DNA from: Eubacteriales bacterium | GTDB taxonomy: Bacteria > Bacillota > Clostridia > Oscillospirales > CAG-272 | Assembly (NCBI GenBank): GCA_045586105.1 | Contig: JAZMZS010000135.1 | Location: 1 to 38,446, forward strand | Reading direction: 5' to 3' | DNA length: 38,446 bases | Shown: piece by piece, positions 1-38,446 of the stretch | How positions within the stretch are numbered: the first letter of the stretch is position 1 | Layout of the letters: each line of letters begins with the position of its first letter | Notes under the pieces: generated by a model | Databases searched by the model: none | What the model was told of the DNA's origin: nothing | Seen by the model: the letters and a program-made list of their open reading frames with translations, nothing else | Program-made: the position numbers and the translations under genes

Positions 1-4
1 TGGA

Positions 5-748
5 GTGTCACAAAACGTCTTTTATCATCATAAAGCACACAAGCATTCCTGCTTTGAACTGATCCTCAATTTGGAAGGAAGCGGAAACATCAAGATTGGT
101 GATGAGCTTTCTCCCTTTTACCCCGGGAGTATCCATTTGATCCCGCCGCATACCTTGCACGAGAAAAACTCGGAGGATGGCTTCCGGGATATTTTTATTC
201 AATTGGATTCTTGGGGAGATTCCTCGTATGAGATGGAGAAACATCACTTTTTGACCTTTTCGGATGATGAGGAAAAGACCATAGAATCACTTTTTCGCAT
301 GATGCTTTTGCGCTATCTTCGGCAAAAAAAGCCCGACGCAGTGTTGTTTGCTATGTGTGAGCTTGTCATGCAGTTGTCAAAGGAACGCTACGAGACAAAA
401 AAGGTCGATCCCACGGTGGAAAAGATCGTGCAGCAAATCACGCTTTCCTTTAACGATCCCGATTTTCGTGTATCCGACGTACTGGAGCATTCGGGATACG
501 CCAAGGATTACATCCGCCGCCGATTTATCGCGGAGATGGGAATGCCCCCTGCAGCGTATCTCACATTCATTCGAATCTCCAACGCCAAAAAGCTTCTGCG
601 GATGCAGGATCAGATGGAAAATACCATTGCTGAAATTGCCGCCATGTGCGGATATTACGATCCGAGTTATTTTTCCCGCGTGTTCAAAAAGGAGACCGGA
701 CAAAGTCCCGCGGAATATGCCGAGGAAAAGCAATCGCCAAATCATTAA
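5..748 (+). CDS. AraC/XylS family transcriptional regulator (cupin-like sensor + HTH); N-terminus probably cut by the window edge
   Basis: 247-aa ORF. The N-terminal half is cupin-like (GSIHLIPPHTLHE). The C-terminal half carries the double HTH typical of AraC (YAKDYIRRRFIAEMGMPPAAYLTFIRISNAKKLL ... CGYYDPSYFSRVFKKETGQSPAEY). The ORF opens at base 5 with GTG and has no room for upstream signals. It is shorter than the two other AraC genes here. Confidence 0.8.
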   Translation: MSQNVFYHHKAHKHSCFELILNLEGSGNIKIGDELSPFYPGSIHLIPPHTLHEKNSEDGFRDIFIQLDSWGDSSYEMEKHHFLTFSDDEEKTIESLFRMMLLRYLRQKKPDAVLFAMCELVMQLSKERYETKKVDPTVEKIVQQITLSFNDPDFRVSDVLEHSGYAKDYIRRRFIAEMGMPPAAYLTFIRISNAKKLLRMQDQMENTIAEIAAMCGYYDPSYFSRVFKKETGQSPAEYAEEKQSPNH

Positions 749-760
749 CTGTAAAAGTGA

Positions 761-796
761 AAAAAATCCGTACACCTGCGTGTAAGGATTTTTTTA
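761..796. terminator. Bidirectional rho-independent terminator between convergent genes
   Basis: A-tract, stem TCCGTACAC (767-775), loop CTGC, stem GTGTAAGGA (780-788, one mismatch), then T-run 789-796. It lies between the AraC stop (748) and the stop of the minus-strand gene (824). Confidence 0.6.
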
Positions 797-823
797 TTAT
801 CTTGACAAAAAAGATGTCGCATT

Positions 824-1267
824 TTATTGAAGCACAAATGGTTGTTCCACATCTGAATTCTTATCAATTCGAGATAATTTTATATGCTTAATAATAGAAA
901 CAATTTCAAGCACGAAAATTGTCAAATAATACGAAAAATATATGTAAATATTAATACCAAGTTTAGCGCCGACAAATAACATCATGGGAATTGCACCAAC
1001 AAGAAGCAATGCTAACACAATATTAAATATCGGGTGGATTCTCAAAAGCGCCTTTACGACAGATATAACCGCATCTACAAAATAGAAGATTAAACTCAAT
1101 ATTGAAGTTAGAACGGCATACACCCAAAAAGCAAATGATTTGCTAACACCGCTCTCGGGTTCAACTTCATTAATAGATACAATGAACGCAGTGATTAACA
1201 ATCCCAAGCTAAATATAGCAATAAGCATAGCTATCATTGCCGGTATTTTAGAAGATAATCTTTTCAT
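824..1267 (-). CDS. Small hydrophobic membrane protein (about 4 TM helices), unknown function
   Basis: 147-aa ORF made almost entirely of hydrophobic helices (IPAMIAMLIAIFSLGLLITAFIV; FAFWVYAVLTSILSLIFYFV; IFNIVLALLLVGAIPMMLFVGA; IYFSYYLTIFVLEIVSII). It is AT-rich, unlike its neighbours. No motif recognised. Confidence 0.55.
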   Translation of the reverse strand: MKRLSSKIPAMIAMLIAIFSLGLLITAFIVSINEVEPESGVSKSFAFWVYAVLTSILSLIFYFVDAVISVVKALLRIHPIFNIVLALLLVGAIPMMLFVGAKLGINIYIYFSYYLTIFVLEIVSIIKHIKLSRIDKNSDVEQPFVLQ

Positions 1268-1320
1268 ATATCCACCGCCTTTCTGAGTTTATTATAGCAT
1301 ACTTTGGGCTGTTTGTAAAG

Positions 1321-1500
1321 AGTGATGTTACGACTTCGTCGCAATGATGTAGTGCTAACGCACAGTGATGTATTGCACCTGCGGTGCAAAGTGATGTGAT
1401 GTGTTCCGCATCCTCACGCGCGAAGCGCACATCACTTGCGAAGCAAACATCACGCCCGAAGGGCACATCTCGTTCCGCGCAAGCGGAACACATCGTTCCA
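1321..1500. repeat. Dyad-arranged array of GTGATGT heptamers, each followed by a short variable hairpin
   Basis: Plus-strand A(G/A)TGATGT at 1321, 1343, 1364 and 1390. The reverse complement ACATCAC (two degenerate copies) is at 1429, 1447, 1465 and 1490. Hairpins sit between the motifs: CGAC-TTC-GTCG, GTGC-TAAC-GCAC, TTGCACC-TGC-GGTGCAA, GCGC-GAA-GCGC, TTGC-GAA-GCAA, GCCC-GAA-GGGC, GTTCCGC-GCAA-GCGGAAC. Confidence 0.7.
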
Positions 1501-1536
1501 AAAACAAAAGCACTTCTTACGAAGTGCTTTTGTTTT
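1501..1536 (-). terminator. Rho-independent terminator directly 3' of tRNA-Cys
   Basis: Perfect 11-bp stem AAAAGCACTTC / GAAGTGCTTTT with loop TTAC (1506-1531). T/A tracts flank both sides. It abuts the tRNA 3' end at 1537. Confidence 0.7.
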
Positions 1537-1610
<74 letters not shown>

Positions 1611-1647
1611 ATCCTATTCTGTTGGGTGTGTTTTTCACACGAATGAT

Positions 1648-1676
1648 ATTATAGCACACGGAAAATGCGTTGTCAA
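1648..1676 (-). promoter_or_regulatory. Sigma-A type promoter for tRNA-Cys
   Basis: On the minus strand: TTGACA (1676-1671), a 17-nt spacer, then the extended -10 TGCTATAAT (1656-1648). It lies about 35-40 nt upstream of the mature tRNA 5' end. Confidence 0.6.
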
Positions 1677-1762
1677 CACTTTTTTTCACTTTTTTAAAAG
1701 ATTGTTTTTGAATACTTTTTTGCTCTTTTAATATTATATGCAAAATACTTTTCAAAAAACAC

Positions 1763-1791
1763 TTGACAAGACGGTTTTTTTATGCGATAAT
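1763..1791 (+). promoter_or_regulatory. Sigma-A type promoter for rpmH
   Basis: TTGACA (1763-1768), a 17-nt spacer, then TGC-GATAAT (TG at 1783-1784, -10 at 1786-1791). It is divergent from the tRNA-Cys promoter. Confidence 0.65.
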
Positions 1792-1857
1792 GAGGAGTAA
1801 CAAATTGTCAATACAAAAATTTACACGCTTCCAGACCGTGTAAGGAGGTGCAATAGA

Positions 1858-1992
1858 ATGCTCAGAACATACCAGCCTAAGAAACGCCAGAGAAAGATGG
1901 AGCATGGCTTTAGAAAGAGAATGGCTACTGCTAACGGCAGAAAAGTTCTCAAGAGAAGACGCGCAAAGGGCAGAGCTCGTCTCACATACTAA
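1858..1992 (+). CDS. rpmH: 50S ribosomal protein L34
   Basis: Not in the ORF track because it is under 60 aa. RBS AAGGAGG at 1842-1848. Translation: [44 protein letters not shown], the canonical L34 sequence. It sits upstream of rnpA. Confidence 0.95.
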
Positions 1993-2081
1993 GATCGAGT
2001 CTATCGGCGGTTATGGCGGACACAGTTCCCAAATACCGCCTTTTTGCCGTTTTTTGCGGCATGCTGTCTCTATTAAAAGCG

Positions 2082-2128
2082 ATCTCCGCAAGACCACTCG
2101 TTTCGGTGCTTTTGCGGAGATTTTTATT
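2082..2128 (+). terminator. Terminator/attenuator hairpin between rpmH and rnpA
   Basis: 10-bp stem ATCTCCGCAA (2082-2091) / TTGCGGAGAT (2112-2121) followed by TTTTTATTT. An upstream GGCGG...CCGCC + TTTTTG element lies at about 2006-2044. Confidence 0.5.
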
Positions 2129-2169
2129 TGAATCAACCGTATTTTAATTTTTATTCGGAAGCGGAAATT

Positions 2170-2547
2170 ATGAAGTACAAAACGATTTGTGAGCATCACC
2201 TGTATTCAAAGGCCTACTCCAAGGGCAAGAAGTGCGTATGTCCCTCTATCGTGGTATACGTGCTGCGCGACCTCAAGGCAGGCAAGCTTGCACGCGCCAA
2301 TCCCCTCAAGGTGAAATTCAACCGAGTGGGGCTCGCTGTTCCAAAGAAAGCGGACACAGGCGCGGTAGGGAGAAACCGGGTGAAGCGGATATTGCGTGAG
2401 GCGTACAGACTCACCGAAAAGAATTATGACGTGAAGCAGGGATACCTTGTGGTCATCGCTTCCCGTTCGGGTGCCGTCGGCAAGAAAACGCCGGATATCG
2501 AGGCGGAGCTTGCAAGGGCGCTCAAAAAGCTGGAGCTTATATCATGA
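2170..2547 (+). CDS. rnpA: Ribonuclease P protein component
   Basis: Contains the RNR motif block [16 protein letters not shown] and has the typical small basic composition. It follows rpmH. I prefer the ATG at 2170 over the TTG at 2128, which lies inside the terminator T-tract. Confidence 0.9.
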
Positions 2548-2792
2548 AGTATATATTTATATATTTGATAAAGTTCTACAGAAGGTTTATTTCACCGATC
2601 AAACCGAGATGTTGCAGGTTTACACCGACCTGTTCTGCCTATGCCCTCGAGGCATTTGAAAAACGCGGCTTTTTCGTCGGGCTTGCACTTACCGTGTGGC
2701 GGATACTCCGCTGCAACCCCTTCTGCCGTGCGGGATATGATCCCGTTCCCGAGAAGAGATGCAGGTGTGACGATCATAAACATCAGCGGTGA
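2544..2792 (+). CDS. yidD: Membrane protein insertion efficiency factor YidD
   Basis: 82 aa. The YidD signature [26 protein letters not shown]...[14 protein letters not shown] is present. ATGA overlap with the rnpA stop. Confidence 0.9.
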
Positions 2793-2836
2793 AGAAATGA
2801 AAGGATGCGGAAACTTCCCGCATAACGGTAAAAGAA

Positions 2837-4045
2837 TTGTTCGATTTTATTTACGTATGGATAGGAAAGCTGCTATCGCTCTTTAACGGCTGGACGGGCA
2901 ATTACGTGCTCGCTCTGATGATATTTGCCGTTTTTGCCAAGCTGATACTGCTTCCTCTCGACATCAAACAGCAAAAAAGCAGCATCAAGCAGGCTTCCCT
3001 GCGCCCCAAGGAAATGGCTCTGCGCAATAAGTACAAGGGACGTAACGACAGAGCTACCCAGATGAAGCTGCAGCAGGAGCTTCAGGACCTTTATCAGCGT
3101 GAGGGCTACAGCCCCTTCAGCGGATGTCTGCCGATGCTCATTCAGTTTCCTATAATCATTATCCTCTACGGCGTTATCCGTTCTCCCATCCAGTACATCA
3201 GCGGAATGGAGATAGGTGTCGTTGAGGCAATGGCAAAGGCGCTCAACGAGATCAAAGAGGTGACCACCTTCACGGCACAGGACCAGATCTCGATGCTTAC
3301 CGCTATCAAGGAGCTCGCAGGCGAGGGACTTGAAGCGTTCGTGAGCGCAGTTCAGGCGGTAGATGCGGAATTTGCATTTGATGCTTTCCGTGACAGTCTG
3401 CCTAACTTCAGCGTGTTCGGAGTGGACGTCGGATACTCTCCCGCTCAATTCAAGACTGCAGTAGCGAACGGCAACTTCTTCAATATCATGCTGCTGATCC
3501 CGGCACTCAACTTTGTTATGCAGTACACTACAACGAAGATACTCAAGAAATTCCAGCCTCAGCCCGTAGTCGAAGACCCCTCACAGAAATCATCAATGGC
3601 GATCATGGAGTTCACACTTCCTCTGATGACTATATTCTTTGCTTATAACATGAGCGGCGCTATCGGCATCTACTGGCTCTTCCAGAACGTACTTTCGCTC
3701 GTTGAGAGATTCATCATCTCTATGGTAATGCCTCTGCCCAAGTACACCGAAGAGGAGATCAAGCAGATCCAGAAGGCAATGAAGAAGGACGCTCCCTCCC
3801 CTTCCTCCCGTCCCGAGAGAAAGGATGGCGAAAAGCCCCGTTCTCTGCACCGTATCGACGAGGATGACGACGACGAGCCCGCTCCCGCTCCCAAGAAGAA
3901 GAGCGATACTGCTCCAAAGGCGGAGGAAAAGAAAGCCGAGCCGACAAAGGAGGAGCAGAAGAACGCCGCTATTGCCGACAAGGTGATAGGCGAGGCTCCC
4001 GCGCTCAAGAACGAAAGCGACAAGTACAACAGAAAAAAGAAATAA
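2837..4045 (+). CDS. yidC: YidC/Oxa1 family membrane protein insertase with a long K/E/P-rich C-terminal tail
   Basis: Core blocks present: GNYVLALMIFAVFAKLILLPLDIKQQKS, YSPFSGCLPMLIQFPIIIILY, GAIGIYWLFQNVLSLVERFII. Synteny after rnpA-yidD supports the call. The TTG at 2837 is the first in-frame start and its RBS is weak, so the exact start is uncertain. Confidence 0.88.
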   Translation: MFDFIYVWIGKLLSLFNGWTGNYVLALMIFAVFAKLILLPLDIKQQKSSIKQASLRPKEMALRNKYKGRNDRATQMKLQQELQDLYQREGYSPFSGCLPMLIQFPIIIILYGVIRSPIQYISGMEIGVVEAMAKALNEIKEVTTFTAQDQISMLTAIKELAGEGLEAFVSAVQAVDAEFAFDAFRDSLPNFSVFGVDVGYSPAQFKTAVANGNFFNIMLLIPALNFVMQYTTTKILKKFQPQPVVEDPSQKSSMAIMEFTLPLMTIFFAYNMSGAIGIYWLFQNVLSLVERFIISMVMPLPKYTEEEIKQIQKAMKKDAPSPSSRPERKDGEKPRSLHRIDEDDDDEPAPAPKKKSDTAPKAEEKKAEPTKEEQKNAAIADKVIGEAPALKNESDKYNRKKK

Positions 4046-4064
4046 CTAAAGGACGTTCACAACA

Positions 4065-4964
4065 ATGGAAAAAAGATCATTCACAGCCACGGGCAAGACC
4101 GTGGACGAGGCTCTTGAAAATGCAAAAAAGGGTCTCGGAATAGAGACTATCGACGGCTTCAACTTTGAGATACTCGAGTATGACAAGAAGGGCTTTCTCG
4201 GAATAGGCTCCAAGCCCGCAAAGGTACGCGTATTTGAAGAGGGCGAGGACGAGGTAGCTCCCGCTCCCAAGGCAGAAAAGAAGCCCGAAGAGAAAAAGTC
4301 TGCACCAAAAGCTGAGCAAAAGCCCGCAGAAAAGAAGGCTCCCGCAGAGAAGCGCACTGACAAGCCCGCTCAGAAGAAGCACGAGCAGAAGCATGACCAG
4401 AAGCCCGCGCACAAGCCTGAGCCCGCAAAGGAAGAGGTAAAGGCAATTCCGGCAGGCAAGCCCGAGAACGCAGCTCCCATCGAGGACACCAACGCGGCTC
4501 TCGTATTTGTCCGCACCACTCTCAAAAATCTCGGACTTACCGCTACGGCAGAGGGATATATCGATGAGGAGGGCATCACCCGCATCATCGTATCCGGTTC
4601 TGACGCTACCATGCTCATAGGCCACCACGGCGATACTCTCGATTCCTTCCAGTATCTCGCTAACCTCGCGGCTAACCGTGAGTTCAAGTCGGGAGACAAG
4701 AATCACCACAGAGTTACCGTCGACATCGAGGACTACCGCTCCAAGAGAGAGCAGACGCTCCGTGCTCTTGCGAGAAGAATGGCACAGAAGGCTCTCAAGT
4801 ATAACAAGAATGTTATGCTCGAGCCCATGAACCCCTACGAGAGACGTATCATCCACTCCGAGATACAGAGCATCGAGGGCGTTTCAACCAATTCTATCGG
4901 AAGCGAGAACAACCGTAAGGTCGTTATCTACCTCACCGACGGCAAGAAGAAAAACGCAAGATGA
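4065..4964 (+). CDS. jag: Jag/KhpB-type RNA-binding protein (Jag_N + KH + R3H) with a low-complexity K/P/E linker
   Basis: Three blocks support the call: the N-terminus MEKRSFTATGKTVDEALENAKKGLG, the KH-like segment IIVSGSDATMLIGHHGDTLDSFQYL, and the R3H-like segment LEPMNPYERRIIHSEIQ. It sits between yidC and mnmE. ATGA overlap with mnmE. Confidence 0.85.
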   Translation: MEKRSFTATGKTVDEALENAKKGLGIETIDGFNFEILEYDKKGFLGIGSKPAKVRVFEEGEDEVAPAPKAEKKPEEKKSAPKAEQKPAEKKAPAEKRTDKPAQKKHEQKHDQKPAHKPEPAKEEVKAIPAGKPENAAPIEDTNAALVFVRTTLKNLGLTATAEGYIDEEGITRIIVSGSDATMLIGHHGDTLDSFQYLANLAANREFKSGDKNHHRVTVDIEDYRSKREQTLRALARRMAQKALKYNKNVMLEPMNPYERRIIHSEIQSIEGVSTNSIGSENNRKVVIYLTDGKKKNAR

Positions 4965-6346
4965 CTCGCCTGAACAGAACAGTTGCAGCAATATCGACCC
5001 CACCCGGCAAGGGTGGGGTCAGTGTTATCCGGATAAGCGGAGACGAGGCTATTCGGATAGCGGATCGGGTATTCCGCCCGAGATCGGGAAAGAGCGCGGC
5101 TGAGCTTCCGTCACGCTACTCTGCTTACGGAGACATACTGCTCGGGGGCAAGGTGATAGACGACGGAATGCTTACCCTCTTCCGTGCACCCGCATCCTAC
5201 ACGGGCGAGGACACGGCTGAGATATGCGCCCACGGAGGCGTGCTCGTCACAAGGAAGGTGCTCGAGGCTTGCCTGTCGGCAGGAGCCTCCATGGCTGAAG
5301 CAGGGGATTTCACCCGCAGAGCGTACCTCAACGGAAGGATCTCGCTCTCGGAGGCTGAGGCGATCGGAAATCTTCTTGAAGCAAAGACCGCGGGGCAGCT
5401 CTATCTCGCGCGCAACGGCGCCGAGGGCAGGCTCAGCCGTGAGATAAAGCGCATTTACGAAGAAATGTGCTCGGTCTCCGCTTCTGTCTATGCGCTGGTC
5501 GACTACCCCGAGGAGGATCTCGCGGAGATGTCATCAGACGAGATGTCGGAGCGCCTGCGCGGGATACGCGATTCTATAATTTCACTCAAGCGCACCTACG
5601 ACTCTGCAAAAGTCATAAACGAAGGAATAAAGACAGTTATCTGCGGATCCCCGAACACGGGAAAAAGCTCGCTCTACAACGCACTCTCAGGCGAGGAGCT
5701 GGCGATAGTTACCGATATCGAGGGAACTACGCGCGACACTCTGCGCACCGAGGTCGCACTCGGTGATATTCTGCTCTGTCTGTGCGACACGGCAGGCATC
5801 CGCGAGAGCGAGGATACGGTGGAGCGCATCGGGATCGAACGCTCGAAGAGTGCGCTCGGCGATGCTCAGCTCGTTTTTCTCATGCTTGACGGCTCGCGCG
5901 GGCTTTCGGAGGGGGATGTATCGCTTATCCGTGAGCTTTCGGGACAGGATGGCAAGTGCGTGATAGCGCTCGTCAACAAGTCCGATCTCGGATGCAAGGC
6001 TGATATAGGCTTTGTACGTGAGCATATCCCACACATTCTCGAGATAAGCGCAAAGGAAGGACGGGGGCTTGACGCGCTCTCCGAGCTTGTAAGATCCCTC
6101 TTTATAAGCGAAGAGATAGATCTTTCAAACGATGCGATAGTGCAAAACGCCCGTCAGCATTCCTGTGCTTCGCTCGCGCTTGAGGCAGTAGAGGACGCAC
6201 TCTCAGCGCTCTCGGCGGGACTTCCCCCCGACATGGCGGCATGCGATATCGAGCGTGCGATGGCGCTTCTGTGCGAGATAGACGGACAGAGCGTCGGCGA
6301 GGATATAACGAACGAGATATTCTCGAAGTTCTGCGTAGGAAAATAA
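4961..6346 (+). CDS. mnmE: tRNA modification GTPase MnmE (TrmE)
   Basis: 461 aa. Motifs: G1 GSPNTGKSSLYNAL, G3 DTAGIR, G4 NKSD. The C-terminus FCVGK matches the CxGK motif. The N-terminus TIAAISTPPGKGGVSVIRISG is typical of TrmE. Confidence 0.95.
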   Translation: MTRLNRTVAAISTPPGKGGVSVIRISGDEAIRIADRVFRPRSGKSAAELPSRYSAYGDILLGGKVIDDGMLTLFRAPASYTGEDTAEICAHGGVLVTRKVLEACLSAGASMAEAGDFTRRAYLNGRISLSEAEAIGNLLEAKTAGQLYLARNGAEGRLSREIKRIYEEMCSVSASVYALVDYPEEDLAEMSSDEMSERLRGIRDSIISLKRTYDSAKVINEGIKTVICGSPNTGKSSLYNALSGEELAIVTDIEGTTRDTLRTEVALGDILLCLCDTAGIRESEDTVERIGIERSKSALGDAQLVFLMLDGSRGLSEGDVSLIRELSGQDGKCVIALVNKSDLGCKADIGFVREHIPHILEISAKEGRGLDALSELVRSLFISEEIDLSNDAIVQNARQHSCASLALEAVEDALSALSAGLPPDMAACDIERAMALLCEIDGQSVGEDITNEIFSKFCVGK

Positions 6347-6350
6347 ATGA

Positions 6351-6381
6351 CAAAAGAGCTCCGAAGAGCCCCTTTGTTTAT
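6351..6381. terminator. Probable bidirectional terminator between convergent mnmE and the acidic-protein gene
   Basis: Imperfect hairpin CAAAAGAGCTC-CGAA-GAGCCCCTTTG (two mismatches). It has T-rich sequence 3' on the plus strand and TTTTGTCATTTATTTT 3' on the minus strand. Confidence 0.45.
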
Positions 6382-6393
6382 TAAATTCACCGC

Positions 6394-6828
6394 TCAAGCT
6401 CTTCTCTTGGGAACGAGAACGAGCACGAGAGCGACGATGGCGATAGCGATGATTATAAATATTATCACCGCAGCCGCGACCGACGAGCCCTCACCGTCAT
6501 CAGCTGCCGTATCTGCACCGCTGACGGCAGACGTGCTCTGCGCGGCAGAATCTGAGCCGGTCACGTCGAGGACGTCCGACACGAATTCGCTGACCCCCTC
6601 GGACACGTCATCTACCGCACCGCTGACACCGTCCATGATACCCGTTCCGTCACCGCCCTGCACCGTTCCCGCCTCGGGAGTAAGTGCGGAATCGGTTCCT
6701 CTGTCGGATACCATTCCGTCCTCGGGAGAGAGCATGGAGGTATCGGCAAACGCGCCGAATGCGCACAAGCAGAAGAGCAAGGACACGCTGAGAGTGACAG
6801 CGAGCAGCTTGATTTTTACACTTTTCAT
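6394..6828 (-). CDS. Secreted acidic low-complexity protein with a C-terminal TM anchor, unknown function
   Basis: Signal peptide MKSVKIKLLAVTLSVSLLFCLCAFGAFA. About 90 aa of D/S/G/V/T-rich sequence follows. C-terminal helix AAAVIIFIIIAIAIVALVLVLV followed by PKRRA. RBS-like AAAGG upstream. The antisense ORF 6347-6892 has no such features. Confidence 0.6.
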   Translation of the reverse strand: MKSVKIKLLAVTLSVSLLFCLCAFGAFADTSMLSPEDGMVSDRGTDSALTPEAGTVQGGDGTGIMDGVSGAVDDVSEGVSEFVSDVLDVTGSDSAAQSTSAVSGADTAADDGEGSSVAAAVIIFIIIAIAIVALVLVLVPKRRA

Positions 6829-6932
6829 CTTTTATCAACCTTTCGGGTTATTCTCTTTTTCGGATGCGCATGCGGCGCAGCCTACTGATTAGAATTATTT
6901 CCCGAAAAATAAAAACTATACACGAGTCAAAA

Positions 6933-7247
6933 ATGGAAAACAAAAGATTCTCAAAAAATGACAGCGGATTTATTTGCGAGCATTGCGGACGTGAGGTATC
7001 TCCTCTCGGGTACACCTCGCGCAATCACTGCCCTTACTGTCTCTATTCAAAGCATCTCGACATAAACCCCGGCGACAGGGCAAGCGGCTGCGGGGGACTG
7101 CTCGTGCCCGTTCACGCAGAGATAAGCGCAAAGAAGGGCTACGTCGTCGTGCACAAGTGCGAGAGCTGCGGAGAGATACACAAAAACAAGGCGGCGTCCG
7201 ACGATAATATATCGCTGATAATCAAGCTTACGGCAACCGAATTCTGA
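6933..7247 (+). CDS. RNHCP domain (zinc-ribbon) protein
   Basis: MENKRFSKNDSGFICEHCGREVSPLGYTSRNHCPYCLYSKHLDINPGDRASGCGGLLVP...HKCESCGE contains the literal RNHCP motif and paired CxxC motifs. I prefer the ATG at 6933 to the upstream start at 6864. Confidence 0.75.
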   Translation: MENKRFSKNDSGFICEHCGREVSPLGYTSRNHCPYCLYSKHLDINPGDRASGCGGLLVPVHAEISAKKGYVVVHKCESCGEIHKNKAASDDNISLIIKLTATEF

Positions 7248-7275
7248 TACATCTGATACAAAAGGAGATAACAAC

Positions 7276-7965
7276 ATGATAGGGATCATAGGCGCAATGC
7301 AGATAGAGACCGAGGCACTCTCGGCTATGCTCGAGGACAAGCACGTAGACATCATAAGCGGCAGAGAGTATCACACGGGAAAGCTCCACGGCAAGGACGT
7401 GGTAATATGCACCTGCGGAATAGGCAAGGTATTCGCCGCTGTATGCGCGGAGGCCATGATACTGCGCTATTCACCCTCGCTTATTATAAACACGGGCGTT
7501 GCAGGAGCGCTCGCCGACACGCTTGACGTGACGGATATTGTAGTTTCGGATGCGGTGGTCCAGCATGATATGGACACCTCCCCTCTCGGTGATCCCGTAG
7601 GACTTATAAGCGGCATAAACAAGGTATACTTTGACGCTGACAAGGCTGCCGCCGACAAGCTCGAGGCTATCGCAAGGGGGCTTAGCATAAACACCCTGCG
7701 CGGCACGGTAGCGTCGGGAGACCAATTCATCTCCGGCACAACCGCAAAGGAGAGGATAAAGCAAAGCTTCCCCTCTGCTGCCTGCTGTGAGATGGAGGGT
7801 GGTGCCATAGGACACGTCTGCTATGTAAATAACACCCCATTCGTCGTGCTCCGCGCGATCTCCGACAAGGCGGACGGCACGGGAAATATGGACTATATGC
7901 AGTTCTGCGGAATTGCGGCAGACAACTCGATAAAGGTGATGAGTGCTTTTATAAAAGAGATATAA
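7276..7965 (+). CDS. mtnN: 5'-methylthioadenosine/S-adenosylhomocysteine nucleosidase
   Basis: 229 aa. Supporting blocks: MIGIIGAMQIE, CGIGKV, INTGVAGAL, SGDQF, CEMEGGAIGHVC, LRAISDKAD. RBS AGGAGA. Confidence 0.9.
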   Translation: MIGIIGAMQIETEALSAMLEDKHVDIISGREYHTGKLHGKDVVICTCGIGKVFAAVCAEAMILRYSPSLIINTGVAGALADTLDVTDIVVSDAVVQHDMDTSPLGDPVGLISGINKVYFDADKAAADKLEAIARGLSINTLRGTVASGDQFISGTTAKERIKQSFPSAACCEMEGGAIGHVCYVNNTPFVVLRAISDKADGTGNMDYMQFCGIAADNSIKVMSAFIKEI

Positions 7966-7972
7966 CACAAGG

Positions 7973-8002
7973 ATCGGCGTGGTGATGCGCCGATTTTTTT
8001 TG
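7973..8002 (+). terminator. Rho-independent terminator after mtnN
   Basis: Stem ATCGGCG (7973-7979) / CGCCGAT (7988-7994) followed by a T8 run (7995-8002). Confidence 0.8.
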
Positions 8003-8089
8003 TTTCAGTGAGAGCGGGTACAGACGGGAGGAGAGTGCAAACGCGACCTGCTTTTTTACTTATTTTTGTACAAAATGATGTGTTGAGTG

Positions 8090-8118
8090 TTGATAAATCC
8101 ATGCGCATATGTTAAAAT
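8090..8118 (+). promoter_or_regulatory. Sigma-A type promoter for the dockerin BNR-propeller gene
   Basis: TTGATA (8090-8095), a 17-nt spacer, then TGT-TAAAAT (extended -10, 8110-8118). The implied transcription start lies downstream of the ORF-track ATG at 8121, which supports the ATG at 8154. Confidence 0.5.
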
Positions 8119-8153
8119 AAATGAGCCTAACAGTAAATTACAGAGGTAACAAT

Positions 8154-10241
8154 ATGAAAAGAAAGCTGTTTTTCACCTTCCTGTTTGTTATGCTGACCCT
8201 TCTCGGAGCAGCAATGGCATTATCCGCTGCAGGCGAAGAAGGCGCAGATACCGCAGCATCAGCCGGCGCGGCATCCGAGACGAAGGGCGGAGGAGTTCAT
8301 CCGATCTCCGAGCTGAATCTCGATGTGGGAGAGCTTGATTCCCACGCGGGCGTTACCGATATAAGCACGATCGAGGTAGATCTGAGGCGCACCTATGAGA
8401 TCGGAAACGATCAGCTCATCGATTCGGGCAACCTCTGGTATCCGAGGCTGAAAAAGCTCTCGACCGGAGAGTATATTCTTTTCTTCCAGGACGGAAGATG
8501 GGGACCGAACGTTTACTTTACCCACTCACGCGACGGGCTGAGCTGGGACGAGCCGACGCTCCTTTTTCAATCTCATTATACACATAACAGCGATTACATC
8601 CGCTATTATGCAACAGCGGATGCAACAGAGCTCTCGGACGGAACGATAGTTGTTGCGGCTATCTTCCACGCTTCGAGAAAAACGCCGACCTCTCCCGCAC
8701 CGAGCCGCTGGCTGATGACCGAAAAGGGCATCATCACCTCCTATTCGACCGACGGAGGTCACAGCTGGGCGGAAAGCAAGATCGTCTACCACGGCAGATG
8801 CTGGGAGCCGAGCTTCCTTGAGCTTCCCGACGGAAGCGTGCAGATGTACTTTACTCATTCTGCACCCAAGGATGCGATCTACGGAGAGAAGATGGGAAGC
8901 AAGGTATCGAGCGGTGTTGCTATGCTTACATCTACCGACCGGGGGCGCAGCTGGTCTCCGATGATACTCGAATACCCGTACGTTGCGCCGAGAGTAGCAC
9001 AGCAGCCGATATTCGTGTATAACGGCATACAGATACTGACCGACCAGATGCCGTCTGCAATTCTTCTGCACGACGGCAAGACTATAGCGATGTCGACAGA
9101 GAGCCTGCGTCCCGACGAATCGGGGCATTCTACCTCGGTCATCCGCTCGCATGACTTTTTCTCGCGCATTCTTGAGGAGAACGAATACGGCCCCTCAGAC
9201 AGAGACGATATGCTCGTCACGGGAGCGGCGCCTTATATCGCGCAGTTCCCGTCGGGCGAGGTGATCCTCTCTACCTTCTCGGGACAGAAGCAAAAGGTAT
9301 ATATAGGAAACGAAAAGGCTGACGAGTTCTATCTGTCGCGCTCCTTTATTCCCTTCCCTCAGCAGAAGGTACAGATGTGGGGCGACCTCTTCATTGCCGA
9401 CAGCCACACTCTGATAGCAAGCTCGGGCGACACGATAGTCGAGGCGGGCGTAAAGCATAACCTCGGCTCGCGCGGTATCGGTATATCGCACATGATACTC
9501 AACCACAGAACAGACGCAAAGACGCTCACCCCGAAGATCGACGGCTACACCGAAGACTGGAGCGCGAATACCGATGCGCTTTTTGTCGGAAGCATCTCGC
9601 AGGCACAGACCTCGATGCGCCTCGCCCATGATGACGATAACGTGTATCTCCTCTTTGAGCATCTCGACTACACTCTGACCTCGAGCGATTATTTCCTGTT
9701 TTATATCTCTGACGGCACAAGCGTAAAATACCGGATCAAGGGAACGCCCGGCGGTGTAACAGAGCTCGTCCGCATTAAGGGCTCAAGCACAACGAGCATC
9801 ACTCACACGGCAAGCATACAGATGTACGGTACACTTGACCAAAACAGCGACACCGACCGTGGCTTTGCACTTGAGGTGGCAATACCGAAGAAGAGCTTTT
9901 TCAGCTCGGACACTCTGCGTGTATTCATGAAGATGTACAACAATGACGGCGCAGACACCTACGCATGGGACGGCTTTAACGGTCTTTCCGAGGGCAAGAT
10001 CGCAACCTGGCACATGGTCCGCCTTTCCGACATCAAGGGCGTGAGCACACAGGCCCCGTACGCAGGAGATCTTGACGGAAACAATACAGAGGATAATACC
10101 GACCTCACTCTGCTCGTACGTTATCTCTCGGGCTATACGGACGTACCCTTCGATGCTGTACGTGCCGATCTCGACGGAAACGGAAAAGCAACCAACAGAG
10201 ATGCTATAACGCTTATAAAGCTGCTTGCAAAGCAAGGCTGA
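8154..10241 (+). CDS. Secreted BNR/Asp-box beta-propeller glycosidase-like protein + CBM9-like module + C-terminal type-I dockerin
   Basis: Signal peptide MKRKLFFTFLFVMLTLLGAAMALSAAG. Three Asp-boxes: SRDGLSWDE, STDGGHSWAE, STDRGRSWSP. CBM9-like block IDGYTEDWSANTDALFVG...LAHDDDNVYLLFEH. Duplicated dockerin Ca-loops DLDGNNTEDNTDLTLLVRYL and DLDGNGKATNRDAITLIKLL. Confidence 0.8.
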   Translation: MKRKLFFTFLFVMLTLLGAAMALSAAGEEGADTAASAGAASETKGGGVHPISELNLDVGELDSHAGVTDISTIEVDLRRTYEIGNDQLIDSGNLWYPRLKKLSTGEYILFFQDGRWGPNVYFTHSRDGLSWDEPTLLFQSHYTHNSDYIRYYATADATELSDGTIVVAAIFHASRKTPTSPAPSRWLMTEKGIITSYSTDGGHSWAESKIVYHGRCWEPSFLELPDGSVQMYFTHSAPKDAIYGEKMGSKVSSGVAMLTSTDRGRSWSPMILEYPYVAPRVAQQPIFVYNGIQILTDQMPSAILLHDGKTIAMSTESLRPDESGHSTSVIRSHDFFSRILEENEYGPSDRDDMLVTGAAPYIAQFPSGEVILSTFSGQKQKVYIGNEKADEFYLSRSFIPFPQQKVQMWGDLFIADSHTLIASSGDTIVEAGVKHNLGSRGIGISHMILNHRTDAKTLTPKIDGYTEDWSANTDALFVGSISQAQTSMRLAHDDDNVYLLFEHLDYTLTSSDYFLFYISDGTSVKYRIKGTPGGVTELVRIKGSSTTSITHTASIQMYGTLDQNSDTDRGFALEVAIPKKSFFSSDTLRVFMKMYNNDGADTYAWDGFNGLSEGKIATWHMVRLSDIKGVSTQAPYAGDLDGNNTEDNTDLTLLVRYLSGYTDVPFDAVRADLDGNGKATNRDAITLIKLLAKQG

Positions 10242-10272
10242 CCGACAGGCATCTGCCCAGAAAGGAAAAAAT

Positions 10273-12651
10273 ATGTCAATATTCGATCTTTCTATGTTCG
10301 ATATCCGCCCGATGGCTGACGAGCGCTTCACCATGAAGGGCGATAAATACCGCTTCACCGTGCTGACCGACAGAATGCTGCGTCTCGAATACTCCGAGGA
10401 CGGGATATTTGAGGACAGGGCTACGCGCCTTGCCTTCAACCGTGCCTTTGATACTCCCGAATACGAGGTGTACGAGGAATGCGGGCTTCTCCATATAAAG
10501 ACGGCGCACCTGCATCTCTCCTACAACAAGCAGAAATTCTCGGAGCTCGGGCTTCAGATATCCGTAGACGGGACCGGAGCGTGGCTGTTCGGGCAAAAGC
10601 CGAATACCCTGCCAGGCACCGTCCGCACACTTGACCGCGTAAACGGCTCCTGCCCTCTCGGTCCATCCGTACTCAACAGAAGCACGGGTATTGCGGTGCT
10701 TGACGATTCAGACACCCTTGTCATCGGCGATGACGGCTGGCCCGTGCCCTCGAAGAAGGGCAGACTGGATCTGTACTTTTTCGGTTACAAGAACGACTAT
10801 GAGGGTGCTATCCGTGACTTTTACAAGCTAAGCGCACCCATGCCTCTCGTGCCGAGATACGCTCTTGGAAACTGGTGGTCGAGATACCACAAGTATTCAG
10901 CCGACGAGTATATTGCTCTCGTCGATAGATTCAAGGAAAACGAGCTTCCCTTCTCGGTTGCGGTCATAGACATGGACTGGCATATAACCGAGACGCCCGA
11001 TCCCGTGCGCTTCGGCTCGGGATGGACGGGATACACCTGGAACAGAGACCTTTTCCCCGACCCCGAGGGCTTTCTCTCCGAGCTTCACGAAAGAGGGCTT
11101 GCTACCTCTCTCAATCTTCATCCGAGAGACGGCATACGCGCCTACGAGGAGGTCTATCCTGCACTCTGCGAAAGAATGGGGCTTGATCCCGCCGAGGGAA
11201 AGCAGATAGAATTCGACGCTTCCTCAAGGGAATTCATGGAGGCGTACTTCGACACGGTGCTTGACCCGATGGAGGAGCGCGGAGTTGATTTCTGGTGGAT
11301 AGACTGGCAGCAGCAGGGCGGTATGAGGATCCCCGGGTACGACGTTCTCTGGATGCTCAACCACTGCCATTACGCAGACAACGCAAGAGACGGCAAGCGT
11401 CCGCTTCTCTTCTCGCGTTACGCCGAGATAGGCTCGCACAGATATCCTCTCGGCTTTTCGGGAGACACGCATATAACCTGGGAGAGCCTTGCTTTTCAGC
11501 CATACTTTACCGCAATGGCGTCAAATCTCGGCTTCTCGATGTGGAGCCACGACATAGGCGGTCACATGAACGGCTACCACGACCCCGAGCTGTTTTGCCG
11601 CTGGGTACAGCTCGGCGTATTCTCCCCCATCAACCGTCTGCATTCCTCTACCTCACCATTTGCCTCCAAGGAGCCCTGGAACTACGGTCCCGAGGCTGAG
11701 AGGATCGTGAGTGAATTTCTGCGGCTGCGCCATGCGCTGATCCCGTATATATACACGGCGCATTATAAAAACCACACTGAGGGAACGCCGCTTATCCGTC
11801 CCGTATACTTCAAGCATCCGAAAAACGGAGATGCGTACAAATACAAAAATCAGTATTACTTCGGAGACGATCTGCTCGCGGCACCGATCACGTCAAAGCG
11901 GGATGCGGACAGTCTGCTTGCAAAGACGACCCTCTGGATGCCCGACGGCGTATGGATCGACTTTTTCTCCGGCCGCATCTACAGAGGCGGCAGAACGATA
12001 GATATATACAGGCATCTTGAACAAATGCCCGTATTTGCACGTGCGGGAAGCATAATTCCCCTCGCCCGCACAAGCGGCAACGATACGGCGATCCCGTCGG
12101 CGCTCGATCTGCGGGTCTTTGGCGGTAAGAGCGGCAGCTACACCCTTATCGAAGACAACGACAAGCCTGACCGTGACATCGACGTGAGTGAAACTCGCTT
12201 TACCTTTGAGTACGGCGACAGCTCCTTTTTGCGCATCGAATCGGCAGAGGCGCGGGATTATCTGCCGGAGTGGAGGACGTATCACGTTTCCTTCGTTGCA
12301 TTCGGACGTCCCGTTGCCGTTACTCTCTCCGTAGCGGGAAGCACGATCCCTCTCTCCTTTGAGTACGACGAGCGGACGAAGACCGTCAAGTGCGCTCCCC
12401 TCACCCTTGAGGCAGGGGGTATTGCCGAGATCGGCGTTATCGCGGGAAAGTCCCTGCCCGACAACGAAATCAAGAGCTGCGTAAGAGAAGCGATTATGTA
12501 CTGCAGTCATCTGTCTATCGACGAGTGCGGAGCACTTGAGGGCATTCTGCGCAGAAGCTCTCCTCCCGCTCAGTTAGCCTCAGAAATACTCACCCGCCCG
12601 GGTAACGAGTATCTCAAGGGCTATATCCTCGAGCTTCTGTGCGCGAAGTGA
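10273..12651 (+). CDS. Glycoside hydrolase family 31 (alpha-glucosidase/alpha-xylosidase-like), no signal peptide
   Basis: GH31 blocks: LPFSVAVIDMDWH...WNRDLFPDPEGFLSELHERG, VDFWWIDWQQ (nucleophile region), RPLLFSRYAEIGSHRYPLGFSGDTHITWESLAFQ, WSHDIGGH (acid/base region). The ATG at 10273 has an AGGA RBS and lies 31 nt after the preceding stop. Confidence 0.88.
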   Translation: MSIFDLSMFDIRPMADERFTMKGDKYRFTVLTDRMLRLEYSEDGIFEDRATRLAFNRAFDTPEYEVYEECGLLHIKTAHLHLSYNKQKFSELGLQISVDGTGAWLFGQKPNTLPGTVRTLDRVNGSCPLGPSVLNRSTGIAVLDDSDTLVIGDDGWPVPSKKGRLDLYFFGYKNDYEGAIRDFYKLSAPMPLVPRYALGNWWSRYHKYSADEYIALVDRFKENELPFSVAVIDMDWHITETPDPVRFGSGWTGYTWNRDLFPDPEGFLSELHERGLATSLNLHPRDGIRAYEEVYPALCERMGLDPAEGKQIEFDASSREFMEAYFDTVLDPMEERGVDFWWIDWQQQGGMRIPGYDVLWMLNHCHYADNARDGKRPLLFSRYAEIGSHRYPLGFSGDTHITWESLAFQPYFTAMASNLGFSMWSHDIGGHMNGYHDPELFCRWVQLGVFSPINRLHSSTSPFASKEPWNYGPEAERIVSEFLRLRHALIPYIYTAHYKNHTEGTPLIRPVYFKHPKNGDAYKYKNQYYFGDDLLAAPITSKRDADSLLAKTTLWMPDGVWIDFFSGRIYRGGRTIDIYRHLEQMPVFARAGSIIPLARTSGNDTAIPSALDLRVFGGKSGSYTLIEDNDKPDRDIDVSETRFTFEYGDSSFLRIESAEARDYLPEWRTYHVSFVAFGRPVAVTLSVAGSTIPLSFEYDERTKTVKCAPLTLEAGGIAEIGVIAGKSLPDNEIKSCVREAIMYCSHLSIDECGALEGILRRSSPPAQLASEILTRPGNEYLKGYILELLCAK

Positions 12652-12672
12652 TAGAAAAAAGGTCATAAAAAA

Positions 12673-12696
12673 GGGGATGTTCCAAACAGCATCCCC
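12673..12696 (+). terminator. Possible weak terminator after the GH31 gene
   Basis: Stem GGGGATG / CATCCCC with a 10-nt loop. The T-run (TCGTTTTT) is displaced about 12 nt downstream, so this is not canonical. Confidence 0.3.
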
Positions 12697-12828
12697 CGAA
12701 TACTTCGTTTTTCGCATTCTCACAGACAGCATTTGTTTGTTATTCCGCATCTCACAGCCATGATCCTTAATGGCATATCCACGTTCAAAGCATAAATACA
12801 CACAAAAACTCTAACGGAGGCAATGAGA

Positions 12829-15800
12829 ATGAAAAAAAGCATGATCAGGCTCCTGTCGCTCTTTCTTTGCGCGGTAATGCTCGCCCCCTCTCTCTGCATC
12901 GCGGCTGCTTCGGATACAACCTGCAGAGCGGTCACTTCAAGCGAGACGGCGGTAGTATATCTGCGCGAGGGCGGTACCGGCGACGGAAGCACCGAGGCAT
13001 CCCCAATAGGAACGCTGTCGGCAGCGATGAAGGCGGCGGCAGCATACGGTGTCACGGCAAAGATACAGGTGATAGGCGAGTACCGAATGGACTTTGCCTC
13101 GGGGGCGTTTTCCTCTCCCTCGCACACTAATCTGATCGTGATCTCGGGCAAGGGGACTTACGGAAAGATATACGCAGACACCACAAACGGCGACTACGCA
13201 AAGTGGTATCTCAACGGGGACTTGCAGTTCGAGGATATCGAGCTTGGCTTTTTCCCGTGGCGCTTGTTTTTCATAACGCAGTTTCACGATCTGTATATGC
13301 TTGACGGCATCACGATGACGGAAGGCTCAAACAAGATCGGTATCATCCCCGCGATATCAAGCACGTCAAAGACCTTCGACGGCAAAAAATACAACGGCGA
13401 TTACAAGATAGTATTGCTGTCGGGCGTCTACGACGCCGTTACCCTGTTTGCTCAGGGAGGTGCCAAGGGCGACCTTGCAGGCGGCGTAACGCTGGTATTC
13501 GGAAACACGGCGGAGGCGTGGAGGATACACGTCTCGCACAAGATAGCCAAAAGCGTCGACCGCGCGCATATATACCTTGACGGAGGCGTCGTTCATACGG
13601 GCGTTGCTTACCACGATATTCCGAAGTCCACGACCGACGTCTCGGGGGTCGCCGGAGCGCGCGAAGACTTCAAGATAACGGTTACCGACAACTTTGATAT
13701 AGAAAACAGCTTCACCGTAGGATTCCCAAGCGACCCCGCAAGGTTCGGCGGGATCAGCGGGACGTCCGTTTACCTCGACGGAAGCGCCTGCGTCGGCAAC
13801 GAGGCTCTCGGAAGCTATACGATGGAGATCGAAACGGACGTCTACGACGACGTGACGGCGCACGTAAACGAGGATACCTTCGACGCAAACGGCATCAAGC
13901 GTATCAAGTCCGGAAGCGGACTTCCGCAGGGGCTTGTTCCCCCGTCTTGGGATGAGATGAGCTCACCCGAGAAATATAATTACGGGGACGTTAACGGCGA
14001 CGGAGAGTTCAACAACACGGATATTACGGAGCTTGTGCGCTTTCTCTCGGGCATAGAGGTAAGCGTCAAGGTTCCCGAGCGTGCGGACGTAGACCAAAAC
14101 AACAAAGCGAACAACAGGGACGTGATAGATATGATACTTTCAATAAACGGAATAAAGCCCTCGCCCGACAAGCGTTACTCGCCCGAGGATTACAGGATAA
14201 TATCAAAGGATGAATATACGGACAAGACCACGGCGGCGTTTCTCGGACAGCTCGCGGGCTTTTTGTCGGGACACGAGTTTGCAAAGGGCTCGGACGGCAA
14301 GTGCCTGGTCGCGATGCCGGACGAGAGATTCGTCTACCTCAGGGGTCCTTACGCCGTCGGTGCAAGACCCAAGCATATATATAACGAGGACTCGAAGCTC
14401 TGGGAGGTATGGTTTGACGACGATTTCTCGGTTGACGTTGTCAATCAGTATATTCTCGCGGATATGTATTACAATAAAGGCACCGTCTGCCAGAAGTACA
14501 TAACCGACGGCTGGCTCAACTACGACGTCTGGGACATGGGCGGAGGTCAGCGCAAGGTCGGCGCCTACGGGCTTTCAAAAAGATATAACTATCTGCCTCA
14601 GTTTTTGGGGAATACCGAGACTGAGAACTGGTACAGCTTTATAAGCGAGCCTTATCTCGGCACGGATACCCTCGGAATGAACGCCGCGGGAATGCCCGAG
14701 ACGGCAAGAGAGCTCGCCGCCGTGTTCTCGCAGGCAACGGGAGACAGGGATAATCTTCTTTTTGCGCAGATGTTCGCGGCGATGATATCGAGCGCGTATT
14801 TTGAGGACGACGTCGAGAGCGTCATCAGAGAAGCGTGCAAGGTGCTTCCCGAAGGCTCCTGGCCTACCTATATCGTAGAGGACGTTTTCGAGATCTATAA
14901 AAAGCACCCGAACGACTGGCGCGCGGGCTTTACCGAATATGAAAAGAAGCACTATATCGCGTCTGATATAACCTCCACCGCAGATACGGCGATAAACTGC
15001 GGCTTCGTTCTGCTCGAGCTTCTTTACGGTGAGGGAGATTATATGAAGACCTGCAAAATAGGCTCGCTTGCGGGCTACGATTGCGAGTCCACCTGCGGCA
15101 TCGCGCTTGCGGTGCTCGGCGTAATGGGCGGTACTTCGATCCTTCCCGAGGAGACGAACACCTACGTCTGGCAGGACGGAGAGGGGACTCTTGTCAACCT
15201 CGTAAACCCCGGATGTAAGAACGATCAGGGAGTCTGGATGATAGCGGCAGGTCTTCCTTCAAGAATGAAGATCAGCGAAATTATAGAGAAATACCGCGAG
15301 AACTTCGAGGCGGTGCTGCTTGAGCGGGGAGGTGCCGCCGACGCACATTATTACTATATTCCGCGCGAGGAGCTGCGCGGATACGATACCGTAAAGATAG
15401 AAAACGCACAGCTCGCGGACGGAACGCTCAACGGCTTTAGCGTAAAGGGAGAGGTAAGCGTCACGAAGTACGCATCGGTCAGCCACTACGGAGCAAGGCT
15501 TACGGGAAGCGCGGAGCTTTCACAGAGGGTAAGCGGACTCAAGATCGGAGAGACCTACGCTCTCAGCGCCTATATGAAGGCAACGGGAAGCTCAAGCGCG
15601 TATCTGTTCGTATCCTCCCCCGACGGCTCGGGTGCGGTGTGCGCTTCTGTTCACGCAACCGTCGGAACGCCCAAGTACGAAGCGCACAGCAGCTTCAAGC
15701 GCACGCTGTACTTTACCGCAACAGATACCGAAATGACGATCGGCGTCAGATATAACGGAGCGGACGGCGAGTACGCGGCGGCAGGCTCGTTTGAGCTTAT

Positions 15801-16161
15801 CCGCATAAGCGAGAAGCAAGTGGGCAGCGTAGGCGTTCAAAACGAAAAAGCAGACGGCGTCTACGAGGGCTCGTTCAGCCTTGATATAAACGGAGAGACC
15901 GATAAGGAGGTCTACCTCAAGCTCCGCTTTGCAAATCCGAACGATAAGGTCACGAACGTCGCCCTTACCGTAAACGGAACGAAGTACGCGACCGCGGCGT
16001 TCTATAAAACGAACCCCGCCGACGGCATGGAGAACGCCGATACTATATATATCCCGCTCGTTCTGTCGGTCGGAGAGAATACCGTAAGCGGAAGCTTCAC
16101 GGGAACGCTCAGCATCTTTGACGCAGAGCTGGTCGAGCGGACAGACCGCTTTGAGAATTAA
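12829..16161 (+). CDS. Secreted multidomain protein: beta-helix module + internal dockerin + ADP-ribosylglycohydrolase-like region (tentative) + two CBM-like beta-sandwich modules
   Basis: Signal peptide MKKSMIRLLSLFLCAVMLAPSLCIAAA. GGAGG lies 8 nt upstream of the ATG at 12829, whereas the ATG at 12823 is too close to it. Beta-helix head: VVYLREGGTGDGSTEASPIGTLSAAMKAA. Dockerin: GDVNGDGEFNNTDITELVRFL ... DVDQNNKANNRDVIDMILSI. ARH-like start KTTAAFLGQLAGFLSGHEF and end AGYDCESTCGIALAVLGVMGG lie about 300 aa apart. The C-terminus has CBM-like features (ENAQLADGTLNGF...; NVALTVNGTKYATAAFY). Confidence 0.78.
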   Translation: MKKSMIRLLSLFLCAVMLAPSLCIAAASDTTCRAVTSSETAVVYLREGGTGDGSTEASPIGTLSAAMKAAAAYGVTAKIQVIGEYRMDFASGAFSSPSHTNLIVISGKGTYGKIYADTTNGDYAKWYLNGDLQFEDIELGFFPWRLFFITQFHDLYMLDGITMTEGSNKIGIIPAISSTSKTFDGKKYNGDYKIVLLSGVYDAVTLFAQGGAKGDLAGGVTLVFGNTAEAWRIHVSHKIAKSVDRAHIYLDGGVVHTGVAYHDIPKSTTDVSGVAGAREDFKITVTDNFDIENSFTVGFPSDPARFGGISGTSVYLDGSACVGNEALGSYTMEIETDVYDDVTAHVNEDTFDANGIKRIKSGSGLPQGLVPPSWDEMSSPEKYNYGDVNGDGEFNNTDITELVRFLSGIEVSVKVPERADVDQNNKANNRDVIDMILSINGIKPSPDKRYSPEDYRIISKDEYTDKTTAAFLGQLAGFLSGHEFAKGSDGKCLVAMPDERFVYLRGPYAVGARPKHIYNEDSKLWEVWFDDDFSVDVVNQYILADMYYNKGTVCQKYITDGWLNYDVWDMGGGQRKVGAYGLSKRYNYLPQFLGNTETENWYSFISEPYLGTDTLGMNAAGMPETARELAAVFSQATGDRDNLLFAQMFAAMISSAYFEDDVESVIREACKVLPEGSWPTYIVEDVFEIYKKHPNDWRAGFTEYEKKHYIASDITSTADTAINCGFVLLELLYGEGDYMKTCKIGSLAGYDCESTCGIALAVLGVMGGTSILPEETNTYVWQDGEGTLVNLVNPGCKNDQGVWMIAAGLPSRMKISEIIEKYRENFEAVLLERGGAADAHYYYIPREELRGYDTVKIENAQLADGTLNGFSVKGEVSVTKYASVSHYGARLTGSAELSQRVSGLKIGETYALSAYMKATGSSSAYLFVSSPDGSGAVCASVHATVGTPKYEAHSSFKRTLYFTATDTEMTIGVRYNGADGEYAAAGSFELIRISEKQVGSVGVQNEKADGVYEGSFSLDINGETDKEVYLKLRFANPNDKVTNVALTVNGTKYATAAFYKTNPADGMENADTIYIPLVLSVGENTVSGSFTGTLSIFDAELVERTDRFEN

Positions 16162-16178
16162 GGATGCATATACACATA

Positions 16179-16222
16179 CAGGGAAAACTCTTTTTAAACA
16201 AGAGTTTTCCCTGTACTTTTTT
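16179..16222 (+). terminator. Rho-independent terminator after the 1110-aa dockerin protein gene
   Basis: Perfect 14-bp stem CAGGGAAAACTCTT / AAGAGTTTTCCCTG with loop TTTAAAC, followed by TACTTTTTT. Confidence 0.85.
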
Positions 16223-16230
16223 GCAATTAT

Positions 16231-16755
16231 TCAATTCGGTATACAAAGCTCGGAGATTATCCTTTTGACATTATCACACACGGATGCCGTTCCGTCAAGG
16301 CGTAGTACTTTGCAGCAGAGTGCATCCACCCACGCGTCTATACGGTCCGGCGTTTTATTGCGTGCGTGCTCATAAAAGCGTTCTTCCCGCTCGTACATAT
16401 CTCCGCCGGGCAATACCCTGCCGCCGAATCTATCTGCTGATCTCTGTTTTATTCTTTCCATCCTGATATCTAACGGAGCATCGAGATATACCACAAGCGA
16501 GTAATACGAGTTGATCTCTGCATTCATGTCCCCGTTAACTGCAGAAAATACAAAGCGCGGATGACGCTTTATATCTTCAAGAAGCAATTGCTCGGCCTCT
16601 GTCCGTGTTCTTGCAGAAGCATACGGATCATCGGAAGGTTTAAAATAATAATCTTCCACATCCATATGCTTATAGCCGATTTCCTTTGCAAGAGCGTCAG
16701 CAAGCGTCGTTTTTCCGCTTCCGTTCAGTCCGCAAATACATATGCCGTATCCCAT
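16231..16755 (-). CDS. P-loop NTPase, NMP-kinase-like small ATPase/kinase
   Basis: 174 aa. Walker A CGLNGSGKTTLADALA sits at the extreme N-terminus. Size and layout resemble nucleotide or small-molecule kinases. RBS GAAGGTGA. Its start lies 4 nt after the PHP stop. Confidence 0.75.
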   Translation of the reverse strand: MGYGICICGLNGSGKTTLADALAKEIGYKHMDVEDYYFKPSDDPYASARTRTEAEQLLLEDIKRHPRFVFSAVNGDMNAEINSYYSLVVYLDAPLDIRMERIKQRSADRFGGRVLPGGDMYEREERFYEHARNKTPDRIDAWVDALCCKVLRLDGTASVCDNVKRIISELCIPN

Positions 16756-16759
16756 ACCG

Positions 16760-17605
16760 TCACCTTCCCGCTCTTTCCTTCAAGGCGGCGTACACCTCGT
16801 AGGGGGTATAGAAGCCGTCTGTGGAGGAGAGGGATATCTCCGGCTTTCTGGTGCCGTGCCAATCACTGCCGCCGCTCTCGAGTATTCCGTGGCGGTGTGC
16901 CGTTTCACGGGCAAGAGCATGTGTCTTTGGCGAATACTTAGAGTAGTAGGTCTCCATTCCGTCGAGACCTGCTTTTTTTGCTTTCGGCAAAAAAAGCTCC
17001 AGTTGCTCCGGGGTAAGGCTGAGATAGGGGTGCGCGATAACTGCCGCACCGCCGAGGCTCTTGACGAGCGCTACCGTCTTTATCGCGTCGGGGCGCACGG
17101 GCGGGATATAAAACCCGCGTTTGGGCGAGAGAAGATCCGCAAAAGCCTCGGGAACGCTCGTCACCACACCGTGTGCCATCAGCGACTCGGCTATATGTGC
17201 ACGGTTGACGTTGCCGTGCTCCGAGCGGGCGTATATTTCTTCTATGCTGTCTATCGGGTATCCTGCTTTTTTGAGCGAAGCAACGAGCCTTAAGTTGCTT
17301 TCGTACTTGCTTTTGGCAAGCTCGGCGCAATGAGCACCTACCGCTTCTCTGTGATCCTCCCCGAGGAAAAGTCCGAGCATATGCACTTCACTTCCCTCGT
17401 ATTCGCAGGTAAGCTCCACGCCGCCGATAGTCTCTATTCCGAGCTCCTCTCCCGCGCGCAGAAATTCCCCGATGCCGTCCACGGTGTTATGGTCGGTGAG
17501 GGCGATCGCGCCGATGCCGTTTTTTTTCGCCTCTGCGGCAAGCTCACGCGGGGTGCAGGTGCCGTCGGAGAAGTTCGAGTGCGTATGAAGATCACATATC
17601 CTCAT
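16760..17605 (-). CDS. PHP-domain metal-dependent phosphoesterase (TrpH/YciV-like)
   Basis: MRICDLHTHSNFSDGTCTPRELAAEAKKNGIGAIALTDHNTVDG, later AHP and GGSDWHG. I prefer the ATG at 17605 over the ORF-track start at 17662. It lies 2 nt after the upstream TIM-barrel stop codon. Confidence 0.85.
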   Translation of the reverse strand: MRICDLHTHSNFSDGTCTPRELAAEAKKNGIGAIALTDHNTVDGIGEFLRAGEELGIETIGGVELTCEYEGSEVHMLGLFLGEDHREAVGAHCAELAKSKYESNLRLVASLKKAGYPIDSIEEIYARSEHGNVNRAHIAESLMAHGVVTSVPEAFADLLSPKRGFYIPPVRPDAIKTVALVKSLGGAAVIAHPYLSLTPEQLELFLPKAKKAGLDGMETYYSKYSPKTHALARETAHRHGILESGGSDWHGTRKPEISLSSTDGFYTPYEVYAALKERAGR

Positions 17606-17607
17606 TT

Positions 17608-18477
17608 TCAAAATTCCCCGAACATATCCGACAGGCGCTTTACTGCGGCTGCAAGATCGCAAATTCCGTCGTACATATTTTCAGCCGTCCTGTCCTTGAG
17701 GTAATTATCCGCTTCAAGGGTAAGGTAGCCGCGGTAATTATTCCTTCTCAGCGCATCTATCACAGCACCGAAGTCGATATCCATAGAAAACGGTATCTGG
17801 TGAGAATCGTGCAGCTTGTCGTTGTCGTGGATATGAAGAGCCTTTAGCCTGTGCCCGAGTGCGTCTATAAGCTCGGGGGCAGAGGTGTCAAGCCCTCTCA
17901 TCTCCGCGTGTCCTATATCGAGGCAGGCAACGAGGTATTCGTCATTCACCGCATCAAGATGTGCTACGAAGTTGTCGGGGCGTGAGCATGCGGCGGGAAC
18001 GGCGTGCCCCTCCTCGCGGTTCCAGTTCCACATATTCTCGGTAGCTATCTTTACTCCGTGCTCACGTGCAAACGGAAGCAGGGAGTAAAAGAACTCCGCG
18101 TTCTCCTCGGGTGTTCCGTTGTTTGCGGGGTGAACGATGCAGTACTCCGCACCGACCTCGGCTGAGCATTCTATCGCGCGTTTGAGATAGTCGCGCACGC
18201 ATCCGACGCTCGTAGGAAAGGGAGCGTGGGTCTGGTTGCATATTATCCCGTTGTCATCCGCAACGCGGCGAAGCCTGCGGACGTAGCTAAGATGATCCTT
18301 GCCGGCAAACGGGTGGTCGGTCGGCTTGAGAGCGCCCGTCGCCTTGTCGTACTTTGCCATTTCAAACATTGAAAGGTCGTAAGCGTCAAAGCCTGCGCGT
18401 GCGATATACTCTATAGTTCTCTCCTCACCGATCAGCTTGGAGGCGATCTCGGTCTGAGTGGATACTTTCAGCTTCAT
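17608..18477 (-). CDS. Sugar phosphate isomerase/epimerase (xylose-isomerase-like TIM barrel), copy 1
   Basis: 289 aa. Typical AP_endonuc_2-type pattern: FDAYDL..., HAPF, AEYCIVHP, KIATENM, ACLDIGHA, LHIHDN, YLTLE. Confidence 0.82.
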   Translation of the reverse strand: MKLKVSTQTEIASKLIGEERTIEYIARAGFDAYDLSMFEMAKYDKATGALKPTDHPFAGKDHLSYVRRLRRVADDNGIICNQTHAPFPTSVGCVRDYLKRAIECSAEVGAEYCIVHPANNGTPEENAEFFYSLLPFAREHGVKIATENMWNWNREEGHAVPAACSRPDNFVAHLDAVNDEYLVACLDIGHAEMRGLDTSAPELIDALGHRLKALHIHDNDKLHDSHQIPFSMDIDFGAVIDALRRNNYRGYLTLEADNYLKDRTAENMYDGICDLAAAVKRLSDMFGEF

Positions 18478-18499
18478 GGTTTTATCTCCTTATTCTGAG

Positions 18500-18527
18500 T
18501 ACCCCTCGGCAATATTGCCGAGGGGTA
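18500..18527. repeat. Perfect 28-bp palindrome (intercistronic stem-loop) between the unknown-family gene and TIM-barrel copy 1
   Basis: TACCCCTCGGCAAT|ATTGCCGAGGGGTA is exactly self-complementary. On the transcribed (minus) strand it is followed by ACTCAGAATAAGGAGAT (the next gene's RBS), not by a U-tract. Confidence 0.9.
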
Positions 18528-18535
18528 TGGTGTTA

Positions 18536-20407
18536 TTATTTTCCCGTATAGCCTGCGTCAAAGCAAGCAGTATCCATATTGCGCATGATCTCCATTCTGA
18601 AGGCACACGGCCATGCAACGAGCCACTGAGTAGGCGTAAAGAAGTCTCCGCCCGCGCGCATTCTCTCCCAGCGGCAATGGCAGATAGCCTCGTCCTGGCT
18701 TCCCGCAACGCGCGTTCTGCCGTTGATAACGAGGGTACCGTCAGAGATGAGCTGAGTTGCGTTTGCCCAAAAGGCACACGCACGGTCGAACCAGATCTTC
18801 TCTCCCGTAGCCTCCGAAAGCTTGACGAAGGACACTACGTCGTGAAGCGCATAGTGGTCAAGTCCGTTGTGCATCGTGGATACGCCCGTCGAGCCGAAGG
18901 TATCGAAGCCGATCTTGCCAAGGGTGCAAGTATCGTCGTAGATGCAGGAATAATGCCACTGCCAGGAGGATATGTAATAAGCGAGATTACGCGCCATATC
19001 GACGTATTCGCGCTTGCCCGTGACCTCGTAGAGTGCCATACACGCACCGAGCATGGGGGAAGCGGATTCCTTGTCTATCGAGTAGGTGTCAAGCGCACCC
19101 GCGGTGGTATATCCGTCACGGTCAAAGTCGCCGTAATAGAAGCCCATCGCGCGCTCCGCGCTCTCAAGATATTTTGCCTCTCCCGTGCGCTCGTATGCCT
19201 TAAGAAGCGGAGGAACGAGGAAGCATCCGACCGAGCCTGCCTTGGTCAGCAGCGAGCCGTCGGGCTTCCAGCTCTTGGCAAAGCAGCCGTCCGCATCCTG
19301 GTGTGCTACGGCAAAGTCGCATATTCCCATAGCGGCGTCGATACAGTCGGGGCGGTCTATACCGCACTTCGATAGAAGCTCGTAGGTCTCGAAGAAGTGA
19401 AGCGCTCCCGTGCCGAGGTTGCAGGCGTCGAGCTCGTCGTTTACCTTCTGTGCGGGGTCGGGCATGGTATTTGTACGAACGTACATAAGTCCGTTATCGA
19501 GGCGGCAATGTCCGAGCCACGAGTCTATGACCTTGAGCGCCTTGCTCTTGGCGTCTCGGTCTCCCGTCTCAAGGTGGTATTTGAGCAGGGCGTTGGCAAG
19601 AGAGATATTCTGTCCGCACCAGCCAAGCTCGTACTTGGTAGCAAACCAGCGCTTGACGTACTGCGTCTCCTGCGCCTTCCATTCAAGTCCTATAGAAAAG
19701 CCGCAGAAGCCGTCGGGCTCCTCGGTATAGAGGGTCTTTGCGTAGGTGATACCGAGCTTCCAGAGCTTTTTTGAATCAAAGAGGGAGGGGATGGGATGTG
19801 CGTAATACTCCCACGCAAAGTCGTAGAGCGCGTGCCAAGAATGGCGGGGCTTGGTCAAGGGAGCTGTGAAAATCACCGCAAAAAACTCGGTGCGGGGCTC
19901 CATCGTGAAGTAGTGCGCCTCCTTCATCCTCTGCTTGCAAAGTGCATAAGGAGACTCCTCCTCGGGCCAGATGAGGCTGTGGCGCATTCCCTCCTCGGTC
20001 GGATACTGAGAGAAGGACATTGCGATATCAAAGCCGCGGTCTGCCATCAGCGCCGCAGTGTACTTATCGCATTCGGAATACGAGCATGCGGGGATAGAAG
20101 TGCGGGAATAGGAATATATCCACGGCTTGCCCTCGCACTCGTAGCCCGAGTATTCAACACCCTTTCCCCAGCCGTTGCCGTTGTAGTTGAGGGCGGCTAT
20201 CTGGGTGTAGTTCACCTTTTGAAGTACGGTAAAGGACATATTCATTCTGTCCGTGGGAGTGTCGGTCACTCTCTTCCACGCGTATATTCCGTCCGCTATC
20301 ATCTCAAAGCTGTCTTGGGCACCCTCGCACGCTTCTACGCGCAGAAGGGGCGTTTCGTCTGCATAAAGAATATGCGAGCCGTCAGAGTATATTATCTTAC
20401 TTTCCAT
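18536..20407 (-). CDS. Cytoplasmic protein of unassigned family (N-terminal beta-rich region + C-terminal helical-repeat, alpha/alpha-toroid-like region); paralog of 26401-28377
   Basis: 623 aa with no signal peptide. RBS GGAGG lies upstream of the ATG at 20407. It shares collinear conserved blocks with the 26401 protein: WIYSYSRTSIPACSYSECD, ELGWCGQ, GIDRP, TAGALDTYSIDKES, YYISSWQWHY, GVSTMHNGLDHY, QDEAICHCRWER. Confidence 0.8.
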   Translation of the reverse strand: MESKIIYSDGSHILYADETPLLRVEACEGAQDSFEMIADGIYAWKRVTDTPTDRMNMSFTVLQKVNYTQIAALNYNGNGWGKGVEYSGYECEGKPWIYSYSRTSIPACSYSECDKYTAALMADRGFDIAMSFSQYPTEEGMRHSLIWPEEESPYALCKQRMKEAHYFTMEPRTEFFAVIFTAPLTKPRHSWHALYDFAWEYYAHPIPSLFDSKKLWKLGITYAKTLYTEEPDGFCGFSIGLEWKAQETQYVKRWFATKYELGWCGQNISLANALLKYHLETGDRDAKSKALKVIDSWLGHCRLDNGLMYVRTNTMPDPAQKVNDELDACNLGTGALHFFETYELLSKCGIDRPDCIDAAMGICDFAVAHQDADGCFAKSWKPDGSLLTKAGSVGCFLVPPLLKAYERTGEAKYLESAERAMGFYYGDFDRDGYTTAGALDTYSIDKESASPMLGACMALYEVTGKREYVDMARNLAYYISSWQWHYSCIYDDTCTLGKIGFDTFGSTGVSTMHNGLDHYALHDVVSFVKLSEATGEKIWFDRACAFWANATQLISDGTLVINGRTRVAGSQDEAICHCRWERMRAGGDFFTPTQWLVAWPCAFRMEIMRNMDTACFDAGYTGK

Positions 20408-20443
20408 ATTGACCTCCGAATTATAAAGTCGGTTTTTTATTTT

Positions 20444-20472
20444 AGTGTATCAAAGCCGAAAAATGAAATCAA
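20444..20472 (-). promoter_or_regulatory. Candidate promoter for the 20407-16231 minus-strand operon
   Basis: On the minus strand: TTGATT (20472-20467), a 17-nt spacer, then TACACT (20449-20444). It lies about 35 nt upstream of the ATG. Confidence 0.35.
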
Positions 20473-20605
20473 GCGATGCGCTCCAAAGACGAACATTATG
20501 CTAAATAATACAAACAAAACGTGGTTGCCCGCCTCATGCGCGTTTGCATAATACACCCGATGGTGTTGGTGCTCAGACCGAAGAGCACGCCCCGTGTATC
20601 GACTG

Positions 20606-21436
20606 TTATTTCCCGTGCTTTTTTTCCTCGGTAGGGGTATTTCCGTAATACTTTACGTACGCTCGGTAAAAGGTGGAGTAATCTCCGTATCCGCTCTCTT
20701 CAAACGCCTCAAGCGCCCCTGCGCCCGAGCGTAGCAGCTCCCTTGCGTATGACAGGCGCTTGGCGGTTATGTATTCTCCGGGAGAGGCTCCTGTTGCCCC
20801 CTTGAATATTCGGCAGAACTGCGACGGGCTCAGATAAAAGTGAGCGGCAAGCGCGGGAGTCGTCAGCCGTTGCTTCAGATGGTCATTTACGTACGCGACC
20901 ATCTCCTTCTCCCGGCTTGACGGCGGTAAGTCGGTCGTTCCCCTCGCTTCGTACGCGTCGCACAAAGCACCGAGAAGACAGATCAGGTTCGTCGTGATCT
21001 TAAGCTCCCGCCCATAGGCATCCCTCTCCGAATCGCACATCTCCTCAAACAGCCTGCGGATATGATGGTCTCCAAGCTCGGAGGAGGTGTAGACGTTGTC
21101 CTGTCCGAGCGAGCGCTCGGTGAAGGGCGCAAGAAGTCTGAGCTCGGGGTCGAAGCGCTCGACCAGCGATGCGGGAAAGTTGATATTGAATCTTTCGTAC
21201 GGGGTCGCTTCCAGAATCTTCGGCTTGTGTGACTCACTCGGACGGATGACGAGAATGCAGCCCGGGTAGAGCGCGTAGCTCGAGCCCTCAACGAGGTAGT
21301 TTACCTTTCCCTTGATAAACAGATATATTTCGTAGCTCCGATGAACGTGCATCGGAAAAGCGGCATCCTGCGGAACGTCGTCTATCGCGTGCTTGACGTA
21401 TATTCCGTTTTTTTTGTATTCGTTTAGCATATTCAT
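20606..21436 (-). CDS. AraC/XylS family transcriptional regulator (cupin + HTH)
   Basis: 276 aa. Cupin half: FPMHVHRSYEIYLFIKGKVNYLVEGSSYALYPGCILVIRPSESH. HTH half: LAAHFYLSPSQFCRIFKGATGASPGEYITAKRLSYARELL...GYGDYSTFYRAYVKYYGNTP. Confidence 0.88.
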   Translation of the reverse strand: MNMLNEYKKNGIYVKHAIDDVPQDAAFPMHVHRSYEIYLFIKGKVNYLVEGSSYALYPGCILVIRPSESHKPKILEATPYERFNINFPASLVERFDPELRLLAPFTERSLGQDNVYTSSELGDHHIRRLFEEMCDSERDAYGRELKITTNLICLLGALCDAYEARGTTDLPPSSREKEMVAYVNDHLKQRLTTPALAAHFYLSPSQFCRIFKGATGASPGEYITAKRLSYARELLRSGAGALEAFEESGYGDYSTFYRAYVKYYGNTPTEEKKHGK

Positions 21437-21452
21437 ACTTCAATTATAATCG

Positions 21453-21464
21453 TTCGTGCACGAA
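21453..21464. promoter_or_regulatory. 12-bp perfect palindrome in the divergent AraC/operon control region (candidate operator)
   Basis: TTCGTGCACGAA is self-complementary. It lies 17 nt upstream of the AraC start codon. A flanking inverted repeat GAAAACGCA (21462-21470) / TGCGTTTTT (21500-21508) brackets the -35 element of the plus-strand promoter. Confidence 0.4.
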
Positions 21465-21493
21465 AACGCAATATACTTTGAATAAATTAACAA

Positions 21494-21522
21494 TTGAAAT
21501 GCGTTTTTATTTATTTTATACT
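21494..21522 (+). promoter_or_regulatory. Candidate sigma-A promoter of the TIM-TIM-esterase-oxidoreductase operon
   Basis: TTGAAA (21494-21499), a 17-nt spacer, then TATACT (21517-21522). It lies about 40 nt upstream of the ATG at 21566. Confidence 0.5.
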
Positions 21523-21565
21523 ATTAAGTAGAGAAATTATTTTTTTCAAGCGAAGGAGATACGGT

Positions 21566-22312
21566 ATGAATATTGGTGCACAGATGTACACGGTGCGCGA
21601 GCACTGCAAGACTCTCGAGGATCTTTCCCTCACTCTCAAGAAGCTCGCCGATATAGGCTACAGATACGTTCAGGTCTCGGGAACCTGCTCATACGACGCG
21701 GCTTGGCTTGACGCAGAGCTGAAGAAGAACGGACTTACCTGCGTCATTACGCACACCCCGTCAAAGGAGCTCACCGGAAATACAGACAAGGTAATAGCCG
21801 ATCACGGAATACTCGGATGCAAGTATATCGGCCTTGGATATTACGGATACGAAAACCCCGAGCAAAAGCTCGCATCCTTTCTCAACACCTACACGCCCGT
21901 AGCCGAGAAGATCGCAGAGGCGGGCAAGTACTTTATGTATCACCATCATGCGGCTGAATTCCAGAAGATAAATGGCAAGACCGTGCTCGAGCACATAGCG
22001 GACAGCATCCCCTCCTCGAAGCTCGGATTCACGCTTGACACGTACTGGGTGCAGACGGGAGGAGCAAACCCCTGCGACATGCTTGAGCTTCTCTCGGGAA
22101 GAGTCCCCTGCATACACCTTAAGGACTACGCGTTCGGTCAGAAGATGGCTGTGCTCGGAGAAGGCAACATCAACTTTGACCGCGTGTTCGTAAAGGCTGA
22201 GGAAGCCGGATGCGAATATATGCTCGTAGAGCAGGACGACTGCGGCGGAGAGGATCCGTTCGAGTGTCTTAGCCGCAGCTACGCCTACCTGAAGGCAAGG
22301 GGGCTTGAATAA
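21566..22312 (+). CDS. Sugar phosphate isomerase/epimerase (xylose-isomerase-like TIM barrel), copy 2
   Basis: RBS GAAGGAGA with the ATG at 21566 (MNIGAQMYTVREHCKTLEDL...). Supporting blocks: GYRYVQVSG, FMYHHHAAEF, FTLDTYW, IHLKDY, YMLVEQD. The ORF-track start at 21494 coincides with the -35 box. Confidence 0.83.
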   Translation: MNIGAQMYTVREHCKTLEDLSLTLKKLADIGYRYVQVSGTCSYDAAWLDAELKKNGLTCVITHTPSKELTGNTDKVIADHGILGCKYIGLGYYGYENPEQKLASFLNTYTPVAEKIAEAGKYFMYHHHAAEFQKINGKTVLEHIADSIPSSKLGFTLDTYWVQTGGANPCDMLELLSGRVPCIHLKDYAFGQKMAVLGEGNINFDRVFVKAEEAGCEYMLVEQDDCGGEDPFECLSRSYAYLKARGLE

Positions 22313-23136
22313 TGAGATTCAAGCTTTGTGCTTTTGCAGACGAGGCTGACAGCAGCATTGACAAGCAGATAGAAGCCATGCGCGACAACGGCATAGGTTA
22401 TCTTGAGATACGCGGAGTTGACGGTGAAAACATATCCGAGATTTCAACGGAAAAGGCGAAAGAAGTACGGAGAAAGCTTGACGAAAGCGGTATTTCCGTC
22501 TGGTCGCTCGGATCTCCCTACGGAAAGATCAAGATAACCGACCCTATCGAGCCGCACCTTGACAAATTCAAACGCGGTCTTGAGCTTGCCGATATTCTTG
22601 GGGCAAAAAACATACGCCTTTTCAGTTTCTTCGTACCTAAGGACGAGGCGGAAGCGTACTCAGACGAGGTCATGGACAGAATGAGCAAGCTCGTCTCGGC
22701 GGCAAAGGGAAGCGGCATTCTGCTCTGCCACGAGAACGAAAAGGGTATTTTCGGTGACGTAGCGGACAGATGCGCGCAGATCCACCGGACCTTCCCTGAG
22801 ATCTCGGCGGTCTTCGATCCCGCAAACTTCGTTCAATGCGGACAGGACACCGAAAAGGCCTGGGAGAAGCTCGCGCCTTTCGTAAAATATATGCACATAA
22901 AGGATGCTCTTCCCGACGGCAGCATCGTGCCTGCGGGCAAGGGCATGGGAAATATCCCGTGGCTGCTTGACAGATACGGGGGCGAGATACTTACTCTTGA
23001 GCCTCATCTGTCGGTATTCAAGGGTCTTGATGCTCTCGAGGGCGGCGAAAAAACGAAAATAGACGAATACAAGTACCCCTCTCAAAGAGCGGCGTTCGAT
23101 GCGGCGGTATCGGCGCTGAAGGAAATAATAGAATGA
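22312..23136 (+). CDS. Sugar phosphate isomerase/epimerase (xylose-isomerase-like TIM barrel), copy 3
   Basis: 274 aa. Supporting blocks: GIGYLEIRG, NIRLFSFF, LLCHENEKGIFGD, VFDPANF, MHIKDA, LTLEPHL. Its ATG overlaps the previous stop by 1 nt (TAATG). Confidence 0.83.
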   Translation: MRFKLCAFADEADSSIDKQIEAMRDNGIGYLEIRGVDGENISEISTEKAKEVRRKLDESGISVWSLGSPYGKIKITDPIEPHLDKFKRGLELADILGAKNIRLFSFFVPKDEAEAYSDEVMDRMSKLVSAAKGSGILLCHENEKGIFGDVADRCAQIHRTFPEISAVFDPANFVQCGQDTEKAWEKLAPFVKYMHIKDALPDGSIVPAGKGMGNIPWLLDRYGGEILTLEPHLSVFKGLDALEGGEKTKIDEYKYPSQRAAFDAAVSALKEIIE

Positions 23137-24200
23137 TAAATGACGAGCTGAAAAAGAGAGATCTCCCTCCGCTGAAGCGCCGTGAGGAAATGGCAGATAT
23201 ACTGCAGAAAAATGTATACGGATATTTGCCGAGGACGGAGTATTCGCTCACCTGCTCCGAGCCGAGATATATCGAACGAAGATACGCCTGCGGAAACGTC
23301 GCGTATTCGATAACGGAGCTTACCGTAACGGTAAAGAACGAGAGCCGTACCTTCAAGGTAGACAGGCTCCTTCACTGCGATGGCAAAAAGCGTCCCTTGG
23401 TGATAAACATAGCTTTTCATCCCCTGAGCAATTCGCAATACTTCCCAATTGAGGAAATGTCGGAATACGATGCGGACTTTCTCTCCTTCTGCTACAAGGA
23501 GGTGACGAGCGATGACGGCAATTTTGATGACGGGCTCGCTCCTCTGCTGACAAGCAAGGATGCACCCTGCGGAAAGCTCGCGATATGGGCGTGGGCGGCG
23601 CAGCGCGTGCTTGACTACGGGCTGACGCTCCCCGGCACGGACAGGAAAAACACCGCGGTCGCGGGACACTCACGCCTCGGCAAGACGGCGCTATTGTGCG
23701 CGATGACCGACGAGAGATTCAAATACGTTCTCTCAAACGCATCGGGATGTATGGGCGCGAGCCTCGCCCACGGAAGCACGGGAGAAGCATCGTCGGAGAA
23801 GGGCGCAGCGCGCCGGGAGAATTACCGCGATATAATAAAGAACTTCCCCTTCTGGTTCTCTCCCGAATTTGCAGATCACGCAACGGAAACCGTATCACCT
23901 CTGTTCGATCAGCATTATCTTGTCGCCGCGATAGCTCCGAGATTCGTGCTCGCAGGCTCGTGCAGCCTCGACGCGTGGGCGGACCCTCAGTCGGAGCAGC
24001 TCTGCTGTGCGGCGGCAAGCCCCGCGTGGGAGATGCTCGGAGAGGACGGCTTTATATGCGATCGGCTCGCTTCTCCCGGTGAGGCATTCTTATCCGGACG
24101 GGTCGGTTACTTCATGATAGAGTCGAAGCACTTTATGTCCCGCCACAGCTGGCGGCACCTCATGGATTTTATAGCTCTGCACAAAAATGAAAAAATATAA
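23133..24200 (+). CDS. Alpha/beta hydrolase resembling CE15 glucuronoyl esterase, no signal peptide
   Basis: 355 aa. VAGHSRLGKTAL resembles the CE15 nucleophile motif G-C-S-R-x-G-K (Ser codon 23670-23672). Later blocks: SLDAWADPQSE, and a late histidine context (IESKHFMSRHSW). ATGA overlap with the upstream gene. Confidence 0.6.
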   Translation: MINDELKKRDLPPLKRREEMADILQKNVYGYLPRTEYSLTCSEPRYIERRYACGNVAYSITELTVTVKNESRTFKVDRLLHCDGKKRPLVINIAFHPLSNSQYFPIEEMSEYDADFLSFCYKEVTSDDGNFDDGLAPLLTSKDAPCGKLAIWAWAAQRVLDYGLTLPGTDRKNTAVAGHSRLGKTALLCAMTDERFKYVLSNASGCMGASLAHGSTGEASSEKGAARRENYRDIIKNFPFWFSPEFADHATETVSPLFDQHYLVAAIAPRFVLAGSCSLDAWADPQSEQLCCAAASPAWEMLGEDGFICDRLASPGEAFLSGRVGYFMIESKHFMSRHSWRHLMDFIALHKNEKI

Positions 24201-24216
24201 TCAAGGAGATAAAAAA

Positions 24217-25386
24217 ATGGAAAAGATCAAGCTCGGTATCCTCGGCATGGGAAACATAGGCAGACTGCACCTTGATAACGTGCTCGGAGGACACTGCCCC
24301 TCGGTTGAGGTAAGCGCAGTATGCGATATTGACGAAAAGAAGCTCGGATACGCAAAAGAAAAGCTCCCCGATGCAAGGTACTTCAGCGACGCGATAGAAA
24401 TGCTCGATTCGGGCGCCGTTAACGCCGTTATCGTAGCAGTACCTCACTACGATCATCCCACCTACGCGATCGAGGCGTTCAAGCGCGGCATCAACGTAAT
24501 CATCGAAAAGCCCGCAGGAGTCTACACGCGTCAGGTAAGAGAGATGAACGAGGCTGCCGACCGTGCGGGAGTAAAATTCGGCATCATGTTCAACCAGCGT
24601 ACCGATCCTCTCTACGTAAAGGCGCACGAGATCGTACAGAGCGGACAGCTCGGCGAGCTCAAGCGCCTCGTATGGATAGTCACGAACTGGTACAGAACCC
24701 AGGCTTACTACGATTCGGGAAGCTGGCGTGCTACCTGGAACGGTGAGGGCGGCGGAGTTCTTCTCAATCAGGCTCCTCACAATCTCGATCTCTGGCAGTG
24801 GATATTCGGAATGCCCAAGCGCGTACGTGCGTTTTGTGAGCTCGGAAAGTACCACAACGTTGCGATAGAGGATGACGTTACCATCTTCGGAGAATACGAA
24901 AACGGCGCGACCGCTACCTTCATCACTACCACGGGCGAGGCTCCGGGAACCAACCGTCTCGAGATATCGGGCGACCGCGGAAAGATCGTGATCGAGGGCG
25001 GCAAGCTCAAATGGTGGAAGCTCGAGACTCCCGAAAGAGAGTTCTGCTACACCTGCAAAAAGGGCATGGCAATGCCCGCTACCACCTGCGAGGAATTCAC
25101 CTTCGACAGCGTAAACGGCCACGCCACGGTGCTCGAGACCTTTGCCCGTTCGATCATCGACGGAACTCCCCTGATAGCGGACGGACGAGAGGGTCTGAAT
25201 TCTCTCTCCATCTCGAACGCAGCGTATATCTCCACCTGGACGGGTAATTTTTCCGATATAAACGTCGACGAGGAGCTCTTCGAGCAGCACCTCAAGGAGC
25301 TCTGCGCAAGCGAGGTAGAAAAAAAGAAGGATTCGGAGCCCGAATCCCTCGAATCCCTGCGCGAGCGCTGGAAGGTAAGGTGGTAA
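24217..25386 (+). CDS. Gfo/Idh/MocA family NAD(P)-dependent oxidoreductase
   Basis: Rossmann start KLGILGMGNIGRLH and EKP motif NVIIEKPAG. C-terminal alpha/beta domain blocks: GGGVLLNQAPHNLDLWQWIFG, EDDVTIFGEYENGATATF. RBS AAGGAGA lies upstream of the ATG at 24217. The ATG at 24187 lies inside the preceding gene. Confidence 0.9.
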   Translation: MEKIKLGILGMGNIGRLHLDNVLGGHCPSVEVSAVCDIDEKKLGYAKEKLPDARYFSDAIEMLDSGAVNAVIVAVPHYDHPTYAIEAFKRGINVIIEKPAGVYTRQVREMNEAADRAGVKFGIMFNQRTDPLYVKAHEIVQSGQLGELKRLVWIVTNWYRTQAYYDSGSWRATWNGEGGGVLLNQAPHNLDLWQWIFGMPKRVRAFCELGKYHNVAIEDDVTIFGEYENGATATFITTTGEAPGTNRLEISGDRGKIVIEGGKLKWWKLETPEREFCYTCKKGMAMPATTCEEFTFDSVNGHATVLETFARSIIDGTPLIADGREGLNSLSISNAAYISTWTGNFSDINVDEELFEQHLKELCASEVEKKKDSEPESLESLRERWKVRW

Positions 25387-25436
25387 AATGGTAAGATAAT
25401 AAAACTGCAAAACGGTAACGGAAGCACGGGCGTAAG

Positions 25437-26231
25437 TCAATTATTCCTCGTTCTTCTCAGGTATTCCCTCGGGTTCATTCCCGTGTCCTTGAGAAAGGCG
25501 CGGTTGAAGGTCCGAATAGACGAAAACCCGGAGCCGAGCGCCGCGGCGGTGACGCTCTCTCCGTCCTCAAGCCTGGCGCACGCGTCCCTGATCCTCAAAT
25601 GATTGATAAAATCGTTGAACCTTACCTTCAGCTTTGACGAAAAGAAGCGTGAGATATGATAACGGTCGATATAAAGATCTCGTGACAGGGCGGCTAGCGT
25701 CAGAGGCGCTCTGAAATTCTTCATGCAATAATCAATAATACGCCGTTCCGTGGACGGAGCGCTCGACGGCGCGTCCTCAAGGGTAAGCATAGACAGTACG
25801 GTACTGAGAAGTACTGCAAAATACCCGCGCGCTATCTGTTTGTCGTAGAAGGTACGGCGGCGGTTATGCTCGTATATCCCTTCAAATGCCCGCAGCAGCT
25901 CTGCGGTCCTCCCGCCCGATCCGATCACGGGCTCGGCGGGGAGCTTGGATGCGAAGATCTCCGCGAGCGGCGGACATATATCGGCGGGAAACAGGAAGGT
26001 ATAGCAGCACAGATCTCTTTCGTTCGAGTAAGAGTGTATTCTGTTCGGGAAAGCAACGAACACGTCCCCCTCTCGAAGCTCGTATTCTGAAAAATCCACC
26101 GAAGCGGTGCAGCTGCCGCGAAGAACGGCGACGAGCTCCACGGTCTCGTGATAATGAGGGGGAAAATCGATATACTCCCTCTTCCACGTCAAAACTCTTC
26201 CCGTCTTTTCACTCTCATAAGTTACCGACAT
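25437..26231 (-). CDS. AraC/XylS family transcriptional regulator (cupin + HTH)
   Basis: 264 aa from the ATG at 26231 (RBS GGAGGA). Cupin half: YIDFPPHYHETVELVAVLRGSCTASVDFSEYELREGDVFVAFPNRIHSY. HTH half: LSRDLYIDRYHISRFFSSKLKVRFNDFINHLRIRDACARL...GFSSIRTFNRAFLKDTGMNPREY. The ORF-track extension to 26690 has no support. Confidence 0.88.
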   Translation of the reverse strand: MSVTYESEKTGRVLTWKREYIDFPPHYHETVELVAVLRGSCTASVDFSEYELREGDVFVAFPNRIHSYSNERDLCCYTFLFPADICPPLAEIFASKLPAEPVIGSGGRTAELLRAFEGIYEHNRRRTFYDKQIARGYFAVLLSTVLSMLTLEDAPSSAPSTERRIIDYCMKNFRAPLTLAALSRDLYIDRYHISRFFSSKLKVRFNDFINHLRIRDACARLEDGESVTAAALGSGFSSIRTFNRAFLKDTGMNPREYLRRTRNN

Positions 26232-26290
26232 TGTCTTATCCTCCGTTTGCATAAACGCAATAAATGGCCAAAACAATTTCACTATTTGTC

Positions 26291-26318
26291 TTGTATTATA
26301 GCACCAATCTGCTATAAT
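26291..26318 (+). promoter_or_regulatory. Candidate promoter for the second unknown-family gene
   Basis: TTGTAT (26291-26296), a 16-nt spacer, then the extended -10 TGCTATAAT (26310-26318). It is flanked by two copies of AAATGGCCA (26262-26270 and 26359-26367). Confidence 0.5.
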
Positions 26319-26400
26319 GTAAATACAAAACTGTTTTTCGGCGCTGTTTCTTTGCAAAAAATGGCCATTGTGTTTTATCGATAACGATAAGGAGATTCTT

Positions 26401-28377
26401 ATGACTAATGCTAAACATGCAAGGCTTGATCTTTTTACCCTCGACGCAACCAAAGCCTTAGAGCTGTGCGCACCCATTATAGAGGTGAACGGCAAGGAGC
26501 TGAGGATGTCTCCCGTATGCTCGGCAAAGCTCTCTGCCGAATACGAAGGACACGAGATGACAGCACGCGACGTTATCACTCCGATGGATGACGAGCTGTA
26601 TCTTCTCGAGCGCACCGTCACTAACGTGAGCCGCAGCACGCGCACCTTCAAGCTGATAACCGAGCTTGAGACCGCATACGCTCCGACCAAGTATAATATT
26701 CCCTGCGTAAGTTACGGCGGAAACGCCCGCTCGGACGGTAAGGAATACAAAGGCACCGAGCTTGACGGCGAGACGTGGATATACGCGTACGACAGAACGG
26801 GAATACCCTCGTGCACGGAGGCTGAGTGCGACGGGATCGTTACGGCAGTCTTTGCCTCCGAGAAAAGCGAGGATTCGCTGAGATCCTCATGTGCGTTCGT
26901 GTCTCTTCCCGACGGAAGGATGGCACACCGCATCTACTACCCCGTGACGGAGGCTCCTTACACCTACTGCGACCACGATATCATGTCTCCGAGATACGAC
27001 GAATATCTCACTCTCAAGCCCCGTGAAAGCTTTTCGGTCGTTTCCTATATCTATATAGGCAAGCCGAAATGGAAGAACTACGGCATGGCAAACGTGCTCG
27101 ACGCGGCGCTCGGACTGTATAACAACCTACGCGCTCCGTCCCTTTCACCCGAGGAGGTATGGGATACCTCTATCGCGTGGTCCGACTTTCTTCTCTGTGA
27201 TTATCACGGAGCGAAGATGTTCCGCAATATGTTCCGCCACGCAAAGGAGGGAGACGGTCTTTACGCTCCCTACGAGATCTTTGAGGCGGGATGGTCGGGA
27301 CAGTGCATGCAGCAGGCGAGAACGTTCATTCTCGAATACAAGCGCTCGGGCATCAAGCGTTATCTTGACGATGCGCTGTCCTGCCTTGACGCGTGGGTAA
27401 AAACGCAAAAGGACTGCGGGCTCTTCCCTACGAATTACGCAAGGCATATAAACGGCAAATACCTGCCAAACGACGTCTGCAACTATTCCTGGGGAGCGAT
27501 CGAGATGACCAGATCCTATTCTCTGTTGAAAGGTATCGGCATCGACCGTCCCGAATACGCTGACTTTGCCCGCAGGGTGCTTGATTTTCTCATTTCTCAG
27601 TACACAGACGAGGGAGGCTTCGGTCTTACATACACGGTGTTTGGAGAAAAGGTATCCGACGGCGGCTCGATCGGCGGCTTTACCTGCATGGCGCTCGTGG
27701 AATTCTACAAGCTCACGGGAGAGAGTCGTTACCTTGATATGGCAATACGCTCCTTTGATATGTACTTCAAGCGTGATCTTGACGATTTTATATGCACGGC
27801 GGGAGCTATCGACTGTGCCTGCATAGACAAGGAAACGGCATATCCCTTTATCTACACGGCGCTTGAGCTTTACGAGATAACGAAAGAGCCGATATATCTC
27901 GAGCGTGCCGAGAAGGCGGCGTACTACTTCTTCTCCTGGGCGTATCACTTCGACGCTCTGTACCCCGACGATTGTAACTTTAACGAATACGGCTACTACA
28001 CCTCGGGCGGCACTGCCGTATCTACCCAGCATCCCGCTATCGACCCGTGGGGTGAGATCGCGGTACCCGATTTCGTTAAAATAGCAAGATACACGGGTGA
28101 CGAGCGCTGGATAAAGCGTGCAAAGATGATGTGGAACAACGCGATCCTCTGTATCACCACGGACAAGGAGGGCGACGTCAAGCTTGGACACAAGCGCCCG
28201 TACGGTGCGCAAAGCGAGGCGTTCTTCCAGTGCAGATGGACAAGAAGCTACCGCCCCGACTGCGAGCAGCGCGGACACATAAACGACATGTTCGTGGGAT
28301 GGGTAAGTGCATACCGGCTCTCGGCGCTTGAGAGGATCACAAGGGTATGCCCCGAGGGAGCGGATCTTCTCAGATAA
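26401..28377 (+). CDS. Cytoplasmic protein of unassigned family; paralog of 18536-20407
   Basis: 658 aa from the ATG at 26401 (RBS AAGGAGA), with no signal peptide. Conserved blocks match the paralog: WIYAYDRTGIPSCTEAECD, EAGWSGQ, GIDRP, TAGAIDCACIDKET, YYFFSWAYHF, AVSTQHPAIDPW, QSEAFFQCRWTR. Confidence 0.8.
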   Translation: MTNAKHARLDLFTLDATKALELCAPIIEVNGKELRMSPVCSAKLSAEYEGHEMTARDVITPMDDELYLLERTVTNVSRSTRTFKLITELETAYAPTKYNIPCVSYGGNARSDGKEYKGTELDGETWIYAYDRTGIPSCTEAECDGIVTAVFASEKSEDSLRSSCAFVSLPDGRMAHRIYYPVTEAPYTYCDHDIMSPRYDEYLTLKPRESFSVVSYIYIGKPKWKNYGMANVLDAALGLYNNLRAPSLSPEEVWDTSIAWSDFLLCDYHGAKMFRNMFRHAKEGDGLYAPYEIFEAGWSGQCMQQARTFILEYKRSGIKRYLDDALSCLDAWVKTQKDCGLFPTNYARHINGKYLPNDVCNYSWGAIEMTRSYSLLKGIGIDRPEYADFARRVLDFLISQYTDEGGFGLTYTVFGEKVSDGGSIGGFTCMALVEFYKLTGESRYLDMAIRSFDMYFKRDLDDFICTAGAIDCACIDKETAYPFIYTALELYEITKEPIYLERAEKAAYYFFSWAYHFDALYPDDCNFNEYGYYTSGGTAVSTQHPAIDPWGEIAVPDFVKIARYTGDERWIKRAKMMWNNAILCITTDKEGDVKLGHKRPYGAQSEAFFQCRWTRSYRPDCEQRGHINDMFVGWVSAYRLSALERITRVCPEGADLLR

Positions 28378-28591
28378 GGATAAAAACACACAAAAGCAAT
28401 GCATGGCAGCTGACCTGCAAAGCATTTATGCACATTTGTAAGCTTTTTCCATTTTGCCCGCACAAACATTATGCATATAAAAAACAACAAGTTGCACTTT
28501 TATTTTATCCCGTATGGTGATATTATTATATTGTAAAATTTTTATCGGCAGTGCAATTCTGCCGGCTATTCTCTAAAAGGAGGCTAATCAA

Positions 28592-30106
28592 ATGAAAAGA
28601 TTTGCAAAAACACTTTGCATCTGTCTTTGTCTCTGCATGCTCGTACCTATGATAGTTGCATGCGACGGAGATAAGGTCACAGACCCCGCAAACACAGTTG
28701 ACCTCAGCGGCGGCGCATCCACGGGCGGTGTCAACATCGGAGGAGATGATAAAGATCCCTCCCAGGGCGGCACCAATACCGACAGCTACACCCCCTCGGG
28801 CAACAAGTATGACGGAACCGACTTTGTAGTTCTCGTATCCAACAAGGCTTCGAACTTTATCAACATGTTCGAGTTCAAGGAAGAGGATCCCTCCATCATC
28901 GACACCGCTATCAACAGAAAGAACGCTTATGTCGCAAACGACTACGGTGTAAGCTTCACTACGGTGCCCGATCTCGGCGGAAACAACACCGCAGGCCAGA
29001 AGATGATCCAGTCTCACGGCTCTAACTCGGTTGATTACCACCTCTCCTACATAGACTCCTACACCATCGTTTCTCTCGCTACCAGAGGCGTTCTCTATGA
29101 TCTCGCAGAGCTCGAGGCGATCAACCTCAACAACAGCTGGTGGGACCAGAGAGCTAACACAGACCTCTCCATCAACGGTCAGATGTACTTCACCACAGGT
29201 GATATCGACATCTGGGACGATATGCAGCAGTTCATCATGATGTTCAACCGTACTCTGTTCGCAGAGAAGGTAGACAAGTACTCGGTAGACGAGTTCTACG
29301 CTCTCGCAGAGGAGGGTAAGTGGACCTACGACGAGTTCTATGAGCTCGCTAAGGGAATCACGGATGACATCAACGGTGACGACAAGCTCGATGATAACGA
29401 TATCTGGGGAATGATCACCTGGGACGATACCATCTACTCGGTATTCTCCTCTACCGGTGCCAAGGTCGTAAACAATGACAACAACACCCTCACCCTCGGT
29501 ATGATAGGCGACGAGCGCTCTATCAACTGCATGACCCAGTACACCGAGTGGACTCAGCAGAACGCATACAACTATTCAAGAGACGGCGGCGGATCCAAGG
29601 CTATCAAGATCTTCCAGGAAGACCGCGCACTCTTCTTCATGGGCAGACTTCAGTCCCTCGACCACTACAGAGACATGAAGAGCGACTTCGGTGTTGTACC
29701 CGTTCCCAAGTACACCACAGAAGATGACTACTACGTAACCGTATCTCCTTACCATATGTCCATGATATGCACTCTCGGTCTCGAGGATCAGAAGGACATG
29801 AGAGCAGAGGTCATCGAGTCCTGCGCTTACTACGGTGCACAGGAATGTACTCCCGCATACAGAGAGAAGACTCTCGAGGGTACCAACATCCGTGACGAGG
29901 GATCTCTTATGACCCTTAAGCTCTGCGCTACCAACCGTATCTATGATATCGGCTTCTACATCTCCCCCGGCGACATCCAGAAGCAGCTCATCACCCTCTA
30001 CCGTGTATGGGGTACTCAGTACGCTTCCACCTACGAGCAGTACAAGAGTGCAGCTGAGCAGGCGATTGCCGATGTTGCAGGCGCTTACGCAAGTCTCGCT
30101 CAGTAA
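28592..30106 (+). CDS. ABC-transporter-type extracellular solute-binding lipoprotein (large family-1 SBP, LplA-like)
   Basis: Lipoprotein signal MKRFAKTLCICLCLCMLVPMIVAC (lipobox Cys). A G/D/T-rich linker follows. The roughly 450-aa body has SBP-like blocks (DFVVLV..., NNSWWDQ, GDIDIWDDMQ, WTYDEFYELAK, DIWGM, FGVVPVPKY). RBS AAGGAGG. Confidence 0.7.
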   Translation: MKRFAKTLCICLCLCMLVPMIVACDGDKVTDPANTVDLSGGASTGGVNIGGDDKDPSQGGTNTDSYTPSGNKYDGTDFVVLVSNKASNFINMFEFKEEDPSIIDTAINRKNAYVANDYGVSFTTVPDLGGNNTAGQKMIQSHGSNSVDYHLSYIDSYTIVSLATRGVLYDLAELEAINLNNSWWDQRANTDLSINGQMYFTTGDIDIWDDMQQFIMMFNRTLFAEKVDKYSVDEFYALAEEGKWTYDEFYELAKGITDDINGDDKLDDNDIWGMITWDDTIYSVFSSTGAKVVNNDNNTLTLGMIGDERSINCMTQYTEWTQQNAYNYSRDGGGSKAIKIFQEDRALFFMGRLQSLDHYRDMKSDFGVVPVPKYTTEDDYYVTVSPYHMSMICTLGLEDQKDMRAEVIESCAYYGAQECTPAYREKTLEGTNIRDEGSLMTLKLCATNRIYDIGFYISPGDIQKQLITLYRVWGTQYASTYEQYKSAAEQAIADVAGAYASLAQ

Positions 30107-30145
30107 TGAGACTTGATTTCCAATTCTGAACGAACGAGGAAAAAA

Positions 30146-33100
30146 ATGAAAAAGAATAGGTTGATTGCGATAATAATTTCGCTCTTGACCGCATTGGTAC
30201 TGTCCGCCGTAGCTATGAGTGCTGCTGCGGACAGTACTCAAAATGTGGTATTTTTGAGTGCGAAGGGTAAAAGTACAAATGACGGTCTGTCCGCTGACAA
30301 GCCCGTCAACACAATGGCTGCCGCTTACAAAAAGATAAACGGCAACGGCACGATAGTCCTCTGCGGCAAGTATTCTGTTTCCTTTGCCGCTGACGGAAAA
30401 TTCCCGACCTCTGACGGCGCTGTTACCATAACAAGCGTATATGACGGCGTGGACTACCGTGAGAAGGGCGCTGTTTTCTGTATCGGCGCTAACATCAACA
30501 TCGGCTCGGATATGACGATCGAAAACGTCAAGATCGAGCCATCCTCCAGCCCCAGGATCTTCTGTAACGGTCATAACGTCAAGTTCGGCGAGGGCATAGA
30601 GACAAGCGCAAACGGCAGAGCTCCTACGGTCTTCGGCGGTCGCGATCTTACCGAAGAGGGCGCAACGATCAAGAACTCTCAGTTCTTCGGCTTTACGCTC
30701 GAGGTATGCTCGGGAACCTGGCAGTACGTTACCTGCGGTAACTACCGCTCGGGCGAGAACTGCATCATAGGTGTAGTCGGAGACGTAAACCTTATAATCA
30801 ACGGCGGTACCTTCAAGGCGACGGGTGCAGGAAACTCCGACCACGAGGTCGTATCCGGCGTTGCGGGCTCGGGACTCTTCGGAGATCTCAACATGACCAT
30901 CAATGACGGTACGTTTGAGTGCTCCGTATTCGGCATGGCTACCTGCTCGATGAACGGCTCAAGACGTATTCCCGGTCATCAGGGCGACGTACGCATGACG
31001 ATCAACGGCGGTAACTTCAAGGGTACTCAGATAGCGGCAGTTCAGGAAAGAACCAACTTCCTCGACGGCGATTTCTATCTCGATATCAAGGGCGGAAGCT
31101 TTACTTCCCTCTTCTCCACCATCAATGCGGACGGTGTTGACGGAACCGCTTACTACACCGTAGACCCTGCTCTCGAGCAGTTTGTCAGCGGCTTCGGCGC
31201 TAACGTTTACGTCAGCCCCTCCGGTAAGGATGATGCTGACGGAAGCGCATCTGCTCCCGTAAAGACGCTGAGCGCAGCGGCTAAGCTTCTGCCCAAGGGC
31301 GGACGCATTATCCTGCTCGGCAATATCAACTCCAAAAATGAAACTCTCGACGCATCCGAGGGCACTATCCTGATCACGGGCAAGACCTCGCTCGAGGACC
31401 GCAGCGCTAACGCTTCTCTTACCGTAAGCGGTGCTCTGACCTTCGGATCTGATGCAAGATTCGAATACCTCACAATAAAATGCGCAAGCAATGCCGAGAT
31501 ATGTGCAGGCGGACATGATCTCACGATCGGAGCTGAGGTAGAGACCTACAATTCCGAGACCGAGACCTCCGAGGGAGGAGATGTAAAGGTCGAGGGCGAC
31601 CTTATCGTTTCGGGCGGAGACGGAGCCGAGGCGCACAAGATCGTGCTCAACTCGGGAACATACCTTACCGTTCGCGGCGGTATGTCCGAGGCAGGAACTG
31701 CCGTAGTTATCAACGGCGGTACCTACAACGGCTCGGTATACGGCGCAGGCCCTGTCAAGACCAAGGGAACCGCTTCCGTTCTTGTAAACGGCGGCGTGAT
31801 CAAGGCTAACCTCTGGGGAAGCGAGAAGGGCTCGAGCGCAAGCACCGGTGTTTCGATCACGGGCGGTCATATCTACACAGCCCAGATCGGAGCTGCACGC
31901 AAGAATTCCGTAGGCGGTGAATTCTCGCTCGGAATGTGGGGCGGTACCTTCTATGCGGTTCCTTCGATCAGCACCGAGGGAGCACAGAAGGCAAGCGCAG
32001 CGGCTGATCCTTCTCTCGCAGGCGCGATCGCTTCTATAGAAAACAAGGTCCAGAACGTATTCGTTGCCGACGGCGGCACGGGCGACGGCTCGAGCCCCCT
32101 TAATCCTATCGGCAGCTTCAGCGAGGCAGCAAAGCTCATCGGCGAGGCAGGCGGTAACATCGTCATTATGGATGACGTCAGCATCAACAACCTCTCCACC
32201 GTTCTTGCAAAGGGACCTGTCACCATCACCTCCTTCGGAGGCGGCTGCGACTGGTCTATAGCTGATGATGCAAGGCTCGTAATGAGCGATTCGATCACTA
32301 TTTCCAAGCAAACCCTGTTTGACTATATCACCATCTTTGCCGCCGAGAACAACACATATATTGCGGCAAACAGCAACAAGCTGGAGTTTGGCGAGCATGT
32401 AACGTGTCTTGTACACGAGGGCAGAGGCGTTGAATATCCCGTATCCGTATACGGCGGTGTTTACATAAGCGGCTCGAGCTACGGCGGCGTCAGAGCTACA
32501 GACGTTACCATCAGATCCGGCTGGTACTACAGAGTAGTCGGAGGTAACTGGAGAGCAAACGGCAAGAATGAGACGGCGCGTACCATTACCGGCGACATCA
32601 ACCTCACTATCTACGGCGGTCTTTACACCAACATGGTAGCCGCAAACGGAAACAACGATCTCACAGGTAACGCAACTCTGAATATCTACGGCGGTACCTT
32701 CAAGTGCCCTGTATTCGGACTTGCAAACAATTCTCCCGACATTCATGCTGAGAACGGAACCGTAAAGGGTGACGTCACCATCAATATCTGGGGCGGAACG
32801 ATCTGCGGTAACCTTGATGCTTCAAAGGACTACAAGTACAACTTCACAGGCAAATACACTCTCAACGTATATGACGGTAACCTCACACGTGTAACCACCA
32901 TCAGAGGAACCGAAGGAATGGCGGCAGGTGCGTGCACCTCCACCATCAACTCGGATGCGGATCTCAAGTTCTCCGAGGCATGCTCGGGCGAGATAGAATT
33001 CACAAATCCTATCGCAGGCTACGCTGACCCCTCGGTCCAGTATGATGCGGACACAGGCTATTATTATTACACCTACTCGGGTCTTTACGGCGGTAAGCAG

Positions 33101-34255
33101 GCGATCTACCTTACCCGCGCCGCTAACCTCTGCGACGTAGGCTACTCGGATCCTATCCTCATCTGGACTGCTGCAATGCAGGCAGACGGCAGAGGCTCTG
33201 AGATGAACAGTATCTGGGCTCCCCAGATAAACAAGATCGACGGCAAGTGGTACATCTACGCTACCTGCGCTGACGAATCGGTAGATACGGCAACCAGACT
33301 TCCCTACGTATGGGTAGGCGGAGAGGATCCCACCGATTCTTACTTCTTCCACGGAACGATAGATAACTACGATACCAAGGTAGACACCTACCTCGCACCC
33401 AGATTTATTGAGTACGGTGATCAGAGATATATCGTAAACGGAGGCTTCTACCGTAAGGAGCACAGAAGCGGACATCAGCAGTCGCTCTTTATCACCAAGC
33501 TCAAGTCTCCCACGGCGTTTGACGGCAAGCCCGTAGTAATTGCGACACCTACCACCGACTACGAGGATCACAAGATACTCGAAGGACCGATAGGTCTCGA
33601 ATCTCCCGGCGGTACGCTTTATCTCTGCTATGCGGCAGGACACACGAGAGGTCAGGAATACTGCACCGGTATCATGAAGTTCCTCGGAGGTAAGAATGAC
33701 ACTCTTGCCGATGCTTCACTCTGGCAGAAGTACGACGATCCTCTGCACTTTGTGGATTACTCCACAAGAGTATACTCTCCCGGAGCTATGATGTTCACGC
33801 ATGCGCCTGACGATCCCACTCAGATATGGGCAGTCTATCATGCAAAGAAGTACACATACACGGCATACACGATGCGCCGTCTCTACACACAGCCCCTCAC
33901 CTGGGAAAATGACTTCCCCGTAGTAGAGGACCCCAAGCCGGTGGATACCATCTTTACCTTCCCGCTGAACTCAAGATCGATAGAGTCCAGGATCTCGGGC
34001 TTCGGCTCGAACGGTGCGCTCGATTACACCGCACCCGATCCCGCACCTGCAGATCCCGAGTTTAACGATACCAAGCCCATAGAGGACAAGGCGGTTCAGG
34101 GAACAGAAGGAATCAGCGGTCTCACTCTCGGTCTTATCATCGGCGGTGCTGTAGCGGCAGTCGGCGCTGCTTGTGCAGGCGTGCTTGTTGTTGCAAAGAA
34201 GAAAAAGAAGGCAGACAAGGCACCCGAGGCAAAGGACAGCGAGATTAAAGAATAA
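30146..34255 (+). CDS. Giant surface protein: signal peptide + three tandem right-handed beta-helix (pectin-lyase-fold-like) modules + GH43-like five-bladed propeller + C-terminal TM anchor
   Basis: Signal peptide MKKNRLIAIIISLLTALVLSAVAMSAAA. Three module heads: VVFLSAKGKSTNDGLSADKPVNTMAAAYKKI, VYVSPSGKDDADGSASAPVKTLSAAAKLL, VFVADGGTGDGSSPLNPIGSFSEAAKLI. Each head is followed by periodic xxGGT(F/Y) rungs. GH43-like blocks: FTNPIAGYADPSV, IWAPQINKIDGKWYIY, ILEGPIGLESPGGTLYLCY. The end is LTLGLIIGGAVAAVGAACAGVLVVAKKKKK. Confidence 0.82.
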   Translation: MKKNRLIAIIISLLTALVLSAVAMSAAADSTQNVVFLSAKGKSTNDGLSADKPVNTMAAAYKKINGNGTIVLCGKYSVSFAADGKFPTSDGAVTITSVYDGVDYREKGAVFCIGANINIGSDMTIENVKIEPSSSPRIFCNGHNVKFGEGIETSANGRAPTVFGGRDLTEEGATIKNSQFFGFTLEVCSGTWQYVTCGNYRSGENCIIGVVGDVNLIINGGTFKATGAGNSDHEVVSGVAGSGLFGDLNMTINDGTFECSVFGMATCSMNGSRRIPGHQGDVRMTINGGNFKGTQIAAVQERTNFLDGDFYLDIKGGSFTSLFSTINADGVDGTAYYTVDPALEQFVSGFGANVYVSPSGKDDADGSASAPVKTLSAAAKLLPKGGRIILLGNINSKNETLDASEGTILITGKTSLEDRSANASLTVSGALTFGSDARFEYLTIKCASNAEICAGGHDLTIGAEVETYNSETETSEGGDVKVEGDLIVSGGDGAEAHKIVLNSGTYLTVRGGMSEAGTAVVINGGTYNGSVYGAGPVKTKGTASVLVNGGVIKANLWGSEKGSSASTGVSITGGHIYTAQIGAARKNSVGGEFSLGMWGGTFYAVPSISTEGAQKASAAADPSLAGAIASIENKVQNVFVADGGTGDGSSPLNPIGSFSEAAKLIGEAGGNIVIMDDVSINNLSTVLAKGPVTITSFGGGCDWSIADDARLVMSDSITISKQTLFDYITIFAAENNTYIAANSNKLEFGEHVTCLVHEGRGVEYPVSVYGGVYISGSSYGGVRATDVTIRSGWYYRVVGGNWRANGKNETARTITGDINLTIYGGLYTNMVAANGNNDLTGNATLNIYGGTFKCPVFGLANNSPDIHAENGTVKGDVTINIWGGTICGNLDASKDYKYNFTGKYTLNVYDGNLTRVTTIRGTEGMAAGACTSTINSDADLKFSEACSGEIEFTNPIAGYADPSVQYDADTGYYYYTYSGLYGGKQAIYLTRAANLCDVGYSDPILIWTAAMQADGRGSEMNSIWAPQINKIDGKWYIYATCADESVDTATRLPYVWVGGEDPTDSYFFHGTIDNYDTKVDTYLAPRFIEYGDQRYIVNGGFYRKEHRSGHQQSLFITKLKSPTAFDGKPVVIATPTTDYEDHKILEGPIGLESPGGTLYLCYAAGHTRGQEYCTGIMKFLGGKNDTLADASLWQKYDDPLHFVDYSTRVYSPGAMMFTHAPDDPTQIWAVYHAKKYTYTAYTMRRLYTQPLTWENDFPVVEDPKPVDTIFTFPLNSRSIESRISGFGSNGALDYTAPDPAPADPEFNDTKPIEDKAVQGTEGISGLTLGLIIGGAVAAVGAACAGVLVVAKKKKKADKAPEAKDSEIKE

Positions 34256-34266
34256 TCAACACAAGG

Positions 34267-34305
34267 GGACGGAAAGCGCTTTGGCTTTCCGTCCTTCTTG
34301 TTTTT
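34267..34305 (+). terminator. Rho-independent terminator after the GH43-like giant gene
   Basis: Perfect 11-bp stem GGACGGAAAGC / GCTTTCCGTCC with loop GCTTTG, then TTCTTGTTTTT. Confidence 0.85.
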
Positions 34306-34414
34306 AGAGATACATGCATTGTCATTTTTATTTGTTCGGCAGGATAGATCCGCTGTTGAATTATCCGCCAAGGCGTGCTATAATTGATCAAAAGACAATG
34401 TGGAGGTTCAGAGC

Positions 34415-37400
34415 ATGAAAAAGCATCTATACACGAGGCTGTTGTCCTGTCTGTTGGCTATCGGCATGACGATTCCATCGTTGTGCTTTACGGCACTCGG
34501 TTATACAGTGAGCGACGGAGCTTCCGCCTCGTATGCGGCAGCAACCGAGGGCATGGTGCTTCTCAAAAACGACAGGAAGGCTCTGCCTCTGAAAAGCACC
34601 GATAAGATCGCTGTATTCGGCGAAGGTCAGGTATATACCGACGGAAGGACGGGCGGATACTTTCTCATGGGCAGAGGAAGCGGAAAGTTTGTTCCTCACA
34701 AGACACCGTCATCCCCCTATGACCTACTCACGAGCTACGCCTCCAAGGGCAAGCTCGGCGGTGTTTATGACGGACTTGCATCCTCATACAAAAAGGCTGC
34801 CGCATCGGCGCCCGAGACTGACTTTTCATATTCTCCTGCCGCTGACGAGGTAAACGCCGCCGCGCGGTACGCGGACAAGGCAATATATATTCTCAACCGC
34901 ACCTCAGCCGAGGGAGCGGACAACTCGGCCGAGCTCTTCGGTCTTACGGCACACGAAAAGGAGGATCTCGAGCGGATCTGCGCCGCATTCTCGCCAAAGC
35001 CCGTCATCGTGGTATTAAACACGGGCTACGCCATGAGCTGCGGCTTTGCTCTCGGAGATGTAAAGGGAATATACGCCGATGCCCTGCTGACCGCTCCCTA
35101 CCTCGGTATTTGCGGTGTTGAAGCGCTCTGCGACGTTCTCGTAGGCGACGTCAATCCCTCGGGAAAGACGGCTGACACCTACGCACGAAGGATCAGCGAC
35201 TATCCGAGCTACGCAAGCTTCTCGCAAAACCGGCAGTACGCAAATTACGAGGAGGACATATTCGTCGGCTACAGATACTTTGAGACCTTCAAGCAGGACG
35301 CGGTGGACTTCCCATTCGGCTTCGGTCTTTCATACACTACCTTTTTCATCACGGACGTTGAATACTCAGAGTCTGACGGCAAGATCACCGTCAGCACCAA
35401 GGTCACAAACACAGGAGAGCGCGCAGGCAAGGAGGTAGTACAGCTGTACTTCTCCGCTCCGCAGAAGGGCACGGGAGGCGCGAAGCTGTCAAAGGCATCG
35501 CGGGAGCTTTGCGGATTTGCAAAAACGAAGCTTCTCTCCCCCGGGCAGAGCGAGACCGTCAGCGTCAGCTTTGATATCGACAGCATGGCATCCTATGACG
35601 ATATCGGTGTTACCTCTCACAGATCGGCGTACGTGCTTGAGGCGGGAGATTATACGGTATACGTCGGTAATTCTGTAAGAAATACGGTCGAGGCGGGCGT
35701 TCACAAGGAAGAGGCTCTCCGCGTAGCCGAGCAGCTGAGCGAGCTGTGCGAGCCGACGGTTCCCTTTTACAGAATGACCTATGACGGCAAGGAGCAGATA
35801 GGTGCTTCTTCAAGCTCCCGCACGGACATTCTGCACAAGCCCTCAGATGTAAAGACCTCAGCGCCCGATTCTCCCATTCAATTCTCCGAGGTAGCAACCG
35901 GCAAGGTAAGCATTGACGAATTTCTCTCCCAGATGACAGCCGAGGAGCTGTGCAGCTTTTCGGTAATGCAGCTCTCCTCCTCGGGCAACACCAAGGGCTG
36001 GGGCGCTTCCGAGCAGATCTCGGAAAAATACGGCATCCCCGTTGCAGACACCTATGACGGACCTGCGGGGGTGCGTACCTCGACCAAGGCAACAGGACTT
36101 CCCTGCGCTACGGCTCTCGCCTGCTCGTGGAATAAAGAAGCCGTCGCGGCACTCGGTGACGTAGTAGGCAGAGAGGCGCTTCTGTCCGAGGCTGACGTAT
36201 GGCTCGCTCCTGCCGTGAACATACACAGGATTCCCTTGTGCGGACGTAACTTCGAGTATTATTCGGAGGATCCGTATCTTTCGGGCTTGCTTGCAGGCAA
36301 GCTGATAGAAAACGTAGAAGCGCACGGCGTTGCCTGCTCGGTCAAGCACTTTGTCGGTAATGAGCGTGAGTATTACCGCTCCACGATGTCCTCGAACATG
36401 TCAGAGCGTGCTCTGCGCGAGATATACCTCGAGCCGTTCAGGATGGCTGTAGAGGCAGGTGTCAGCACGCTTATGACCTCCTACAACAAGCTCAACGGCA
36501 CAGAAACTGCCGAGAACGCCGAGCTGTTGCGCGGTATCCTGCGCGGCGAGTGGGGCTTTGACGGTCTTATTACGACAGACTGGTCAAACGCAGGCACTAC
36601 ACTTGCAGGTGAGCTTATAGGAGGAAACAACGTACACTCCTCCACCGATGCCGCAAAGCTCTCTACACAGTCCCTCATATCAGCGTTCCAATCGGGCAAG
36701 GTACCGCGCTCGCTTCTGTGTGAAAACGCAGCTTACGTGCTCAGGCTGATACTGAGCACTTCCGACGGAAAGAGGCTTGCCGATCCCGACGTTATCAGGA
36801 TAAAGGCAAGCGGAAAAACAAAATTCGAGGCGGAGGATTACACACTCAAGCACGCCTACGTCAGACCCGAGATATCGGGGAGCAGGACGGTGCTTGCTTA
36901 CACTAAATCAAACGGAACCGATTGGACCCCCTACGTATGCTACACTCTTGAAGCTGAGCGCGAGGGCTGGTACTTTCTTGAGGTGGATCTCGCAAACAAC
37001 GCATCCGTCATGCAATCGGATGCTCTCGAGATATATGTAAACGGAGAGGAGCGGCTATGCTCTTTCAACGCGCTCAACACGGGCGGATGGGCAAGCGTAA
37101 AGACGCTTCCCGTTACCAAGCTCTACCTCAAGGAGGGCATAAACACGCTCAAGGTAAAATGCGCAAAGGACCGCTCCTGCGGTAACTATGATGCATTCTC
37201 CCTCACTCCGCATGAAGAGGTATATACCGACATCAGCACCGCGGAGGAGCTGACAGCGCTCATGGCGGATAAGTCAAAATGGAGCGGAAAGTACCGTCTG
37301 AGTGCTGATATCGACCTTTCGGGAATGGAGGGGCAGGCTCCGATCGGAACGTACGACAAGAACTTCACGGGGCATTTTGACGGAATGGGACACAGCATCA

Positions 37401-38329
37401 CGGGACTTGATATCACCTCCTCGACCGAGCGTGATCTTGGACTGTTCGGAAAGGTCAAAAACGCGTATATTGCAGATCTCAAGATATACGGAAGTGTCCG
37501 CTCGGAATATCCGGGAGCAGTAGTCGGAGGGATCGTCGGCACGCTTGATCCCCGTTCGGTCATACTCGGATGCGAAAATCACGCCGAGGTCACCTATTCG
37601 GACACTACCGCCGATGCAAAGGGGGTCGGAGGCGTTGCGGGCTACATATACTCGGGCTCGGAGAAATCGGGCAGCGTGATAAAAGGCTGCACCAACTACG
37701 GCAGGATAAATTCAAACAGCGGCGAAAAGGCATCGAGAGCAGGTGGTATCGTCGGTGTTCTCCACAACGGAGGTGCAGGCATGAGCGAAGTCGTTGATTC
37801 GCTCAATCTCGGAGAGGTGCGCGCTGACGGAAGCCGCGCGGGGGGCATTGCAGGATACGCCTACCAGAGTGCAAACGGCGGCGGATGCTTTATTTCGGGA
37901 TGCGAGAACAGAGCAAACGTGACATCGGCGGGAAGCGAGGTCGGCGGTATAGTAGGATACATGACCACTCAGGCAAGCTCGGGAGAGCTTATGCTCGCAA
38001 TATCCGATTGTATAAACAGAGGAGAGGTAAGCGGTTCCTCGGACGTCGGAATCATTTCGGGAAGAAGTGCCGGCGGAAAAATTACGGGATGCGTGGATCT
38101 TCCCCCCCTTCCCGTTCCCGAAGAAACCACACCTCCCGAAACCGAAGCTGTACCCGAGACCGAAACGCAGGCGGCAGAGGAGAAGAAACCCTCCGCGACC
38201 GTAGGCACAGGGGCTGCTGCCGCGATCATAGCCGCAGTTGCGATCGCAACAGGAGGAGCGGTATTCGCCGCGCTGAAATTCGACGGGGCAAGTAAAAAAG
38301 ACAAGAAAGACAGCCGTGACGGCAGGTGA
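34415..38329 (+). CDS. Surface glycoside hydrolase family 3 with reversed domain order + CBM6/35-like module + GLUG-motif repeats + C-terminal TM anchor
   Basis: The ATG at 34415 has a GGAGG RBS, and a signal peptide is present. The GH3 C-terminal-type sandwich comes first (MVLLKNDRKALPL, VIVVLNTG, GDVNPSGKTADTY). The Fn3-like block is next (FGFGLSYTTF, VQLYF, YVLEAGDYTVYVG). Only then comes the GH3 barrel (LAPAVNIHRIPLCGRNFEYYSEDP, KHFVGNE, SYNKLNG, GLITTDWSN with the Asp codon at 36578-36580). After that: KFEAEDY...GNYDAFSL (CBM6-like); GLFG/GGIVG/GGVAG/GGIAG repeats; a PT/E-rich linker; and AAAAIIAAVAIATGGAVFAAL followed by a K/D/R-rich tail. Confidence 0.88.
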   Translation: MKKHLYTRLLSCLLAIGMTIPSLCFTALGYTVSDGASASYAAATEGMVLLKNDRKALPLKSTDKIAVFGEGQVYTDGRTGGYFLMGRGSGKFVPHKTPSSPYDLLTSYASKGKLGGVYDGLASSYKKAAASAPETDFSYSPAADEVNAAARYADKAIYILNRTSAEGADNSAELFGLTAHEKEDLERICAAFSPKPVIVVLNTGYAMSCGFALGDVKGIYADALLTAPYLGICGVEALCDVLVGDVNPSGKTADTYARRISDYPSYASFSQNRQYANYEEDIFVGYRYFETFKQDAVDFPFGFGLSYTTFFITDVEYSESDGKITVSTKVTNTGERAGKEVVQLYFSAPQKGTGGAKLSKASRELCGFAKTKLLSPGQSETVSVSFDIDSMASYDDIGVTSHRSAYVLEAGDYTVYVGNSVRNTVEAGVHKEEALRVAEQLSELCEPTVPFYRMTYDGKEQIGASSSSRTDILHKPSDVKTSAPDSPIQFSEVATGKVSIDEFLSQMTAEELCSFSVMQLSSSGNTKGWGASEQISEKYGIPVADTYDGPAGVRTSTKATGLPCATALACSWNKEAVAALGDVVGREALLSEADVWLAPAVNIHRIPLCGRNFEYYSEDPYLSGLLAGKLIENVEAHGVACSVKHFVGNEREYYRSTMSSNMSERALREIYLEPFRMAVEAGVSTLMTSYNKLNGTETAENAELLRGILRGEWGFDGLITTDWSNAGTTLAGELIGGNNVHSSTDAAKLSTQSLISAFQSGKVPRSLLCENAAYVLRLILSTSDGKRLADPDVIRIKASGKTKFEAEDYTLKHAYVRPEISGSRTVLAYTKSNGTDWTPYVCYTLEAEREGWYFLEVDLANNASVMQSDALEIYVNGEERLCSFNALNTGGWASVKTLPVTKLYLKEGINTLKVKCAKDRSCGNYDAFSLTPHEEVYTDISTAEELTALMADKSKWSGKYRLSADIDLSGMEGQAPIGTYDKNFTGHFDGMGHSITGLDITSSTERDLGLFGKVKNAYIADLKIYGSVRSEYPGAVVGGIVGTLDPRSVILGCENHAEVTYSDTTADAKGVGGVAGYIYSGSEKSGSVIKGCTNYGRINSNSGEKASRAGGIVGVLHNGGAGMSEVVDSLNLGEVRADGSRAGGIAGYAYQSANGGGCFISGCENRANVTSAGSEVGGIVGYMTTQASSGELMLAISDCINRGEVSGSSDVGIISGRSAGGKITGCVDLPPLPVPEETTPPETEAVPETETQAAEEKKPSATVGTGAAAAIIAAVAIATGGAVFAALKFDGASKKDKKDSRDGR

Positions 38330-38334
38330 TAGAG

Positions 38335-38446
38335 GTGAATATAGAAGCTGTTGCAACGATTCACAACGCGCATTGCGATAAATTCGGCATTCCGAGGCAG
38401 AGCGGACTTGCGGAGAGTGACGTTTCTTATATAGTATTCAAGGACA
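38335..38446 (+). CDS. 5' fragment of a tRNA (t6A37) methyltransferase TrmO/TsaA-like gene (runs off the window)
   Basis: GTG at 38335. Translation VNIEAVATIHNAHCDKFGIPRQSGLAESDVSYIVFKD matches the TsaA/YaeB N-terminal pattern (I..I.....KFG.PRQ.GL). Only 37 codons are visible and the start codon is uncertain. Confidence 0.55.
   Translation, partial: MNIEAVATIHNAHCDKFGIPRQSGLAESDVSYIVFKD

Follow-up and report, generated by a model that had tools for sequence, protein, structure and literature searches.

The closest described counterparts of the proteins studied here are carbohydrate-active enzymes with a six-hairpin barrel. The GH76 alpha-1,6-mannanases (Bacillus circulans Aman6, BT2949 and Lin0763) are secreted, single-domain enzymes whose catalytic dyad is formed by two adjacent Asp residues at the N-terminus of an inner helix (D124/D125 in the B. 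circulans enzyme Aman6). The AGE, GH88 and GH105 enzymes are cytoplasmic (alpha/alpha)6 barrels that act on imported sugars. In GH88 and GH105 a catalytic Asp protonates a C4=C5 double bond, and the AGE type (N-acylglucosamine 2-epimerase, cellobiose 2-epimerase, mannose or sulfoquinovose isomerase) comprises single-domain enzymes, about 400 aa long, that rely for catalysis on two His residues and an Arg. The GH127 enzyme HypBA1 uses a zinc site of the Cys3-Glu type with a Cys nucleophile (E338, C340, C417, C418), and in GH127 and GH146 the barrel comes first and is followed by beta-sandwich domains. Enzymes of the GH94, GH65, GH15 and GH116 type are intracellular and oligosaccharide-processing, and the loops of their N-domain reach the active site. 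The PL27 enzymes characterised are known from polysaccharide-utilisation loci of Bacteroides, and the PL27 lyase BACCELL_00875 targets plant arabinogalactan-type glycans. In PL27 an N-terminal beta-sandwich precedes the (alpha/alpha)6 barrel (PMC8377490).

The window, i.e., the whole 38,446-nucleotide stretch of DNA that was analysed, encodes two large proteins, A and B, for which the following features were assigned from the open reading frames, their translations and AF2 models:

18536-20407, minus strand: protein A, 623 aa, a member of the A clade, with a GGAGG ribosome-binding site upstream of its ATG
19853-20407, minus strand: beta-sandwich of A, about residues 1-185 of the AF2 model
18548-19840, minus strand: (alpha/alpha)6 barrel of A, about residues 190-620 of the AF2 model
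26401-28377, plus strand: protein B, 658 aa, the B-clade paralog, whose ATG is preceded at 7 nt by an AAGGAG ribosome-binding site
Within B, plus strand: beta-sandwich (about residues 9-220) and (alpha/alpha)6 barrel (residues 228-581) of the AF2 model

A and B are full-length, anciently diverged paralogs. Their BLASTP alignment covered 616 residues at 29% identity, and its full length and E-value (6e-76) place the relationship far beyond chance; every matching block quoted in the original prediction, which had called the proteins homologous along their length, was present in it. That prediction was silent on the strand of 18536-20407; the gene for A lies on the minus strand, the plus-strand translation of this interval being riddled with stops. 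Hydropathy analysis revealed no signal peptide, hydrophobic N-terminus or transmembrane segment in either protein (maximum 19-residue Kyte-Doolittle means of 1.26 for A and 1.14 for B); the lack of signal peptides had been stated in the original prediction, and we regard both proteins as cytoplasmic.

The AF2 models of A (pLDDT 82.7, pTM 0.86) and B (pLDDT 95.3, pTM 0.95) both consisted of a beta-sandwich followed by twelve paired helices forming an (alpha/alpha)6 barrel, in line with the beta-rich N-domain and alpha/alpha toroid expected from the sequence; in B a long C-terminal loop and a helix (residues 634-649) come after the barrel. The twelve helices, together with long loops that carry conserved polar residues at one end of the barrel, correspond to the six-hairpin glycosidase-like superfamily fold, and Foldseek gave a probability of 1.00 against many six-hairpin enzymes. 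All significant Foldseek matches were carbohydrate-active enzymes of this fold (PL27, GH76, GH94, GH116, GH88 and AGE epimerase), and neither model had a full-length match to a solved structure above TM 0.45.

For both models the best match was the PL27 rhamnose-glucuronate lyase BACCELL_00875 (PDB 5no8/5nok; 669 aa), with E-values of 1e-11 and 9e-14 for 5no8 and alignments spanning both domains. The domain order is the same and the total length similar, so that the architecture described for PL27 (PMC8377490) is that of A and B. These matches support a reading of the family as PL27-like beta-eliminating lyases, which would split a neutral sugar (e.g., L-rhamnose) from a uronic acid, the latter ending up as a 4,5-unsaturated uronate. 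We consider this reading unlikely: the TM scores were 0.44-0.45 at 10-12% identity, and the HMMER profiles of the family (A1 and A2), compared with all PDB chain sequences, did not match 5no8/5nok at E-values up to 10. The two groups also differ in setting, PL27 occurring in Bacteroides polysaccharide-utilisation loci and the A/B family being cytoplasmic in Clostridia; the plant arabinogalactan-type targets of BACCELL_00875 resemble the plant-derived sugars on which the A/B family may act. A hydrolase reading is weakened by a lyase being the closest structure for both models.

The second-best Foldseek group for B was the GH94 cellobiose/chitobiose phosphorylases (E about 1e-10). Together with GH65, GH15 and GH116-type enzymes (E about 1e-9 to 1e-10 against B), they have the domain types and order of A and B, i.e., a beta-sandwich and then an (alpha/alpha)6 barrel, and the family might accordingly consist of inverting phosphorylases (GH65, GH94, GH149, GH161-like) that convert an imported di- or oligosaccharide and phosphate to a sugar-1-phosphate. 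The TM scores were nevertheless only 0.3-0.36 for the whole group (0.31-0.36 for GH94) with an rmsd of about 24 Å, so the likeness to GH94 lies in the kinds of domain that both have rather than in a close superposition. These enzymes are moreover larger (770-820 aa) and carry extra domains; no sequence similarity to A or B was detected, and there was no match to the GH65 or GH94 models of Pfam and NCBIfam. The phosphorylase reading appears distinctly unlikely.

No curated family covered A or B: the Pfam and NCBIfam matches were partial or sub-threshold and fell on generic six-hairpin motifs. The only sequence-level matches were to GH76, GH127, GH88 and AGE motifs; PDB sequence searches gave local GH76, GH88 and AGE matches only, a direct PDB search with A gave nothing relevant, and no corresponding newly described GH family was found in the literature. 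The original prediction, which could name no family for the proteins, thus stood in the Pfam and NCBIfam comparisons and in the TM scores of full-length solved structures, and the confident profile match to a characterised family that would have overturned it did not occur in Pfam, NCBIfam or the PDB. We use "undescribed" for absence from Pfam-A (2025), NCBIfam 20.0, the PDB (2026) and the literature searched. Homologue searches returned 899 proteins for A and 189 for B, and the family, with members of 620-690 aa, falls into at least 227 clusters when grouped at 50% identity; a search from the remote member P0243 returned only P0243. Nearly all source annotations read "hypothetical protein", the exception being one record named "AGE family epimerase/isomerase", and every annotation pipeline checked had missed the family. 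Large, unnamed and without a solved structure, the family belongs to uncultured Clostridia of gut and rumen.

The GH76 mannanases gave the best sequence-level matches (profile E-value 5e-9), and their barrels superposed on A and B with TM scores of 0.67-0.69, normalised to the GH76 chain. Repeated Y-x-x-T-G-x-x-x-Y-L hairpins are common to both groups, but the likeness is limited to about 77-190 residues of this motif. Family profiles matched PDB GH76 chains over about 77 residues only, and Pfam PF03663 covered just profile positions 75-268 of 366 in B (31.6 bits, cut-off 25.9), A scoring 15.1 bits, below the cut-off. In contrast to the single-domain, secreted GH76 enzymes, A and B have two domains and no signal peptide. 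The GH76 catalytic dyad was sought in two alignment registers. With Aman6, the HMMER alignment begins after the Asp-Asp dyad, whose position, judging from the GH76 motif, would be that of G391-x-x-G394, which is nearly invariant in the family; with Lin0763, the two Asp residues of FYDDMLW face a gap and Asn361 of B, beside Cys360. Neither register gives two carboxylates, and the dyad was rejected as a feature of the A/B family.

AGE, GH88 and GH105 barrels were likewise similar to those of A and B (TM about 0.6-0.67, normalised to the target), with weak profile matches: 15.5 bits for PF07470 (GH88/GH105; cut-off 26.6), and E-values of 1e-4 to 1e-3 over about 65-95 residues for PDB UGL chains. 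The AGE similarity, the weak Pfam and NCBIfam matches to GlcNAc_2-epim and EpiA, and the single database record under an AGE name would suit an AGE-type isomerase or epimerase whose substrate, a free sugar or a disaccharide, is not cleaved; we regard this reading as very unlikely. PF07221 scored 16.8 bits against a cut-off of 23.4 and EpiA 18.2 bits against 800. AGE, GH88 and GH105 proteins lack an N-terminal beta-sandwich and have about 370-420 aa, compared with the two domains and 620-690 aa of the A/B family, which thus does not show the single-domain AGE layout.

Residue conservation was counted, in A numbering, over 93 representatives clustered at 50% identity and aligned with hmmalign to the family HMM. 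In the beta-sandwich, N78 (90/93), R102 (89/93) and E151 (87/93) were kept almost throughout; in the barrel, the same held for D440, D445 and E447 (88/93 each), H513 (80/93), D517 (83/93), Q571 (85/93) and E573 (89/93). The aromatic residues Y424, W482, W539 and W580 were likewise conserved. According to the secondary structure of the models, the conserved barrel residues all lie on long loops before odd-numbered helices. Such loops form the active-site face of (alpha/alpha)6 barrels, and we infer from the topology that the conserved polar residues lie in a pocket. They thus appear to lie outside the protein core, the location that the original prediction had named as counting against it.

Several of these residues bear on the alternatives. 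Asn78, Arg102, His513, Tyr424, Lys446 and Gln571 are near-universal and are of the types that serve charge neutralisation and proton transfer in toroid lyases (PL5, PL8, PL15, PL17). Against a lyase stand the six carboxylates that are near-universal in the presumed active site: they are commoner in hydrolases, and a uronate would be repelled by them. R102, H513, T507, S510 and Q571 could bind phosphate, as a phosphorylase would require. The catalytic His pair of AGE enzymes has no equivalent, as H513 is the only near-universal His (H143 was kept in 57/93), and near-universal residues are supplied by a beta-sandwich that AGE enzymes do not have.

A catalytic or metal site had been predicted in the conserved IPxCxxxEC block, whose Cys and Glu residues are identical in A, B and close relatives. 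Thiol or metal chemistry, either GH127-like with a zinc-held Cys nucleophile or LanC-like, would fit several observations: A and B share Cys108, Cys113 and Cys329, the first and last of which do not vary among the 23 relatives of alignment A1, the GH127 catalytic domain (PF07944) weakly matched B (27.1 bits), LANC_like weakly matched one remote member, and Cys360-Asn361 of B occupy the GH76 Asp-Asp position in one register. Across the 93 representatives, however, Cys108 was found in 41 (Ala in 39), Cys113 in 3, Cys329 in 63 and Glu112 in 70, and Cys108 and Cys329 did not strictly co-vary (43 proteins had Cys329 without Cys108, 14 the reverse). With so little conservation of its cysteines beyond close relatives, the proposed site lost its support, and a Cys/zinc site was rejected as a family feature. 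A GH127/GH146 zinc site was dismissed as well, C108 and C329 being the only reasonably conserved cysteines and no Cys-Cys pair or Cys3-Glu set of the GH127 kind being found. PF07944 covered only positions 180-252 of 376 in B (73/376, the generic TGxxxYL hairpin) and 184-202 in A (16.1 bits), and the domain order of A and B, beta-sandwich first, is the reverse of that in GH127/GH146, which excluded a full catalytic-domain match. We judge the thiol or metal reading highly improbable.

The balance of these results tips slightly towards a new family of carbohydrate-active enzymes, whether of GH, PL or phosphorylase type, with A and B as founding-type members. The lack of a curated family, the six-hairpin fold and the lack of a signal peptide partly support the original proposal of a new intracellular hydrolase or lyase family, from which the Cys/Glu site has to be removed. 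Hydrolysis or beta-elimination is proposed from fold and gene context only, and it is on this basis that we infer enzymatic activity, hydrolytic chemistry, catalytic residues and substrate class. For the more specific reading of the family as cytoplasmic, exo-acting glycoside-cleaving enzymes, probably hydrolases, for imported plant-derived sugars, we see the chances as evenly divided. A new family of any of these types, massively expanded in the uncultured Clostridia, would have a catalytic apparatus of its own, made up of N78, R102 and E151 of the beta-sandwich and D440, D445, E447, H513, D517 and E573 of the barrel loops. On the more specific reading, its members would cleave, in an exo-acting manner, a glycosidic bond of an imported plant-derived oligosaccharide or glycoside, and the released monosaccharide would be consumed by dedicated catabolic enzymes, with paralogs differing in specificity (rhamnose, xylose, glucuronate or arabinose-linked sugars). 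The chemistry would most likely be acid/base hydrolysis. Candidate carboxylates are D445 or E447 (D476 or E478 in B), on the loop preceding helix 9, with E573 (E606 in B), on the loop following helix 12, as a candidate partner; N78, R102, E151 and H513/D517 may complete the sugar-binding pocket. The acidic cluster D440/D445/E447 could also be a metal-binding loop rather than a set of catalytic residues.

The surroundings of A and B contain the following features:

16231-16755, following the PHP gene: small P-loop kinase-like protein (Pfam AAA_18/SKI)
16760-17662, following the TIM-barrel gene: PHP phosphoesterase (Pfam PHP 1.3e-16)
17608-18477, minus strand: xylose-isomerase-like TIM-barrel protein, 289 aa (AP_endonuc_2 1e-27), with its own AAGGAG site
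18499-18528, no strand assigned: GC-rich palindromic hairpin of 13 bp, located after the stop codon of A and before the next gene
20606-21436, minus strand: AraC-family regulator that immediately precedes A and shares its strand (Pfam HTH_18 4.7e-19, AraC_binding 1e-12)
21494-25386, plus strand: four-gene cassette between A and B (Pfam, NCBIfam, hydropathy), encoding two AP_endonuc_2 TIM-barrel proteins, a CE15-like glucuronyl esterase and a Gfo/Idh/MocA oxidoreductase
25437-26231, minus strand: AraC-family regulator divergent from B (Pfam HTH_18 and AraC_binding)
28592-30106, plus strand: 504-aa solute-binding lipoprotein directly after B (weak SBP_bac_1 match, lipobox-type N-terminus)
30146-34255, plus strand: surface GH43 protein, about 1369 aa (Pfam GH43 8e-27; hydropathy)

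An AraC gene adjoins each copy, as originally described. The TIM-barrel gene lies 58 nt downstream of A and is a possible operon partner; no T-run follows the intervening hairpin on the minus strand, and for the genes downstream of A NCBIfam gave nothing beyond weak, sub-threshold matches. The CE15-like esterase lacks a signal peptide by hydropathy; its presence favours the lyase reading, while the TIM-barrel isomerase-like proteins and the dehydrogenase of the window would fit an AGE-type isomerase. The surface GH43 protein consists of a signal peptide, a repeat-rich region of about 920 aa, the GH43 domain and a C-terminal membrane anchor. Its GH43 domain is nearest to the alpha-L-arabinofuranosidases 5m8e and 3akf in the PDB, where the 920-aa N-terminal region had no match. 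No permease genes adjoin the solute-binding protein (SBP), which probably takes up the extracellular products of the GH43 protein. On the glycoside-cleaving reading, the GH43 protein would trim an arabinose-containing polymer, the lipoprotein would capture the product for ABC import, and cleavage by B would follow in the cytoplasm, with the unit under the control of the divergent AraC regulator. A cytoplasmic enzyme beside an SBP is also a classic phosphorylase setting.

Neighbouring open reading frames in other genomes were called by codon-usage log-likelihood. A recognised carbohydrate gene lay within three genes of the family gene in at least 31 of 78 loci, and a GH43 gene in 8/78; AraC regulators, ABC sugar permeases or SBPs were also frequent. 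One locus (L034) combined GH78, an FGGY kinase, L-rhamnose isomerase (1e-180), a class II aldolase, the family gene and GH43. A relationship of the family to GH78 alpha-L-rhamnosidases was rejected there, as hhalign of profile A2 against the GH78 protein gave a probability of 0.4%. A second locus (L083) paired the family gene with the mannonate dehydratase UxuA (2e-123). Rhamnose catabolism in the former and glucuronate catabolism in the latter agree with a PL27-like lyase, but KduI/KduD-type genes for unsaturated uronate were absent among the annotated neighbours, and the settings of other paralogs do not imply uronate. Thus, in L027 an FGGY kinase and a 450-aa gene accompany the family gene; the 450-aa gene has a sub-threshold AP_endonuc_2 match (E 6e-6), and we read its sequence as that of a xylose isomerase. 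In L068 and L053 an aldose 1-epimerase (mutarotase) lies directly upstream, which implies a free reducing sugar as the product and thereby argues against a phosphorylase. Nor was a phosphosugar mutase consistently adjoining, the sole HAD/PMM-like gene seen being in a separate operon. The pairing of TIM-barrel and Gfo/Idh/MocA genes, whose co-occurrence with the family the original prediction had proposed to survey, adjoined family genes in three other loci (L021, L068, L086).

Many family genes were monocistronic amid housekeeping genes, and one recurrent context comprised AraC, a 345-aa protein, three Fer4_16-like Fe-S proteins and a YgjV membrane protein; it has no obvious sugar link and counts against a carbohydrate reading. 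Several MAGs of uncultured Clostridia held three or more family loci, and tandem arrays of 2-4 paralogs shared 59-83% identity. Tandem expansion is a pattern typical of specificity-diversifying CAZyme families and would be unusual for isomerases of the AGE type.

Uncultured Oscillospirales-type Clostridia are major fibre degraders of the human gut and rumen, and much of their glycan-processing machinery is unannotated. If the family cleaves glycosides, current CAZyme counts for these bacteria would be underestimates, and the six-hairpin scaffold would have gained a new catalytic solution; many MAGs carry at least three copies of the family, with arrays of up to four genes. The operon contexts (rhamnose genes, xylose-isomerase-like gene with FGGY kinase, uxuA, mutarotase, and SBP with surface GH43) provide testable substrate hypotheses, and the conserved AraC, B and SBP unit offers a compact system for finding inducer and substrate.

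This gene order was kept by B orthologs with or without the surface GH43 gene: the divergent AraC and B arrangement also occurred in L089, B was followed by the SBP in L006, L089 and L090, and a surface GH43 ortholog followed both in L090 and L006. The close A ortholog (79% identity) did not retain the neighbours that A has in the window, and therefore nothing specific could be transferred to A. A and B orthologs adjoin in L006-L008; an obligate A-B heteromer was considered and set aside, as B orthologs had no A-type neighbour in L089 and L090, and A-type genes were mostly alone or in A-type arrays. In the window, the AraC gene at B likely starts at the ATG at 26231, which is preceded by GGAGG, rather than at an upstream TTG at 26690, and a promoter-like site for this gene was located at 26323-26295 on the minus strand (11/12 matches).

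The paralogous pair was encoded by two open reading frames (ORFs), A and B. The frame of A was real as originally predicted, but the strand had gone unmentioned, and it was readable on the minus strand only:

18536-20407, minus strand: A, ORF of 623 aa
26401-28377, plus strand: B, ORF of 658 aa

Good Shine-Dalgarno sequences preceded both genes. BLASTP aligned the proteins with 29% identity over 616 columns (E 6e-76), and since this alignment held every conserved block quoted in the original prediction, the paralogy was real and the proposed full-length homology was confirmed. The N-termini of A and B were not hydrophobic and neither protein contained a membrane segment, in agreement with the predicted lack of signal peptides, whereas the adjacent solute-binding lipoprotein (SBP) and GH43 proteins possessed such features. 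An AraC-type regulator gene was located beside each copy, as had been noted from the sequence (20606-21436 and 25437-26231, both on the minus strand). The mechanical ORF of the B-side regulator (25437-26690, minus strand) was over-extended and overlapped the start of B. The ATG at 26231 with a GGAGG site, together with a near-consensus promoter at 26323-26295, pointed to an AraC protein of 264 aa whose gene shares with B a divergent control region of 169 nt.

The Pfam search proposed earlier returned only partial matches, to the hairpin motif that six-hairpin enzymes generally share. B scored just over the cut-offs for GH76 (31.6 bits) and GH127 (27.1 bits), covering a fraction of each model, and A remained under every cut-off, so that the curated libraries did not claim either protein. 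The NCBIfam search with A and B gave nothing meaningful. The best match in PDB sequence searches, run with single sequences or family profiles, was GH76 (E ~5e-9 over ~77 residues), with weaker matches to GH88, cellobiose 2-epimerase, LanC-like proteins and GH105. The AlphaFold2 models of A (pLDDT 82.7, alignment of 25 sequences) and B (pLDDT 95.3, pTM 0.95, 58 sequences) both displayed an N-terminal beta-sandwich of ~185-220 residues, twelve helices arranged in six hairpins, and then a C-terminal loop and helix, which bore out the predicted beta-rich N-domain and alpha/alpha toroid. In the Foldseek comparison with the PDB (to April 2026), no structure matched either model over its full length at a TM above 0.45. 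The top structure for both was the PL27 L-rhamnose-alpha-1,4-glucuronate lyase BACCELL_00875 (E 1e-11 / 9e-14, 10-12% identity), followed by GH76, AGE-type epimerases/isomerases, GH88, GH94 phosphorylases and GH116. The architecture described for PL27, a beta-sandwich plus an (alpha/alpha)6 barrel (PMC8377490), is the same as that of the A/B family (A, B and their homologues). This ranking and the rhamnose and uronate gene contexts would favour a PL27-like beta-elimination lyase; we consider it rather unlikely, as the predicted active site is acidic and a sequence link to PL27 is absent, the PL27 sequence having been undetected by the family profiles in the search of PDB sequences.

At the fold level, A and B belong to the six-hairpin glycosidase-like superfamily, and their domain order resembles that of PL27, GH94, GH15 and GH116. 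Membership in GH76 was rejected because the Asp-Asp dyad was missing, aligning in two registers to Gly-x-x-Gly or Cys-Asn. GH127 was rejected for the lack of a Cys/zinc site and the reversed domain order, GH78 for an hhalign probability of 0.4%, and PL27 for the absence of sequence similarity. Both proteins had two domains and no His pair, and AGE membership was likewise rejected; that the family consists of AGE-type isomerases, a group represented among the Foldseek matches, is very unlikely. Having failed these five tests, A and B represent a sizeable family that has no name and is marked by a conserved residue set of its own. The family is not categorically new and its members are putative enzymes; findings of this sort lead to new CAZy families, though this one is not conceptually surprising.

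A total of 899 homologues were retrieved with A and 189 with B from a collection of 5.8 billion proteins; essentially all names were absent or 'hypothetical protein', with one 'AGE family'. A profile search of a library of 1.84 billion representatives gave 227 clusters at E <= 1e-30, and the remote members were also without a Pfam family in the Pfam search. Relatives were encoded by 376 stretches in a search of 185,579 species genomes. Among the best 80, 79 came from MAGs of uncultured gut or rumen Clostridia (Eubacteriales, Oscillospiraceae, Acutalibacteraceae and some Lachnospiraceae), and the remaining one (locus L053) was labelled 'uncultured thaumarchaeote'. Several MAGs contributed three loci each, and a Victivallis record was present among the relatives of B. 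A and B stand for two deep clades. In one relative (loci L006-L008), an A ortholog (70% identity) directly adjoined a B ortholog (69%), and the same SBP and GH43 genes followed. Elsewhere, A-clade genes formed tandem arrays of 2-4 copies with 59-83% identity.

Conservation was evaluated in 93 sequences (91 full-length representatives of 50% identity clusters, A and B) aligned to the family HMM, with residues numbered as in A. The near-universal polar residues comprised N78 (90/93), R102 (89/93) and E151 (87/93) in the N-domain, the barrel acids D440, D445 and E447 (88/93 each), E573 (89/93) and D517 (83/93), as well as Q571 (85/93), T507 (82/93), H513 (80/93) and K446 (76/93). The near-universal aromatics were Y424, W482, W539 and W580. 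In the models, all the conserved barrel residues were found on the long loops before helices 3, 5, 7, 9 and 11 and before the C-terminal helix, with short loops at the opposite barrel end. In six-hairpin enzymes the long-loop end is the active-site funnel; the conserved set would thus map to the expected catalytic face, a placement inferred from topology rather than coordinates. Three of the near-universal residues sit in the beta-sandwich, so the N-domain would help to build the predicted site. We judge the chances about even that the family comprises cytoplasmic exo-glycosidases. The acid/base pair would then be two near-universal carboxylates, most plausibly D445 or E447 with E573, and the -1 subsite may be shaped by N78, R102 and E151 of the N-domain together with H513 and D517. 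The cysteines singled out in the original prediction did not qualify as family-wide residues (C108 in 41/93, with Ala in 39; C113 in 3/93; C329 in 63/93), and C108 and C329 did not strictly co-vary. The proposed Cys/Glu catalytic block was consequently rejected, and Cys or metal chemistry is highly improbable for the family. The remainder of the proposal, an undescribed intracellular glycoside hydrolase or lyase family, held in that the proteins are six-hairpin, undescribed in Pfam, NCBIfam and the PDB, and probably carbohydrate-active.

The gene context was established from 89 sources (88 loci from other genomes, designated by L-numbers, and the window) by calling genes with a codon-usage model and clustering them. 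Approximately half of the family genes seemed monocistronic, often amid unrelated genes. In 31 or more of 78 loci, a recognised carbohydrate gene lay no further than three genes from the family gene; since singleton neighbours were for the most part not annotated, this count is a minimum. In L034, the family gene was preceded, in this order, by GH78, FGGY kinase, L-rhamnose isomerase (1e-180) and class II aldolase, and was followed by GH43. In L027, an AraC gene was followed by an FGGY kinase, a 450-aa gene and the family gene; the 450-aa product gave a sub-threshold xylose-isomerase-like TIM-barrel match (AP_endonuc_2, E 6e-6) and was read, from its own sequence, as a putative xylose isomerase. 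The family gene followed UxuA mannonate dehydratase in L083, a large GH43 and an aldose 1-epimerase in L053, and a short-chain dehydrogenase, a flavoprotein, an IlvD/Edd-type dehydratase, an unknown gene and an aldose 1-epimerase in L068. A convergent pair of TIM-barrel and Gfo/Idh/MocA genes with an AraC gene occurred in L021, L068 and L086. A mutarotase or monosaccharide catabolic operon just before a cytoplasmic six-hairpin protein would be the signature of an enzyme releasing free monosaccharides, and the variety of adjoining pathways matches the paralog expansion. A recurrent upstream operon does not fit this picture (L015, L017, L047, L051, L064, L081, L086 and L087; e.g., L015:5969-9960). 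It consisted of a divergent AraC gene, a 345-aa protein without a Pfam match, three paralogous 313-aa Fe-S proteins (Fer4_16-like, QueG/reductive-dehalogenase-like) and a YgjV membrane protein, sometimes with a small cupin. Additionally, a gene block was conserved in L001, L012, L013, L016, L022, L026, L038 and L078, where it lay immediately upstream of a CBS-domain gene and a member of the family; it comprised genes for a Yip1-domain protein, a DUF5696 protein (~1010 aa, itself uncharacterised) and two ABC sugar permeases.

In the window, A was followed by a hairpin and by three genes, encoding a xylose-isomerase-like TIM-barrel protein, a PHP phosphoesterase and a small protein that resembles kinases. 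A cassette of four genes lay in the interval between A and B: two specify TIM barrels, one a CE15-like glucuronyl esterase and one a Gfo/Idh/MocA oxidoreductase. B was followed by the lipoprotein SBP at 28592-30106 and a surface-anchored GH43 protein.

18499-18528: perfect 13-bp GC-rich palindrome, located past the A stop codon and ahead of the ribosome-binding site that serves the following gene
23133-24200, plus strand: CE15-like glucuronyl esterase (Pfam GCE_fung 1e-24), signal peptide absent
30146-34255, plus strand: GH43 surface protein of ~1369 aa with signal peptide and C-terminal membrane anchor

No T-run followed the palindrome on the coding strand; the hairpin could be a processing or stabilising element or a partial terminator. 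The esterase gene was located between the two TIM-barrel genes and the oxidoreductase gene. CE15 enzymes are normally secreted, and a cytoplasmic CE15-like esterase would therefore be unusual. The AraC|B|SBP unit was kept by B orthologs, with or without GH43. Phosphorolysis by the family would suit this cytoplasmic, SBP-coupled setting and the GH94-like architecture, but mutarotases adjoin the family genes and mutase partners are absent, which makes a phosphorylase distinctly unlikely. The GH43 match covered residues 963-1267 of a 1380-aa ORF counted from an upstream TTG at 30113, and its nearest structures were the alpha-L-arabinofuranosidases 5m8e and 3akf. The ~920 aa before it, rich in 'INGGTF'-like repeats, had no match in Pfam, NCBIfam or the PDB. 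Homologues of this surface protein, similar in size, were present beside family genes in L050, L053 and L090.

Further along the plus strand, 34400-38329 encoded a 1309-aa GH3 protein of permuted domain order, whose GH3 N-terminal domain (aa 541-732) comes after both the GH3 C-terminal domain (aa 52-312) and one that is Fn3-like. A sialidase-like BNR_2 protein carrying a dockerin at its C-terminus (8121-10241, plus strand) had homologues adjoining family genes in L031, L085 and L088, and a 1112-aa protein (12823-16161, plus strand) combined an internal dockerin (aa 387-434) with an ADP-ribosylglycohydrolase domain. These dockerin-bearing proteins suggest a cellulosome-type organism. The left of the window (2837-6346, plus strand) contained yidC, jag (KhpB-like) and mnmE, an arrangement usual near the chromosomal replication origin, and the GC content of the window was 52.7%.

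Follow-up and report, generated by a model that had tools for sequence, protein, structure and literature searches.

The closest described counterpart of the operon reported here is the P2B11 cluster of Nasseri et al., a study reportedly published in Nature in 2024. This β-thioglucuronidase cluster of a Collinsella-like gut bacterium, arranged as Iso1-Oxido1-Oxido2-Iso2 and represented by PDB 8tdi, was described in the same study as the Alistipes AL1–AL5 and Bacteroides thetaiotaomicron BT2156–BT2160 clusters (bioRxiv 10.1101/2024.03.25.586180). Its enzymes cleave both α- and β-glucuronides in vitro, require Oxi1 and at least one 'isomerase', are stimulated by Mn and Co, and leave glucosides uncleaved while slowly cleaving 6-PO4, 6-SO4 and sulfoquinovoside substrates (bioRxiv 10.1101/2024.03.25.586180). 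A 3-keto-glycoside pathway of Agrobacterium tumefaciens comprises AtOGE, AtHYD and a Gfo reductase; AtOGE, with H132, H134, D163, H189 and E233 as its metal ligands and base, is, like AL1 and BT1, an experimentally proven 3-keto-glycoside β-eliminase (PMC10628242 for AtOGE). In characterised CE15 enzymes, a Ser/His/Asp/Arg/Lys/Gln/Trp set serves catalysis and glucuronoyl binding (PMC6484129).

Operon structure and core enzymes

The window analysed here, 38,446 nt of DNA from a Eubacteriales bacterium, holds four cytoplasmic genes at 21566–25386, which we refer to as TIM1 (21566–22312), TIM2 (22312–23136), CE15L (23133–24200) and OXI, a Gfo/Idh/MocA oxidoreductase (24217–25386), all on the plus strand. 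The sequence GAAGGAGA is located 6 nt 5′ of the TIM1 ATG, and a sigma-70-like site, TTGAAA-17-TATACT (21494–21522, plus strand), predicted by consensus only with 10 of 12 matches, lies 44 nt 5′ of the same start codon. An earlier note on this DNA had described the four genes as translationally coupled, which the sequence bears out: TIM1 and TIM2 meet at TAATG (22310–22314), TIM2 and CE15L overlap by ATGA (23133–23136), and the 16-nt gap before OXI (24201–24216) contains a Shine–Dalgarno AAGGAGA (24203–24209, plus strand). The ATGA overlap and the tight spacing to OXI argue for co-translation of CE15L. Read directly from the translations, none of the four N-termini displays a signal peptide. 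The AraC-family gene that the note placed divergently from the operon is indeed found on the minus strand (20606–21436); its product combines a cupin sensor with a helix–turn–helix (HTH_18, AraC_binding and Cupin_2 in Pfam), its equivalent in a close relative (locus L168) is 51% identical, and it is likely to regulate the four genes.

OXI carries the Pfam domains PF01408, PF22725 and PF02894, and its best PDB match is 8tdi, titled 'P2B11 Glucuronide-3-dehydrogenase' (E 2.9e-100, 339 bits), with 3q2i and 3q2k next at 120 bits and IolG (about 47–71 bits), DgpA (52–64 bits) and LgdA (36 bits) lower still. It aligns with P2B11-Oxido1 over its full length at 44.6% identity across 395 amino acids, and five of the six active-site residues named for P2B11-Oxi1 (bioRxiv 10.1101/2024.03.25.586180) are kept in the alignment, with W179, R181, Y185, N205 and H209 corresponding to W158, R160, Y164, N184 and H188. 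The sixth, Asn147, falls in an FNQR motif that is identical in both proteins (N126/Q127 in OXI), although the machine-read supplement has Gln rather than Asn at P2B11 position 147, so that the numbering is shifted by one. OXI is a candidate glucuronide 3-dehydrogenase and counterpart of P2B11-Oxido1, but at 44.6% identity the two may differ in sugar specificity. Profile searches also rejected LgdA (57.5 bits against a cut-off of 650), BT_2158 and BT_2159 (43.5 and 35.8 bits for OXI against 750 and 650) and the DgpA model, which scored far below its cut-off.

The two TIM barrels both match PF01261 (48.7 bits for TIM1, 68.6 bits for TIM2) and pair one-to-one with the P2B11 'isomerases': TIM1 is 30.5% identical to Iso2 across 285 amino acids (E 6e-31) and TIM2 34.8% identical to Iso1 across 296 (E 3e-39), while the cross-pairs reach only E 0.04 and 5e-4. 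The best solved relative of TIM1 is AtOGE (8bvk, E 5.5e-23), followed by AL1/BT1 structures (8tcs, 8tcd and 8tct, E 1e-20 to 1e-17), and the five AtOGE ligand and base residues align with its YHHH, LDTYW, IHLKD and LVEQD motifs. Judged by these matches, TIM1 is a xylose-isomerase-like barrel of the 3-keto-glycoside 1,2-lyase (β-eliminase) type. TIM2, by the same kind of comparison a second and distinct barrel and the counterpart of P2B11-Iso1, found no close solved structure in the PDB (best match 3tva, E 9e-4); it is related to the TIM1 family with a profile–profile probability of 95% and has E-N-E where TIM1 has H-x-H. This E-x-E, set against the H-x-H of eliminases, counts against the role assumed for TIM2 below.

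The embedded CE15-family protein

CE15L matches the glucuronyl esterase family PF22244 at 88 bits and CE15 structures at 24–26% sequence identity (E 1.7e-33 to 6e-07). Its AF2 model (pLDDT 89) has only CE15 enzymes among its top 42 PDB fold matches, the best being PvCE15 (8qcl, TM 0.81). Within its family (n=87), S180, R181, K184, Q260 and H333 are invariant, D280 occurs in 86 and W282 in 83 members, so that CE15L holds the full Ser/His/non-canonical Asp, Arg, Lys, Gln and Trp set. Sequence and model together identify it as a cytoplasmic CE15-family (glucuronoyl esterase) α/β-hydrolase and an accessory of the operon. In this presumptive role it probably de-esterifies glucuronoyl esters, its putative natural substrates, and would thereby free the carboxylate so that a carboxylate-requiring dehydrogenase can act. 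In the literature searched, we found no paper linking CE15 to such a pathway.

Conservation, recruitment and linkage to glucuronate catabolism

The conserved core is an AraC gene divergent from TIM2-OXI. TIM2 lies directly 5′ of OXI in 59 of 66 OXI-anchored metagenome loci, and an AraC-like gene is divergently upstream in 40 of the 50 whose upstream sequence extends to 3 kb or more. The four-gene set is not conserved as a unit: TIM1 is present in 6 of 80 OXI-anchored loci and CE15L, a rare accessory, in none of them. The complete set does recur in four close relatives (L083, L084, L168 and L169) and a distant one (L039). The recurrence of the core and of the full set makes the arrangement unlikely to be due to chance. 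CE15L is missing from two further relatives (L081 and L082), even though L082 and L083 share an identical OXI protein, and forms a clean indel between these related strains (present in L083, absent in L082); its absence there and from the 80 OXI-anchored loci makes it dispensable for the core function.

Seen from the esterase, the OXI/TIM module is present in only about 5 of 80 loci anchored on CE15L, so most family members act in other contexts, the commonest recurrent neighbour being a Gfo/Idh/MocA oxidoreductase (7/80). Copies 38–43% identical to that of the window adjoin the module in L039, L023, L046, L070 and L012, and because each of these five is nearer to non-module copies, CE15L appears to have been recruited repeatedly.

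Relatives also tie the module to glucuronate catabolism. Two loci (L168, whose OXI is 83% identical to that of the window, and L169) read AraC / TIM1-TIM2-CE15L-OXI-UxuA-UxuB, where UxuA scores 444.9 bits against a cut-off of 191 and D-mannonate oxidoreductase 434 bits against one of 281. Another (L151) runs UxaC-UxuA-UxuB-PfkB kinase-TIM2-TIM1-OXI-OXI on one strand, UxuA and/or UxuB adjoin the module in seven more (L157, L159, L160, L163, L165, L167 and L070), and in L059 the CE15L gene is flanked by UxuA and UxuB. The window operon itself has neither an Oxido2 counterpart nor a transporter, and the UxuA/UxuB genes of its relatives are missing from it. The fusion with Uxa/Uxu genes, the 8tdi match of OXI, the TIM/Iso pairing and the β-eliminase matches support the note's reading of an oxidation–elimination, non-hydrolytic operon, possibly a variant for esterified or uronic-acid-containing glycosides. 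The closest described system is the P2B11 glucuronide cluster, which the note did not name, and this leaves the core less novel than implied. The neighbouring α/α-toroid open reading frames that the note pointed to are true paralogs (29% identity, E 7e-76) and are not kept beside the module in relatives.

Proposed pathway and comparison with known systems

With moderate confidence, we favour an AraC-controlled, cytoplasmic and glycoside-hydrolase-free removal of glucuronic acid from glycosides, similar to P2B11, with CE15L as an accessory front-end. The sequence comparisons establish homology and the retention of catalytic residues, and the gene arrangements establish the operon structure and its genomic ties to glucuronate catabolism in relatives; the chemistry predicted for the enzymes in this organism is as follows. 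CE15L would hydrolyse C6-carboxyl esters of methyl, benzyl or lignin-type alcohols on imported oligosaccharides or glycosides, yielding the free carboxylate needed by P2B11-type enzymes, which act on 6-anionic glycosides and leave neutral glucosides intact. OXI, with tightly bound NAD, would oxidise the C3 hydroxyl of the glucuronide to a 3-ketone, after which a metal-dependent TIM-barrel lyase would take H2 and expel the C1 aglycone, giving a 2-hydroxy-3-keto-glycal uronate. TIM1, of the AtOGE/AL1/BT1 type, would most likely act on β-linked substrates and TIM2 probably on the other anomer, a division of labour suggested by analogy. Rehydration of the glycal to 3-keto-glucuronate, most likely by TIM2, would be followed by reduction to glucuronate by OXI, so that oxidation and reduction by one enzyme would make the net reaction a redox-neutral hydrolysis. 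The released glucuronate would enter the UxaC/UxuB/UxuA route.

The strongest rival, which we consider possible but unlikely, keeps the P2B11-type glucuronide cleavage for the core and makes CE15L an unrelated, cassette-like passenger between TIM2 and OXI, acting on some other ester in another part of metabolism. Its clean presence/absence polymorphism (L083 versus L082), its absence from all 80 OXI-anchored loci and the approximately 75 of 80 CE15L loci without the module, whose neighbours are a mixture of MFS_2, GH2, GH78, GH36 and housekeeping genes, would suit a passenger; co-translation through the ATGA overlap and tight OXI spacing, the retention of all glucuronate-binding residues of characterised CE15 enzymes, and the CE15L between UxuA and UxuB in L059 would not. 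The association moreover recurs with divergent CE15L lineages and differing gene orders (L039, L023, L046 and L070), and 5 co-locations were observed against a rough chance expectation of about 0.6 per 80 loci within 10 kb, our own estimate, which assumes one module per 2.5-Mb genome.

That the target is another 6-anionic or uronic glycoside (galacturonides, sulfoquinovosides, 6-phospho or 6-sulfo glycosides) is improbable. The slow activity of P2B11 on 6-PO4, 6-SO4 and sulfoquinovoside substrates, the mere 44.6% identity of OXI to P2B11-Oxi1 and the promiscuity of some bacterial CE15 enzymes (PDB title of 6ehn) leave room for it, but the linked UxaC/UxuA/UxuB genes denote the glucuronate branch via mannonate, not altronate (galacturonate) or sulfoglycolysis, and CE15L keeps the Lys, Trp and Arg through which CE15 enzymes contact a gluco-configured uronate (PMC6484129).

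We hold it highly improbable that OXI and the TIM barrels form a side-route of hexuronate catabolism for free sugar acids or keto-sugars, with no glycosidic cleavage. In its favour, L151, L168 and L169 join the module physically to the genes for free-glucuronate breakdown, and the TIM superfamily is rich in isomerases, epimerases and dehydratases; yet free glucuronate is already dealt with by the UxaC/UxuB/UxuA route, which needs no additional enzymes, the homologous P2B11 proteins cleave glucuronides in vitro, and the closest characterised relatives of TIM1 are eliminases acting on 3-keto-glycosides. The mundane inositol or keto-sugar operon (IolG/IolE/IolI type) that the note had entertained is effectively refuted, its weak matches in profile searches to IolG (110.7 bits, equivalog cut-off 355) and IolE (39 bits, cut-off 290) falling well short of significance, its PDB IolG relatives far below the 339 bits of glucuronide 3-dehydrogenase, no other iol genes occurring within the window, and relatives tying the module to Uxu genes instead.

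Read as P2B11-like glucuronide cleavage, the operon shares with P2B11 the counterparts of Oxido1 (OXI), Iso1 (TIM2) and Iso2 (TIM1), an all-cytoplasmic protein set, no DUF1080 protein, and a predicted course in which a glucuronide is oxidised at C3 and undergoes 1,2-elimination, followed by hydration and reduction. It differs in its order (Iso2-Iso1-CE15-Oxido1), in doing without Oxido2, in its embedded CE15 esterase, in its divergent AraC gene where P2B11 was described without a nearby regulator, and in its host, which is not a Collinsella but a clostridial degrader of plant fibre that carries dockerin proteins. The BT2156–BT2160 and AL1–AL5 systems follow the same stepwise logic, but they are largely periplasmic and process neutral glucosides, with a DUF1080 protein as lyase/hydratase. 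With A. tumefaciens, TIM1 shares the Mn ligands and catalytic His of AtOGE, and a second 'sugar phosphate isomerase' serving as hydratase parallels the TIM1/TIM2 pair; there, however, a FAD glycoside 3-dehydrogenase oxidises, the substrates are neutral β-glucosides and no esterase takes part (PMC10628242).

CE15L shares the fold of PvCE15 (8qcl), OtCE15A, MZ0003 (6ehn) and TtCE15A (6hsw) at TM 0.75–0.81, together with the GHSRxGK nucleophile motif, the Arg/Lys/Gln/Trp glucuronate contacts and the catalytic His, and its acidic residue takes the same non-canonical position as that of MZ0003 and TtCE15A, with the Trp two residues further on. Unlike these enzymes, it has no signal peptide, CBM or dockerin, contains an extra low-confidence loop (residues 204–225), is shorter than characterised bacterial members (about 355 amino acids) and groups within a large clostridial clade of uncharacterised proteins. 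Its place inside a cytoplasmic catabolic operon, as a predicted cytoplasmic glucuronoyl esterase, is an unusual feature of this locus relative to the described glucuronide-cleavage system.

Operon architecture and genomic setting

Four genes lie head to tail on the forward strand of the window, downstream of a promoter-like TTGAAA-17-TATACT (21494-21522): TIM1 (21566-22312) and TIM2 (22312-23136), two xylose-isomerase-like TIM barrels (Pfam PF01261); CE15L (23133-24200), a CE15-like esterase (PF22244 glucuronyl esterase, 88 bits against a cut-off of 27); and OXI (24217-25386), an oxidoreductase with three Gfo/Idh/MocA domains (Pfam). In the window sequence TIM1 is preceded by GAAGGAGA, and the junctions are TAATG (TIM1/TIM2), ATGA (TIM2/CE15L) and a 16-nt gap containing AAGGAGA (CE15L/OXI), while an AraC gene (20606-21436, reverse strand) diverges from the operon. 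Reading frames, junctions and Pfam domains therefore bear out the four coupled genes, with their coordinates and divergent AraC, that an earlier note had read from the sequence. None of the four N-termini resembled a signal peptide, which predicts a cytoplasmic location for every product of the operon.

No riboswitch was found in the operon leader, an Rfam scan of the window returning tRNA only, and the stretch between AraC and TIM1, searched for repeats, gave neither direct repeats nor a convincing operator. A perfect 10-nt inverted repeat, ATATTCATAC / GTATGAATAT at 21429-21438 and 21564-21573, takes in the start codons of AraC and TIM1, two divergent genes that each open with ATGAATAT; it may be a coincidence or a common translational or regulatory signal.

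The window represents an origin-proximal part of the genome of a clostridial fibre degrader and encodes dockerin proteins, GH31, GH43 and GH3; its closest relatives, MAGs of Acutalibacteraceae/Oscillospirales, come from the guts of ruminants and humans. The origin-proximal set spans 1540-6346, where a tRNA (1540-1610, reverse strand) is followed by rpmH, rnpA, yidD, yidC, jag and mnmE, and GC is low (41.5%) across the first 2 kb. Two forward-strand genes join a dockerin to other domains, one BNR/sialidase-like (706 aa, 8121-10241) and one ADP-ribosylglycohydrolase (1,112 aa, 12823-16161). Convergent with OXI is a 417-aa AraC reading frame (25437-26690, reverse strand) whose upstream end runs into the beginning of its neighbour, AA2; TTTACA-17-(TG)TATAAT at 26323-26295, a strong promoter-like site, points to a later AraC start, with a product of about 280 aa encoded divergently from AA2.

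AA2 (26368-28377, forward strand) and AA1 (18536-20407, reverse strand) are alpha/alpha-toroid-like paralogs of about 620-670 aa that flank the operon, share 29% identity (E 7e-76) and belong to an unnamed ‘hypothetical protein’ family. An AF2 model of AA2 (pLDDT 90.8) combines an N-terminal beta-sandwich with an (alpha/alpha)6 barrel, and among PDB folds it comes closest to BACCELL_00875, a PL27 L-rhamnose-alpha-1,4-D-glucuronate lyase (E 3.4e-13), of the same length and architecture at a TM-score of just 0.43; a sequence profile did not detect BACCELL_00875. A glucuronate-related lyase role for the pair is only a lead. As members of the system they were set aside, since in relatives they show no synteny with the module of OXI and TIM barrels; two related contigs (L082 and L169) carry one AA paralog about 5.5 kb from the module, behind housekeeping genes. 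Downstream of AA1 on the same strand, 16231-18477 holds three genes, encoding a third xylose-isomerase-like TIM barrel (best match MJ1311, 3wqo, 1.6e-9; CbiR/fructoselysine-epimerase-like), a PHP-domain phosphoesterase resembling 3',5'-bisphosphate phosphatase/RNase RNM below cut-off, and a P-loop kinase-like protein.

Relatives of the four operon proteins

The top solved relative of OXI in a PDB sequence search is 8tdi, ‘P2B11 Glucuronide-3-dehydrogenase’ (E 2.9e-100, 339 bits), from a published glucuronide-cleaving cluster. Next to this score stand 117-120 bits for 3q2i and 3q2k, which we take to be WlbA UDP-GlcNAcA 3-dehydrogenases and likewise C3 oxidants of a uronic sugar, 47-71 bits for inositol dehydrogenases and about 36 bits for the AL3-type 8tdf and 8tdh of the Alistipes cluster. 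The NCBIfam UDP-GlcNAc 3-dehydrogenase model scored far under its cut-off. Orthology to the oxidoreductases of C-glycoside and levoglucosan catabolism, which the earlier note had named as precedents, was not borne out: DgpA structures reach 52-64 bits and LgdA (6a3f) 36.5 bits against the 339 of 8tdi, and the LgdA family model LevoglcsnDh gives 57.5 bits against a cut-off of 650. Nor does OXI belong with BT2158 or BT2159 of Bacteroides thetaiotaomicron (BT_2158_fam 43.5 bits, cut-off 750; BT_2159_fam 35.8 bits, cut-off 650). The same note's mundane alternative of inositol catabolism can be rejected, with both NCBIfam equivalog scores far under their cut-offs (IolG 110.7 bits against 355; IolE 39 against 290).

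P2B11 is a fosmid from a Collinsella-like Gram-positive bacterium, with the gene order Iso1-Oxido1-Oxido2-Iso2, whose products cleave glucuronides of both anomers, alpha and beta, by way of a 3-keto intermediate, are stimulated by Mn2+/Co2+ and depend on Oxido1 together with one or more ‘isomerases’ (Nasseri et al., bioRxiv 10.1101/2024.03.25.586180). We compared the operon with the four P2B11 protein sequences in the supplement of that paper, a machine-read PDF in which small errors are possible. OXI aligns with Oxido1 at 44.6% identity over 395 aa (E 9e-101), and the sugar-pocket residues named by the authors, Trp179, Arg181, Tyr185, Asn205 and His209 (bioRxiv 10.1101/2024.03.25.586180), are identical in OXI as W158, R160, Y164, N184 and H188. 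The FNQR motif around the NAD-contacting Asn147 is also the same (N126/Q127 in OXI), the correspondence being off by one position because the machine-read text has Asn at 146 and Gln at 147.

The TIM barrels pair with those of P2B11 in full-length alignments, TIM1 with Iso2 (30.5% identity over 285 aa, E 6e-31) and TIM2 with Iso1 (34.8% over 296 aa, E 3e-39), the cross-pairs being weak (E 0.04 and 5e-4). In the lyase AtOGE the metal ligands are His132, Asp163, His189 and Glu233 and the base is His134 (PMC10628242); YHHH, LDTYW, IHLKD and LVEQD of TIM1 align with these residues. TIM1 thus has the His/Asp/His(/Glu) metal site and base-carrying H-x-H of the 3-keto-glycoside 1,2-lyases AtOGE, AL1 and BT1. 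For TIM2, the PDB sequence search gave no close solved relative; profile-profile comparison shows its homology with proteins of the TIM1 family (probability 95%) and puts Glu-Asn-Glu at the eliminases' His-x-His position, which places it outside the eliminase subfamily, in a distinct subfamily shared with P2B11-Iso1. Orthology of either barrel to DgpB/DgpC or LgdB found no backing, no such chain occurring among their PDB matches at E <= 0.1.

CE15 enzymes are currently regarded as secreted lignin-carbohydrate de-linkers, and against those characterised CE15L is shorter, has a single domain and is cytoplasmic. In a sequence search its matches to solved CE15 esterases range from E 1.7e-33 to 6e-07, and the top 42 PDB fold matches of its AlphaFold model (pLDDT 89, pTM 0.91) are all CE15 enzymes, led by that of Phocaeicola vulgatus (8qcl, TM-score 0.81, rmsd 2.8 Å). 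Across an 87-member family alignment Ser180, Arg181, Lys184, Gln260 and His333 never vary, 86 members have Asp280 and 83 have Trp282, and the canonical-Glu position (Ala203 in CE15L) is variable; this placement of the acid is the ‘non-canonical acid’ arrangement of MZ0003 and TtCE15A, where it was established by mutagenesis (PMC6484129). The Arg, Lys and Trp of CE15 enzymes bind the glucuronoyl carboxylate, 3-OH/4-O-methyl and 2-OH (PMC6484129), and CE15L combines them with the CE15 fold, the Ser-His-acid triad and the GxSRxG motif. Sequence and fold matches together with these conserved catalytic and binding residues make CE15L credible as a predicted active glucuronoyl esterase. The literature searched describes no characterised member of its cytoplasmic clade.

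Conserved core, accessory esterase and glucuronate genes

Relatives of the module are numerous (8,000 scored protein-cluster matches at E <= 1e-20). From an OXI-anchored metagenome scan yielding 396 confirmed relatives we examined 80 loci (55-74% identity) by tblastn with the window proteins, and from a CE15L-anchored scan of GTDB species genomes/representatives, which gave at least 582 loci, all in Clostridia, 80 were kept; counts from either set describe samples of 80 loci, not censuses. Around OXI, TIM2 lies directly upstream in 59 of the 66 loci whose upstream sequence reaches 1 kb or more, and a divergent gene like the window's AraC (20606-21436) is present in 40 of 50. These recurrences define the conserved unit as AraC divergent from TIM2-OXI, which agrees with the published sufficiency of Oxido1 plus one ‘isomerase’. 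TIM1 appears in only 6/80 of the OXI-anchored loci and CE15L in none (0/80); 6 loci have another OXI-like gene in tandem, and in 7/58 a membrane protein with weak EamA similarity is encoded downstream of OXI.

Neighbourhoods of CE15L are heterogeneous, with no dominant partner among the 80 loci. Most often a Gfo/Idh/MocA oxidoreductase recurs beside it (7/80), followed by a GPH-type MFS_2 transporter (5), GH2 (4), GH78 (3) and GH36 (3). Module genes accompany CE15L in only about 5/80, where chance co-location would predict about 0.6 if, as we assume, each genome of about 2.5 Mb carries one module. The arrangements are TIM2-TIM1-CE15L-OXI (L039), TIM2-TIM1-(gap)-CE15L (L023), TIM1-Oxido2-like-CE15L (L046), CE15L with UxuB-Oxido2-like-OXI-TIM2 4 kb off (L070) and CE15L with OXI 5.5 kb off (L012). 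The CE15L copies of these five loci are 38-43% identical to that of the window and each is nearer to module-unlinked copies, so the association arose, or persisted, in several lineages independently. With CE15L in 0/80 of one sample and the module in about 5/80 of the other, we discarded the idea of a conserved four-gene set in favour of a core with accessory genes. In some Acutalibacteraceae MAGs (L005, L006 at 4546-7845, L007 and L008), CE15L is repeated two or three times in tandem at intervals of about 18 nt, the copies sharing 43-46% identity with that of the window.

A pair of close relatives catches the esterase as a presence/absence variant. L083 and L084 have TIM1-TIM2-CE15L-OXI followed by a membrane protein, and L082 encodes an OXI identical to that of L083 yet lacks CE15L; in the DNA alignment of L083 (3848-8506) with L082 (6420-10012) the difference is a clean indel that reaches from the stop codon of TIM2 to the start of OXI, so CE15L behaves as an accessory cassette. 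The segment of OXI and the downstream membrane-protein gene is 98.6% identical between flanks of 87-91%, which suggests its recent exchange. CE15L is dispensable and mostly located elsewhere than the module. The membrane protein, a 272-aa multi-pass protein after OXI in L081-L084 (for example L082 9194-10012) and missing from the window, is a possible transporter for the pathway; an EamA/DMT identity was not accepted (21 bits, below cut-off), and NCBIfam gave no match.

The four genes do co-occur outside this genome: TIM1-TIM2-CE15L-OXI recurs in L168 and L169 as well as in L083 and L084, and reordered in L039. In L168 and L169, whose CE15L is 72% and 66% identical to the window's (OXI 83% in L168), the operon diverges from AraC and runs directly into genes for the UxuA mannonate dehydratase (444.9 bits, cut-off 191) and an SDR-type D-mannonate oxidoreductase (434 bits, cut-off 281). 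L151 encodes on one strand (285-9170) UxaC-UxuA-UxuB-PfkB kinase-TIM2-TIM1-OXI-OXI, which joins the oxidative module, with its OXI paralogs as a tandem pair, to a complete pathway for glucuronate, and UxuA and/or UxuB adjoin the module in seven further loci (L157, L159, L160, L163, L165, L167 and L070). UxaC, UxuB and UxuA form the glucuronate-specific branch of hexuronate catabolism; this context supports glucuronate as the released sugar, independently of the homology evidence. In L059 (2-4380) CE15L itself lies between UxuA, cut by the contig end, and UxuB, and the 6.8-kb contig holds no OXI module; a PF12708 protein (pectate-lyase-like/RHGA-epimerase fold) follows CE15L there, and a GDSL esterase follows UxuB.

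Proposed route and comparison with known systems

Stepwise oxidation, elimination and hydration is a recently described alternative to Koshland glycosidases, and to our knowledge its glucuronide branch rests on one fosmid, P2B11. The chemistry is established for the P2B11, AL/BT and AtOGE homologues, and by analogy we infer it for the window operon. OXI with bound NAD would oxidise the C3-OH of a glucuronide, a metal-dependent TIM-barrel lyase would remove H2 and expel the aglycone, and a TIM barrel would hydrate the lyase product, a 2-hydroxy-3-keto-glycal; OXI would then hand the hydride back to yield glucuronate, a net hydrolysis without external cofactor turnover. Speculatively, TIM1 is probably the beta-anomer lyase, like AL1/BT1 and AtOGE, and TIM2, the conserved partner, probably serves the other anomer and the hydration step. 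One-to-one homology with P2B11, the conserved residues and the Uxa/Uxu linkage support the oxidation-elimination interpretation that the earlier note had advanced for the operon.

The esterase is proposed to act ahead of these steps. P2B11 leaves glucosides uncleaved, cleaves 6-phospho, 6-sulfo and sulfoquinovoside substrates slowly, and requires a negative charge at C6 (bioRxiv 10.1101/2024.03.25.586180), and CE15 enzymes hydrolyse esters at the C6 carboxyl of glucuronoyl (PMC6484129). Because CE15 activity falls on the very carboxyl that supplies this charge, and because CE15L is translationally coupled to the module, its de-esterification would turn an unreactive neutral ester into a substrate for the module; candidate natural esters include lignin-carbohydrate fragments and methyl-esterified uronic oligosaccharides. 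We raise only tentatively, and think it rather doubtful, that CE15L and the 3-keto module form a dedicated cytoplasmic route for esterified glucuronides, in which the carboxylate would be unmasked and glucuronic acid removed oxidatively without a GH67, GH115, GH2 or GH79 glucuronidase. Possible substrates of such a route would be, for example, methyl- or aryl-alkyl-esterified (4-O-methyl)glucuronoyl oligosaccharides from lignin-carbohydrate complexes, arabinogalactan or pectin.

Among Clostridia of the gut and rumen the glucuronide module is widespread, in the compact form of TIM2-OXI with divergent AraC; its direct wiring to UxaC/UxuA/UxuB gives independent genomic support for the physiological substrate, and some lineages have added a cytoplasmic CE15 esterase to it. 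Should this esterase supply the pathway with substrate, CE15 enzymes would gain an intracellular catabolic role too, and gut turnover of glucuronides, whether from plant glucuronoxylan and arabinogalactan or possibly from host or drug glucuronides, could not be predicted from hydrolytic beta/alpha-glucuronidase genes alone. Were the esterified-glucuronide route true, it would provide the first physiological role for the intracellular CE15 clade of gut Clostridia (at least 582 loci) and imply that glucuronoyl esters survive until intracellular processing.

The operon stands apart from BT2156-2160 and AL1-5 in that OXI falls outside the BT_2158 and BT_2159 families and the window encodes no DUF1080 lyase/hydratase, the domain having no match in any scanned reading frame. 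With P2B11 it shares an Oxido1-type dehydrogenase adjoining Iso1- and Iso2-type TIM barrels; it differs in gene order, in its AraC regulator, in the embedded CE15 esterase and in lacking Oxido2, OXI being its sole Gfo/Idh/MocA gene. Oxido2, which aligns to OXI at only 31% and has counterparts in L046 and L070, has a minor effect on rate only, according to the authors (bioRxiv 10.1101/2024.03.25.586180). The paper on P2B11 mentions no esterase (bioRxiv 10.1101/2024.03.25.586180), and the literature searched gave nothing relevant on 3-keto-glucuronides, or on CE15 together with MocA or sugar phosphate isomerase proteins, and connects CE15 with no pathway of this kind. In its core the window operon adds a new member to the P2B11-type system; the embedded CE15 esterase is an accessory to that core.
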